Positions 1-64,000 of a stretch of 64,000 nucleotides of DNA are shown here, one piece after another. Location of the stretch: NCBI RefSeq assembly GCF_963921235.1, contig NC_086097.1, positions 19,036,001 to 19,100,000 on the forward strand. Reading direction: 5' to 3'. Made by a program: the position numbers and the translations under genes. Numbering within the stretch: the first letter of the stretch is position 1; every line of letters starts with the position of its first letter. This DNA is from Mobula hypostoma (taxonomy: Eukaryota). The notes beneath the pieces are model-generated. The model was not told the origin of the DNA and did not search any database. It was given only the letters and a program-made list of their open reading frames with translations.

Positions 1-54
1 TTTCTACAGAAGTGGTTTGCCCTTTTTTCAGCAGTGCAATATATAAAATGACCA

Positions 55-126
55 CACTACTATGCAAAAGTCTTAGGTTCCCCAGCTACATAGTATATAT
101 GTGCCTAAGACTTTTGCACAGCACTG
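55..126. mobile_element. Tc1/mariner-like mini-MITE hairpin (right end of a composite element)
   Basis: 23-bp inverted repeats cactactatgcaaaagtcttagg (55-77) and cctaagacttttgcacagcactg (104-126), 3 mismatches; upstream context matches 47470-47563. Confidence 0.7.
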
Positions 127-333
127 TTACTGGAGTGGGAACAATTGCAGTCAATGCCTGAAGCAGGTTCTGTTGCTTTCCACTGTAGTTACCTTCAGGC
201 ATGAGTTTCCCTGTGTAGGTGGATACCTGATTATTGACAAGGAATACGATGAGGCTGGGGAGCATGTTTCTGTGAAGTACGACCTTGTGTAAATATGGGC
301 AGGTGCATTACCGAGGCAACTGAGAAAAGGGAG

Positions 334-516
334 AACCTAAGTACAAGAGATTCTGCAAATGCCGACAACCCAGAATAACACATACAAAATGCTGCAGAAC
401 TCAGCAGATCAGGCTGCATCTGTGGAGAGGAATAAAAAGTCAATGTCTCAGGCCAAGACCCTTCTTCAATACTGCCTGGCCTGCTGAGTTCCTCCAGCAT
501 TCTATGTGTCTTACTT
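334..516. mobile_element. Penelope-like pLTR-derived fold-back element, old
   Basis: Inverted arms (acaaaatgctgcagaactcagcag / ctgctgagttcctccagcattctatgt), decayed hammerhead motif on the minus strand, flanking direct repeats tgagaaaagggag (321-333) / tgaggaaagggag (517-529). Confidence 0.65.
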
Positions 517-785
517 TGAGGAAAGGGAGTAGGTGGTTGCTAGAGGATGACAGGAGATGCTTTTCAGAAGTGTTTCATTGGTTGGACAGTACTTAAGTCC
601 TTCCTATGGGTGTGAACAGTTCACTGGACAATGATGGCAGTTCTGCTGTGCCCAAGGTGCAACCCAATAGGGCTTAAACTGGTGTCCAATCTCTCTCAGC
701 ATAATGCTTTCCTCTGCCATTTCTGCATGCCAGAAAACATCTCCATTTTAGTCCTGTCACTGTTGAGCTGCACTGTATATCCACG

Positions 786-902
786 TTACTGAGCGTGTTT
801 CATGGTATGTTTCAGATGCAGGTTGTAAACCTCAGCAATGAATTGCTCCCGTAGAAAACTAGATTGAAATTGTGGCCGTTTCTGAGTGTGTACTTGGGAC
901 AT
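786..902 (-). other. Candidate short ORF or exon (38 aa, MSQVHTQKRPQFQSSFLREQFIAEVYNLHLKHTMKHAQ), paralogous to 3822-3960
   Basis: Manual translation; 17/24 aa identity to the 3822-3960 segment with six synonymous differences. Confidence 0.35.
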
Positions 903-949
903 AGGTCATGATTTAGTGAGAGCAACACAGGCTTCAATACTTGAGCAGC

Positions 950-1386
950 AAATAATCGAAGCGCTCGGCAGAGATGGTGCTCGGTGCTCGGTGTCAGAGG
1001 GCTGGTCGGAGGCTCGAAGTTTTCGGGCGGACTCAAGAGTCGGCCGTGGTCGGGTGCTGCATCGGCAAGTTTACAGCGCTGGAGGTTCATGGCAGGAAGA
1101 GTTTCTCCCTTCTACCGTCTGCTTGAGATGATGGGACTTTCGAGAGACTTTGAGACTTTTTTTTACCATGCCCATGGTCTGCTCTTTATCAAATTACGGT
1201 ATTGCTTTGTACTGTTGTAACTATATGTTATAATTATGTGGTTTTGGTCAGTTTTTTTGTCTTGGTTTGTCTTGTGTTTCTGTGATATCACACCGGAGGA
1301 ACATTGTATCATTTCTTAATGCATGCATTACTAAATGACAATAAAAGAGGACAGAGTGTCCTCATAATCTAATCTAATTTAATCTT
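950..1386 (+). mobile_element. Non-autonomous retroposon with (AATCT)n Rex1-type tail, 5'-truncated copy
   Basis: Closely similar to 28060-28440 and 50425-50533; ends atgacaataaaagagg...aatctaatct; possible TSD cttgagcagc / cttgaggagc. Confidence 0.75.
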
Positions 1387-1397
1387 CTTGAGGAGCT

Positions 1398-1660
1398 CAG
1401 CACCACGATAGCATAGCAGTTAGTGAGACGCTATTACAGCTCAGTGCATCGCAGAGTTCGGAGTTCATTTCTGGCACTATTTTGTACAACCTCCCCGTGG
1501 AATGCATGAGTTTTCCCCTGGTGCTCTGATTCCCTCCTACACTCCGTGGGTTAATTGTCATTGTAACTTGTCCTGTGATTAGAATTGGGTTAATCGTGGT
1601 TGTGCGGTTGCTAGGGCAGCATGGTTCGAAGGGCCAGAAGGGTCTGCCCCGTGCTATATA
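1398..1660 (+). mobile_element. tRNA-derived V-SINE (HE1-like)
   Basis: tRNA-like head, decayed V-domain (ctccccgtgg...ggtgctctg), CR1-like tail gaagggccagaagggtctg. Confidence 0.7.
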
Positions 1661-2571
1661 GAATGAATAGAGCGGTATTTGTGGAAGGAAAGGAATGGAC
1701 AGGTTTGGACTTGCAACCCTAACAATTCCTTTCGTCCCACAGATGGTGCTTAACCCATAGAGTTCCTCCAGCAGGTTGCTTGTCACTTCAGATTCCAGCT
1801 TCTGCTGTCTCCTCTGTCTTCAGACTTCAACATTCCTAATTTCTTGGCCCAGAATCATCAAGAAGCAAACCATTGAATACAGCGAAGATCAGTGGGACAT
1901 TTGGAGCGGCGGAAGCTGAGGGAAGACCAGTTAAAAAGTTTATAAAATTGGAGGGGCATAGATAGAGTAGGCAGCTGATATCTTCTTCCTTTGTTAGAAA
2001 TGTCTGACACTCACGGGCATGCATTCAAGGTGAGAGGGTAAAATACGAAGACTTGGAATCCCCATGACAGCATGGGTTTCCTCCGCCTCCTCCAGTTTCC
2101 TCCCAATTCTGAAGATGCACGGGTTAGATCAATTGGTCACATGAGTGCAATTGGCCAGCATGGGCTCATTGGTCCAGAAGGGCCCATTACTGTGTAGACC
2201 TCTGAGTAAAACATAAAATAAAAGATGTGCAGGGCAGGTTTGTTTTACATAGGGACGTGGCGGGTGACTGCAATGTGCTGCCAGGCTGGTGTTGAAGGCA
2301 GATACAATTAAGGTGTTTAAGAGGCTCTTGGACAGACACATGGATCTGCAGAGACTGGAGGGATACAGACCCTGTAGGTACAGAATGGATTAGGTGCCAG
2401 CAGCTTAATTACTTCGGCACAACAGCCTTTTCCAGTGTTGTGTTGTCCTGTTTGATTCCTTCCCTTAATGTTAGAACCTGGTACAGTGCATTAAGCAAAT
2501 GTGTTACATCATCCTCTGAGTCTTCAGCTATGAGAGGCATAGCATTCACTCTGTAGGACTCTGACCTACAG

Positions 2572-3140
2572 AACAGATTCAGATTTTATTTATCACCTTT
2601 ATTTATAAACAGATAGTAAAACGTACAAATGTCAGTGTCGACCTAGCATACCCTCAGCACTTGGCTGAACGACACAGAACACATCAAACAATAAAACAAC
2701 AACAGCAAAACAAGCCCCTTTCTTCCCTCCCATCCACTCACACACACGGACTCTCCTCCATCTCCAGGACAAGCCTCCGGGCCTCCACTCTCCAGGATTT
2801 GGTCATTGGGCATCTACTTCCAATTGACCTTTGGGCTTCGATCTTCAGTGTTGACCCCTGGACTAGCTGATGACAGGACCCCAAACTCCAGGCCTGAACT
2901 CTGGTCTCGCTGACTCACCAGCCTTTGTGCCTCCTGCTCGCACAGACTTCCGATCCCAGGACCCACTGACCTGGGACAGCCCGACATCCAAGGATGCCCT
3001 TCGTCACACATCCACACCGCTGGCCTTTGAGTGTGAAGCGGCGGCCTAGACTCCGAACGTCCTTCATCCCATGTGCACGTCGCTGGCCTTTGAGAATGGA
3101 GTGGGGGCCTAGACTCCAGGTGATCTCCGTTACCTGTCTA
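2572..3140 (-). mobile_element. Non-autonomous element with Rex1-type tail and internal short duplications
   Basis: cagattcagattttatttatcac tail; similar to 15560-16095; internal repeat cgctggcctttgag...ggcctagactcc occurs twice. Confidence 0.5.
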
Positions 3141-3821
3141 TACAGCCTCGAAAACTGGTTGTAGTGTGCAATGCTTATGAGATCTCCAATTACACTGAGA
3201 CATGCTCTTCCATATGGCGTTCGTGCTGGTGATGTGACTTGTTAACTGGTCTGAGAAGAGTTAAAGGATTAGCACCTCTGCAAGAGAAACACAGTCTCCA
3301 GAACTGCACATTTGCTAGCCACACATGCCTGAAATATCATTTCAGAGGTTTGTTGATTTTTAAGAGACAGTTTTCCGTCCCATTTAAAGGAACAGATGTC
3401 GGTCTCATCCCCCCAAAAACTTCCATTAAGGGCAACTGATCCAGAGATCTCATAATCTACCCCGCCTCCCCACCCCATCAATATGCAATCTTTTTTAATG
3501 TTCTTCCCTGCACAAAATTAAAAATGGAGACGTCACCGTGCAATTGAAAGCAGACTAATGCGAGGGTTAAAGTTATGAAATAAAAGGCAGACTTAACAAC
3601 CATCAAAAACGCAGTCGTGTTTTTCTTATGATCTGGAAAGATATAAAAAAATTACCATATAAATGTTCTAGTTTTCTAAAAAGGCTTCAAGGGCAAAGTA
3701 ATCTCTTAATCTTGTCTGTCAGCACAAATCAGAAATGTTGACAGAATACAAAGCAGCATCTCTCAAATCTTCCTGCCATAATATGGAACATGACAAGGGC
3801 AAATCGAGTACTTCCACAGAA

Positions 3822-3960
3822 TTATCCTCTGCGAGTATGTTTCATTGCTCTTGTCAAGCTCAGGTTGTAAACATTGGCGATGAATTGCTCCTGTGGAAAG
3901 CTGGATTGAGGATCACGTTGTTTCTCTCTGCTTGGGAATCCTGGTTGCACTTTGGCTGGG
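3822..3960 (-). other. Candidate terminal coding exon (PAKVQPGFPSREKQRDPQSSFPQEQFIANVYNLSLTRAMKHTRRG*)
   Basis: Preceded by acceptor-like tttatcttctgtttcag; in-frame stop upstream of the acceptor; paralogous to 786-902. Confidence 0.35.
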
Positions 3961-4149
3961 CTGAAACAGAAGATAAATTGGCTTCATTTCTCCTGCTTTA
4001 TTGGCATTGAACACTAGCTTATGAATCATTGACAAGCAAGTCACTGCAGCTTAAGAAAACCCGAAATTAAAACAATTCTTTTCCCGGTTTGGGAACACCA
4101 ACTCTGTCTCTCTCGTCCGCTCCCTCTCCCCACTAAAGCATCTTGAGCT

Positions 4150-5605
4150 GCTAAGCTGTGCAAAATGAAGGATCCCAGCCTGCAACTGTTTATTCCTCTC
4201 CATAGCAACACACGCAGAATGCTGGAGGAACTCAGCCAGGCAGGCAACGTCAATGGAAAAGAGTAAAAAGTTGATGTTTAAGGCCGAGACCTTTCTTTGG
4301 GATTGAGGAAGAAGAAGGAAAGAGTCAGAATAAAAAGGTTGAGTGGGGAGGGAAAAGAGGTTAGCTGCAAGGTGATAGGTTCACCTTCAGGAGAGGGAAA
4401 TCAGAGGTCCATGAGCCAGTAATCACTGGAGGATCGGAGGATCGGAGGTGGAGAGGGTCAGTAACTTTGAACTTATCGGTGTTGCTATCTCAGAGGACCT
4501 GTCCTGGACCTATCCCATAACTATTGCAAGGAAAGCACAACAGTGCCCCCACTTCCTCAGGAGTCTTTGGAGACTCAGCACGTCATCAAAAATCTTAGCA
4601 AGCTTCTATACATGTATAATGGAAAGGGTGCTGACTGGCTGCATTACGGCCTGGTATGTGAACACCAATGCCTTTGAGTGGAAAACCCTACAAAAGGTAG
4701 TGGATTTGTCCCAGTACATCATGGGGGAAACCCTCCCAACCACTGAGCACATCTACATGAAACGTTGCCATAGAAAAGCAGCATCAATCATCAAAGAACC
4801 TCTCCACCCTGGCCATAATCTTTTTTCACCGCTGCCATCAGGTAGAAGGTACAGGTGCCCCAGGACTCACACCAACAGGTTCAAGAACAAACACTACCCC
4901 TCAACCATCAAAGGAGATAGCTACACTCATCTAAGGACTCTTATATTGTTATTTCATGCTTGTTATTTATTGCTATTTTTTATATCTGCACTTGCACAGT
5001 TTGTTTACAGTTAACAGTTCCTGATGTTTACGGTTTGCAATTATTGTTCTATTGATTTACTAAGTATCCCCACAGAGAAAAAAAATCTTCAGGTTGTATG
5101 TGGTGACATGTATTACTCTGATGACAAAATTTACTTTGAACTTTGAACTTTAGGTGAAATTAGGTGGGTATGAAAGGTCAAGGACTGGAGAAGAAAGAAT
5201 CTGATAAGAGAGGAGAGTGGAGTCTAGGAGAAAGGGAAAGAGGAGGAGAGCCAGGGCAGGTGAGATGAAGTGAAAGGTCAGAGTGGGGAATAGAGGAAGA
5301 GGAGGAAGGAAATTTGTTCACTAGAAGGAGAAATTTGTTCACCGGAAGGAGGAATCGATATTTATGCCATCATTCCCTTCCATAGACGCTGTCCGAGCTG
5401 CTAAGATCCTCCAAAATTTCGTGTGTCTTGCTCTGGATTTCCAGCATCTGCAGAAACTCTTGTGTTGACAATATCCTGAAGAAGAGTCTTGGGCTGAATT
5501 GTCAGCTGTTTATTCATTTCCATTGAGGATGCCTGGCCTGCTGAGTTCCTCCAGCATTTTGTGTGATGCTCTGGGTTTTCAGCATCTGCAAAATCTCTTG
5601 TGTTT
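4150..5605. mobile_element. Penelope-like pLTR fragments in inverted and tandem arrangement, interrupted by a Rex1 LINE
   Basis: atgctggaggaactcagc / ctgctgagttcctccagcatttt motifs; decayed hammerheads near 4270-4300 (-) and 5474-5508 (+); purine-rich PLE 3' UTR 4300-4380 resumes at 5151. Confidence 0.6.
4395..5150 (+). mobile_element. Rex1/Babar LINE 3' fragment
   Basis: ORF 4448-5014 has C-terminal Rex1-type motifs (LTGCITAWY, HPGHNLFSPLPSGRRYR); (ctttgaa)n tail. Confidence 0.85.
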
Positions 5606-6317
5606 TTGAGCTGTTGAGTATTTCCAACATTTTCTATTTTGCTTTTAGCGTGATTCAGTATAAACAGGTTTCTGAGAGAGCTATCAAAATAACCTCATCC
5701 TTTATCCTTTACTCATCCCCCCATTGCTCTGTAATTTTCCCCTTGAAAATCTAATAACTTTTGCACTGTAACAATTAAAGCCGCGTCCATCACTCATTCT
5801 AGTGGAGCTCTCCAGATTCTCGAAGCTCCACTGCACTTTAAAATAATTAATTTCTGTGACACCCACACACCCTGACTCTGGGGTATTTTACCATCAAAAT
5901 AGACAGGATGGAGCCTGGTTTGATATCTCTTTCAGAAACTGCCAAGTTGCAGTACATCCTCTGAATTCCCAGTGCTTTGAGTCGGCCCTTGAAATTTTGA
6001 CTTTTATCCCATTTCCAGTATCGCCACTGTTTTACCATTACAACACCATAGAGCGTAGGCGAAGCACAGGCTTTTAGGCCAATGATGTTGTGCCAACCTT
6101 TTAACCTACTCTAAGATAAACCTATCCCTTCTCTCGTGTGTAGCCCTCTATGTTTATATCACCCATGTGCCTAGCTAAGGAATCTCTTTGAGGTATCCAC
6201 TTCTACCGTCACCCCTGGCAGCTCGCTCCAAGCACACACCACTCTCCATGTAAAAAACTTGCCTCTGAGGTCCTCCCTATATTTCCCTCCAAAGCACTGT
6301 ACATTAATTTATAAATT

Positions 6318-6714
6318 AAATCTGTGGTAAAGAAGGCAAATGCAATGTTGGCATTCATTTCAAGGGGAATAGAATATAAAAACAAGGAGATAATGTTGAG
6401 GTTTTATAAGACGTTAGTCAGGCCACACTTGGATTATTGTCAACAGTTTTGGGCCCCATTTCTCTGAAAGGATATGTTGACATTGGAGAGAGTCCAGAGG
6501 AGGTTCAAGAGGATGATTCCAGGAATGAAGGGGTTAACATATGAGGAGCATTTGGCAGCCTTGGACCTGTACTCACTGGAATTTAGTGATCTCATTGAAA
6601 CCTACCGAATTTTGAAAGGACTAGCTAGATAAGGTGGATGTGGAGAAGATGTTTCCTTTGGTGGGGGTGCCCAGAAGTAGAGGGCACAACCTCAAAATTG
6701 AGGGGTGACTCTTT
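6318..6714 (+). mobile_element. CR1 LINE 3' portion (host; resumes at 12088-12358)
   Basis: Encodes decayed VVKKANAMLAFI...HLDYC; continues in register as ttagaacagagg... with a cttatggt tail at 12088-12358. Confidence 0.8.
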
Positions 6715-6715
6715 A

Positions 6716-9700
6716 TAGACAATAGACAATAGGTGCAAGAGTAGGCCATTCAGCCCTTCGAGCCAGCACCACCATTCACTGTGATCATGGCTGATCATCC
6801 ACGATCAGTACCCTTTTCCTGCCTTCTCCCCATATCCCTTCACTCCGCTATCTTTAAGAGGTCTACCTAACTCTTTTTTGAAAGTTTCCAGAGAACTGGC
6901 CTCCACTGCCTTCTGAGGCAGAGCATTCCACAGAACCACAACTCTCTGTGTGAAAAAGTTTTTCCTCCACTCTGTTCTAAATTGTCTACCCCTTATTCTT
7001 AATCTGTGGCCTCTGGTTCTCGACTCCCCCAACATCAGGAACATGTTTCCTGCCTCTAACGTGTCCAATCCCTTAATAATCTTATATGTTTCAATCAGAT
7101 CCCCTCTCATCCTTCTAAATTCCAGAGTATACAAGCCCAGTCACTCCAATCTTTCAACATATGACAGTCCCGCCATCCCAGGAATTAACCTCGTGAACCT
7201 CCGCTGCACTCCCTCAATAGCAAGAATGTCCTTCCTCAAATTTGGAGACCAAAACTGTACACAATATTCCAGATGTGGTTTCACCAGGGCCCTATACAAC
7301 TGCAGAAGGACCTCTTAGCTCCTATACTCAATTCCCCTTGTTATGAAGGCCAGCATGCCATTAGCTTTCTTCACTGCCTGCTGTACCTGCATGCTTACTT
7401 TGAGAGACTGATGAACAAGGACACCTAGATCTCGTTGTACTTCCCCTTTTCCTAACTTGACACCATTCAGATAGTAATCTGTCTTCCTGTTCTTGCCACA
7501 AAAATGGATAACCTCACATTTATCCACATTAAACTGCATCTGCCATGCACCTGCCCACTCACCCAATCTGTCCAAGTCACCCTGCCTTCTCATAACATCT
7601 TCCTCACACTTCACACTGTCACCCAGCTTTGTGTCATCTGCAAATTTTACTTTTAATCCCTTCATCTAAATCATTAATATATATTGTAAATAGCTGCAGT
7701 CCCAGCACCGAGCCTTGCGGTACCCCACTAGTCACTGCCTGCCATTCTGAAAAGGACCCATTAATCCCTACTCTTTGTTTCCTGTCTGCCAACCAATTTT
7801 CTATCCATGTTAGTACCCTACCCCCAATACCATTTGCTCTAATTTTGCACACTAACCTCCTATGTGGCACCTTATCAAAGGTTTTTTGAAAGTCCAAGTA
7901 TACTACATCCACTGGCTTTCCCATGTCCATTTTCATAGTCACATTCTCAAAAAATTCCAGATTAGTCAAGCACGATTTCCCCTTCATAAATCCATGCTGA
8001 CTCGGACCTATCCTGCCACTGCTATCCAAATATGCCACTATTACATCTTTTATAATTGATTCCAGCATCTTCCCCACCATTGATGTCAGGCTAACTGGTC
8101 TACAATTCTCTGTTTTCTCTCTCCCTCCTTTCTTAAAAAGTGGGATAACATTAGCTACCCTCCAATCCGCAGGAACTGATCCTGAATCTATAGAACATTG
8201 GAAAATGATTACCAATGTGTCCACGATTTCTAGAGCCACCTCAAGTACCCTGGGATGCAGACCATCAGGCCCTGGGGATTTATCAACCTTCAGTCCCATC
8301 AGATTACCCAACACCATTTTGTGCCTGATTCGAATTTCCTTCAGTTCCTCTGTTACAGATCCAAAGTACCTATTCAGCTGGTCTGCCATTTCCTTGTTCC
8401 CCATAATAATTTCGCCCGTTTCTGTCTTCAAGGGCCCAACTTTGGTCTTAACTGATTTTTTTCCTCTTCACATACCTAAAGAAGCTTTTACTATCATCCT
8501 TTATATTTTTGGCTAGCTTACCTTCGTACCTCTTCTTTTCCCCCCGTATTGCCTTTTTAGTTATCTTCTGTTGCTCCTTAAAAGCCTCCCAATCTTCTGG
8601 CTTCCCACTCATCCTTGCTATGTTATACTTCCTCTCTTTTCTTTTTATACTGTCCTTAACTTCCCTTGTCATCCACAGTCGCCCCTTACTCCCCTTAGAA
8701 CCTTTCTTCCTCTTTGGAATGAACTGTTCCTGCACCTTCTGTATTATTCCCAGAAGTACCTGCCATTGTTGTTCCCCTGTCATCCCTGCTAGGGTATCTT
8801 TCCAGGCAACTTTGCCAGTTCCTCCCTTATGTGTCCATAGACCCCTTTGTTCAACTGTAATACTGACACTTCTGATCTTCCCTTCTCCCTCTCAAATTGT
8901 AGATTAGAACTTATCATATTATGGTCACGACCTCCTAATGGCTCCTTTACCTCAAGTTCCCTTATCAAATCTGGCTCATTACACAACACTAAATCCAGAA
9001 TTGCCTTCTCCCTGGTAGGCTCTAACACAAGCTGCTCTAAGAATCCATCTCTGAGGCATTCCACAAACTCCCTTTCTTGGGGTCCAGTACCAACCTGATT
9101 TTCCCAGTCTACCTGCATGTTAAAATCCCCCATAACAACCATAGAATTACCTTTGCTACATGCCAATTTTAACTCTTGATTTAACTTGCAGCCTATATCT
9201 AGGCTACTGTTTGGGGGCCTGTAGACAACTCCCATCAGGGTCTTTTTGCCCTTGCAGTTTCTCAGTTCTATCCATACTGACTCTACATCTCCTGATTCTA
9301 CGTCCCCCTCGCAAGGGACTGAATTTCATTCCTCACCAACAGAGCCACCCCACCCCCTCTGCCAACCTGTCTGTCCTTTCGATAGGATGTATATCCCTGA
9401 ATATTCACTTCCCAGCCCTGGTCCTCTTGCAGCCATGTCTCTGTTATTCCTACAACATCATACTTGCCAATTTCCAACTGAGCCTCAAGCTCATCCACTT
9501 TATTTCTTATACTCCGTGCATTCATATATAATACTTTTAATCATTTTAAAGTAATACTTTTACTCCCCTCGCCTTTCACATCAATTCCTATTGCACTTGC
9601 CCATACTCTCCGATCCCTTCCTGATCTTTCTGCCCCTTTAATTCTGTTGTCTTTCTTAACTTTTCTTATTCCCTCATTCCCTTTAACTCCATTCTTATAC

Positions 9701-10950
9701 TTCCAGTTCATCTCCACGCCCCCCACTACCTAGTTTAAACACACCCGTGTAGAAGTGGCAAACCTGCCTGCCAGAACGCTGGTTCCCCGTCTGTTAAGGT
9801 GCAACCCGTCCCTTCTGTACAATTCATCCTTACCCCAAAACAGATCCCAGTGGTCCAAGAATCTAAATCCCTGATCCCTGCACCAGCTCCTCAGCCACAC
9901 ATTCAGATCCCCTATCTCCCTGTTCATGTCCTCTCCAGCACAAGGAACTGGAAGCAATCCCGAGATAACCACCCTGGAGGTCCTGTTTTTCAGCCTTCTT
10001 CCGAGTTCTCTGAAGTCACGCCGCAAAATGTCTCTCATCTTCTTCCCGACGTCATTTGTGCCGACATGCACCACCACCTCCAGCTGATCACCTTCTCCCT
10101 TGAGGATGCCCTACAATTGGTCCGTGATATCCTGGATCCTGGCCCCAGGGAGGCAACACACCATCCTTAAATCTCGCCTGTTGCCGCAGAAACCCCTATT
10201 TGTACCTCTCACTATGGAGTCCCCTACTACCACGGCTCTGCCTGACGTCTGTCTCCTCGGCTTTATTTCAGCACCAATTGTTGACTCGCAGACCCGTCTG
10301 CCTCTCAGACTGGCACTGTCTTCTGTCCCGACAGCTTCCAAGAGGGAGAACCTGTTTACGAGAGGCACATCCCCCGTGGTCTCCTGTACACTAAGCATCC
10401 ATCCCTTCCTCATCGTCGCCCCCCCTTCTCTCTTCCGGTATCTTCGATGTAACGACCTCGCTGCCAGTCCTGTCCACAAAAGTCTCTGTTTCCTGGAAGA
10501 ACCTGAGGTCATCCGGTTGCCTCTCCAGTGCCTTAACACGGTCCTTCAGGAGCTGAACCTGGACACACTTTTCACATTTGTAGCAGCCAGAGGCACTATC
10601 AACGTCCCTGACCTCCCACATCATGGCCCACACTGAATCAGTTGACCTGTCATTTCTTCACCACTTCTCACCCTCTCCAACTGTGGCGTAGTCTCCTCCC
10701 TCAGCCTCCTCACCGAAGACTCTCGAGCCAAAGACTCGCACTTTTCTCGCAAGGCACTTCCCTCGACAAGGCCGCTCCCCTCGACAAGGCCACTTCCCTA
10801 GAGTAAACCTTGATTATATTGGCTAATATTTGACTAATTCGTTTCAATTGTCGCAGCTCGGCCGACCTCGAACGTTTGTCTTGCAGTCTGGTCTCAACCG
10901 GGTTTTAAATCAACCACTCCTTCTCAGCCAATGCCCTCACTTTAAGTGCG
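6716..10950 (-). mobile_element. Near full-length CR1 LINE, frameshifted (esterase ORF1, APE-RT ORF2)
   Basis: ORF1 pieces: Cys pairs (CYKCEKC), GDSIVRG, HVGTND, DGLHLN (SGNH fold). ORF2 pieces: [42 protein letters not shown]. (atagaca)n tail. Confidence 0.93.
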
Positions 10951-11095
10951 GAGCGGATGTCTAGACTCGATATGTTCTTCACTATTTTACATACGGCTGT
11001 CAGAATAAAAGGTAAAGATAACAGGTTTAGGGGACAACACACATCAAAGTTGCTGGTGAACGCAGCAGGCCAGGCAGCATCTCTAGGAAGAGGTA

Positions 11096-11137
11096 CAGTC
11101 GATGTTTCAGGCCGAGACCCTTCGTCAGGACTAACTG
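11096..11137 (-). ncRNA. Minimal type I hammerhead ribozyme motif
   Basis: Reverse complement cagttagtc-CTGACGA-agggtctcggcct-GAAA-c-ATC-gactg: conserved core, stem I agtc/gact, short stem II. Confidence 0.7.
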
Positions 11138-11837
11138 AAGGAAGAGCTAGTAAGAGATTTGAAAGTGGGAGGGGGAGGGGGAGATACAAAATCATAGGAG
11201 AAGACAGGAGGGGGAGGGATGGAGCCAAGAGCTGGACAGTTGAATGGCAAAAGGGATATGAGAGGATCATGGGACAGGAGGCCTAGGGAGAAAGAAAAGG
11301 GGGGGGGAAACCCAGAGGATGGGCAAGGGGTATAGTCAAAGGGACAGAGGGAGAAAAAGGAGAGAGAGAGAAAGAATGTGTGTATATAAATAAATAACGG
11401 ATGGGGTACGAGAGGGTGGTGGGGCATTAGCGGAAGTTAGAGAAGTCAATGTTCATGCCATCAGGTTGGAGGCTACCCAGACGGAATATAAGGTGTTGTT
11501 CCTCCAACCGCATGAACATTGACTTCTCTAACTTCCGCTAATGCCTCACCTCCCCCTCGTACCCCATCCATTATTTATTTATATACACACATTCTTTCTC
11601 TCTCTCTCCTTTTTCTCTCTCTGTCCCTCTGACTATACCCCTTGCCCATCCTCTGGGCTTTTTCCCCCCTCCCCCTTTTCCTTCTCCCTGGGCCTCCTGT
11701 CCCATGATCCTCTCATATCCCTTTTGCCTATCACCTGTCCAGCTCTTGGCTCCATCCCTCCCCCTCCTGTCTTCCCCTAATCATTTCAGATCTCCCCCTC
11801 CCCCTCCCACTTTCAAATCTCTTACTAACTCTTCTTT

Positions 11838-11879
11838 CAGTTAGTCCTGACGAAGGGTCTCAGCCCGAAATGTCGACTG
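11838..11879 (+). ncRNA. Minimal type I hammerhead ribozyme motif
   Basis: cagttagtc-CTGACGA(11847-11853)-agggtctcagccc-GAAA(11867-11870)-t-GTC-gactg; predicted cleavage after C11874. Confidence 0.7.
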
Positions 11880-12087
11880 TACCTCTTCCTAGAGATGCTG
11901 CCTGGCCTGCTGCGTTCACCAGCAACTTTGATGTGCGTTGCTTGAATTTCCAGCGCCTGCAGAATTCCTCATGTTTGAGGTTTAGGGGACTCTGGTTTTC
12001 AAGAGAGATTAAGGTCCTGGTTAAGTAAAATAAAAGGAAGTGCCTAGCAGGTATAGGCAGGCAGGAACAAATGAGGTGCTATAGAGG

Positions 12088-12358
12088 TTAGAACAGAGGT
12101 AAAGCGGAATTTTTTTTAGCCAGAGTGTAGTGAATCTGTGGAATGCTCTGCCACAGACAGCTGTGGAGGCCAAGATCATGGATATATTTAAAGCAAAAAT
12201 TGATAGTTTCCTGATTGGTCAGGGCATCAAAGGTTATGGTGAGAAGGCAGGTGTATGGGGCTGAGTGGGATCTGGGATCAGCCATGATGGAATGGTGGAG
12301 CAGACTCGATGGGCTGAATGGCCTAATTCTGCTTCTATGTTTCATAGTCTTATGGTCT
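12088..12358 (+). mobile_element. CR1 3' end (continuation of 6318-6714)
   Basis: FFSQSVVNLWNALP-like coding end, CR1 3' UTR, cttatggt tail. Confidence 0.8.
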
Positions 12359-12959
12359 AATCACCTTAAAATTATGCCCCCAAGTATACTGTAAATAATT
12401 TCTATACTGGACAAGGTTCTCTGACTGTGGCTCTTATCAATCTATTTTATCTATCAGCTCAATGTATGTCTCCTATCATTTTGTACAGCTCTATCAATTC
12501 ACCTCTCATTTCCTTCGCTCCAAAGAGAAAAGCCTTAGCTTGTTCAATGTTTCCTCATAAGACATGCTCTCTAATCCTGGTAAATTTCCTCTGCAGCCTC
12601 TATAATGAGGAGACCAGAACTAAACACAATAGTCCAAGAGTGGTCTAACCAGGGTTTTATAGAGCTGCAGCATTACCAGACAGCTCTTGTAATTACTTTA
12701 ATTTGGCATCATATTCTGAGCAGACATCGTGGGTCAAAGGTCCTGTTCCTGAACTGTGTTGTACTATGTTCTCTGCATACCAGTCTGAAATTACAGTGAC
12801 AGCCGTTAGCTGAAGACATATCACAGTTTGAGCTCAGTCCACCTAGACAAGGATCACAATTAGTATCCTTACATTCCATGTTGCGTGTCTCCCTTGCATA
12901 TAACTGAGCGGCTGGTTAGAATGTGGAAACAGTTCTCTACAGGAGGGTCCGTAGCACTC

Positions 12960-13345
12960 TGTTCACGGACTGTTTGTCCCTCTCCCGTCAGCAAGGAGGC
13001 TATGTAGTATCCATGCCAGGACCACCAGACTCAAAAACAAGAAGTAACACTGATCAACACCTCCACCCACAACCCTTCCCCCTCTCTTGAACACCCAAAC
13101 CACCACTACGTCATTATTTCCTGTCTGAGTCTCCTGTTGTACAGACACTCTTGTACCTGGTGTCACTTTATGTACTTACAATCAGTCCGTGTATAGAAGC
13201 TATCTCGGGTATTCATACGTATTTATTGTGTTTTTTATTATTGTGTTCTTTAACTTATTGCGGTTTATTATGTTGCATCAGATCTGCAGTAACAATTTTT
13301 GTTCTCCTTTGAAATGACATTAAACAATCTCGAACCTTGAGCTTG
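12960..13345 (+). mobile_element. Rex1/Babar 3' fragment
   Basis: HGLFVPLPSARR-like end; 3' UTR ends gaaatgacattaaacaatctcgaaccttga. Confidence 0.65.
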
Positions 13346-13567
13346 TTTTCAGCGAGATAGGCAATTCTAACAAACTGACCTCTTGCTGAGACACCCTTCA
13401 GCGTTTCCTCTCATACTTCAGTGACTGGAGGGAAGGACACATCTAGGAGAGTCAGTAGTACCAAAATATTTTTCCAATGATTTTGTTCTCCAAGCACCTG
13501 AAAGTGAGATACCGACGTTCCATTTATGATTGTCAATGATTTATACCATTCCATTCAAGCCATCACT

Positions 13568-14030
13568 TCATAGAGTTGTAGAGGAATACAGCACAGAAGC
13601 AGGCCCTTTGGCCCATCCAGTCCATGCTGAAACCATTTAAACTGCCTGCTCCCACCGACCTGCACCAGGACCATAGCCCTCTGTACCCCCACCAATCATG
13701 TACCTATCCAAACTTCTCTCAAAAAACATTGAAATCAAGCTTACATGCACCAGCTCTTCTGGCAGCCCATTCCACACTCTCACAACCTCCCATCATGTTC
13801 CCATTCAACTTTTCACCTTTCACCCTTAAACCATGACCTCTGGTTGTAGTCCCACCCAACCTTAGTGAAAAAAGCCTGCTTGCATTTACCCTATCCATAC
13901 CTCACATAAGATAACTCTATCAAATCTCCTCCCAAATCTTCTACGTTCCGAGGAATAAAGTCCTAACTTACTCAATCTTTCCTTGTAACTCAGGTCCTCC
14001 AGACCTGGCAAAATCCTTGTAAATTTTCAA
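13568..14030 (-). mobile_element. CR1 3' fragment
   Basis: catagagttgtagag...aggccctttggcccatc tail and decayed RT C-terminus. Confidence 0.7.
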
Positions 14031-15559
14031 CCCAGTATGTGAAGAGCCAATTCTCATTTTTCACTGAGTCTTTAAAGAGAGCACGCTCACACCAAGCTTG
14101 TTTGCTGCTCTGTTCATGATACAAAAAGACAAATCATTCTTTGACCCTGTGAAAGATGTAAGAGGGAAGGTGAGCAGAATAAATCACCGCACTGCATAAT
14201 TGGTGTGAAATTGGACTTCTGACAGTTGAAAGAAGCATGAAGATCATTGCATTAGAAGTTTCAGTTTAACCATCATTGCTAATACATTTGGAGAGAAGAA
14301 AAACACATTGCAGGGGATACAGAATGTAAATTGAACAATGCCCGGTGTGTACAAATTATAGTTCTAATTATGGAGCAGTCCAACCTAAAATTACCCATTG
14401 TCAAGCTCAGCTTAATGTGTGTGAACATCTCAGCTGATTTTGTCCCTGTTTATTTGACAGCATAAAAAATAATTACAGAACATATTTAAGAAAAGTCAGT
14501 ATTACTCACAAGCACATTGATTTTTTTTTCTTATTCATTCATCCGATGAGATAACTCTGCCACAGGAAGCATTTATTGCCCATTCTAACTTATTGAACAT
14601 TTGGTTTGTCAGGCCATTTCAAAGGGCAGCAACTGACATCTTGTGCCTGTTCCACTGCAGTTAAGTTTACCTCAGCACCACATCCCTGTATTAACCCTAT
14701 ATCCCTTGGATTCAAAACATCCTAAAAGTCTATCAATCTCAGTCAAGATATTTCTTTTTCAATTTTGGGGTTTGTGCAGTACTGGCAAGGGTGGTATTTA
14801 TTGTCGATCTGTTCTGCCCTTGAGAAGGCAGTGGTGGGCCGCCATTTTGAACCACTGCAGCCCTCCTATTGAAGAACCCCCACAGTGTTGTTAGGTCAGG
14901 AGTTCCAGGATTTGGATCCAGCGACGCTAAAGTAACAGTGGCCATGAGACATAGGAACAGAATTTGCCCTTTCATCCCGTCGACGCTGCTCCACCTTTCC
15001 ATCATGGTTAATTCATGTTTTCGCTCAACCCCATTCTCCTGCTTTCTCCCCGTAGCCTTTGATGCCCTTATTAACCAAGAACCTGTCAACCTCCGCTTTA
15101 AATACATATACTCAATAACTCGGCCTCCTCAGCTGTCAGTGACAATGAATTCTACGGATTCACCACCTTACCCACACAGTGTGTGTGAAGGGCTTGCACT
15201 AGAACCTGCAGAAGGTAGGGTTACTATCGCGCCTTCTGCCCTTGTCCTTCTTGGTGGTAAAAGTCATGGGTTTGGGAGGTGCTGTCAGAGTGGCCCGGAT
15301 GCTGCGTACCATAGCTCCACTGTGCTGATGGTAGAAGCAATATATGGTTTGGTCAGTAAATGTGGCTCCATTCAAACAAACTGTTTTGTCCTAGATGGAG
15401 TTAAAGTTAAATTTTCACTTCTCCAGGCAAGGGGAGGGTAGTCTGTCACATCTAGACTTGTGCTCGTACATAATAGAAAGGCCTTGGATTATCAGGAGGT
15501 GGATCACTTGTCATAGAATACCCTGCACTGAGCTGTACTTATTATTTCTTTGCTTTGAT

Positions 15560-16095
15560 CAGATTCAGATTGAGATTTATTTGTCAAGTCTACATTGAAA
15601 CATACAGTGAAATGTATCATCAGCACTAGTAACAAGCAAACTCAAAGATGTGCTGGGTGCCCAGAATGCTCGGCAGATCAACATAGCACAACAAAATGGA
15701 ACATAGCAACCAATAAAACAACAACAGCAAAACAAGCAACTTTCCTCCTTCCCACCCACTCACACACACTAAAACCTCAGGCATCGAGGCCTCCAGGGCT
15801 CCAGTCTTCAGCCTTCAGTCATTGGGCTTTGACTTCCAGACTTCCAGTCAACCTTCGTATTCAATCGATCCCTCAGCTAGAAGAACCCCTAACTCCAGGC
15901 TCAAAACCCCAGCTCACCAACTTACTAACCCTCATATCTCCTGCTCGCACAGTCATCCGATTCCAGGAGCCACCGACCTGGGACAGCCAACATCTATGGA
16001 CTTCCCTCTTCATACATCCATATCTCTGGCCCTCCAGCGCGTAGCGGATGGGCAGACTCCCGATATCCTTCGAACCATGTCCACTTCACTGACCG
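15560..16095 (-). mobile_element. Non-autonomous element with Rex1-type tail
   Basis: cagattcagattgagatttatttgtca...catacagtgaaatg tail; similar to 2572-3140. Confidence 0.5.
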
Positions 16096-16224
16096 GTTGA
16101 ATTTCTGGGCCAGGGTCATCCCCAAAATATTGATGATCGGGGAGAGGGGGGTTCAACAGTGATACCATTGAATGGAGAGGTGGTTAAATGATTTCTCATT
16201 TCTAAACTTGAATCCTGATGCAAT

Positions 16225-16670
16225 TCAAGATGGTTTAATGTCATTTCCAGTGGACAAGTGTAAAAGTGAACAAAATAATTGTTACTCCTGATCCAGTACA
16301 GCACAAAAATAACACAATAAGACAAACAACTCAATATTGAAAAACACAATAAAAATAAATACTGAAGATAGTTTATGTACATAGATTGATTATATGTTCA
16401 TAAGGGATGCTCAGCACAGGAATGTCACAGCGTCATAGATATGTGTTGGTCAGCCTTACTGCTTGGGGAAAGTAACTATTTTAGAGTCTGGTGGTCCTGG
16501 CATGGATGCTATGTAGCCTCCTCCCAGATGGGAATGGAACAAACAGTCCATGAGTAGGGTGGGTGGGATCCTTCATGATGTCACTGGCCCTTTACCAGCA
16601 CCTTTCTGTATATGTATGTCCTCGATGGCAGGAAGGCTGGTGCTGGTGATGCATTCAACAGTTTAGAGAA
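16225..16670 (-). mobile_element. Rex1/Babar 3' fragment
   Basis: Reverse complement of the family at 12960-13345. Confidence 0.65.
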
Positions 16671-17109
16671 CCTGACGATAGAACAATACGCCATTTGCCT
16701 CCTTAATCATTGCTGCAACTAACTGGTAGCACTTCATGATTAATACACAAGAACACCTAGATCTCTCTATACTTCGTTCATCTACAATTCTTATTCAGTA
16801 AGATATTTGCCTGACTTTAGATTCCTCCTACCAAAGTGAAGCAGCCTTTAATGTGGCACCTTACAATCTAAAAATCCAAATACTCTACATCTATAGGCTT
16901 TCCCTTATTGAGTCTGCTTTTTTTAATCTCAAAGAATTCCAGCAGATTTGCCAAACAGGCTTTACCTTTGAGAAAATAAAGTTGCCCTGGTTTGATTACA
17001 TTAAGCTGCTCCAGATGACTGGCTATTTCTCAATTGATTATGAGCTCCATTTGCCACGGTGCACGCTCACAGGACTGGACCCAAGTGCAGAAGTACCGTA
17101 GACTAGCTC

Positions 17110-17439
17110 TGTCACAGTGGTTGCTGGCATCGGCTCAAGCCAAGTGCAGCAGACGGCAGCCTCAGGCTTGTTAGGCTCTGACAATGACTAAAACCCAGGA
17201 GCGGAGAACGGCAGACTCCCCGTGAAGAGGTGGAAACAAGAGGATAGACATGGGAATACCAACAGAGCACTGGGGGCAGAACTGAGCAACACCTCGAGTC
17301 AAATCATTCTACAACACACAGTAGCACTTCAGTTACAGAGCACAACGAGAGTCCCCTTTAAATAATCATAGTACATGGAAAATACGTGCCGATCACAATC
17401 AACCTGACAAGACCAAAATGAAAGCATCCAGGCTTAACA
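17110..17439 (-). mobile_element. Probable Gypsy-type solo LTR
   Basis: TG...CA ends (TGTCAC...TTAACA), 4-bp TSD GCTC at 17106-17109 and 17440-17443, TATA-like atttaaa on the minus strand. Confidence 0.45.
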
Positions 17440-17464
17440 GCTCTAACAATTAGTAAATACAGGT

Positions 17465-17545
17465 AACACACACAAAATGCCGTGGAACGCAGCAGGCCAG
17501 GCAGCATCCATAGGAAGAAGTACAGTCGACGTTTCGGGCCGAAAT
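17465..17545 (-). mobile_element. Penelope-like pLTR end with 3' half of the hammerhead motif
   Basis: Reverse complement cggcccGAAAcGTCgactgta...gatgctgcctggcctgctgcgttcc. Confidence 0.7.
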
Positions 17546-18157
17546 GCAGACGCTTGAGAAACCCAGAAGCCCAAAGCTCTACGCAAGCCACAAAGGCATG
17601 TAGGGATCATGAGACCAGCATTTCACCAGTGACGGTTGCTAGGCTAACAGGACTACATCTTTGTGTCTTCTGTCCTTCTTTAACAAGGGAGGCACGTGCA
17701 GTTTTTCTGCAACTTGTGAGTTTTAAAAAGTTTCAATTAAAGGCTCTGCTTTCTCTGCAGTTGTTTCCTTTAAAGCTCTTCATTACACACCTTTAGAACC
17801 TGGCAACGTAACTGTAGGTGAAATACAGTGCATGAAAGTGGGTGGTCATGCGCTTTGGTAGAAGGAATAAATGCATAGACTGCTTTCTGAATGAGGAGAA
17901 AATTCAGAAATCAGATGTGCCAAGCGTCTTGGGAGTCTTCATGCAGGATTCCCTAAAGGTGAACTTGCAAGCTGGGTCAGTGGTAAATAAGGCAAATGCA
18001 ACGTTAAGGTCATAGAGTCATAGAACACTGCAGCACAGGAAAAAGTCCCTTTGGCCCATCTAGTCCATGCTGGATCCTGGACTTCCTGTCAGATCACCGG
18101 CAGGTGGTAAGAGTGGGCTCCCTCAACTCTACTCCTCTGACCCTCAACCCAGGTGCC

Positions 18158-20060
18158 CCTCAAGCTTTTCAACCTTGCTGATGGGGATTTCATACACTGT
18201 TAAAGGCCACATGAGTCTTGGGAGTATGCCAAACTGGAAGCACCACAGCTGGAGTTTTCCTGGCAGCAAGGTCTTGTTGATGCGAGCTATGTACATGATG
18301 GTCTCCTTTTTGAGTTGTTCAAGCTGCTCAGTGTCCTTGAGCATAGCATCATACCATCGGCCCAAGCTCTTCACTGGCATTTCTGAAACAGTTGGGACAG
18401 CTGTCCCGTCAATCTGAAATCTTCTATCCGTGACCTGACCTTTGACAATGGAGATGCTTCTGCACTTGCTGGGCTTGGTCTTCATCCTCGCCCATGTGAT
18501 GTTTTAGAAACATAGAAACATAGAAACATAGAAAATAGGTGCAGGAGTAGGCCATTCGGCCCTTCGAGCCTGCACCGCCATTTATTATGATCATGGCTGA
18601 TCATCCAACTCAGAACCCAGCCTTCCCTCCATACCCCCTGACCCCTGTAGCCACAAGGGCCATATCTAACTTCCTTTTAAACATAGCTAATGAACTGGCC
18701 TCAACTGTTTCCTGTGGCAGAGAATTCCACAGATTCACCACTCTCTGTGTGAAGAAGTTCTTCCTAATCTCGGTCCTAAAAGGCTTCCCCTCTATCCTCA
18801 AACTGTGACCCCTCGTTCTGGACCTCCCCAACATCGGGAACAATCTTCCCGCATCTAGCCTGTCCAATCCCTTTAGGATCTTATACGTTTCAATCAGATC
18901 CCCCCTCAATCTTCTAAATTCCAACGAGTACAAGCCCAGTTCATCCAGTCTTTCTTCATATGAAAGACCTGCCATCCCAGGAATCAATCTGGTGAACCTT
19001 CTTTGTACTCCCTCTATGGCAAAGATGTCTTTCCTCAGATTAGGGGACCAAAACTGCACACAATACTCCAGGTGTGGTCTCACCAAGGCCTTGTACAACT
19101 GCAGTAGTACCTCCCTGCTCCTGTACTCGAATCCTCTCACTATAAATGCCAGCATACCGTTCGCCTTTTTCACCGCCTGCTGTACCTGCATGCCCACTTT
19201 CAATGACTGGTGTATAATGACACCCAGGTCTCGTTGCACCTCCCCTTTTCCTAATCGGCCACCATTCAGATAATAATCTGTTTTCCTATTTTTGCCACCA
19301 AAGTGGATAACTTCACATTTATCCACATTAAATTGCATCTGCCATGAGTTTGCCCACTCACCCAACCTATCCAAGTCACCCTGCATCCTCTTAGCATCCT
19401 CCTCACTGCTAACACTGCCACCCAGCTTCGTGTCATCCGCAAACTTGGAGATGCTGCATTTAATTCCCTCATCCAAGTCATTAATATATATTGTAAACAA
19501 CTGGGGTCCCAGCACTGAGCCTTGCGGTACCCCACTAGTCACCGCCTGCCATTCTGAAAAGGTCCCGTTTATTCCCACTCTTTGCTTCCTGTCTGCTAAC
19601 CAATTCTCCACCCACACCAATACCTTACCCCCAAAAGGTTTGATGAAGCTTTTCCAGAAGTCTCTTGGTGCAGGGGAAAGTTGTCGTCAGTATTGTTATA
19701 TCGTCCATATAGGCTCGTATCGGTGGTAACCGTTGGCCAAACTGTAGCCCTTTTCCTCCCGCAACCCATTTTGAGGCTCTGTTAATGAGTTCCGTTGCCA
19801 TCGTGAAGGCCAATGGGGAGATGGTGCACCCCGCCATGATGCCTACTTCCAGTGGCTGCCATGCTGTTGTGAAGTCTGATGTTGTGAGACAGACTTGCAG
19901 ATCCTGGAAGTAGTGTTTTACCAGATTTGTTATTGTTGCAGGCACCTGAAAGAATTCAAATGCAGTCCACAGTAGGGAATGAGGAATTGATCCATAGGCA
20001 TTGGCCAGGTCGAGGAACAAGACATGCAGGTCCTTCCTTTCTTTCTTAGCCATCTGGATT
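18158..20060 (-). mobile_element. HERO-like (R2 superfamily) non-LTR retrotransposon RT fragment, split by a CR1 insertion
   Basis: FLDLANAYGSIPH, GIMAGCTISPLAF, AYMDD, VKSLGRWY, LPRLMWPLTVYEIP; halves 19639-20060 and 18158-18505 rejoin as EKLHQNITWARMKTKPSK. Confidence 0.8.
18506..19634 (-). mobile_element. Young 5'-truncated CR1 LINE
   Basis: Open 336-aa RT C-terminus (18610-19620); (tagaaaca)n tail; about 99% identical by eye to 59461-60589. Confidence 0.95.
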
Positions 20061-20317
20061 AACTTTGGAGGAATTGAACAAGTTGCCGTGCCAACAGAGG
20101 TTAAAAATATCTCTGAAAGGTAGAAAGCTTCAGGCAATATTATGAGAGAAATTGAGAGAGAACTGTGCTATCTTCCCTCTGTTACCTGCTGTCTGAAAGA
20201 GGAAATTAAGTTTGCAACTGAGTTATTTAGCTGTTCTTATCACCCTCCTTCTTTGTTAGCCTCGGATTTTTATTTATAGATTGATGTTAACTGGCCCAGC
20301 AATACCATTCTCGTTTT

Positions 20318-20590
20318 TAGAGATACAGCACAGAACAGGCTCTTCCAGCCAAATGAGCTGTGCCAACCAGCAACCCACTCATTTAACACTAGCCTGATCA
20401 CAGGACAATTTACAATGACCGACTAACCTACTAACCGGTACATCTTTGGACTATGGGAGCACCCCAAGGAATCCCACACAGTCATGGAAAAAACATACAA
20501 AGTCCTTACAGATGGTGCCAAAACTGAACTCTGATCTCTGATGCCCCGAGCTGTAATAGTGTCACACCTACCACTACGCTACCGTTGTCT
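20318..20590 (-). mobile_element. tRNA-derived V-SINE
   Basis: Reverse-complement head cggtagcgtagtggtagg, V-domain, CR1-like tail ctgtgctgtatctctaaa. Confidence 0.75.
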
Positions 20591-22007
20591 CCTTCCCTGA
20601 CAGTACACTTCACCGTGCCCCTCACCTGCACTGAGACAGGTCAGCAATGAGACAATGGCAGAGGGCCACGGGGCAAAGAGGCAATCCTGTACTGCACACC
20701 AGCCGTGGCTCACTGGGTGTTTTGTTGTACTCTCTGCCAGAACATTAAGCGCCAAACCCCACTCCTAAGGGCGGGGGCAGAAAAATCCAGGCGAACTATG
20801 TAGTGCAGTGGTAGGATTCTGGTGCACCGTGGAGGTGCCATTTCTCTGATGTGGTATTAAACCAACCTCCTCTGCATCGGTAAGACCCAATTCAGATTGG
20901 GGAACTGCTTTGTCGAGTGCACACTAGTGACATTGAAACATACAGCACGGAAATTATTCCCTTCGACCCATCTCCTCCATGCTCGCCACGATACCTATGG
21001 ACACCCAACCCATTTCTCTGCATTAGGCCCTGATTCCTCTATGCCTTTCTGATCCATATACCTGACGCCACGCTTTTAAAGTATTGCATTTAAACACGCA
21101 GCTTAAGTCTGTCTGGGAAAACATACCCCACAGATCTCCGTTAAACTTCTCCCCTCTTATATTAAACCTGTGCCAACTCATTTCAGACTCTCTTGTCCTG
21201 GGAAAACTTAAAGAACTCTTTGCATGAGAAAGAATTGTCAAGCTCAACTTCAGATTTTCCATAAAACCGTGTTGGTTCTGCTTAATTGTAACATTTTTAT
21301 ATATTCTGCTCCTGCTTTCATAATAATGGTATTCAGTATTTTACAGCTGACAGATATTCAACACACCAGTCTGCTTTCTGTCTCCTTCTTATCTTGAACA
21401 TAAGCAGTCTTCGAATCCACAGGGATCCATTCAGAATGTTGAGAACTCTGGACGATAACAACCACTACCTATATGTTGGCTGTCTCTGCTGCCATTTCTT
21501 TTATAGCCCTGGGAGAAAGGCAATCAAGATCCAGGGGACCCCTGAATCTTCCGCCCCATTAGATTAGCTCGTCTTCTTCTCTATGAAAATTGTTTTAAGT
21601 TTAGAACATAGATAATAGAACTCCACAGCATAAAACAGGCCCCCTGGCCCAAAATGTATTTTTCACCATTTAACCTACTCTGAGATTAATCTAATTCTTC
21701 CCTCTGACATGGCCCTCCATTTTTCTATCACCCATGTGCCTATCTAAGTGTTTCTTGAATGTCCCTAATATATCTGCCTCTACCATCACCCCTGGCAGGG
21801 TGTTCCATGCACCCACCACTCTCTGTGTAAAAAAAAACTTTCCTCTGACATCTCCCTATACTTTACTCCAATCACCTTAGAATTGTGCCCTCTGGTAGTA
21901 GTCACTTCCACACTGGGAAAAAACTTCAGCTATCCAAAAACCTTTTTCTTCCTCCTCTTTGCTTCCTCCCCTCCTTTTATTATTGGTACACCTTTAACGT
22001 TCCTTAT

Positions 22008-24080
22008 AAGACCATGAGATATAGGAGTAGAATTAGGCCATTTAGCCCATCGAGTCCGCTCAGACATTTTGCTGTGGCAGATCTATTTTCCCTCTCAGCC
22101 CCTATCTTCTCCCTTCATGCCCTGACCAATCATGTAACTATCAAATTGTACCTTAAAAATACATAAAGACTTGGCCTCCATAGCGTCTGTGGCAAGAAAT
22201 TCCATAGATTCACCACTCTCTAGCTAAAGAAATCCCTCCTCATCTCCACACGGAAGGTTAGTTAGGAAGGTTCAATCATTAGGTATTAATATTGAAGTAG
22301 TAAAATGGAATCAGCAGTGGCTGGATGGGAGACGCCAGAGAGTAGTGGTGGATAACTAATTGGAGGCCAGTGACTAGTCGTGTGCTTTAGGGATCTGTAC
22401 TGGGTCCAATGTTGTTTGTCATATACATTAATGATCTGGATGAGGGGGTGGTAAATTGGATTAGTAAGTATGCAGATGATACTAAGATAGGTGGAGTTGT
22501 GGATAATGAAGTAGATTTTCAAAGCTTGCAGAGAGATTTAGGCCAGTTAGAAGAGTGGGCTGAAAGATGGCAGATGGAGTTTAATGCTGATAAACGAGAG
22601 GTGCTACATTTTGGTAGGACTAATCAAAATAGGACATACATGGTAAATGGTAGGGCATTGAGGAATGCAGTAGAACATGGGGATCTAGGGATAATTGTAC
22701 ATAGTTCCCTGAAGGTGGAATCTCATGTGGATAGGGTAGTGAAGAAAGCTTTTGGTATGCTGGCCTTTATAAATCAGAGCATTGGGTATAGGAGTTGGGA
22801 AGTAATGGTGAAATTGTACAAGGCATTGGTAAGGCCAAATTTGGAGTATTGTGTACAGTTCTGGCCACCGAATTATAGGAAGGCTGTCAACAAAATAGAG
22901 AGAGTGCAGAGGAGATTTACTAAAATGTTGCTTGGGTTTCTTCTCCTAAGTTACAGAGAAAGGTTGAATAAGTTGGGTCTTTATTCTTTGGAGCGTAGAA
23001 GGTTGAGGTGGGACTTGATAAAGGTATTTAAAATTATGAGGGGGATAGATAGAGTTGACGTGGATAGGCTTTTTCCATTGAGAGTGGGGGAGATTCAAAC
23101 AAGAGGACATGAGTTGAGAGTTAAAGGGCAAAAGTTTAGGGGTAACATGAGGGGGAACTTCTTTACTCAGAGAGTAGTAGCTGTGTGGAACGAGCTTCCA
23201 GCAGAAGTGGTTGAGGCAGGTTCGATGTTGTCATTTAAAGTTAAATTAGATAGATATATGGACAGGAAAGGAGTGGAAGGTTATGGGTTGAGTGCAGGTC
23301 GGTGGGACCAGGTGAGAGTAAGTGTTCAGCACGGACTAGAAGGGCCGAGATGGCTGTTTCCATGCTGTAATTGTTATATGGTTATATGGACATCCCTCTG
23401 TTCTGAGACTTCATCCTCGGGTCTGAAAACCCCAATGCTAGGAAACATCCTCTCCAAATACACTCTATCAAGACTTTAATGCAGTCACCCCCTCATTCTT
23501 CTGACTTCCAGTGAGTAGAGTCCTAGAGCCATCAAACATTCCTCATATGATAAGCCTTTCAATCCTAAAATCAATTTTTGTGAACCTCCTTTGAACCCCC
23601 TCCAATGTCAACACATCCTCTCTTTGCTAAGGGGCCCAAAACCGCTCACAATACTCCAAGTGAAGCCTCACTAATGCTTTATAAAACCTCAACATTACAT
23701 TCTTGCTTTTATATTCCAGTCCTCTTGAAATGAATGCTGATTTCGCATTTGCCTTCCTCACCACAGACTCAACCTGCAAATTAATCAGGGAATCCTGCTC
23801 AAGCACTCCTAAATTCCTTTGTACCTTAGACTTTTGAATTTTCTCTCCATTTAGAAAATAGTCTATGCTTTTTTTTCTTCTACCGAAGTGCATAACCAAG
23901 CACTTCCTTACACCGTATTCCATTTGCCACCTCTTTGCCGACTCTTCTAATCCGTCCAAGTCCTCTGCAGCTTCTCTGCTTCCTCAAAACTACCTGCCCC
24001 TCCGCCTGTCTTCATATCGTCTGCACACAGGGCCCCAAAGGCATCAGTTCCATCACTGAAATCATTGACGTATAACATCA
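22008..24080 (-). mobile_element. CR1 3' fragment, interrupted by a + strand CR1
   Basis: aagaccat tail at about 22010; RT C-terminal ORF 23627-23959; sequence continuous across 22247-23388. Confidence 0.8.
22247..23388 (+). mobile_element. 5'-truncated CR1 LINE
   Basis: ORF from 22409: YINDLD, KYADD, VRPNLEYC, FFTQRVV; (ttatatgg)n tail. Confidence 0.92.
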
Positions 24081-25117
24081 GTATTTACCATTTCTTTATT
24101 TTTCAAAATGAAGTTCAGAATTGACCAAATAAACTGCCAATAGCACTTCATTGGAATGTGGGCGGAAACCTCAGCACTTCTGGAATCTGACACAGTCGCA
24201 AGGAGAACATGAGAATCCCACATGGAAAGCATCGGAGATCGGCATTGAGCTCAGCTCCCGGGAGCTGTGAGGCAGCAGCTCTACCCACTGTACCACCATT
24301 CCACCCGACATACTCCCTGCCAGTATTCCCTTTGAATTTACTTCCTCCCTCTCTTTTGCCGGTTTCTCAAATGTTCCCAGTCTTCTGGTCAAACACTAAT
24401 TTCCACTAATCACCATCCTTTTTTTAAATTTTAGTCAGTACTCATGGATTCTCTTTCTCACAGACTTTAGTTCCCAATAAGATATGCCTTCTTTAAGAAT
24501 AATGAAAAATTTCTTTAAATATCATCTCTTGTCTCATAATTAATTTTTCCCAGTCCACTTTATCCACACAGACTTTGTACCTTTGTAATCGTGTTCATTT
24601 GTTTAAGACCCTAATTTCGGAGCTGAGACTCTCACCATGAAGCTGAGTGTAAAAGTCTATCGTGTTCTGATTGGTCTTCTGTAGTGAATCCTGGAGCATG
24701 AGGCCATTAATTAATCCCGTTTCTCTCATCGTAGACTGTTCACTGGTAGATTTGAAAATGTATAATTATAAGAAATTGTCCAAACTACATTCCTTGGTAA
24801 CAGATCCAAGGGGAATATTTCAAAGGAGACATCATGGATGGTTCTCCTGCCCCGGGCCAATATTTACCTTCATTCTACATAATTAAAAGCAGATTATCTG
24901 ATGATTATTAGAACTTGCTATGCACAGATTGGCTGCCTCATCTCCTATTATAACCATGCCTACACTTCAAAAGTTCTTCATTAGCTGCAAAGTGCTCTGG
25001 GACAGACAGAGCTTTGGCTGGGAACTGCCTTGTAATTTACAGACGGCAATCAAATGCAGTATATGTTCTTTAGCTGATATCCGCTATGAAAGATCTAGAC
25101 AACGCACACGCAGGCTT

Positions 25118-25118
25118 A

Positions 25119-25145
<27 letters not shown>
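25118..25145 (+). repeat. (CA)n microsatellite
   Basis: Direct reading. Confidence 0.95.
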
Positions 25146-25150
<5 letters not shown>

Positions 25151-25154
25151 TGAT

Positions 25155-25447
25155 GGGTGCCATGGTATCGTAGCAGTTAACATGATGCTATTACAAATCA
25201 GGGTGTCAGAGTTCAGAGTTCATTTCCGGTGTCAGCTGTAAGGAGTTTATATGTTCTCTCTGTGACTGTGTGGTTTTCCTCAGAGTGTTCCGGTTTCCTC
25301 CTACAGTCCAAAGACGACAGATTAGTAGGTTAATTGGTCATTGAAATTGTCCTGTGATTAGGCTAGTGTTAAACAGGTGGGTTATTGTGTACACAGCTCA
25401 TTGAGCTAGAAGGGTCTGTTCCACACTGTATCTCTAAATAAAAATAA
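25155..25447 (+). mobile_element. tRNA-derived V-SINE
   Basis: Head tggtatcgtagcagttaa, V-domain ctgtgactgtgtggttttcctcagagtgttccggtttcctcc, tail ctgtatctctaaataaaaataaaa. Confidence 0.8.
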
Positions 25448-26807
25448 AAGCACACAACAGTGATGGATAACTGAACCACTCAGTGGGTTTGATTACATTT
25501 TTTGACTGCAGTGTTTCAGTTGACAGTGGCCTTGCTTCTGGGTTCGATGGCTCCACATCAGCACAGGGACCAGGTAATCACTTCAGTCCATCACTGAAGA
25601 GCTGCTGTATCGTTGGAGGAGTCATCAATCAGCTGAGCCACCAAGCTGATGGTTCATCTGTCTACTGCGCTGCAAGCAAAAGGCTTGGTGCAGGTCAGCT
25701 GACTCAAATGGTCACGCCATGCAAATTGAAGGCTGTCGTGCGACGAGAATTCATCCGCAAGCCAGTAGAAGGAAATGGAGGGCGGTGGAAGGTGCTCATA
25801 TCATGGTGGAATTTGACCCCACGAGGGACAGCATAGTTGATGGAGCACTCCAGTGACCTGGTTCATTCCTGACCTCCGCTGCTGTCTCTGTGGAGTTGGC
25901 ATGTTCTCCATGTGCGACCTCCCTTCAATTTCCTCCAGAGTAGACAGATGTACAGGTTGGAAGGTTAAATGGGCACTGTACATTGTCCCATATATGTAGG
26001 AGAGGGGTAGAATTTGGGTAAAACAATTGGATTAATGAAGGCTTAGTATAAATAGGAGGTTGATTGTCAGTGCAAACTTGATAGGCCGAAAGGCCTGTAA
26101 CTGCATTGTACAGTATGTCTCTGTAAAATATTTAGGTTGAAGTTAGCCTTGCAGCTTACACCTCTGGTATTGCTCCAGTTTCTCCAGTCGAGACCACCCT
26201 AACAATCAGAATGGGCCTGTCCCATATCAAAGCCTCAACTCTGGTTGTCCCGGCTCAGCTCTCACCAGAAGGGTGGCACGGTAACATAGTGGTTAACCTA
26301 ACGCTTTACAAAGCTAGCGAACGGGGTCCCGCCGCTGATCCAGGCACCATTAGAAGAAATTGCAGGCCATTGGAAAGTGCTCACATCTGCTCATATCACA
26401 GTGGAAGGACAGTGCAGATGAGGGAGCAGATGTCTCGTAGCTCAGTTACCTGGCTTCAATCCTTATCACTGATGATGTCTGTGTGGAGTTTGCATGTGTC
26501 CCCTGTTACCCCGTTGGTTCTCCCGGATGCTCCACTGACAATGACAGGCAGCTGGTGGGTTTGGTTGGCTGTTGCAACTTGCTTTTGAGGTGTAGGTGAG
26601 GGGTAGGTTCTGTGGGAAGTTGAGAGGAATGTGGGGAAAATAAAATAGGTTGAGAGTGGGATCAGTGTAAATGTGTGCATGAATTTGATGGGCCAAACAG
26701 CCTGATTCTTTGTTATATGACTCTCTTTGGGAATGCTAATGAATCCTATCTGATGCTAATATAATGAATCATTGTACCATCTTTTGAAAGGACCCCACAT
26801 CCACCCC

Positions 26808-27137
26808 GCGGTGGTGTGGAAGTGTAGGGGTTAGCGCAATGCTTTACAGCTGCCAGTTGTGTGATCAGGGTTCGATTCCCACCACGGTCTGTAAGGAGTC
26901 TGTATGTTCTCCCCATGACCACGTGGTTTCCTCAGGTGCTCCGAATTCATCCCACATTCCAAAGATGTACATTTAGGGTCAGTGAGCTGTGGGCATGCAA
27001 TGTTGGAGCTGGAAGCACGGCAATACTTGCAGGCTGCCCCCAGCACATCCTCACTGACTGGGTTTGATGCAAACGTTGCATTTCACTGTAGTTTGACACT
27101 GTACATGTGACAAATAAAAGTCATCTTTTTAATCTTT
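26808..27137 (+). mobile_element. V-SINE variant with Rex1-type tail
   Basis: B box gggttcgattccc, V-domain, tail gcatttcactgta...tgtacatgtgacaaataaa. Confidence 0.75.
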
Positions 27138-27354
27138 CATCTTTGAGGAGCGTTCACAGAGAATTTAGCCATGGAACATGACTGCCGCAGGTGCTGGGTG
27201 GCATAATGCTCCTGGGCTAGACCTGAAGAAGTGACCAGGATAAACAGGAATATTCTTTTCCCCAGCTGCTTTGAGGTGAACTCTGTCTGTTTGAAGCTCT
27301 GCCCCACACGAGAACATGAGAAACAGAAGCAGGAGACAGCTAGATGACCCTTAA

Positions 27355-27635
27355 AGGTTAAAGGTAGCTTTAATTTGTCACATGTACATTGAAACATACA
27401 GTGAAATGCATCGTTTCTGTCAAATCAAATGAAGTGTTGCCACATTTCCGGAGCCAACATAGCATGCACGCAGTTCATTAACCCTAACTGATGTCTTTGA
27501 AATGTGGGAGGAAACCAGAGCACACACAGTCACAGAGAGAACATACAACCTCCTTACCGACAGTGGCAGGAACCAAACACTAATCTTACAGCTGGCTCTG
27601 TAAAGTGTTGTGCTAACCTCTCTGCTACAGTGCCA
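27355..27635 (-). mobile_element. V-SINE variant with Rex1-type tail
   Basis: Reverse complement of the 26808-27137 family. Confidence 0.7.
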
Positions 27636-27809
27636 GTTAATAGGGTCTCGCCTGATACAGCCCCGACCCTATTCAGTTCCCTGTTGCTCTTCCTTCACCC
27701 TACTTCCAACGCCAGTATATCCTTCCTGAAATGCGAGGACTAAAGCTGTGCACGGTTGTGGTGATCACCCAAGTTGAACATGATCTTCTCCAAAGAGGTT
27801 GTCAAAGGG

Positions 27810-28440
27810 GAGGTGGGAGGAGAAGATGGCAGTGCGACGCAGCGCACGTAAGCCCCTCCGGTGAAATGATATCGTATTTGTAAGTAGGACACCGTGCACA
27901 ATTCTGATTTGATGAAGACAGACATGAGAAGCAGAGGAACATCTGGAGAAATTTCTGAAATGCCCGGTTCGCTGCCGCTGCTACTGCGTGATCGAGAATC
28001 TCCGGAGGGAAGGCCCCAAAATCCCCGGTTTTGCCTGCTGCTGGCGACCGAGGCTGAGGTCGAAGCGTTCGGATAGAGATGGTGCTCGGTACTCGATGTC
28101 GGAGGGCTGATCAGAGCTCGAAGTTTTCGGACAACTCAGGGTCGGACTGTGGTCGGGCATGGCAGGGAGAGTTTTTTCTTCCTTCTCCCGTCTGCGTGAG
28201 ATGTGGGACTTTCGAGAGACTTTGAACTTCTTAACTGTGCCATGGCCTGTTCTTCATCAAGTTTTGGTATCGTTGCACTGTTGTAACTATATGTTATAAT
28301 TATGTGGTTTTTGTTAGTTTTTCAGTCATGGTCTGTCCTGTGTTTCTGTGATATCACACCAGAGGAACATTGCATTATTTCTTAATGCATGCATTACTAA
28401 ATGACAATAAAAGAGGACTGCGTGTTCTCATAATCTAATT
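27810..28440 (+). mobile_element. Apparently full-length non-autonomous retroposon (AAGATGGC head, AATCT tail)
   Basis: Shares 3' part with 950-1386 and 50425-50533; CpG-rich 5' half; no recognisable ORF. Confidence 0.75.
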
Positions 28441-28449
28441 TGATGGGCC

Positions 28450-28832
28450 GTCAGGTGGCTGCAGGGGCTGATTCACATGAGAGGTTGGGTGCACTGGGTG
28501 AAAAGCTTTGTTTAACATGGCAAGGCTGAAGCACAGGCAGCCACCGCATGGTCCTAAACAGATTGGGGTCAGGACCCAGAGACATGGAATTCACAATGAC
28601 TGGAGAACCTTCACTGCTGCGGTCTTCCTCCACCTTCAGTGCCGTTGTGATGTGACGTCATCTTTGACCAGCTCCACCGTTGATGTTTTAGTTGGATCAC
28701 TCTCCGCCTGGAACTTCCCTCTTGACCTTACCACTTTGGGTGACCCTACCAGGAGGTGAGCGCCAGATGACATCATTCTCAGAATCTCACAAATTCACAA
28801 GCCACTCCACCAAAACAAGGAGGCGATCCTTG
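28450..28832 (-). mobile_element. RTE-derived non-autonomous element
   Basis: RTE-like 5' motif cctggtagggtcaccc...ggtaaggtcaag on the minus strand; related piece at 47570-47785. Confidence 0.5.
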
Positions 28833-29283
28833 GAGAATGTCCGCAGTACACTAATTGTGGCCTCAGCGGTGCTTTGTACAATTGCAACACTGCTTCCCCA
28901 CTACCAACCCCGAACCATCTTGTAACAAAGGCCATATGCTGTAGCTGCCTGTTAACTTCATATGAGTCATGCATCTGGCATACCTAGATCCTTCAGTGCT
29001 TCATTCATCTGTGTTCTTTCTCTGAGGACAATTAGGGTTGTGTTAGAAGGTGGTCTTACTTACAATGCCTTACTTGATGAAAGAAAATTAAATGAGCAAA
29101 TCGGCCTCATTCATCCATGAGCTTCTTGGTGCTGGTGTCCATGTTGCTGTTGGCTTCTTTTTGACTTGATGCAGTCTCTGAGTGTAGGTTAGAGTGAATT
29201 GGTGCCAACATCCTGCACATTCACTCCCAGATCCATACAGTCTCCCAGCAGCCACCACAACAAATCCTAACATCATTCCCAGT

Positions 29284-29297
29284 GTTGCTATGACAAC
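29284..29297. promoter_or_regulatory. RFX X-box-like palindrome
   Basis: GTTGCTATGACAAC versus consensus GTTGCCATGGCAAC, in non-repetitive sequence. Confidence 0.4.
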
Positions 29298-29715
29298 AGT
29301 GCAGGAGTTTCTGAAGCCTATGGAGAAATATATTCTGTTTCACACAATGCCATGGGACGTGGCACTGGGACAAACCGTGAAGGGTAAAAAAATGAAATCT
29401 CAAAGTGAATCAAAATTATTTATTGTGTTTTAGAAGCTAGAAGCCTCAATAGGAAATCCAAACTTTTTGTCACAACTTCTGTTGCGAGTTCCTGTTGGTC
29501 CTCATCACTCACTGCCCAGTGTTTGAAGAACTAATGTTCTCTTGGCAAGTCTCGATCAAGTTATTGCTGAACTTTATGTTTTTGTTCACCATTGCCTTGT
29601 CCTCCTCCCTCTCTCAGCTCCACAACTCCCATCTCTCTGGATTAGCACCTTGCTCAGCATGGACAATTTGGGCCAAAGGCCCCATTACCATGCTGTATTG
29701 CTCCATGACTCCCTC

Positions 29716-29970
29716 TTCTTCAACCCATCACCTCCTACTGGGGTGTAGGCCACTGACAGCAGCTCAACAGGGTCTTCTGTTCTGGTTTTTCAAGTTGTCC
29801 CCTTGTGTAGCCCATCCCGTTGATGTATCCTTCCTCTCCCAGAGATGAGGTCCTTGGAGCTTCTATTGGTGTTCCTGTAGCTCTGAGTTTTTACAGGATG
29901 TGGTTGCTAGGCCTATGACCAACCCCACTCCTTTCGCGGTCGGGCTTGCGACCATCTGTGATGGAGTTGA
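29716..29970 (-). mobile_element. RTE-derived bipartite SINE
   Basis: Reverse complement of 32030-32272. Confidence 0.6.
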
Positions 29971-31264
29971 TCACTGCTCCTTGAGGGATTCTGACCTTCT
30001 GACTGTTCCTGATGTCACAGCAGTAGTGTCAAGTCAAAAAACTACCCTTGCCTTGGGAATGTCCAGCCAAAGCCTCATTCCTTCCTTCAGACTGTTCTTA
30101 AAACCCCTGCCTGCTCATCTTGGGCCATCACTGTGGCTCAGCACCACACTTTGGAAACACACAGGTGAAGTGCCTTGTGGGATGTTAAAGCAGCTATACA
30201 AATCCAGCATTCTTCATTCTGCAACCTGGTTGGTGTGGTGACTGTATAGTACCTCCAGGGAAGAAGAAGTGGTAGAAACTGTGTCCTGGAAATATCGAGC
30301 ATAATTACACAGACAGGGGGAACAGGCAAGCACTGGGTCCCTGACATTAAGCTGGAGTTGTGTCCTGAACCGGTAGTTTATAAGTGCTCAAGCATGGAGA
30401 CCAGGTAATGGAGAGAGATCCTTCAATTCTGATGCTCATAGTGCTGTTATTTAATTGGTTGCTATGTGGGCGTTCCTATTTAATTCCAACAAGAGCTTTG
30501 CATCCAGTTTTCAAGAGGAAAAGATAATGGATGCTTACCAATTACAACTTAAAGCAAGTAATGAACCATCTGCACTGTACCATCGCACTGCTTACACTGC
30601 AATTGAAATCATTCTGGACCATGAACGTTTCAAATCCAGCCCACTTGACTGTGGCTGGAGCGGCGCGTAGGCTCCGGTAGCGCGATCTCTCGCTTGCGTC
30701 ACACACTGTACCCAGTTTGCCCTAGTCCCAGATCGTTCCGACTCTGACGCTTGTTGTCCTATCCAAGTTCAGTGCTCATCAGTGTGACCTGAGGAGAAAG
30801 AGGGAAAACTAGCATGCAGAATGAGGAGCACTGCGCTAATGCCATGGCAGGAAAGCAGGGCACACGTCGTTACACGAGGAGACCTCTACATGAGGCTTTG
30901 TGCAGGGCAGATTCTTAACTGAGGAAGTCAATGCCCAACAAATGGAGACACAGCAAACTGCATTTGCTGGAATCTGGAGCAACAAACAATCTGCTGGAAG
31001 AACTTAACAAGAATTTGGAAGGAAAGAAATATGCTTGGATTCCAGCCCTACTGCAGGACTGTAATGTTGACAGTTCAATTCCTCCCTCGAGTGCTGCTTG
31101 ACCTTTTGTTTTCTTCCAGAAGATTGTCTGAGTGCCCAGCATATGTTGCAGAGAAACAGTAATGATGCATGTAGGTTATACAACCCCTTATTTCACAGAT
31201 ATCATTTGATATAACCTTAGAGTTGAGATTTGGGATTGAGAAATGGAGGATCTCTGGGATTGAC

Positions 31265-31700
31265 AAAGCAAGGATGTAATGCTGAGAGTTTATGAAGTGC
31301 TGGTAAGGCCTCACTTGGAGTATTGTGAGCAGTTTTTGGCCCCTTATCTAAGAAAGTATGTGCTGACATTGGAGAAGGTTCAAAGGAGGCTCATGAAAAT
31401 AATTCCAGGATTGAAAGACATCATATGAGGTGCGTTTGATGGCTCTTTGACTTTCCTCACTGGAATTCAGAAGAATGAGGGGGGATCTCAATGAAATCTA
31501 TCAAATATTAAAAATCCTCGATAGATTGGATATGGATAGGATGTTTCCTTTGGTGGATGAGTCTAAGAGCAGAGGGCACAGCCTCAGAATAGAGGGACAT
31601 CCATTTAGAACAGAGGTGAGGAATTTCTTTACCAGAGAGGGCTCAATCTGTGGAATTCATTGCCACAGACAACTATGGAGGCCATGTCATTGATTAGTCA
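31265..31700 (+). mobile_element. CR1 3' fragment
   Basis: LVRPHLEYC...MRGDLNEIYQILK motifs. Confidence 0.8.
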
Positions 31701-31807
31701 GGATGTAAGTCCATATGATATAGGAGCAGAATAAGGCCATTTGGCCCACTGAGTCTGCTCTGCCATTTCTATCCAATTTTCCTCTCAGCCTTCTCCCCAT
31801 ATCCCCA

Positions 31808-32272
31808 CAGCTCGGCTGCAAAAGGAGGAGGGTTGGGCATGGAGCTAGCAACCCCATCCAATAAAAACCTAGAGCTATAGGAACACCAAAAGGAGCTCCA
31901 AAAACATGAAGGGATCCAGGGAAACCTAGCTACTATATCAAGAGTTACAAATCCAGAGAATAAAAGCCCTTTCGGCCTTCAAGTTATCTCAGAGCTAAAG
32001 GGGCAAAAACCCTGCCATGAACAGTCCGAAGCCCGGCTGTGAAAGGAGAAGGGTTGGGCATAGGGCTTGCTATTCCATCCCATAAAAACCCAGAGCTATT
32101 GAAACACCAACAGAAGCTCCATAGACCTCATCCCTGGAAGAGGAAGGACACACCAAGAAGATGGACTACACCTGGGAACAGCTTGAACGCTGGCCCAGGA
32201 CACAGGACTCTGGTGAGCTGCTGTCAGTGGCCTATGCCCCAGTAGGGATGATGGCCTTAAGAGGATAAGAAG
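31808..32272 (+). mobile_element. RTE-derived bipartite SINE with duplicated 5' module
   Basis: gggttgggcat...ccatcc..ataaaaacc occurs twice; RTE-type tail ggcctatgccccagtagggatgatggccttaag. Confidence 0.6.
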
Positions 32273-32539
32273 AATGAGGCACAGGGATAAAAGTTTAGAC
32301 TTTGATTATTATTCAGATAGATTTATATAATCAAGTGAACAAACTTTAAATTTACAATGTACTGTATATATTAAATAATAAATCTACTTTTTAATTTAAA
32401 TATCCAGATGTAGTTAAAAGCATAAAGTAAAATAGTTCAAGAAATGTAGCAGATGTTGGAAACCTTGAGCAACATTTACAAAATACTGGAGCAACTCAGG
32501 ACTAATGAAGGGTCTTGCTCCAACACTGAAAATTTATTA

Positions 32540-33265
32540 AGACCACAAGACCATAAGATATTGATGCAGAATTAGGCCAATTAGCCCACTGACTGTGCAC
32601 AACAATGGTTGATTTTTTATACCTATCATCCCAATTCTTCAGCCTTCTTCCCATAATCGTTGACGCCCTGACTAATCAAGAACCTATCAACCTTCGCTTT
32701 AAATATACGCAATGACTTGGCCTCCACAACCGTATGTGGTAATGAATTCTACCCTCTGGCTGAAGGAACTCCTCCTCATCTCTGTTCTAAAGGGACGTCC
32801 TTGTAAACTAAGGCTGTTCCATCTTGTCCTAAACTCTCTCTCTATAGGAAACATCCTTTTCATGTCCACTCTATCTAGAGCTTTTAATATTTAATATTTC
32901 TGATTTTGCTCCCCATATAAAAATAGTCTACACCTTTATTCCTTCCACTAAAAAATACATGACTATGCATTTGCCTATATTGCATTCCATCTGCCACTTA
33001 TTTGCCCTTTCTCTTAATCTAAGTCCTTCTGCAGACTTTCTGCTGCCTCAGTGCTACTTGCCTCTCTACCTATCATCGCATTGTACACTAACATGGCCAC
33101 AAAGGCATCAATTCCATCATCAATATCATTGACATATAACGTGAAAAGAAGCGGTCCCAACACTGACCCTTGCAGAACACCACTAGTCATTAGCAGCCAA
33201 CCAACTTCTATCCATGCTGGTATCTTGCCTGAAATACATTGGATTCCTTTCTTGTTTAGCAGCCT
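32540..33265 (-). mobile_element. CR1 3' fragment
   Basis: (aagaccat)n tail and decayed RT. Confidence 0.75.
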
Positions 33266-33324
33266 TATATTCCCCTCCGTAGATGCTGCCTGACTCTCAG
33301 AGCAGTTCCAGAACTTATCTTCTT

Positions 33325-33480
33325 AAACAACAGGAATTCTGCAGATGCTGGAAATTCAAGCAACACACATAAAAGTTGCTGGTGAACGCAGCAGGCCAGG
33401 CAGCATCTGTAGGAAGAGGTGCAGTCGACGTTTCAGGCCGAAGGGTCTCGGCCTGAAACGTTGACTGCACCTCTTCCTAC
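33325..33480. mobile_element. Short Penelope-like fold-back insertion
   Basis: 33-bp hairpin arms 33409-33441 / 33448-33480 (1 mismatch); direct repeat acttatcttcttaaacaa at 33313-33330 and 33479-33496. Confidence 0.85.
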
Positions 33481-34079
33481 TTATCTTCTTAAACAAGGCT
33501 GTAACACCATCAAATTTATGTGTTATCCACACTTGCTTTCCCTCCGTGGTGTAACAGTGAGGGGCCAGATGTGAAGTGCACCTGGACTTTCTCTCTAGTG
33601 ACTCATTCTCTGCTCAGTAGTGAGTCCAGTGGTGGAGTGGTGATTCCAGTGATGACACCTCCTCACCCCTCGCCAGTCGGCTGGATTCTGTACAATACTC
33701 CAATTGCTCTGCATGCATCTAAAATAGAAAACAAATGCAACAGTTTGCAGGTGGGATGAAAGCCAAAAAGAAATTGAGAGGTATTCCAAGCCAACAGGTA
33801 TCTGTCCTTTGCTGCGGCAGTCAAGTGAACTTCATAATGAGGTGACCACATTGCTGCCTCCTTCAGCAGGTCATCAGACTATCCTCAGATGAAGCAATCC
33901 CTTTCCATCCAATCCGATACTTTTGAGAATTCCCATACCAATCCAATAAATGTGGAGTTCCTGCTGGGAATATTTAGGTCACATGAGGAGACTATTGCTG
34001 ATCCCAGTAGCAGCTTGAATGGAGGGATACTGGAGAGAGAAACATTTTTTTAGGTCAAATCTTCCTTATCCAGACAAGA

Positions 34080-34905
34080 TAGAGGTTTAGCTTTATAAAG
34101 CATTGGTCAGACTACACTTGGAGTATAGTAAACAGCATTGGGCCCCCTATCTAAGAAACGATGTGGTTCCACGGTAGCGTAGTGGTCAGTGCAATGGTAA
34201 TACAGGTTGGGTGTTTGGAGTTTGGATTTCAATTCTGCCACCATCTGTCAAGAGTTTGTATGTCCTTCTCATGACCATGTGGGTTTCCTTCTGGTGCTCC
34301 AGTTTCCTCCCACACTTAAAAGACTGGTTAGTAGGTTAATTGGTCACTTCGTTGTCCTGTGATTACCCTATTGTTAAATAAGTGGGTTGCTGGGTGGTGC
34401 ACCTTGCTGGAAGGGCTTATTCCATGTTGTATCTCTAACTAAATGTGCTGGCATTGGAGAGGGCCCAGAGGAGGTTCACTAGAAATACCCTGAAAGTGAA
34501 AGGGTTAACATATGAGCAGAATTTGATGACTCTGGGCCTGTCGTTGCTGGAGTTTAGAAGAACGAGGGGAATATTGAAAGGCCTAGATAGAGCAGACATT
34601 GAGACAATGTTGGCCCAGAATACAAGGACGTCCCTTCAGAACAGAGATGAGGGGGAATTTCTTTAGCCAAAGGGTAGTAAATCTGTGGAATTCATTGCCT
34701 CAGACGGCTGCAGACGCCATGTCATTGGGTATTCTGCTTTTAAAATGGAGGCTTTCAGGTTCTTGATTAATAAGAGAGTCAAGGGTTACGGGAAGAAGGC
34801 AGAAGAGTGGGGTTGCGGGGGGGATAATAAATCAGCCGTAATGGAAATAGCGGAGCAGACTCATAGGGCTAAATGACGTAATTCTGCTCCTATGTCTTAT
34901 GGTCT
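34080..34905 (+). mobile_element. CR1 3' fragment containing a V-SINE (34166-34442)
   Basis: CR1 RT end; SINE flanked by ATGTG duplication (34161-34165, 34443-34447). Confidence 0.8.
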
Positions 34906-35274
34906 AGGTGAGATCTAAAGTATGGCCCCACTTTCATTTTATTGAACCAGCTTTACTGTCCAGCATTTTGTTTGCTTTTCTGGATAAATATGAAAAGACC
35001 TGGGGAATATCTACTCCCATCACCCTTTACAATGAATGACCTGGTGTTTACCGTATTGTGAATGCAGTCTTCGAGTAACCCAAGAGCATCAAAGGCAGAA
35101 GATCCTTTGGCATGTGAGACTGGCAGGAAGAGTAGCTTCTGATGTAGTGGAGATCACCACAGATATGACTTGCTTTGGCTGAAATAAACAACCCCATAGC
35201 CTCAGTTTGTAAGATCGGATGCAGCTGATACACTGAATGCCCAGTCCCAAAACCAGTTGTGCCCCTTCTCAAAA

Positions 35275-35872
35275 TGAAACCTACTGAAAGGTCAAGATAG
35301 AGTAGATGTGAAGAGGATGCTTCAATAGTCTGATAGTCTAGGATATAGGGCACAGCCTCAGAACAGAAAGACGTCCCTTTAGAACAGAGATAAGGAGGAA
35401 TTTCTTTAACTAGAGACTTGTGAGTCATATGAGGAGCATTTGAAGATTCTTGGGGTGTTATTGCAGGGGATTAGAAGAATGAGGGGAATCTCATTGAAAC
35501 CATTGAGTACCGAAAGGCCTAGATAGAGTGGATATGGAGAAGATGTTTCCTATAGTGGGGGGGAAGGGGGGAGTCTAAGACCAGAGAGCATAGCCTCAGA
35601 ATACAAGGATGTTCCTTCAGAAGAGAGATGGTGAAGAATTTCTTTAGCCAGAAAGTACTGGAATTCATTGCCACAGATGGCTGTGGAGGCCAAATTATTG
35701 AGTATATTTAAAGCAGAGGCTGATAATTTCTTGATTAGTAAGGGTGTCAAAGGTTATGGGGATTGGACAGGAAAATGGGGTTGAGAGGGAAAATAAATTA
35801 GCCACAATCAAATTGGGAGCAGACCCAATGTGCTGAATAACCTAATTCTGTTCTACGTCTCATAGTCCTTTG
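35275..35872 (+). mobile_element. Tandem CR1 3' fragments
   Basis: gggcacagcctcagaa / gagcatagcctcagaa segment occurs twice; CR1 3' UTR. Confidence 0.7.
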
Positions 35873-36531
35873 GTTACAATACCAGCATCTACCCGACAAT
35901 GTGGAAAATTACCCTGTTTTACAAAATGCAGGACAAATCCAATCCAGCTAATTATTACCCACCCACTCTACTCTCAATAATGAGCTAGGCAATGGAAATT
36001 ACTGTCGAGAGTGCTGTTGCTGTTACTCAGCAGCAAACTGCGAGGCAAAGGCCAGGAACGCCCAACCCAGATCCCATCAGAACCTAGACTCAAAAATGGA
36101 TCAGCATAATTTCATTCAATGGTGGAGTACTCTCAGGAACAGTTTGTAAGATCTCGGATGGCAAGGCCTTGTCTTCCCATCTAAATATGTGCCTGAATTT
36201 GTCCAGCTATTTAAAATATACTGCTTTAATATGTGTCAACTCTTCCATCATTACTGGTAAAGTCTCCACTACTCATGAAACACCTTACCAGGGGTGAAGA
36301 TGGAAGCAGACACATTAGGGACACTTAAGAAACTCTCAGCATGTGGATGATAGACAAATGCAGGAGGGAAGGGATAGATTGACCTTAGAGTCGGTTAAAA
36401 GGTCAGCACAAGATAGTGGGCAAGGGCCTCAGTGTTCTTTGTTCCATGTTCTGTGTACTGTCTGTGGCTGCATGTCACATATTCTACACTTGCATAAGTA
36501 TTTTTTAATCACATAATCTCAATAATTTATG

Positions 36532-36570
36532 AGGGGATGTGGGGATGTGGGGATGTGGGGATGTGGGGGG
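36532..36570 (+). repeat. (GGGGATGT)n tandem repeat, G-quadruplex-prone
   Basis: Four units plus a further G-run, read directly. Confidence 0.9.
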
Positions 36571-36859
36571 TGCAAAGTAGCCTATTCCTCCTGCAAATTC
36601 CAACGTCCATCATTCTCATCCACATGTGCGTGAGACAGGACTGACTTGGTGCATGGTCAACACAGCACTGACAGCATGGGCAAAGAGTATTGACCCTTGT
36701 TGACAGCTCAGATGAGAATTCCCATGAGGCCAGGTAGTTCTAGGTGCTTTGAGTGCTGCTCCAATAAAGTTTCTTGTTCAAGCCATATGACACAGACCTG
36801 AATGGAGAACAGCTCATAACAGACGAATGCTGGTGCTGGTGGTGGGGTCAAGGAGAGGA

Positions 36860-37500
36860 ACCTCATTGAAAGGCCTGGTTACAGTAGACATTGAGAAGAT
36901 CATCAGTAGGAGAGTCTAGGACCTGAGGGCACAGACTCAGAATAAAGGAATGTCCCATTAAAAGTGAGATGAGGAGGAATTTCTTCAGCCAGAGGATGAT
37001 AGGGGTGGCATGTTGGCGTAGTGGTTAGCACAGCGCTTTACAGTATCTGTGACCTGGGTTCAATTCCCACCATTGCCTGTAAGGAGTTTGTACATCTTTC
37101 CCATGACTGCGTGGGTTTCTTCCCACAGTCCAAAGACATGCCGGTTGGTGGGCTAATTGGTCACTGTAAATTCTCCTGTGGTTAGTCTGGGATTAAATCC
37201 GGAGACCACTAGGCAGCATGGCTCGAAGGGCTGGAAGGGTCTGTTCCACACTGTATCTCAATAAATAAATAAATAAATAAATAAATAAGATGGATCTATG
37301 GAATTAATGCCACTGATGGCTGTGGAAGCTAAATCATTGGGTTTATTTTGGGCAGAGATTGTTAGGTTCTTCGTTGGTAAGGGGATTAAGGGTTACAAAC
37401 AAAAGGCAGGAAAATGGGTTTGAAAACGTATCACTCATGATTGAATGGTGGAGCAGACCCATTGGGTTGAAAAGCCCAATTCTGTTCCTTTGACTTATGT
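36860..37500 (+). mobile_element. CR1 3' fragment containing a V-SINE (about 37002-37288) with (TAAA)n tail
   Basis: SINE A/B boxes tggcgtagtgg, gggttcaattccc; CR1 resumes at 37289. Confidence 0.8.
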
Positions 37501-37724
37501 TTTTATAACATCTGCAATGGACAGCCTTCTCATCCAACATGCAACATGAATCAGTACTGTGATTTTATATACACCACTGGGCTCCAGGATAGCTCCAGTC
37601 CTGTGTTATAAGACCCCTGAATGGATCTCTTGTACATTGGTTGCAAACAACTAATCTGGTTCCTCCAGACGGTCCTAAAGAATATAAACTGTTAACTTGG
37701 TTCAGTTGCTTTGCTTTTAAAGAT

Positions 37725-38052
37725 AAAAAGATTAAAGATTAGCTTTATTTGACACCAGAACATCGAAGCGTACAGTTAGGTGTGTTGTTCCGTCATTGAC
37801 CAACGCACTCCGAGGATGTGCTGGTGGCAGTACACAATGATTCCAGCACCAACATAGCATGCCCACAACTTACTAACCCTAACCTGTACATCTTTAGAAT
37901 CTGGAAAGAGTCCGGAGTACCCGGAAGAAACCCTTGCGGTGATGGGGAGAATGTACAAACTCTTTAAGACAGCAGTGGGAATTAGTCCCTGGCCAGTGAT
38001 CACTGGCACTGTAAAGTGTTACACTAGCTGCTATGTTACCATGCTGCCCTTT
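37725..38052 (-). mobile_element. V-SINE variant with Rex1-type tail
   Basis: (aaagatt)n tail, V-domain, tRNA-like head at about 38050. Confidence 0.75.
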
Positions 38053-38197
38053 CAAAGAGTTATTGGACTTGGTCAATCCTTCAAAGATATTGAACTGAAT
38101 TGCATTGATTTTATTTCTTACATCCTTCACATACATGAGGAGCAAAAATCTTTAATTAATATCGCAATCAATAAAAACAGAAAGTGATCAAACTTTT

Positions 38198-38417
38198 AAG
38201 CAACACACATAAAAGTTGCTGGTGAACGCAGCAGGCCAGGCAGCATCTCTAGGAAGAGGTGCAGTCGACATTTCGGGCCGAGAGTCAGGACGAAGGGTCT
38301 TTCCCCGAAACGTCAACTGTACCTCTTCCTAGAGATGCTGCCTGGCCTGCTGCATTCACCAGCAATTTTTATGTGTGTTGCTTGAAATTCCAGCATCTGC
38401 AGATTTCCTCATGTTTG
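38198..38417. mobile_element. Penelope-like fold-back insertion with 15-bp TSD
   Basis: Inverted arms around a damaged hammerhead; TSD AGTGATCAAACTTTT at 38183-38197 and 38418-38432. Confidence 0.88.
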
Positions 38418-38679
38418 AGTGATCAAACTTTTGACTGGTTAGGCCACACCCGCAGACAGAAATTAGTGTGAATGTTTCAAATTGCTGACACTAGGTCAGA
38501 ACTAGAAAAGATGAGGGAAGTGACAATGCAGAGGCAGGCCAATAGGAGAAAAGAAAAATGGGAAAGGTTGCTGTTTTCCCACTTCTGTCATTTGCCTGCA
38601 GACCTTGGTTCTCCAAATAGTTACCCAATTCTTGTATGTGGCCATAAAAGTAGATACACTAGGGTGATTTCAGAGGCAT

Positions 38680-39285
38680 ATGGTCTGTTAGCCTGCATTA
38701 ATTGGGGGACTGAGCCATGAGCTAATGTTGCAGCTCTGTAAAATTCTGATTAGACCACTCTTGGAGTATTGTGTTCAGTTCTGGCAGCCTAGTATAGGAA
38801 GGGTGTCGAAGCTTCAGAGAGAGTGCAGAGGGGATTTACCGGAACTCTGCCTGGATTAGAGGGCATATCTTATGACGAAAGGTTGGGCAAGTTAGGGCTT
38901 CTGTTCTTGGAGTGAAAGAGGATGAGAGGTGACTTGAAAGAGGTGTATAGGATGATAACAGGCATAGATGGAGTGCCTTTTTCCCAGGGTGGAAATGGCT
39001 AATATGAGGAGGCGTAATTTTAAGGTGATTGGAAGAAAGGTGATTAAGAGGTATGTCAGAGGTAAGTATTTTTACACAATAAGTTGTGGGTGTGTTGAAA
39101 TCACTGCCAGGGGTGCTGGTAGAGATGGACACATTAGGAAGACTTAAGTGTCTCTTAGCACACGGTTGATAGGAAAATGGAGGGTTATGTGGGAGGGAAG
39201 GATTAGATTGATCTTGCAGTAGGTAAAAGGTCAGAACACATCGTGGGCCAAAGTGCCTGTACTGTTCTGTACTGTTTTATGTTCT
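38680..39285 (+). mobile_element. CR1 3' fragment
   Basis: LIRPLLEYCVQFW-like coding; tail tgtactgttctgtactgttttatgttct. Confidence 0.8.
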
Positions 39286-39350
39286 AAGGTAGGTACACTA
39301 TCTCTATCTCACCAAACCTGTCTTTCAAGAGAGCATTCTGGATTATAACC

Positions 39351-41719
39351 AATTGCCTTTATTGTCACTGGGGACTTTAATCATTGCAACCTACATACCG
39401 TGCTTCAAAGATTTTACCTAAATGTAAAATGCACCACAAGGGGAAATAAAACCTCAGATCATGTCTAGACAAATGTGGCTGATGCTTACAAAGCCACTGC
39501 CCTCCCCCACCTGGGACAGTCCGACCATCTTTCAGTGTTTCTGCTCCCCAAGTATAGCCCAGTCAGTAAACGTCTGAAACCCACAATGAGGACTATTAAG
39601 ATCTGGCTGGAGGGTGCTGACTCTGCTCTTCAGCACCAATTCCAGCACACAGACTGGAACACGCTTGCTGCCCATGCCACCACAGACTCTCAGATTAACA
39701 TTAATTTATATACCAACTCTGTCCTTGAGCACATCAACAAGTGTGTAGATAGAGTGACATCACAAAGACAAATAAAAGTTTTCCCCAATCAGAAACCATG
39801 GATGAACAGAGAGGTTCACCTCCCACTCAAAGCCAGAGATTCAGCCTTCAGGTCTGGAGACCAGGAGGCTTACAGCTCAGCCAGGGCCAACCTGAGGAGG
39901 GGAATCTCTCAGGCTAAACACAGATACAAACAGAGAATCGAGGAGCATTTCAACTCCTCGGACTCCCAGCACATGTGGCATGGCATACAGGTCATTACAG
40001 ACTTCAAACCACCTAGTACTGTGCCCCCTTCCAGCTCTGCTTCCCTCCCTGATGAGCTTAATTACTTCTACGCTCGCTTTGACTGAGAGAACAAGGAGGT
40101 CACCCTCAAAGCGGATCTCCCACCTGGTGAACTGCTTCTCTCACTTTCCACCTGTGATGTTTGTGCCACCCTGAGCAGGGTGAATGTACGGAAGGCAGCT
40201 GGTCTGGATGGAATACCTGGCCGTGTGCTCAGAGTCTGTGCAGGGCAGTTGGCCAGGGTCTACACGAACATTTTCAAACTGTCCCTGGCCCAGGCAGTTG
40301 TCCCCACAGGCTTCAAGATCGCCACCATCGTGCCAGTGCCGAAACATTCCACTACCACTGGCCTGAATGACTTCTGCCCGGTTGCACTCACCCCCATCAA
40401 TGCAAAGTGCTTTGAGAGACTGATTCTATTGCATCTGAAATCCTGTTTGCTCACTACCCTGGACCCCCATCAATTTGCCTATCGCACCAACAGGTCTACA
40501 GAGGACGTCATCTCCACAGCACTTCACTCTGCCCTGACCAACATGGACAGCCCCAACTCTTACGTCAGAATGTTGTTCATTGACTTTAGTTCAGCATTTA
40601 ATACTGTGATTTCCTCCAAGCTGATCGCCAAACTTCGCCAGCTTGGTATCAGCTCATCCCTCTGCAATTGGACCTTGGACTTTCTGACTAACAGACCCCA
40701 GTCAATTAAGTTAGATGATCTCTCCTCCTCCACTCTCACCCTGAACACCGGTGTGCCTCAAGGCTGTGTGCTGAGCCCTCTTCTGTACTCCCTTTTCACC
40801 TATGACTGCGTTCCTGTACATGGTTCTAACTCCATAATCAAGTTCGCAGACAACACCACGGTGGTTGGCCTGATCAGAGGGGATGACGAGACGGCCTACA
40901 GGGACGAGGTCCAGCACCTGGCCACGTGGTGTGCCGACAACCTGCCCTTAACACCCAGAAGACCAAGGAGATCATTGTGGACTTCAGGCATGCTAGGAGC
41001 CACACTCACATCCCCATCTATGTCAACGGAGCTGTAGTGGAGTGTGTATCAAGCTTCAAATTCATTGGTGTCCACATTTCTGGGGATCTTATCTGGTCCC
41101 TGAACTCCTCCATCCTGATCAAAAAGACACAACAGCGCCTTTCTTTCCTGTGGAGCATCAAGAAAGCTCACCTCTGTCCCAGGATACTGACAGACTTTTA
41201 CCACTGCACCATTGAGAGCATACTCACCAACTGCATCTCAGTGTGGTATGGCAATTGTCCCATATCAGACCACAAAGCACTCCAGCGTGTGGTGAAAACT
41301 GCCCAGCGGATTATCGGCACCCAATTGCCCACCATTGAGAACATCTACCATAAACGCTGCCTGGGCAGGGCGAAAAGCATTATCAAGGATGCATCTCACC
41401 CTAACCATGGACTTTTTACTCTCCTCCCATCCGGTAGGCGCTACAGGAGCCTCCACTCCCGCACCAGCAGGCACAGGAAGAGATTCTTCCCTGAGGCTGT
41501 GACCCTGCTGAACCTCTCATCACAGCGCTAAGCAGTATTGCACCCATACTGTACTGTCTCAGTACTTTTATATTTGTGTGTTGTAGCACTTACTTTTTAT
41601 TCGCAGTTATTTTGTAAATACACTATTCTTTGCATTTCTGGGCAGATGCTAACTGTATTTCATTGGCTTTGTATCTGTACTCGGCACAATGACAATAAAG
41701 TTGAATCTAATCTGATCGA
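39351..41719 (+). mobile_element. Rex1/Babar LINE, 5'-truncated (partial APE, RT), one stop and one frameshift
   Basis: GDFNH, LGQSDH, NQKPWMN, LDPHQFAYR, FIDFSSAFNT, GVPQGCVLSP, KFADN, LLPSGRRYR; tail gacaataaagttgaatctaatct; possible TSD ATAACC. Confidence 0.92.
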
Positions 41720-41790
41720 ATAACCTGTCAAATGTCTGGTTCTGATTTTCAGTATAAAGACAGAGAACCACCCATGGTGCCAAGACAAAC

Positions 41791-41910
41791 ACTCACTCTC
41801 TCACTGATACAGGACCAGGTAGACTGGCAGACACAAGCACCAGAGGCAGGACCTCACTCTCTCACAGACACAGGACCAGGTAGACACGCAGACACATGCA
41901 CCAGCACCCA
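41791..41910 (+). repeat. Two-copy direct repeat of about 60 bp
   Basis: ctcactctctcac.ga.acaggaccaggtagac..gcagacaca.gcaccag occurs twice. Confidence 0.8.
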
Positions 41911-42575
41911 GAGTTAAGTGTGCCTGTATGTCTGTGGCACAATGGCCCAGGAGAGATGTTGCCTCACCACACCAGAGAACGAGGTCCACTCGTGCCTGTG
42001 TGGAGTTCCAATATTCTCCAGCAACTGTGTGGTTTACTCTGGCTGCTGCAGTTTCCTCCCACATCCAAAGATGCATCGCTCAGCTGGTTAATTGTCAAAG
42101 TCAGGGTCACTTTACTATCGAAGTGTGTATACAACATGCACCCATATACTAGCTTGAGATTCATTTTCTTGCAGCCCCTTAACTGGCCATTGTAAACTGG
42201 CCCTAGTGTGTGGTTGAGTGGCAGAACCTGGTGAAAGTTAACACAAATTTGGGGGGAATAAAAATATTGGTGATAAATAGAGCATTACCGTAAAAGGTTG
42301 GTTAATGGTCAGCACAGGCTCAGTGGGCCGAAGGGCCTGTATCCCTCTTTGACTCTTTGTCACTGACAGATGAAGGCTCTGTTACAACTGCACCAAAACA
42401 ATTTCACTCTCTCTCTTCTGAAAGCCTATGACTGCTGTTTTCTTCCCTGACAACATTTCTCCTGTGTGATGTGATGAGATTACAGGGTTTTTTCTTCTCT
42501 CTAATGACTTCAGTAATTCAGTTTTTATCTACTTGTTCACCATTAATGAAACCAGTGCTGTTCTGCTGCTAATAG

Positions 42576-43145
<570 letters not shown>

Positions 43146-44018
43146 TAGAGTGTGTGTGTCTGTGTGTGTGTGTGTATACATCTAATCTGCCATTTGTCAA
43201 ATGTGATGAGTTTCACAGGATGTGTTTCTGAATTGTGAACATAGGGCCAGGGAATGGAAGGAATGACCTCTCACGTGAGAGAAGAAGGCTCCTATTTCCT
43301 CAGGACTTTTCCCAGCCCCTTTGACGTAAGGAAGGGCTTCCTCTGGAATAGAGTGTCCAGCCCAGTATCAGTGAGTCAGAAGTCCCACCCCAGAGGCTAG
43401 GACATTAAATCCATGCAGGTGCCCCAGTGAGCACCAAAGCAATCTCATTCAAATATGACTTTAAGTAAAGCCCCCTGCTGATCTCTCAGCCAATGTACAT
43501 TGTCCAAAAACATCAATTTGAGGAAGTGCAAGCAAACTCTTCCTATTGCCTAGGCCAACACTCATCCCTCCACTAAGTATTCATAAAAATCACCATAGTC
43601 CATCTGGCTGATATCAAGCTGTTGTTTCAGGGAACTTATGGCAAAACTTCAACATGACATGAATTATTCTCAGTAGCAGTGTTTCTGAAGCACTTGGGAA
43701 GTTTAGAAAATGAAAGACACCGTCTAAATGTAGGTCATCTTTTCAGTATGTGATAGGAAAGTAAGCATTGCCGATGCATCATGCCTTTGGTGAGACAGTG
43801 AGCTATATTCCGAGCAACAGTGATTGTCTGACAAGTCCAGTATCCCAGAGGCTAGGACTGGATTGTACATTCAAATGCCTTAGTGTGTTGGATTTATCAT
43901 TGATGTGTTGACATCATAATTTTAATAAATAAATGTCTTCAGGAGAGCTACTGGAGGAGGAAGGACAAATATGGATGTACAGGCACTGCCCCATGAGGGA
44001 AGAGATGCTGGTCACAAG

Positions 44019-44346
44019 CAATGTTCCCTCTAATTTGTAATGACCACGGTGCAATTTTGTTGCCCAGGAACAACAACATGTGTGCACTGAATAATTTCTT
44101 CAATAAAGACAGATTGAGTAAGCCAGTTGTAAAATCCGCAGACAGATCGTTGCAAACCCCACGTTGTCAACACCGCCCGCGTCAGAAACCAGAAAAGGAA
44201 ATGTGATTGGGTACGATCGTGAAATATACTTAACATGCCAGCGAGGTAGAGAGTCACAACTTCTTCTGTGCATTTTAAGTTCCCTTGTGCGCTGGTAGCA
44301 AAAGATGTGTGCACACGCACATGCGCACACCTTAAAGGGAACATTG
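44019..44346. mobile_element. hAT-type MITE
   Basis: TIRs CAATGTTCCCTCTAA / TTAAAGGGAACATTG; degenerate 8-bp TSD gtcacaag / gtcgctag. Confidence 0.8.
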
Positions 44347-44514
44347 GTCGCTAGATACCACGGCAGTGTGATAAACATTCAGTCGCACAGCTGACAGTGA
44401 GGTTGGTCAGAGCACTTCCCGACTAGTGAGACTCAAAAAGGAGAAATCAGTGACTGCATGGAGAACAGATAAGGCAGCATGCTCCCAGCAGAGAGTGAAG
44501 TCCACCTCGCCACT

Positions 44515-45030
44515 ATTTTGTGCAGTTATGGCACCACATTATGGGAAAGATTTGGAAGCTTCAGAGAGGGCGCAGGGGAGATTCACCAAGATGCTGCCTG
44601 GACTAGAGAGCATGTGTCCTGAGGGTAGGTTGAACAAGCTAGGGCCTTTTCTTCTGAGCGAAAGAGGACCAGAGGTGACTTGCTAGAGGTGTAAAAAATG
44701 ATAAGAGGCATAGATCGAGTGGACAGACAGAGACTTTTCCCAGGGCGGAAATGGTTAATACAAGGGGGCATAATTTTAGGGTGATTGGAGGAAAGTGTAG
44801 GGGGATATCAGGGGTAAGTTTTTTGTAGAGAGAGTGGTGGATGATTGGAACACCCTGCCAGGGCTGGTGGTAGAGGCAGATACATTAGGGACATTCAAGA
44901 AACTCTTCAGTAGGTACATGGATGAAAATAAAATGGAGGGTTATGTGGAAGGGAAGGAGTGAATCTCAGAGTAGATTAATACAATATTATGGGCTGAAGG
45001 GCCTGTACTATGCTGAAATGTTCTACATTA
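44515..45030 (+). mobile_element. CR1 3' fragment
   Basis: PHYGKDLEASERAQGRFTKMLPGLE; same family as 38680-39285. Confidence 0.8.
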
Positions 45031-45519
45031 GTAGGAGCAAGCCAAAACTTTGGAGAAGAAATCATGTGATAAGACTAGGGAAGTGAAAGGGAGTGGCTGA
45101 TGGCCAACATAATACTAGAAAATCAGGCCTGGGAGAATATTTGATTTCCCTAATCCCACTTATCCGCAGTATCGATCATCCAAGCTGCCTTTTGGTCCTT
45201 TGTACTGTTGTCACTCCAAACTCCCTTTGAAGACTCTTTGAAAGACACGGTTATGATTTCAGCTTTGAATAGACCACTGTGAAGCACTTGCATTTATTCT
45301 TGCATTAAGGAGTCCACATAAATGTAAGCTACTAACAGAGGGTGATGGCTGGGGAGTAGAAGGAACTCCCCTCCAGACATAGCCTGAGTTACAGAACCCA
45401 GCTGTATCTGTTGCCTGTAATGGATGTTTCCCAAGCTCATTGCTGCTGGATTGGAATGATTTGGGGTAACAGTCGAAATTCTGTTCTGGTCACCAGCAGA
45501 ACGTCTAATACAAGGGTAT

Positions 45520-46120
45520 TAGCCATTTGACCCATAATGTTGTGCCAATATTGTTTCCTGATCGGTTGGGGCATCAAAGGATATGGCAAGAAGGCAGGTG
45601 TATGGGGTTGAGTGGGATCCGGGATCAGCCATGATGGAATGGTGGAGCAGACTCGATGGGCTGAATAGCCTAATTCTGGTCCTATGTCTTATGGTCTTAT
45701 GGCCTTAATATTTAAACTTACTCTAAGATCAATCTAATCCTACTCTCCAACGTAGCCCATAACCCTCCATTTTCCTTTCATCCATGTTCCCATCTAAGAG
45801 TCTCTTTACTGTTTAACGTATTCACCTCTACCACCCACCCCCGGCAGTGTGTTCCAGACACCTGCCAGTCTGTGTAAAATACATACGTACCTCTGATATC
45901 TCCCCAAAATTTCTCTCCTCGCTTCGGCTGTTAGCCATTGCCACTATGGGGAAAAGGCAATGGCTGTCCATTCTCTTTGTGGCTCTTATAATTTTCTACA
46001 CCTCCATCAAGTCTCTTCTCATCCTCCTTCACTCCAAAGAGAAAAGTCTGAGCTTTCTCAACCTTTCCTCGAAAGACATGCTCACTAATTCTGGGAGCAT
46101 CCTGGTAAATCTCCTCTGCA
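45520..46120 (-). mobile_element. CR1 3' fragment with a short + strand CR1 tail inserted (about 45553-45703)
   Basis: LQRRFTRMLPELVSMSFEERLRKLRLFSLE on the minus strand; inserted piece ends (cttatggt)n. Confidence 0.75.
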
Positions 46121-47080
46121 AGAACTCCACTTCAAGAAAAGAACTGTTCTCTCTTCCACTTGTTATGAGGTCTCTTATAATTACCAACTCTTCTGAGAGG
46201 AGAGAAGCATCTGTGGGATCAGACCAGAAAGTTGCAAAGGAGTTCTCCTCTTTCCTCCTCATTGTGCCTCCACGTAGAAAGATGTAATTGCATCGACAAC
46301 TTTTACAAATTGTCCTGCCGACTTTAAAGGTTTGTCTGCATATGTGCTCAGACCTGTCTGTTCCCGCACTTCCATTACTGCACTCCAATTCAATTCCTGT
46401 GACCACTCCTTGTCCCCGTAACAAAATGCAGTCCTTCATCCTTCGCTGTATTAAATTTTATGTGGCATCTGTCAGAGCAATTCGCCAGTCTGTCTACACG
46501 CTCCTGATGCTTGGTGCTAATCCTTCTCACTGCGACTTCCATGTGAGGGAGTTGGATGTGTGGGAGAGTGAAAATCACAGAAGAAAACTGGCAGTATGCA
46601 CCGTACAACAGGAACAGTTTACTGGAGAGGACAGCTGCCAGCCCAGGGCCAAAGGAGATAGTGAATATCAGGAGTTTTTATCTTTAGACCATAGGGATGC
46701 TTGACTACAATAAATATTAAGTATTCATTAACTAGAGTAATTGTGAAATATATTTTAAAATGCTTGCATATACTGTACTGATTTGTGTTCAATATGACTG
46801 CAAGGCTGAACTGTCAAAGCACTGCTTCATCTGATTTCATTCCTACCAATTTGTTAAATGAAATCAATAAACTCTCATTGTAATGTACAAGATAATTTCT
46901 GTTAAATGTATTATAGAAATCAATGTTCTTCTAGCAAAATAAGAAATTAACTGAATATCTGGGTAACTTTACAAATGAAAATTTGTTTCTTAGCAACTTC
47001 ATGCTCCAAAAGGAATCCAAGGCTCTCAGTAGAATGTTTAATATGGTAGGGGATAACTTTAAGGTGATCGGAGGAAAGTA

Positions 47081-47563
47081 CAGCACTGTGCAAAAATCTG
47101 TGTCACATATATATCCCAGGGTGCCTAAGGCTCTAGCACAGTATTGTACTTGTTTTATGGTTTTATGGTGGAGCGGAAAGTGAGTTTGTAAATCTGGTGG
47201 GAGCAATGAATGTTGGGAATGGCAAGGGTGGGAGGGGTGTGGGACGGATGTCAGAGAAGGAGGTCAGTGTGGGGAGGGGTGCCGTGGGTACAGATACATG
47301 CAATGTTATTCGATTGTAAACAATTGGTTTATTGACCATTACAGAATGTCTCACTGGTGCTTCCTGCTCCCTCCCCTTTTTCCCAACCATGATTCCCTTC
47401 CCACTCTCAGTCCACAATGGAGACTTGTATCAGAATCTAGTTTATCATCACTCACATGTCATGATTTTTTTTTTGTGGCAACAGTTCAGTGCAATATATA
47501 AAATTACTACAATACCATGCAAATGTCTTAGACTCGCTAGCTATATACTTTTGACCAGTCCTG
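47081..47563. mobile_element. Composite Tc1-like MITE bounded by two mini-hairpin MITEs, TA-flanked
   Basis: TA|cagcactgtgcaaaa...gcacagtattg (47081-47146) and caataccatgcaaatgtcttag...cttttgaccagtcctg|TA (47510-47563). Confidence 0.6.
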
Positions 47564-47782
47564 TATAGTGCGATCACTCCAGTTGAATTTGATGTTCTCC
47601 TAAGGGATTGTCTCCAGGATGTTGGAGTGGATTCTCTTAATGGGGAATGGCTGTGCGTGACTTTGTTTGACGTGGGGAGGCTGACACACGGATAGCCCCC
47701 GCACAGTCCTTGACTGATCTAGGTCAGGGTCCAGTGGCAAGGAAGGCAATACACTGAGGACCCTATACTGCTGCAGCCTTCC

Positions 47783-50422
47783 AAGTTCAAGTTCAAATTC
47801 AGGTTTATTGTCATCTGACTGTACACATATACAACCAAATGAAACAATGTTCCTCCAGACCATGGTGCACCCACAAAACATACATCATACACAGCACATA
47901 AACCAAAACAGTAACATTATAAAATAGAAGTCAAATTGCATGTAGTGCGCAGCACAGGTAAACAGTAACAACTTGCTCTCCTAATGACAAGACCTCAGTG
48001 GTGGCAAGGTATTCATTAGTCTCACAGTCTGAGGGAAGAAGCTGTTGCCCGGTCTGCCTTATGGACCTGGCTCAAAGGGATTGTGGGATGGGTAGTAACC
48101 TCAACAATGCTTTGGGCCCTTCATATGCAATGCTTCCGGTAAATGTCACACATGGATGGGGAGGGATACCCCGATGATCCTCTCAGTGGTTTTTCCTGCC
48201 CTCTGTGGGGTCTTGCAATCCAATGCCTTGCAGCTTCCACACCACACAATGACATAGCCAGGCAGGACATTCTCCTTGGTGCTCCTGCGGAAATCTGTTA
48301 GAATGGGGGTGGGGAGCCTTGCACGTCTCCATCTCCTCAGAAAGTGTAGACATTGCCGTGCCTTCTTGACTATTGAGCAGGAGATGTGGGTTCAGGTGAG
48401 ATAGTTTATCATGCACATACCAAGGAACTTTGTGCACTTCAATCTCTCCGTGGCAGAGCCATTGATGTGCAATGGGGAGTGGTTGACTTGTGCCTTCCTC
48501 AAGTCCACAATCATCTCTTTTGTCTTGTCCACAATGAGACCCGTGTTATTGTTCTCACTCCAATCAACAAGCCTCTTGACCTCCTGTCTGTATGCTGGCT
48601 CATCATTGTTGCTGATGAGTGAACTTGATGATGCGGTTTCAAAGGTTTCAAAGGTACATTTAATGTCAGAGAAATGTATACAATATACATCCTAAAATGC
48701 TTTTACTTCACAACCATCCACAAAAACAGAGGAGTGTCCCCAAAGAATGAAGTTAAATGTTAGAACCCCAAAGTCCCCCCCAGCTCCCCTCTCTCCTTCG
48801 TGTAAGTAGAAGCAAAATTAACAATCCCCCTCCCCCCACCAGCAAAAAAAAAGCATCAGCAGCCACTACCGAGCACTCAAGCATGCAGCAAAGCAACAGC
48901 AAAGACACAGACTTGTGGTACTCCAAAGACTACTCATTCACCCAGTATTCAACATACCACAGGCTCCCTCTTTCCCTAATAAGGGAGAAAGAAATGTCTC
49001 CGTTTCACAGCGAGAGGGGAGACATAACAAATAACTCATTGGTTTACAATGTGAAAAGTCTGTTGCATCGCTTTTTCTGAGCTCTGTGCCCAAAGATTTC
49101 GGGTTTCTGGGCACACAGCCATAGATCTTCCATCTCCCACGACACACCAATCTCCTTCCGGGACACTGATCCTTGATTCCCCCTGTCAATAGAGCCATGA
49201 GATCTCAGACCTCCGAAGGGAGCTAAGCTCTTCGGCCGCATCCTTGGCATGTCGAATAACGGCTAGTGGTGAAACCCCAAGAGCGGGTCCCGTTCCCGCA
49301 AAGAACCGGTCTAAGCTGAATCTGGCAGTGCAGCTGTGAGTTGGCAGTATGGACGGCAGCAGGTCCTGGGGGAGATACCAAAGCTCAACGTGATGGAGCT
49401 TGAGATGTTGCTGTCAACTCAGACTGAGTGAGCTCTTTCCATCAAGAAATCCAAGACCCAGTTACAGAGAAGGGTGTTGAGTCCCAATGAGGACAGTTTG
49501 CCCACCAGCCTCTGATCATGTTAAACACCGAGATGAAGCCAATGAATAACATCCTGGCGTATGAAGCATCATCTTTTAGGTGGGGCAGGATGGAGTGGAG
49601 GGCCAAGGCTATGGCATCATCAGTGGGCAGTAGGCAAACTGGAAAGCTGTAAGATGAGATTTTATACAATCCATTACTAGCTGCTCAACGCACTTCATGG
49701 TTGTCAAAGTCAGGTGATAATTGTGTAGACCAGTTACCATCACTCTGTTGGAACCTGAAACAATGGTGGCTGCCTTGAATACTGCAGGGACTGTGTCAGT
49801 GATATTAAGGGTGGTCATTAAGTCCTCTGTTAGCTGGGTCCCTGAGCACCTGATCAGGTATGTTGTCTCGTTCCGCAGCTTTGTGTGGGTTCTTCCTCAT
49901 CTCAGCTGCAGCCAGATGGGGTGCCTATTCTTTCAATGTCACACCACTAAATGCGCCAGATCATTCGGCCTATCAGGAAGGGAGGTGTCATTGTTGTTGA
50001 TACGTAGGGTGGAATTGTAATCGGTTATGGTTTATATGTCCTGTCATATCCATTGTGTTTTCCTGGTGTCACAAATGTGTCTGTGGATTTTCTGTGCATA
50101 CTCATGCTTTGCCTTCCTGATAGCACAGAACAGCAAGGCTTTTGCTCAACTTGAAGTCATCCTGTCCTCCAATCTGAAAGTAGTGTCCCAATTCCCAAGC
50201 AGTGCCTGAACCTCAGCAGTCAGCCATTGTTTCTGGTTTCCCCTGGCGATGTAGTCATCTAATCATTGTAATGTCCTCAATGCATTTGCCTATGTAGCTA
50301 GTCACCGATCCCACATTTCTCTCAAAGTCGATGAGATGATCATAGGTAGCTACCTTCCTGAGTATGTTCCAGTCCGTGCTTCTGAAGTAGTCCAGCAGCA
50401 CTGAGGAGGCACTTTCCAGCCA
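47783..50422 (-). mobile_element. Decayed Rex1/Babar LINE, interrupted by a non-autonomous element (about 48641-49305)
   Basis: (caagtt)n tail at about 47783; RT remnants (YARMLFIGF, AFQFAY, VFKAATIV); the insert has an (aaaggtt) tail. Confidence 0.75.
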
Positions 50423-50424
50423 GG

Positions 50425-50533
50425 TCCTGTGTTTCGTGATATCACACCGGAGGAAATATTGTATCATTTCTTAATGCATGCATTACTAAATGACAATAAA
50501 AGAGGACTGCATGTCTTCATAATCTAATCTAAT
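50425..50533 (+). mobile_element. 3' tip of the AATCT-tailed non-autonomous retroposon
   Basis: Near-identical to 28335-28440. Confidence 0.85.
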
Positions 50534-50624
50534 TTGAGGGGAGTAGATGGTAGTAATCCCATGCATCTGCTGCCCTTGTTCTTCTTGGTGGTAGAAACCG
50601 TTGGTTTAGGCAGATGCTGTTGGA

Positions 50625-51910
50625 ATCAGAGCCAGAATCAAACTCACATTTACTGTCACTGAAATTTGCTTTCTGACAGCCCCACAGTGAAATACATGAA
50701 ATATTATTCTAAGTTACCTTAACAAATATTTAACCCTTACATACTGTTCGGGTCAAATTTGACCTTTGTCAGCAGTAAAAACACCCTAAATGCCATTTTT
50801 TTAGCCGAAATTTGATGACTTTTCCTAAAGTGACCCAAAATGTGCAAAAATGAAAATATTTAAAAATTTTAAACATTTGTACAGGTGCTACAAATTTTTG
50901 TGCATTGAGCTGTTCCAGGTCAAATTTGACCCGTATCTATTGAAATGGATTTTAGATCTCTGAAACATTAATTAAGGATTAATCACCCATTTACTAATGT
51001 CAGATAGGCTATTTATACATTCTAAATAGATCTGTGGTTCAAAATTTGGTATAGACACTTGTTATGAGGGGATTCTTGGGCCAGGTCAAAATTGACCCAG
51101 ACCGTACTGTGAAGGTATAGAATATGAACAGGTTGCCTGGATTAAAAAAAACAGTAAGTTGAACAAAAAGAACAAAAAGTAAGATAGTGTTCATGGTTTC
51201 ATGGTCCATTCAGAAATCTGATGGCAAAGGAAAAAGAAGTTGTTTCTAAAACATGAGGCTTCTACACCACCTCCTTGATGGTATCAAGAAGAAGAGGGCT
51301 TACCTTAGATGGTGAGAGTTCTGAATTATGGATACCATCTTCTTGAGACATCACCTATCGAAGACGTCCTCAAGGCTGAAGAAACTATTTCCCATGATGG
51401 ACTTGGCTGAAGTTAGAACCCTCTGTTGCTTTTTCTGATCCTGTGAGTGCGCCCTCCATGCCACATAGTGGCGGAACCAGTACATCTGTAGAAATTTGCA
51501 AGAGATTTTGGTGACATACCAAATCTACTCAAACTCCTAATGTAATATGGCTGCCAGTGTGCCTTCTTTGTAATTGCATCAATGTGTTGGGCCCAAGATG
51601 GATCTTCAGAGGTGTTGACACCCAGGGACTTGAAGTTGCTCACCTTTGTCACTTCTGATCCCTCAAGGAGAACTATTGCGTATTCTTCCAATTTCCCCGT
51701 CTTGAAGTCCACAATCAATTCCTTGGTCTTAATGGCATTGAGTGCAAGGCCATTGAATTTATAGATGGCATTTAAGATGTGCCTAGCCACACAGCCATTA
51801 ATGTTAAGGGAGTAGAGCAGTGAGCTAAACACACATTCTTGAGGTGCACCTGAGTTGATTGTCAGCAAAGAGGAGATGTTACTTCCAAGCCTCACTGACT
51901 GTGATCTCCA
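50625..51910 (-). mobile_element. Rex1/Babar 3' fragment hosting a piggyBac MITE
   Basis: ORF 51413-51895 (GAPQECVFSSLLYSL, KTKELIVDF); 3' UTR continuous across 50734-51141. Confidence 0.8.
50734..51141. mobile_element. piggyBac-type MITE
   Basis: TTAA flanks at 50730-50733 and 51142-51145; CCC start and degenerate right TIR; three GGTCAAA(T/A)TTGACC palindromes. Confidence 0.7.
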
Positions 51911-52734
51911 ATCTGCAATTGTAGGCTGTCCCGAGGATCAAAGTTATTACAGGGGAAAGGATTGTGCCAGATAGAAACTGGTTAAAAACCTTCCTGTTCC
52001 TATCGTCAGGTGACGTTGGCTGGAGAAGATGGTTAACACTTACCAAACCAATGACTAGTTTTTACTCAGGTACCTGCGTTTCTGAGGCACTTAGAGTTCA
52101 AACTTCAAAGGTCAAATTTATTATCAAAGTATATATGCAATATACTACCTGGAGATTCATCTACTTGCTGGCACCGATAAAACAAAGAAATATAACAAAA
52201 AGTCCTCAACACTTTAACCTGACGACGCTTTAATCAGTGTGGATTAATGGAGCTGAGCACGGGTTCACTTTCTGCTCTTGGCCCTTGACACAGCGTCCAC
52301 CCCAGTGATGCAGCTAGGCAGCTTTTCTTGAGAATGCTCACCATGCCTCATGGCATCAAAAAGGCTGCTTTGAGCCCCTCTCGGGGACACGTGCTTCTTT
52401 TAGAAGGAGCACATTTACTGAGTGTACCTTGCCTCGTTCCAGTGCCTTGACTTTGAATCGGTTGTTTACAATTGATTTTCATCCCAGTCATCTGGGACGT
52501 TTATCAGTGGCCTACTTAAAGGGAAGCTACAAGGGATCGAACTGGTGCAGTAGCCTTTAGGACCGGGTTATTGATGGTAGGAAAAACCCATGGAAGAAGT
52601 GACTGGGCTGTCTCAATTCAAGTACTGATCATCTTGCAGAGGTGCCCCCAATTTAGCATGATCCATTGGTGTTGACTAGAAATTAAAAGATATGACTAAT
52701 AGACTAGAAACAGGCAGACAGTATATCCCACTTG

Positions 52735-53000
52735 TCTCTAACTTCACCCTCCCTCCCTGGCCCCAACTCGATCCATCTGTCTCAACTTACTCTTCGCTGC
52801 CTCCATCTTCACCATTCCTCAGTCCTGCCTCACCACACCCACTCACCTCTTCATACTGGCGATCTGCCCTCTCTCCTCTCAGTCCAAGATACAGGGCTTT
52901 GACCCAATATGTTGACAATTCCCCCTTCCAACCCACGGATGCTGCTCGGCCAGCAGAACCCCTTTGCAGATTGTCTGTTGCACCGCTTCCCAGCATCTGA
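52735..53000 (+). mobile_element. Old Penelope-like 3' end
   Basis: Pyrimidine-rich UTR, decayed hammerhead cagtccaagatacagggctttgacccaatatgttgac, gatgctgctcggccagcag. Confidence 0.55.
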
Positions 53001-53171
53001 AAGTGTCCCAATTATATCCAACCATAGCAGAGGGAGGAAAGAATCTGAGCCAATCTGAATCAGGTGAAGTTTGTTGTTTTCCAGCAGCGCTATAGTGCAA
53101 AGACATTAAATTTGCTGTAAATTACAAAATAAATTAATAGTACTGTAGAAAAGGAATATTGAGGTGGTGTT

Positions 53172-53268
53172 GCACACACAAAATGCTGGAGGAACTCAGC
53201 AAGCCAGCCAACATATATGGAAAAAAATTACAGGCAACATTTTGGGCCAAAACCCTTTGGCAGGACTG
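53172..53268 (-). mobile_element. Penelope-like pLTR fragment
   Basis: acacacaaaatgctggaggaactcagc...aacattttgggccaaaaccctttggcaggactg. Confidence 0.65.
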
Positions 53269-53284
53269 TAGTGTTAAGGTACAG

Positions 53285-56110
53285 GCTGAATATCAAAACA
53301 TTAGGGGTGCAGAATCAGAAAGGAGAGCAAATACGGTACTCAAGGTGTTGTATCTAAATGCGCGTAGTATAAGAAGTAAGGTGGATGATCTTGTTGCACT
53401 ATTACAGGTTGTCAGGTATGATGTTGTGGCCATCACTGAATCGTGGCTGAAGGATGATTGTAGTTGGGAGCTGAATGTCCAAGGTTACACGTTATATCAG
53501 AGGGATAGGAAGGTAGGCAGAGGGGGTGGCGTGGCACTACTGGTAAAGAATGGCATCAAATCAACAGAAAGGTGTGACAAAGGATCGGAAGATGCTGAAT
53601 CCTTGTGGATTAAGTTAAGAAACTGCAAGGGTAAAAGGATGTTGATGGCAGTTGTATACAGGCCTCCCAACAGTGGCTGGGAGGTGGACCACAGACTACA
53701 ACAGGAAATAGAAAAGGTGAGTCAAAAGGGCAATGTTATGGTAACCATGGGAGATTTTAACATGCACGTCAATTGGGAAAATCAGGTTGGTAATGGATCT
53801 CAAGAATGTGAGTTTGCTGAATGCCTGAGAGATGGTTTGTTGTTGAGCCTACTGGGGGATCAGCTATAATCAATTGGGTGTTATGTAATGAACCGGGGGC
53901 GATTAAGGAGCTTCAGGTAAAAGACCCGTTCGGAACCAGTGATCACAATATGATTGAGTTCAACTTGAAGTTTGATAGGGAGAAAGTAAAGTCTGATATT
54001 GCAGTATTTCAGTGGAGTAAGAGAAATTGCAGTGGTACAAGAGAGGAGTCGGCCAAAGTAAATTGGAAGGAGCTGCTGGCAAGGATGTCAGCAGAGCAGT
54101 AATGGCGTGCGTTTCTGGGAAAAATGAGGAAGGTGCAGGACACATGTGTTCCAAAAATGAAGAAATACTCAAGTGGTAAAATAGTACAACCATGGCTGAC
54201 AAGGGATAGGACTAGGAAGTTTTAATAAACCTGCAGAGAGCAACTAAAAAAAATCATTAGAAGGGAAAAGATTAAATATAAAAGCAAGCTAGCAAATAAT
54301 AACAAAGTGGATAGTGAAAGTTTTTTCAGGTACGTTAAAAATAAAAGAGAAAGGAGAGTGGATATAGGTCCACTAGAAAATGAGGCAGGAGAAATAATAA
54401 CAGGGGACAAGGAGATGGCTGATGAATTAAATGAGTATTTTTCATCAGTCTTCACTGTGGAAGACACTAGCAGCATGTCTGATGTTGTAGTGTGTGAAAG
54501 AAGAGAAGTGAATGCAGTTACTATTACAAGAGAGAAGGTGCTCAAAAAGCTGAAAGACCTAAAGGTACATAAGTCACCTGCACCCTGGGGTTCTGAAAGG
54601 GGTAGCGTTAGAGATTGTGGTGGCATTAGAAATGATCTTTCAAAAATCATTGGACTATGGCATGGTGCCAGAGGACTGGAAAACTGCAAATGTCATTCCA
54701 CTCTTTAAGAAAGGAGGAAGGCAGCAGAAAGGAAATTATAGACCAGTTAGCCTGACCTCAGTGGTTGGGAAGATGTTAGAGTCTATTGTTAAGGGTGAGG
54801 TGATGGAGTACTTGGTGACACAGGACGAGATAGTACAAAGTCAGCATGGTTTCCTTGAGGGAAAATCCTGCCTGACGAATCTGTTGGAATTCTTTGAGGA
54901 GATTACAAGTAGGATAGATAAAGGGGATGCAGTGGATGTTGTATATTTGTACTTTCAGAAGGCCTTTGACAAGGCACCACGCATGAAATTAAGAGCCCAT
55001 GGTATGAGAGGAAAGTTTCTAACATGGTTAGAGGACTGATTGATTGGTAGGAGGCAGCAAGTGGGGAAAAAAGAGATCTTTTTCTGGATGGCTGCTAGTG
55101 ACTAGTGGTGATCTGCAGTGGTTGGTGTTGGGACCATTTTTTTATGCTGCCTATAAATGATTTAGATGATGGAATAAATGGCCTTTTTCCCAAGTTTGCA
55201 GATGATACAAAGATTGTTGGAGGGCAGGCAGTGTTCAGGAAACAGGTAGGATTCAAAAGGACTTAGACAGATTAGGAGAATGGGCAAGAAAGTGGCAAAT
55301 TAAATACAATGTTGGAAGGTGCATGTTCATGCACTTTGGTAGTAGAAATAAATGTGCGAACTATTTTCTAAATGGGGATAAAATCCAAAAATCTGAGATG
55401 CAGAGGGACTTTGAATTCCTTGTGCAGAACACCCTAAAGGTTAACTTGCAGGTTGAGTCAGTGGTGAGGAAGGCAAATGCCATGTTAGCATTCATTTCAA
55501 GAGGTCTAGAATACAAGAGCACGAATGTGATGCTGAGATTTTATAAGGCACTGGTGAGGCCTCACCTTGAGTATTGTGAACAGTTTTGGGCCCCTCATCT
55601 GACATTGGAGAGGGTCCAGAGGAGTTTCACAACGATGATTCCAAGAATGAAAGGGTTATCATACGAGGATACGAGGATGGCTCTGTGACTGTACTCGCTG
55701 GAATTCAGAAGGATGAGGGGGGATCTCATTGAAAACTTTCAAATGTTGAAAGGCCTAGACGGAGAGGATGGGAAAGGATGTTTCCCATGGTGGGAGGGTC
55801 TAAGACAAGAGGACACAGCCTCAGGATAAAGGGGTGCCCTTTCAAAACAGAGATACGGAAAAATTTCTTTAGCCAAAGGGTGGTGAATTTGGGGAATTTG
55901 TTGCCACATGCAGCTGTGGAGGCCAGGTCGTTGGGTGTATTTAAGGCAGAGATTGATAGGTTCTTGATTGGACATGGCATCACAGTTTACGGGGAGAAGG
56001 CCAGGAACTGGGGTTGAGGAGGAGAAAAAAAGGATCAGCCATGATTAAATGGTGGAGCAGACTCGATAGGCCAGATGGCCCAATTCTGCTCCCATGTCTT
56101 ATGGTCTTAT
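53285..56110 (+). mobile_element. CR1 LINE ORF2, decayed
   Basis: LNARSIRSK, ITESWL, VYRPP, GDFN, NYRPVSLTS, QKAFDK, VRPHLEYC; cttatggt tail. Confidence 0.92.
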
Positions 56111-56754
56111 GGTAGTGTTCATGGGTTTAGGGACCATTCAAAAATCTGATGGTGGAGGGGAAAAAACTGTTCCCTAGATCACTGTATGGGTCTTCGAGCT
56201 CTAGACCTCCTCCCTAATAGTAGTAATGAGAAGAGAACGGGTCCTGAATGGTGAGGACCCTTAATGATGGATGTCAGCTATGTGAGGCACCACCTCTTGA
56301 AGATGCCCTTGATGGTGGGAAGGGTAGGTTGTAAATAGATCGTAAAGTTTAGAAAGCTAATCTTATAGTGGTGACTATAATTAGTATTAGTCTATTATTG
56401 TCATATGTTCCAAGGTACAGTGAAATGCTTGCCTTGCAGACTCAAATCATTACACAATGTGCTGAGGCAGAACAAGATAAAGCAATAACAATTTTGCAGA
56501 ATAAAGTGTGAAAGTGACAGAGCAAGGGCAGTGCAAGTGAACTATAAAGTACAAGATCATAATGAGGTGGATTATGAGGTCAAGAAAACATCTTATTGTA
56601 CAAGAGGTTCATTTAGGAGCCTGATAACAGCAGAAAAGAAGCTGTTCTACCATTGACCTCTTCCATCTATCACCTCCCAGCTTCTCACTTCATTCCCCTT
56701 CTGCCACCCACCTACCTTCCCCCTTACCTGGTTTCACCTGTCACCGCTATCCCG

Positions 56755-57472
56755 TTACATGTGCATGCCTTGCTTAAAATAAAAAATGAACTCACGTGAG
56801 TTGTCTCCCAGCTTGCTTGTTTTCCTTTCAATTAGTTTTTATGTTTTGATGATGAGGAAATGTTAAATGAACCCGAAATGACTACCTACATGTTAAAGCA
56901 CAGTGAGAAATTCGAGTTTTAAAAAAAAGCACAGCGAGATGGTCAAGGTAAAAGAAGCACAGCACATTATTTTTATTCTTTGGAGCAGTATGTTCTCTTC
57001 ACAAAAGGAAACATAGCCGAGTTTTTTTTTAAAAAGGGCAGGAAATGGAAGAATTCGTGGATTTGAAAACAGTGAGTCCCAGGTGATAAGAACCATTAAA
57101 GGAAGAGCAGAAATAACTGGCTACATTGTAAAGATTAGTGCATTTGATGACGTGCCTGATAACTAGATACGGTATATTGTGATTGGAACAGATTGAGCAA
57201 TATTTTAATGAAAATGGAATAGCCAATGTGAAACAAGTACCAGTTATACTGAGTGCTGTTTGTTTATAGGTTTAACTGCTCCAACCAAACCAGCTGAAAT
57301 GAGCTTTGCTGATATCATGAAAGTAATGCAGGAACATTTAGAACCAAAACCATTGTTGATTGCAGAATGCTTTCAGTTTCATAAGCCGAATCAAAAGGAG
57401 GGGAAGTCCATTTCAGTGCATGTGGCTGAATTGAAGAGATTGCCTAAGCATTGTCAGTTCCATGATGGGCTT
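56755..57472 (+). mobile_element. Gypsy LTR retrotransposon remnant (LTR end and gag)
   Basis: LTAPTKPAEMSFADIMKVMQEHLEPKPLLIAECFQFHKPNQKEGKSISVHVAELKRL resembles Gypsy gag. Confidence 0.75.
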
Positions 57473-57479
57473 CATGGGA

Positions 57480-57945
57480 AGAAAAAGATATATATAAATT
57501 AAAATAAGTAGTCCAAAAAGAAACCTACAAAGAATAGTAAGGTCGTGCACATGGATTCATTGTCCATTCAGGTATCTGTTGGCAGAAGGGAAGAAGCTGT
57601 TCCTATAACATTGAGTGTGTGTCTTCAGGCTCCTAAACTGCCTCCTTGACAGTACCAATGGGAAAGGGACATGTGCTGGGTGATGGGGATGCAGCTTTTT
57701 CAAGATGTCTTCAGTGCTGGGAGATTACTGCCTTTAATAGAGCTGGCTGATTTTACAACTTTCTGCAGTGGCCCCTCCATACCAGACGGCAATACAACTA
57801 GTTATAATGCTCTCTATGGTATATCTGTAGATATTTGTAGGTGTCTTTAGAGGCATACCAAATCTCCTCAATGAAATATAGCCACTGTTGTGCCTTTGTA
57901 ATTGCATCAGTATGTTGGGCCCAGGATAGATCCTCAATGATGCTT
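57480..57945 (-). mobile_element. Rex1/Babar 3' fragment
   Basis: YRYTIESIITSCIAVWYG motif. Confidence 0.75.
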
Positions 57946-57947
57946 AC

Positions 57948-59460
57948 ATAGGACCTATCAAGTGTGACAGTGGGAAAGTGTGTATGGAACCGGAGGAAAC
58001 AGCAGAGGTACTTAATGAATACTTTACTTCAGTATTCACTATGGAAAAGGATCTTGGTGATTGTAGTGATTACTTGCAGCAGACTGAAAAGCTTGAGCAT
58101 GTAGATATTAAGAAAGAGGATGTGCTGGAGCTTTTGGAAAGCATCAAGTTGGATAAGTTGGCTGAGGGATTGGAGCAGGGGGCAGGGATTCAGATTTCTG
58201 GATCACTGGGACCTCTTTTGGGGCAGGTGTGAACTGTACAAAAAGGACGGGTTGCACCTGAATCCCAAGGGGACCAATATCCTGACGGGGATGTTTGCTA
58301 AGGCTACTGGGGAGAGTTGAAACTAGAATTGTTGGGGGGATGGGAACCAAACTGAAGAGACTGAGGAAGAGGCGTTTGGCTCACAAATAGAGAAAGCTTG
58401 GAGATAATGCAAGAGGGAGGATAGGCAGGTGATAGAGAAGGAACGCGCTCAGATGGACGGTTTGCGATGTGTCTATTTTAACGCAAGGAGTATTGTGAGC
58501 AAAGCGGATGAACTTAGAGCATGGATCAGTACTTCGAACTATGATGTGGTGGCCATTACAGAGAATTGGATGGCTCAGGGACAGGAATGGTTACTTCAAG
58601 TGCCAGGTTTTAGATGTTTCAGAAAGAACAGAAAGGGAGGGAGGCAAAATAGGTGGGGGCGTGGCACTGTTGATCAGAGATAGTGTCATGGCTGCAGAAA
58701 AGATGGACACCATGGAGGGATTTGCTACGGAGTCTCTGTGGGTTGAGTTTAGGAACAGGAAGGGGCCAATAACTTTACTGGGTGATTTTTATAGGCCACC
58801 CAATAGTAACACGGATATCAAGGAGCAGATAGGGAAACAGATCCTGGAAAGATGTAATAATAACAGAGTTATCATGATAGGAGATTTTAATTTCCCAAAT
58901 ATCGATTGGCATCTCCCTAGAGCAAGGGATTTAGATGGGGTGGAGTTTGTTAGGTGTGTTCAGGAAGGTTTCTTGACACAATGTGTAGATAAGCCTACAA
59001 GAGGAGATTTGGTATTGGGAAATGAACCTGGTCAGGTGTCAGATCTCACAGTGGGAGAGCATTTTGGAGATAGTGATCTTAATTCTATCTCCTTTACAGT
59101 AGCATTGGAGAGAGATAGGAACAGACAAGTTAGAAAAGCGTTTAATTGGAGTAAGGGGAATTATGAGGCTATCAGGCAGGAAATTGGAAGCTTAAATTGG
59201 GAACAGATGTTCTCAGTGAAAAGTATGGAAGAAATGTGGCAAATGTTCGGGGATATTTGTGTGGAGTTCTGCATAGGTATGTTCCAATGAGACAGGGAAG
59301 TTATGGTAGGATACAGGAACCGTGGTGTACAAAGGCTGCAATAAATCTAGTCAAGAAGAAAAGAAAAGCTTACAAAAGGTTCAGAGAGTTAGGTAATGTT
59401 AGGGATCTAGAAGATTATAAGGCTAACAGGAAGGAGCTTAAAAAGGAAATTAGGACAGCC
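57948..59460 (+). mobile_element. CR1 LINE (ORF1 end and APE), host of the 59461-63264 insertion
   Basis: WLRDWSRGQGFRFLDHW...DGLHLNPKG, FNARSIVSK, YRPP, GDFNFPNIDW; resumes at 63265. Confidence 0.88.
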
Positions 59461-62400
59461 AGAAACATAGAAACATAGAAACATAGAAAATAGGTGCAGG
59501 AGTAGGCCATTCGGCCCTTCGAGCCTGCACCGCCATTTATTATGATCATGGCTGATCATCCAACTCAGAACCCAGCCTTCCCTCCATACCCCCTGACCCC
59601 TGTAGCCACAAGGGCCATATCTAACTTCCTTTTAAACATAGCTAATGAACTGGCCTCAACAGTTTGCTGTGGCAGAGAATTCCACAGATTCACCACTCTC
59701 TGTGTGAAGAAGTTTTTCCTAACCTCGGTCCTAAAAGGCTTCTCCTCTATCCTCAAACTGTGACCCCTCGTTCTAGACCTCCCCAACATCGGGAACAATC
59801 TTCCCGCATCTAGCCTGTCCAATCCCTTTAGGATCTTATACGTTTCAATCAGATCCCCCCTCAATCTTCTAAATTCCAACGAGTACAAGCCCAGTTCATC
59901 CAGTCTTTCTTCATATGAAAGACCTGCCATCCCAGGAATCAATCTGGTGAACCTTCTTTGTACTCCCTCTATGGCAAAGATGTCTTTCCTCAGATTAGGG
60001 GACCAAAACTGCACACAATACTCCAGGTGTGGTCTCACCAAGGCCTTGTACAACTGCAGTAGTACCTCCCTGCTCCTGTACTCGAATCCTCTCGCTATAA
60101 ATGCCAGCATACCGTTCGCCTTTTTCACCGCCTGCTGTACCTACATGCCCACTTTCAATGACTGGTGTATAATGACACCCAGGTCTCGTTGCATCTCCCC
60201 TTTTCCTAATCGGCCACCATTCAGATAATAATCTGTTTTCCTATTTTTGCCACCAAAGTGGATAACTTCACATTTATCCACATTAAATTGCATCTGCCAT
60301 GAGTTTGCCCACTCACCCAACCTATCCAAGTCACCCTGCATCCTCTTAGCATCCTCCTCACTGCTAACACTGCCACCCAGCTTTGTGTCATCCGCAAACT
60401 TGGAGATGCTGCATTTAATTCCCTCATCCAAGTCATTAATATATATTGTAAACAACTGGGGTCCCAGCACTGAGCCTTGCGGTACCCCACTAGTCACCAC
60501 CTGCCATTCTGAAAAGGTCCCGTTTATTCCCACTCTTTGCTTCCTGTCTGCTAACCAATTCTCCACCCACACCAATACCTTACCCCCAATACCGTGTGCT
60601 TTAAGTTTGCACACTAATCTCCTGTGTGGGACCTTGTCAAAAGCCTTTTGAAAATCCAAATATACCACATCCACTGGTTCTCCCCTATCCACTCTACTAG
60701 TTACATCCTCAAAAAATTCTATGAGATTCGTCAGACATGATTTTCCTTTCACAAATCCATGCTGACTTTGTCCGATCATTTCACCGCTTTCCAAATGTGC
60801 TGTTATCACATCCTTGATAACTGACTCCAGCAGTTTCCCCACCACCGACGTTAGGCTAACCGGCCTATAATTCCCCGGTTTCTCTCTCCCTCCTTTTTTA
60901 AAAAGTGGGGTTACATTAGCCACCCTCCAATCCTCAGGAACTAGTCCAGAATCTAACGAGTTTTGAAAAATTATCACTAATGCATCCACTATTTCTTGGG
61001 CCACTTCCTTAAGCACTCTGGGATGCAGACCATCTGGCCCTGGGGATTTATCTGCCTTCAATCGCTTCAATTTACCTAACACCACTTCCCTACTAACATG
61101 TATTTCGCTCAGTTCCTCCATCTCACTGGACCCTCTGTCCCTTACTATTTCTGGAAGATTATTTATGTCCTCCTTAGTGAAGACAGAACCAAAGTAATTA
61201 TTCAATTGGTCTGCCATGTCCTTGCTCCCCATAATCAATTCACCTGTTTCTGTTTGCAGGGGACCTACATTTGTCTTTATCAGTCTTTTCCTTTTTACAT
61301 ATCTATAAAAGCTTTTACAGTCCGTTGTTATGTTCTCTGCCAGTTTTCTCTCATAATCTTTTTTCCCCTTCCTAATTAAGCCCTTTGTCCTCCTCTGCTG
61401 AACTCTGAATTTCTCCCAGTCCTCAGGTGAGCCACTTTCTCTGGCTAATTTGTATGCTACTTCTTTGGAATTGATACTATCCCTAATTTCTCTTGTCAGC
61501 CACGGGTGCACTACCTTCCTTGATTTATTCTTTTGCCAAACTGGGATGAACAATTGTTGTAGTTCATCCATGCAACCTTTAAATGCCTGCCATTGCATAT
61601 CCACCGTCAATCCTTGAAGTGTCATTTGCCAGTCTATCTTAGCTAATTCACGTCTCATACCTTCAAAGTTACCCCTCTTTAAGTTCAGAACCTTTGTTTC
61701 TGAATTAACCACGTCACTCTCCATGTTAATGAAGAATTCCACCATATTATGGTCACTCTTACCCAAGGGGCCTCTCACGACAAGATCGCTAATTAACCCT
61801 TCCTCATTGCTCAAAACCCAGTCCAGAATAGCCTGCTCTCTAGTCGGTTCCTCGACATGTTGGTTCAAAAAACCATCCCGCATACATTCCAAGAAATCCT
61901 CTTCCTCAGCACCTTTACCAATTTGGTTCACCCAGTCTACATGTAGATTGAAGTCACCCATTATAACTGCTGTTCCTTTATTGCACACATTTCTAATTTC
62001 CTGTTTAATACCATCTCCGACCTCACTACTACTGTTAGGTGGCCTGTACACAACTCCCACCAGCGTCTTCTGCCTCTTAGTGTTACGCAGCTCTACCCAT
62101 ATCGATTCCACATCTTCCCGGCTTATGTCCTTCCTTTCTATTGCGTTAATCTCTTTTTTAACCAGCAACGCCACCCCACCTCCCCTTCCTTCATGTCTAT
62201 CCCTCCTGAATATTGAATATCCCTGAACGTTGAGCTCCCATCCCTGGTCACCCTGGAGCCATGTCTCTGTGATCCCAACTATATCATAATCATTAATAAC
62301 AATCTGCACTTTCAATTCATCCACCTTATTACGAATGCTCCTTGCATTGACACATAAAGCCTTCAGGCGTTCTTTTACAACTCTCTTAGCCCTTTTTAAT

Positions 62401-63264
62401 GCTTGCCCTGGATTTGTCGGCCTGCCACTTTTACTTTTCCCCTTTGTACTTTTTGCTTCTACGCTCACTTTACACCCCTCTGTCTCTCTGCACTGGTTCC
62501 CATCCCTCTGTTGTGAACTAACCTCCTCACACCTAGCCACTTTAATTTGATTCCCACCCCCCAACCATTCTAGTTTAAAGTCACCTCAGTAGCCCCCGCT
62601 AATCTCCCTGCCAGGATATTGGTCCCCCTAGGATTTAAGTGTAACCCGTCCTTTTTGTACAGGTCACACCTGCGCCAAAAGAGGTCCCAATGATCCAAAA
62701 ACTTGAATCCCTGCCCCCTGCTCCAATCCCTCAGCCACGCATTTATCCTCCACCTCATCGCATTCCTACTCTCACTGTCGCGTGGCACAGGCAGTAATCC
62801 CGAGATTACTATCTTTGCGGTCCTTTTTCTCAACTCCCTTCCTAGCTCCCTATATTCTTCTTTCAGGACCTCATCCCTTTTCCTACCTATGTCATTGGTA
62901 CCTATATGTACCAGGACCTCTGGCTCTTCACCCTCCCACTTCAGGATATCTTGGACACGATCAGAAATATCCCGGACCCTGGCACCAGGGAGGCAAACTA
63001 CCATCCGAGTCTCTGGACTGCGTCCACAGAATCGCCTATCTGACCCCCTTACTATCGAGTCCCCTATCACAACTGCCCTCCTCTTCCTTGCCCTACCCTT
63101 CTGAGCTACAGGGCCAGACTCTGTGCCGGAGGCAGGGCCACTGTCGCTCCCCCCGGGTAAGCTGTCCCCCCCAACAGTACTCAAACAGGAGTACCTGTTG
63201 TTAAGGGGCACAGCCGCCGGGGTACTCCCCATCACCTGCCTCTTCCCCTTCCCCCTCCTAACCG
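59461..63264 (-). mobile_element. Young CR1 LINE: partial esterase ORF1 and complete ORF2 with one nonsense codon
   Basis: ORF2 frame runs 62564 to 59565 with only a TAG at 60141-60143; ORF1 motifs GDSIVRG, HIGTND, DGLHLN; (tagaaaca)n tail. Confidence 0.96.
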
Positions 63265-64000
63265 GAGCCATGAGAAGGCTTTGGCAGGCAGGATTAAGGA
63301 AAACCCCAAGGCATTCTACAAGTACGTGAAGAGCAAGAGGATAAGACATGAAAGAATAGGACCTATGAAGTGTGACAGTGGGAAAGTGTATATGGACCGG
63401 AGGAAATAGCAGGGCTGAGAAGTGGCAGATGGAGTTCAATCCAGATAAGTGTGAGGTGGTTCATTTTGGTAGGTCAAATATGATGGCAGAATTTAGTATT
63501 AATGGTAAGACTCTTGGCAGTGTGGAGGATCAGAGGGATCTTGGGGTCCGAGTCCATAGGACGCTCAAAGCGGCTGCTCAGGTTGACTCTGTGGTTAAGA
63601 AAGCATACGGTGTATCAGCCTTCATCAATCGTGGAATTGAATTTAGGAGCTGAGAGGTAATGTTGCAGCTATATAGGACCCTGGTCAGACCACACTTGGA
63701 GTACTGTGCTCAGTTCTGGTCACCTCACTACAGGAAGGATGTGGAAGCCATAGAAAGCATGGAGGAGATTTACAAGTATGTTACCTGGATTGGGGAGCAT
63801 GCCTTATGAAAACAAGCTGAGTGAACTTGGCCTTTTCTCCATGGAGCGACAGAGGATGAGAGGTGACCTGATAGAGGTGTATAAGATGATGAGAGGCATT
63901 GATCGTGTGGGTAGTCAGAGGCTTTTTCCCAGGGCTGAAATGGCTGCCACAAGAGGGCACAGGTTTAAGGTGCTTGGGAGCAGGTACAGAGGAGATGTCA
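63265..64000 (+). mobile_element. Continuation of the host CR1 ORF2, internally deleted
   Basis: HEKALAGRIKENPKAFYKYVK, then a jump to AEKWQMEFNPDKCEVVHFG. Confidence 0.88.

Follow-up and report, generated by a model that had tools for sequence, protein, structure and literature searches.

Do two short, similar segments on the minus strand of a 64,000-nt stretch of Mobula hypostoma DNA (the whole analysed stretch, hereafter the window) descend from a protein-coding exon, and, if so, from an exon of what kind of gene? The original prediction held that they are paralogous, differ in a protein-coding manner, lie outside recognisable repeats, and may belong to a candidate small gene antisense to SYNDIG1L, as duplicated terminal exons, a repeated domain, or a pseudogene. 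The peptides it described are present on the minus strand, at 902-786 in copy 1 (38 aa, ATG to TAA) and at 3959-3822 in copy 2 (45 aa to TAA), and its 24 indel-free codons, 17 identical residues, and six named synonymous differences were all reproduced.

The two segments are paralogues. On the minus strand, positions 881-789 (copy 1) and 3923-3831 (copy 2) form a gap-free block of 31 codons, at an offset of 3042 nt, in which 63 of 93 nt are the same. Within this block, the 24-codon core (866-795 and 3908-3837) has no indels, 53 of 72 identical nucleotides, and 17 of 24 identical residues, six of these 17 being specified by different, synonymous codons. Conservation is uneven along the core (40 of 48 nt over the first 16 codons, then 13 of 24), and 13 of its 19 nucleotide differences are transitions. 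A blastn self-search of the 64-kb window gave the pair an E value of 3e-7, and its local score of 4287 compares with a maximum of 1974 in 1000 shuffles, placing the claimed homology far above chance.

The similarity between the copies ends at both stop codons. Outside the block, neither the 5′ flanks (P 0.23) nor the 3′ flanks (P 0.07) align significantly, and the copies have no common 3′ UTR or tail. A 7-nt match upstream of the block, offset by 4 nt (near 890), is not significant on its own (P 0.23); if it were exonic, this offset would break the frame between the copies. When the 64-kb window was searched with an nhmmer profile of the two copies, no third copy was found (next best E 1.9); the two copies lie on the same strand, 3 kb apart. 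Of the 1675 pairs in a six-frame protein self-comparison, those scoring 28 bits or more with little repeat cover were inspected, and this pair was the sole one among them judged not to derive from a repeat.

The position of the pair was defined by the exon content of the window. The plus-strand frame at 42597-42779 gave 726 protein matches among 735 candidates; the same Pfam domain was found across the 120 matches listed, the named ones were nearly all SYNDIG1L, and among them the zebra shark and stingray SYNDIG1L proteins were 100% identical over the aligned part, which by itself places the DNA in a cartilaginous fish. When eight of these 120 listed SYNDIG1L-type proteins were aligned back, the only exon matched was that at 42606-42743 on the plus strand (138 nt, AG..GT), which is the middle coding exon and the sole SYNDIG1L exon in the window. 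Because neither the first coding exon, which is well conserved, nor the last one lies in the window, the pair should fall within the intron that precedes the middle coding exon and exceeds 42 kb, if the gene is intact and correctly assembled. With minus-strand segments and a plus-strand exon, the antisense position in the original prediction holds, and our analysis adds to it both this placement within an intron and a second candidate acceptor in the conserved core, described below.

The window is very repeat-rich: 12 of its own LINE ORFs, used as queries, mask 45% of it. Neither segment is similar to any of these 12 (0% of either is matched), in agreement with the claim that they lie in non-repeat sequence. 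An interspersed repeat at 956-1373, ∼55 nt upstream of the copy 1 ATG, is 79% identical to 28060-28439 and is covered by many contigs of a related organism. When three contig sets that are possibly RNA (one related organism, one study) were compared with positions 1-6300 at 88%, the flanking repeats were deeply covered and the bins 631-840 and 3571-3990 had zero depth, a zero that is not informative on expression or copy number.

We then analyzed the substitutions between the copies codon by codon. The predicted frame is the only one of six that is stop-free in both copies, whether over 24, 26, or 31 codons, and it also has the lowest dN/dS of the six; the antisense mirror frame has a dN/dS of 0.45 (31 codons) or 0.48 (24 codons) but contains shared stops. 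Over 24 codons, dN/dS in the predicted frame was 0.20 by counting, and maximum likelihood under a codon model with free kappa gave 0.31 (24 codons), 0.37 (26 codons), and 0.44 (31 codons), with dS at 0.74-0.81. In likelihood ratio tests these values did not differ significantly from 1 (P 0.081, 0.127, and 0.157 for 24, 26, and 31 codons, respectively), and the profile interval includes 1. With kappa fixed at 2.5, the corresponding P values were 0.032, 0.053, and 0.080.

Null models that allow for the choice of frame gave a graded answer. Under random placement of the substitutions, with any of the six frames accepted over 24 codons, P was 0.007 for the joint pattern and 0.074 for the silent changes only; for the best-conserved 16 codons, the same type of null gave 0.18 and 0.24, respectively. 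Column shuffling over 31 codons in six frames gave P values of 0.011-0.025 for an open frame with at least six synonymous and at least 18 identical codons, and 0.07-0.08 when the identity term was dropped; in 32-37% of shuffles, some frame was free of stops in both copies. With transition bias and the six possible frames taken into account, the coding pattern is weaker than it first appears. What stands of the claimed coding substitution pattern is the open frame and its lowest dN/dS, whereas its strength does not carry over in full, dN/dS not being significantly below 1.

The window's own repeats served as an empirical control, in the form of 72-nt blocks that are free of gaps and similarly diverged. 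The joint test was passed by 57 of 204 LINE-ORF blocks and by none of 16 blocks from repeats outside ORFs, the latter being a small non-coding control. By our own estimate, the codon pattern favors descent from a coding sequence by perhaps tenfold, a figure to be read with the knowledge that the pair was picked for its coding-type pattern. Because LINE-ORF blocks pass the same test, the pattern cannot tell a host gene from a mobile-element ORF. From these results, we consider the coding signal of the pair suggestive, not proven.

Copy 2 has splice-like and poly(A)-like sequence around its reading frame. Its candidate coding part, at 3960-3822 on the minus strand, consists of 45 codons and a TAA read from 3959, with entry in phase 2 if the acceptor before 3960 is used. 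This outer candidate acceptor (3975-3961, AG at 3962-3961, first exon base 3960) scores 5.3 with a splice matrix of our own making, built from human frequencies, under which the true SYNDIG1L sites score 5.6 (acceptor) and 5.0; the site before 3960 that had been called good is therefore close to a true acceptor on this scale. The inner candidate acceptor (3912-3891, first exon base 3890, phase 0) scores 4.3. As many as 42 of 4677 minus-strand AG sites score as high as the outer acceptor (a chance density of 0.66 per kb on this strand) and 91 of 4677 as high as the inner one, acceptors of such scores arising by chance at 0.7-1.4 per kb. Neither copy has a donor scoring above -1.8 within it or directly behind it; any exon at these sites would therefore be a last exon. 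A candidate poly(A) signal, ATTAAA, lies at 3499-3494, ∼320 nt past the copy 2 stop.

If the inner acceptor is the one used, the first six "codons" of the core would be the end of an intron, and two of the six silent changes would be pyrimidine swaps within it; the remaining exon, of 18-22 codons, has a dN/dS of 0.23 (P 0.071). AlphaFold2, given a two-row alignment, predicted an unstructured start and one helix at residues 22-43 of the 45-aa peptide (pLDDT 86-89 over blocks 21-40), which coincides with the conserved core and lies in the copy 2 side of the homologous block. Short helices are easily predicted, and this helix is therefore weak evidence.

Copy 1 differs from copy 2 in its acceptor, start, and poly(A) sequences. 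Its 38-codon ORF (902-786, minus strand) has no usable acceptor, the best of eight AG sites in 788-939 scoring -0.7, and the stretch aligned to the inner acceptor of copy 2 (870-849) ends in GG, not AG. Although the ATG attributed to copy 1 is present, its context is poor (C at -3, T at +4), an in-frame TGA stands two codons before it, an out-of-frame ATG with A at -3 precedes it by 7 nt, and it has no counterpart in copy 2. No canonical poly(A) signal follows copy 1 within the window, only rare variants (752, 579). The lack of an acceptor and a canonical poly(A) signal fits poorly with long constraint on both copies. The ATG is weak evidence for a gene start, and copy 1 has more the look of a decayed duplicate.

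Searches for relatives of the peptides were made in protein families, structures, and contigs. Pfam gave no family for either of the two peptides, and for 48 stop-free frames around both copies it gave four matches, all below the cut-off and none on the two peptides. An NCBIfam match to BSAP5a, for copy 1 only (E 0.027), was taken as chance. In the PDB, copy 1 had no match and the alignment had five unrelated ones at E 0.36-1. Word searches of 5.8 billion proteins returned two candidates in the range of 80-2000 aa, none of them at E up to 10, and no match among those of 20-79 aa; HMMER found no relative at E up to 0.001 among 1.84 billion representatives, and the ESM Atlas gave no usable match for copy 1 or copy 2. 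None of the pattern matches in viral (92) and metagenome (264) contigs was confirmed, and a degenerate 10-codon pattern found no stretch in metagenome, viral, or prokaryote contigs. All of these protein searches are weak for so short a query; with only 24-31 residues to go by, they would miss distant relatives. As a control, annotated and assembly-derived shark and ray SYNDIG1L proteins were present in the word-searched collection; given the annotated shark and ray proteins there, the peptide probably lies outside the annotated proteins of that collection. Literature searches found no paper on short peptide motifs or SYNDIG1L shark synteny, and nothing on the element among the papers listed. 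Suspected likenesses to PTHrP, to helix D of IL-13, to helix H of globin, to a BMP prodomain, and to L1 ORF1 were set aside, as no profile matched.

The segments were also analyzed as RNA and as mitochondrial DNA. A search of positions 1-6000 in Rfam at E up to 5 gave four matches, all far below the gathering score and off both segments, and six folds (z -1.1 to +1.0) gave no sign of an RNA structure that is stable or common to both copies; a structured RNA (miRNA, snoRNA, or ribozyme) was rejected on these grounds. On its reading frames, a nuclear copy of mitochondrial DNA was rejected too: translated with the vertebrate mitochondrial code, none of the six stays free of stops in both copies.

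On the minus strand of the window, candidate upstream exons comprised six combinations of an ATG, a hydrophobic stretch, and a donor, and 11 internal exons, none of them convincing; no signal-peptide exon with a good donor was found in unique sequence of the window. A hydrophobic ORF at 3603-3478 was set aside as background, being one of 29 such ORFs in 64 kb and having a donor score below 1.5. Three U12-like donors were also seen on this strand. The proposed small gene antisense to SYNDIG1L is supported in part, by paralogy, antisense position, and the open frame, but the analysis turned up neither a homologue nor an upstream exon nor a transcript for it.

The reading that we prefer, at a probability of roughly 45%, is that the pair is an old tandem duplicate of the terminal exon of an orphan nested gene, encoding a helix of ∼22 residues, with copy 1 probably decayed. 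The history that we infer would start with a single exon, ancestral to both copies: the terminal, coding exon of a small host gene antisense in the long SYNDIG1L intron. An old local tandem duplication would then have given the two copies, 3042 nt apart. Selection on the protein would have preserved a core of ∼24-31 codons, which encodes one helix running to the stop, and the flanks would have drifted beyond recognition; the lack of any indel in 93 nt at a dS of ∼0.7-0.8 beside unalignable flanks supports such a course. In copy 2, which has acceptors and an ATTAAA and no donor, splicing would join 3960 or 3890 to an upstream exon that perhaps lies beyond the window or outside SYNDIG1L; translation would stop at the TAA at 3822, and the transcript would extend past the ATTAAA at 3499 before it ends. 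Copy 1 would have been constrained for much of its history, but it now has no usable acceptor and has probably decayed. Its lack of an acceptor or canonical poly(A) signal counts against the nested-gene reading, as do the non-significant dN/dS tests and the searches that found neither a relative nor a convincing upstream exon. The helix, judged from its shape and position only, would most likely be a short binding segment at the C terminus of a small protein.

That copy 2 is possibly still spliced and translated, as a candidate live exon, is a more doubtful part of this reading. In its fullest form, copy 2 would be the live last exon of an unannotated gene specific to cartilaginous fish, antisense in the SYNDIG1L intron. 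Its product would be a small protein or a secreted peptide with a C-terminal helix outside all described families, and copy 1 would be an alternative last exon or a recently silenced paralogue; we regard this form as somewhat unlikely.

A duplicated, constrained non-coding element, such as an intronic enhancer of SYNDIG1L or a neighbor or the exon of a non-coding RNA, is a plausible, although tentative, alternative, in which the third-position excess would be chance among 19 mostly transition-type differences. It draws on a dN/dS not significantly below 1, on 13 of 19 differences being transitions, mostly silent at third positions, on the ease with which shuffled columns leave some frame open in both copies (32-37%), and on the searches, which found no protein relative and no upstream exon. 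The uneven conservation of the core (40/48 nt, then 13/24) is as in clusters of binding sites, and the core has what we take to be a forkhead-like motif, with a short presumed palindrome in copy 1 only. Joint null P values of 0.007-0.025, the absence of the pattern from all 16 non-ORF repeat blocks, the 93 nt free of indels, and a homology that stops at both stop codons all argue the other way, and the version with a non-coding RNA meets, in addition, fold z values of -1.1 to +1.0 and no Rfam match over the segments. The neutral remnant of an old local duplication, that is, the best-preserved patch of two decayed copies without function, appears very unlikely. The weak hints of similarity outside the block (the 7-nt match at a 4-nt offset, P 0.23; the 3′ flank, P 0.07) would fit a larger decayed duplicate, yet 83% identity across 48 nt, next to flanks that cannot be aligned, would hardly arise without constraint or gene conversion, and the codon pattern has a P of 0.01-0.07.

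Improbable, in our judgment, is a third origin, in which both segments would be remnants of an ORF end, left by a mobile or endogenous viral element that is rare or very old, and the codon pattern would date from active element lineages and not from the host. In this genome such relics do show the pattern (57 of 204 LINE-ORF blocks in the window), the window is 45% masked by 12 LINE ORF queries alone, and distant searches cannot be expected to reach a piece of only 24-31 residues; one report describes purifying selection among mobile-element copies, for plant LTR elements (PMC9073684). Against it, the LINE ORFs of the window match 0% of either segment, Pfam gave no family for the peptides and none above the cut-off for the 48 surrounding frames, no third copy turned up in 64 kb, and the copies have neither a 3′ UTR nor a tail in common. 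It would be unlikely for two elements to insert independently with the same short extent, on the same strand and 3 kb apart, whereas a duplication after insertion would diverge neutrally; for a viral element, moreover, the viral contigs searched contained no relative.

Returning to the preferred reading of a terminal exon in a nested antisense gene, we compared the pair with known systems. A general class is formed by genes that lie antisense within long introns of vertebrate genes and by small-ORF genes with a tandemly duplicated last exon. Like its members, the pair lies on the opposite strand inside a host intron, copy 2 resembles a short terminal exon with an acceptor, a stop, and a poly(A)-like signal, and the local duplicate shows an excess of silent change. 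Unlike them, the pair has no convincing first exon in the window and no relative in the libraries searched, and it lacks an acceptor in copy 1. Nested small genes and duplicated last exons are a known kind, and the sequence itself would be new, without known relatives.

Relics of non-LTR retrotransposon ORFs (CR1 and the other LINE families of the window) share with the pair a gap-free divergence rich in silent changes, but the pair has no similarity to the 12 window LINE ORFs, no Pfam match to a reverse transcriptase or endonuclease, only two copies in 64 kb, and no shared tail. Helical peptide-hormone precursors (the PTH/PTHrP, CRH, and secretin-glucagon families) offer another lead: in them as in the pair, the N-terminal part is disordered and variable, and behind it, at the C-terminal end, comes a conserved helix of ∼22 residues with basic residues on either side. 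The pair differs from them in having no Pfam or PDB match (best PDB E 0.36, unrelated) and in cleavage and amidation signals that are not conserved, KR being present in copy 1 only and the RRG end in copy 2 only. Duplicated conserved non-coding elements resemble the pair as short, sharply bounded conserved blocks in the intron of a neural gene, and are unlike it in that the differences within the pair follow codon phase and its open frame runs to stop codons. We assign the pair to no peptide-hormone, cytokine, LINE, RNA, or mitochondrial family, as none of these leads was matched.

We conclude that the pair is a real, unexplained, and cheaply testable candidate supported by modest statistics. 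It also brings a caution: in this genome, pairs of mobile-element relics commonly differ in a coding-type way, and such a substitution pattern alone is no proof of a host gene. If the pair is non-coding, it would be a duplicated intronic element of modest interest. If the gene is real, it would represent a protein family absent from every library searched and found only because its exon was duplicated; shark and ray annotations would then be missing small nested genes, and the peptide would be a candidate for a lineage-specific one.

Within the 64-kb window (1-64000), the plus-strand host gene SYNDIG1L is represented by a single exon of 138 nt (42606-42743). Because no other SYNDIG1L exon lies in these 64 kb, the introns flanking it would be >42 kb and >21 kb long, provided that the gene is intact and correctly assembled.

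Several repeats occupy the same window. A young, near-complete CR1-type LINE lies on the minus strand at 59565-63460, with an upstream ORF of 296 codons (63460-62570), an open stretch of 814 codons (62585-60141), and a continuation of the latter in a different frame (60140-59565); additional copies are found at ∼6715-10545 and 18520-19686. A LINE of a second family (39469-41531, plus strand) has three long open stretches (205, 316, and 214 codons), and related fragments occur at 4415-5014, 48158-48622, and 51413-51937. At 11134-11462 and 11506-11841, two copies of a repeat that closely resemble each other are arranged as an inverted pair, separated by ∼45 nt, and together make a large imperfect palindrome.

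Around copy 2, the minus-strand segment 3822-3960, seven acceptor-like sites (4155, 3960, 3890, 3632, 3507, 3277, and 3250; scores of 4.3-6.3 with our home-made splice matrix) fall within ∼900 nt of mostly non-repeat minus-strand sequence (3250-4155), a density that by raw count exceeds the window average of ∼1.4 per kb at that score. No good donor was found between these seven sites. The site at 3632 lies just ahead of a 41-codon minus-strand ORF (3603-3478), located between copy 2 and its paralog, copy 1 (786-902), that has a signal peptide–like start and a weak donor; the window contains 29 ORFs of this kind.

A weak minus-strand alignment (P 0.07) was observed between 1876-1823, upstream of the repeats adjoining copy 1, and 4046-3980, intron-like sequence upstream of copy 2. 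This similarity may be the remnant of a larger duplicated unit.
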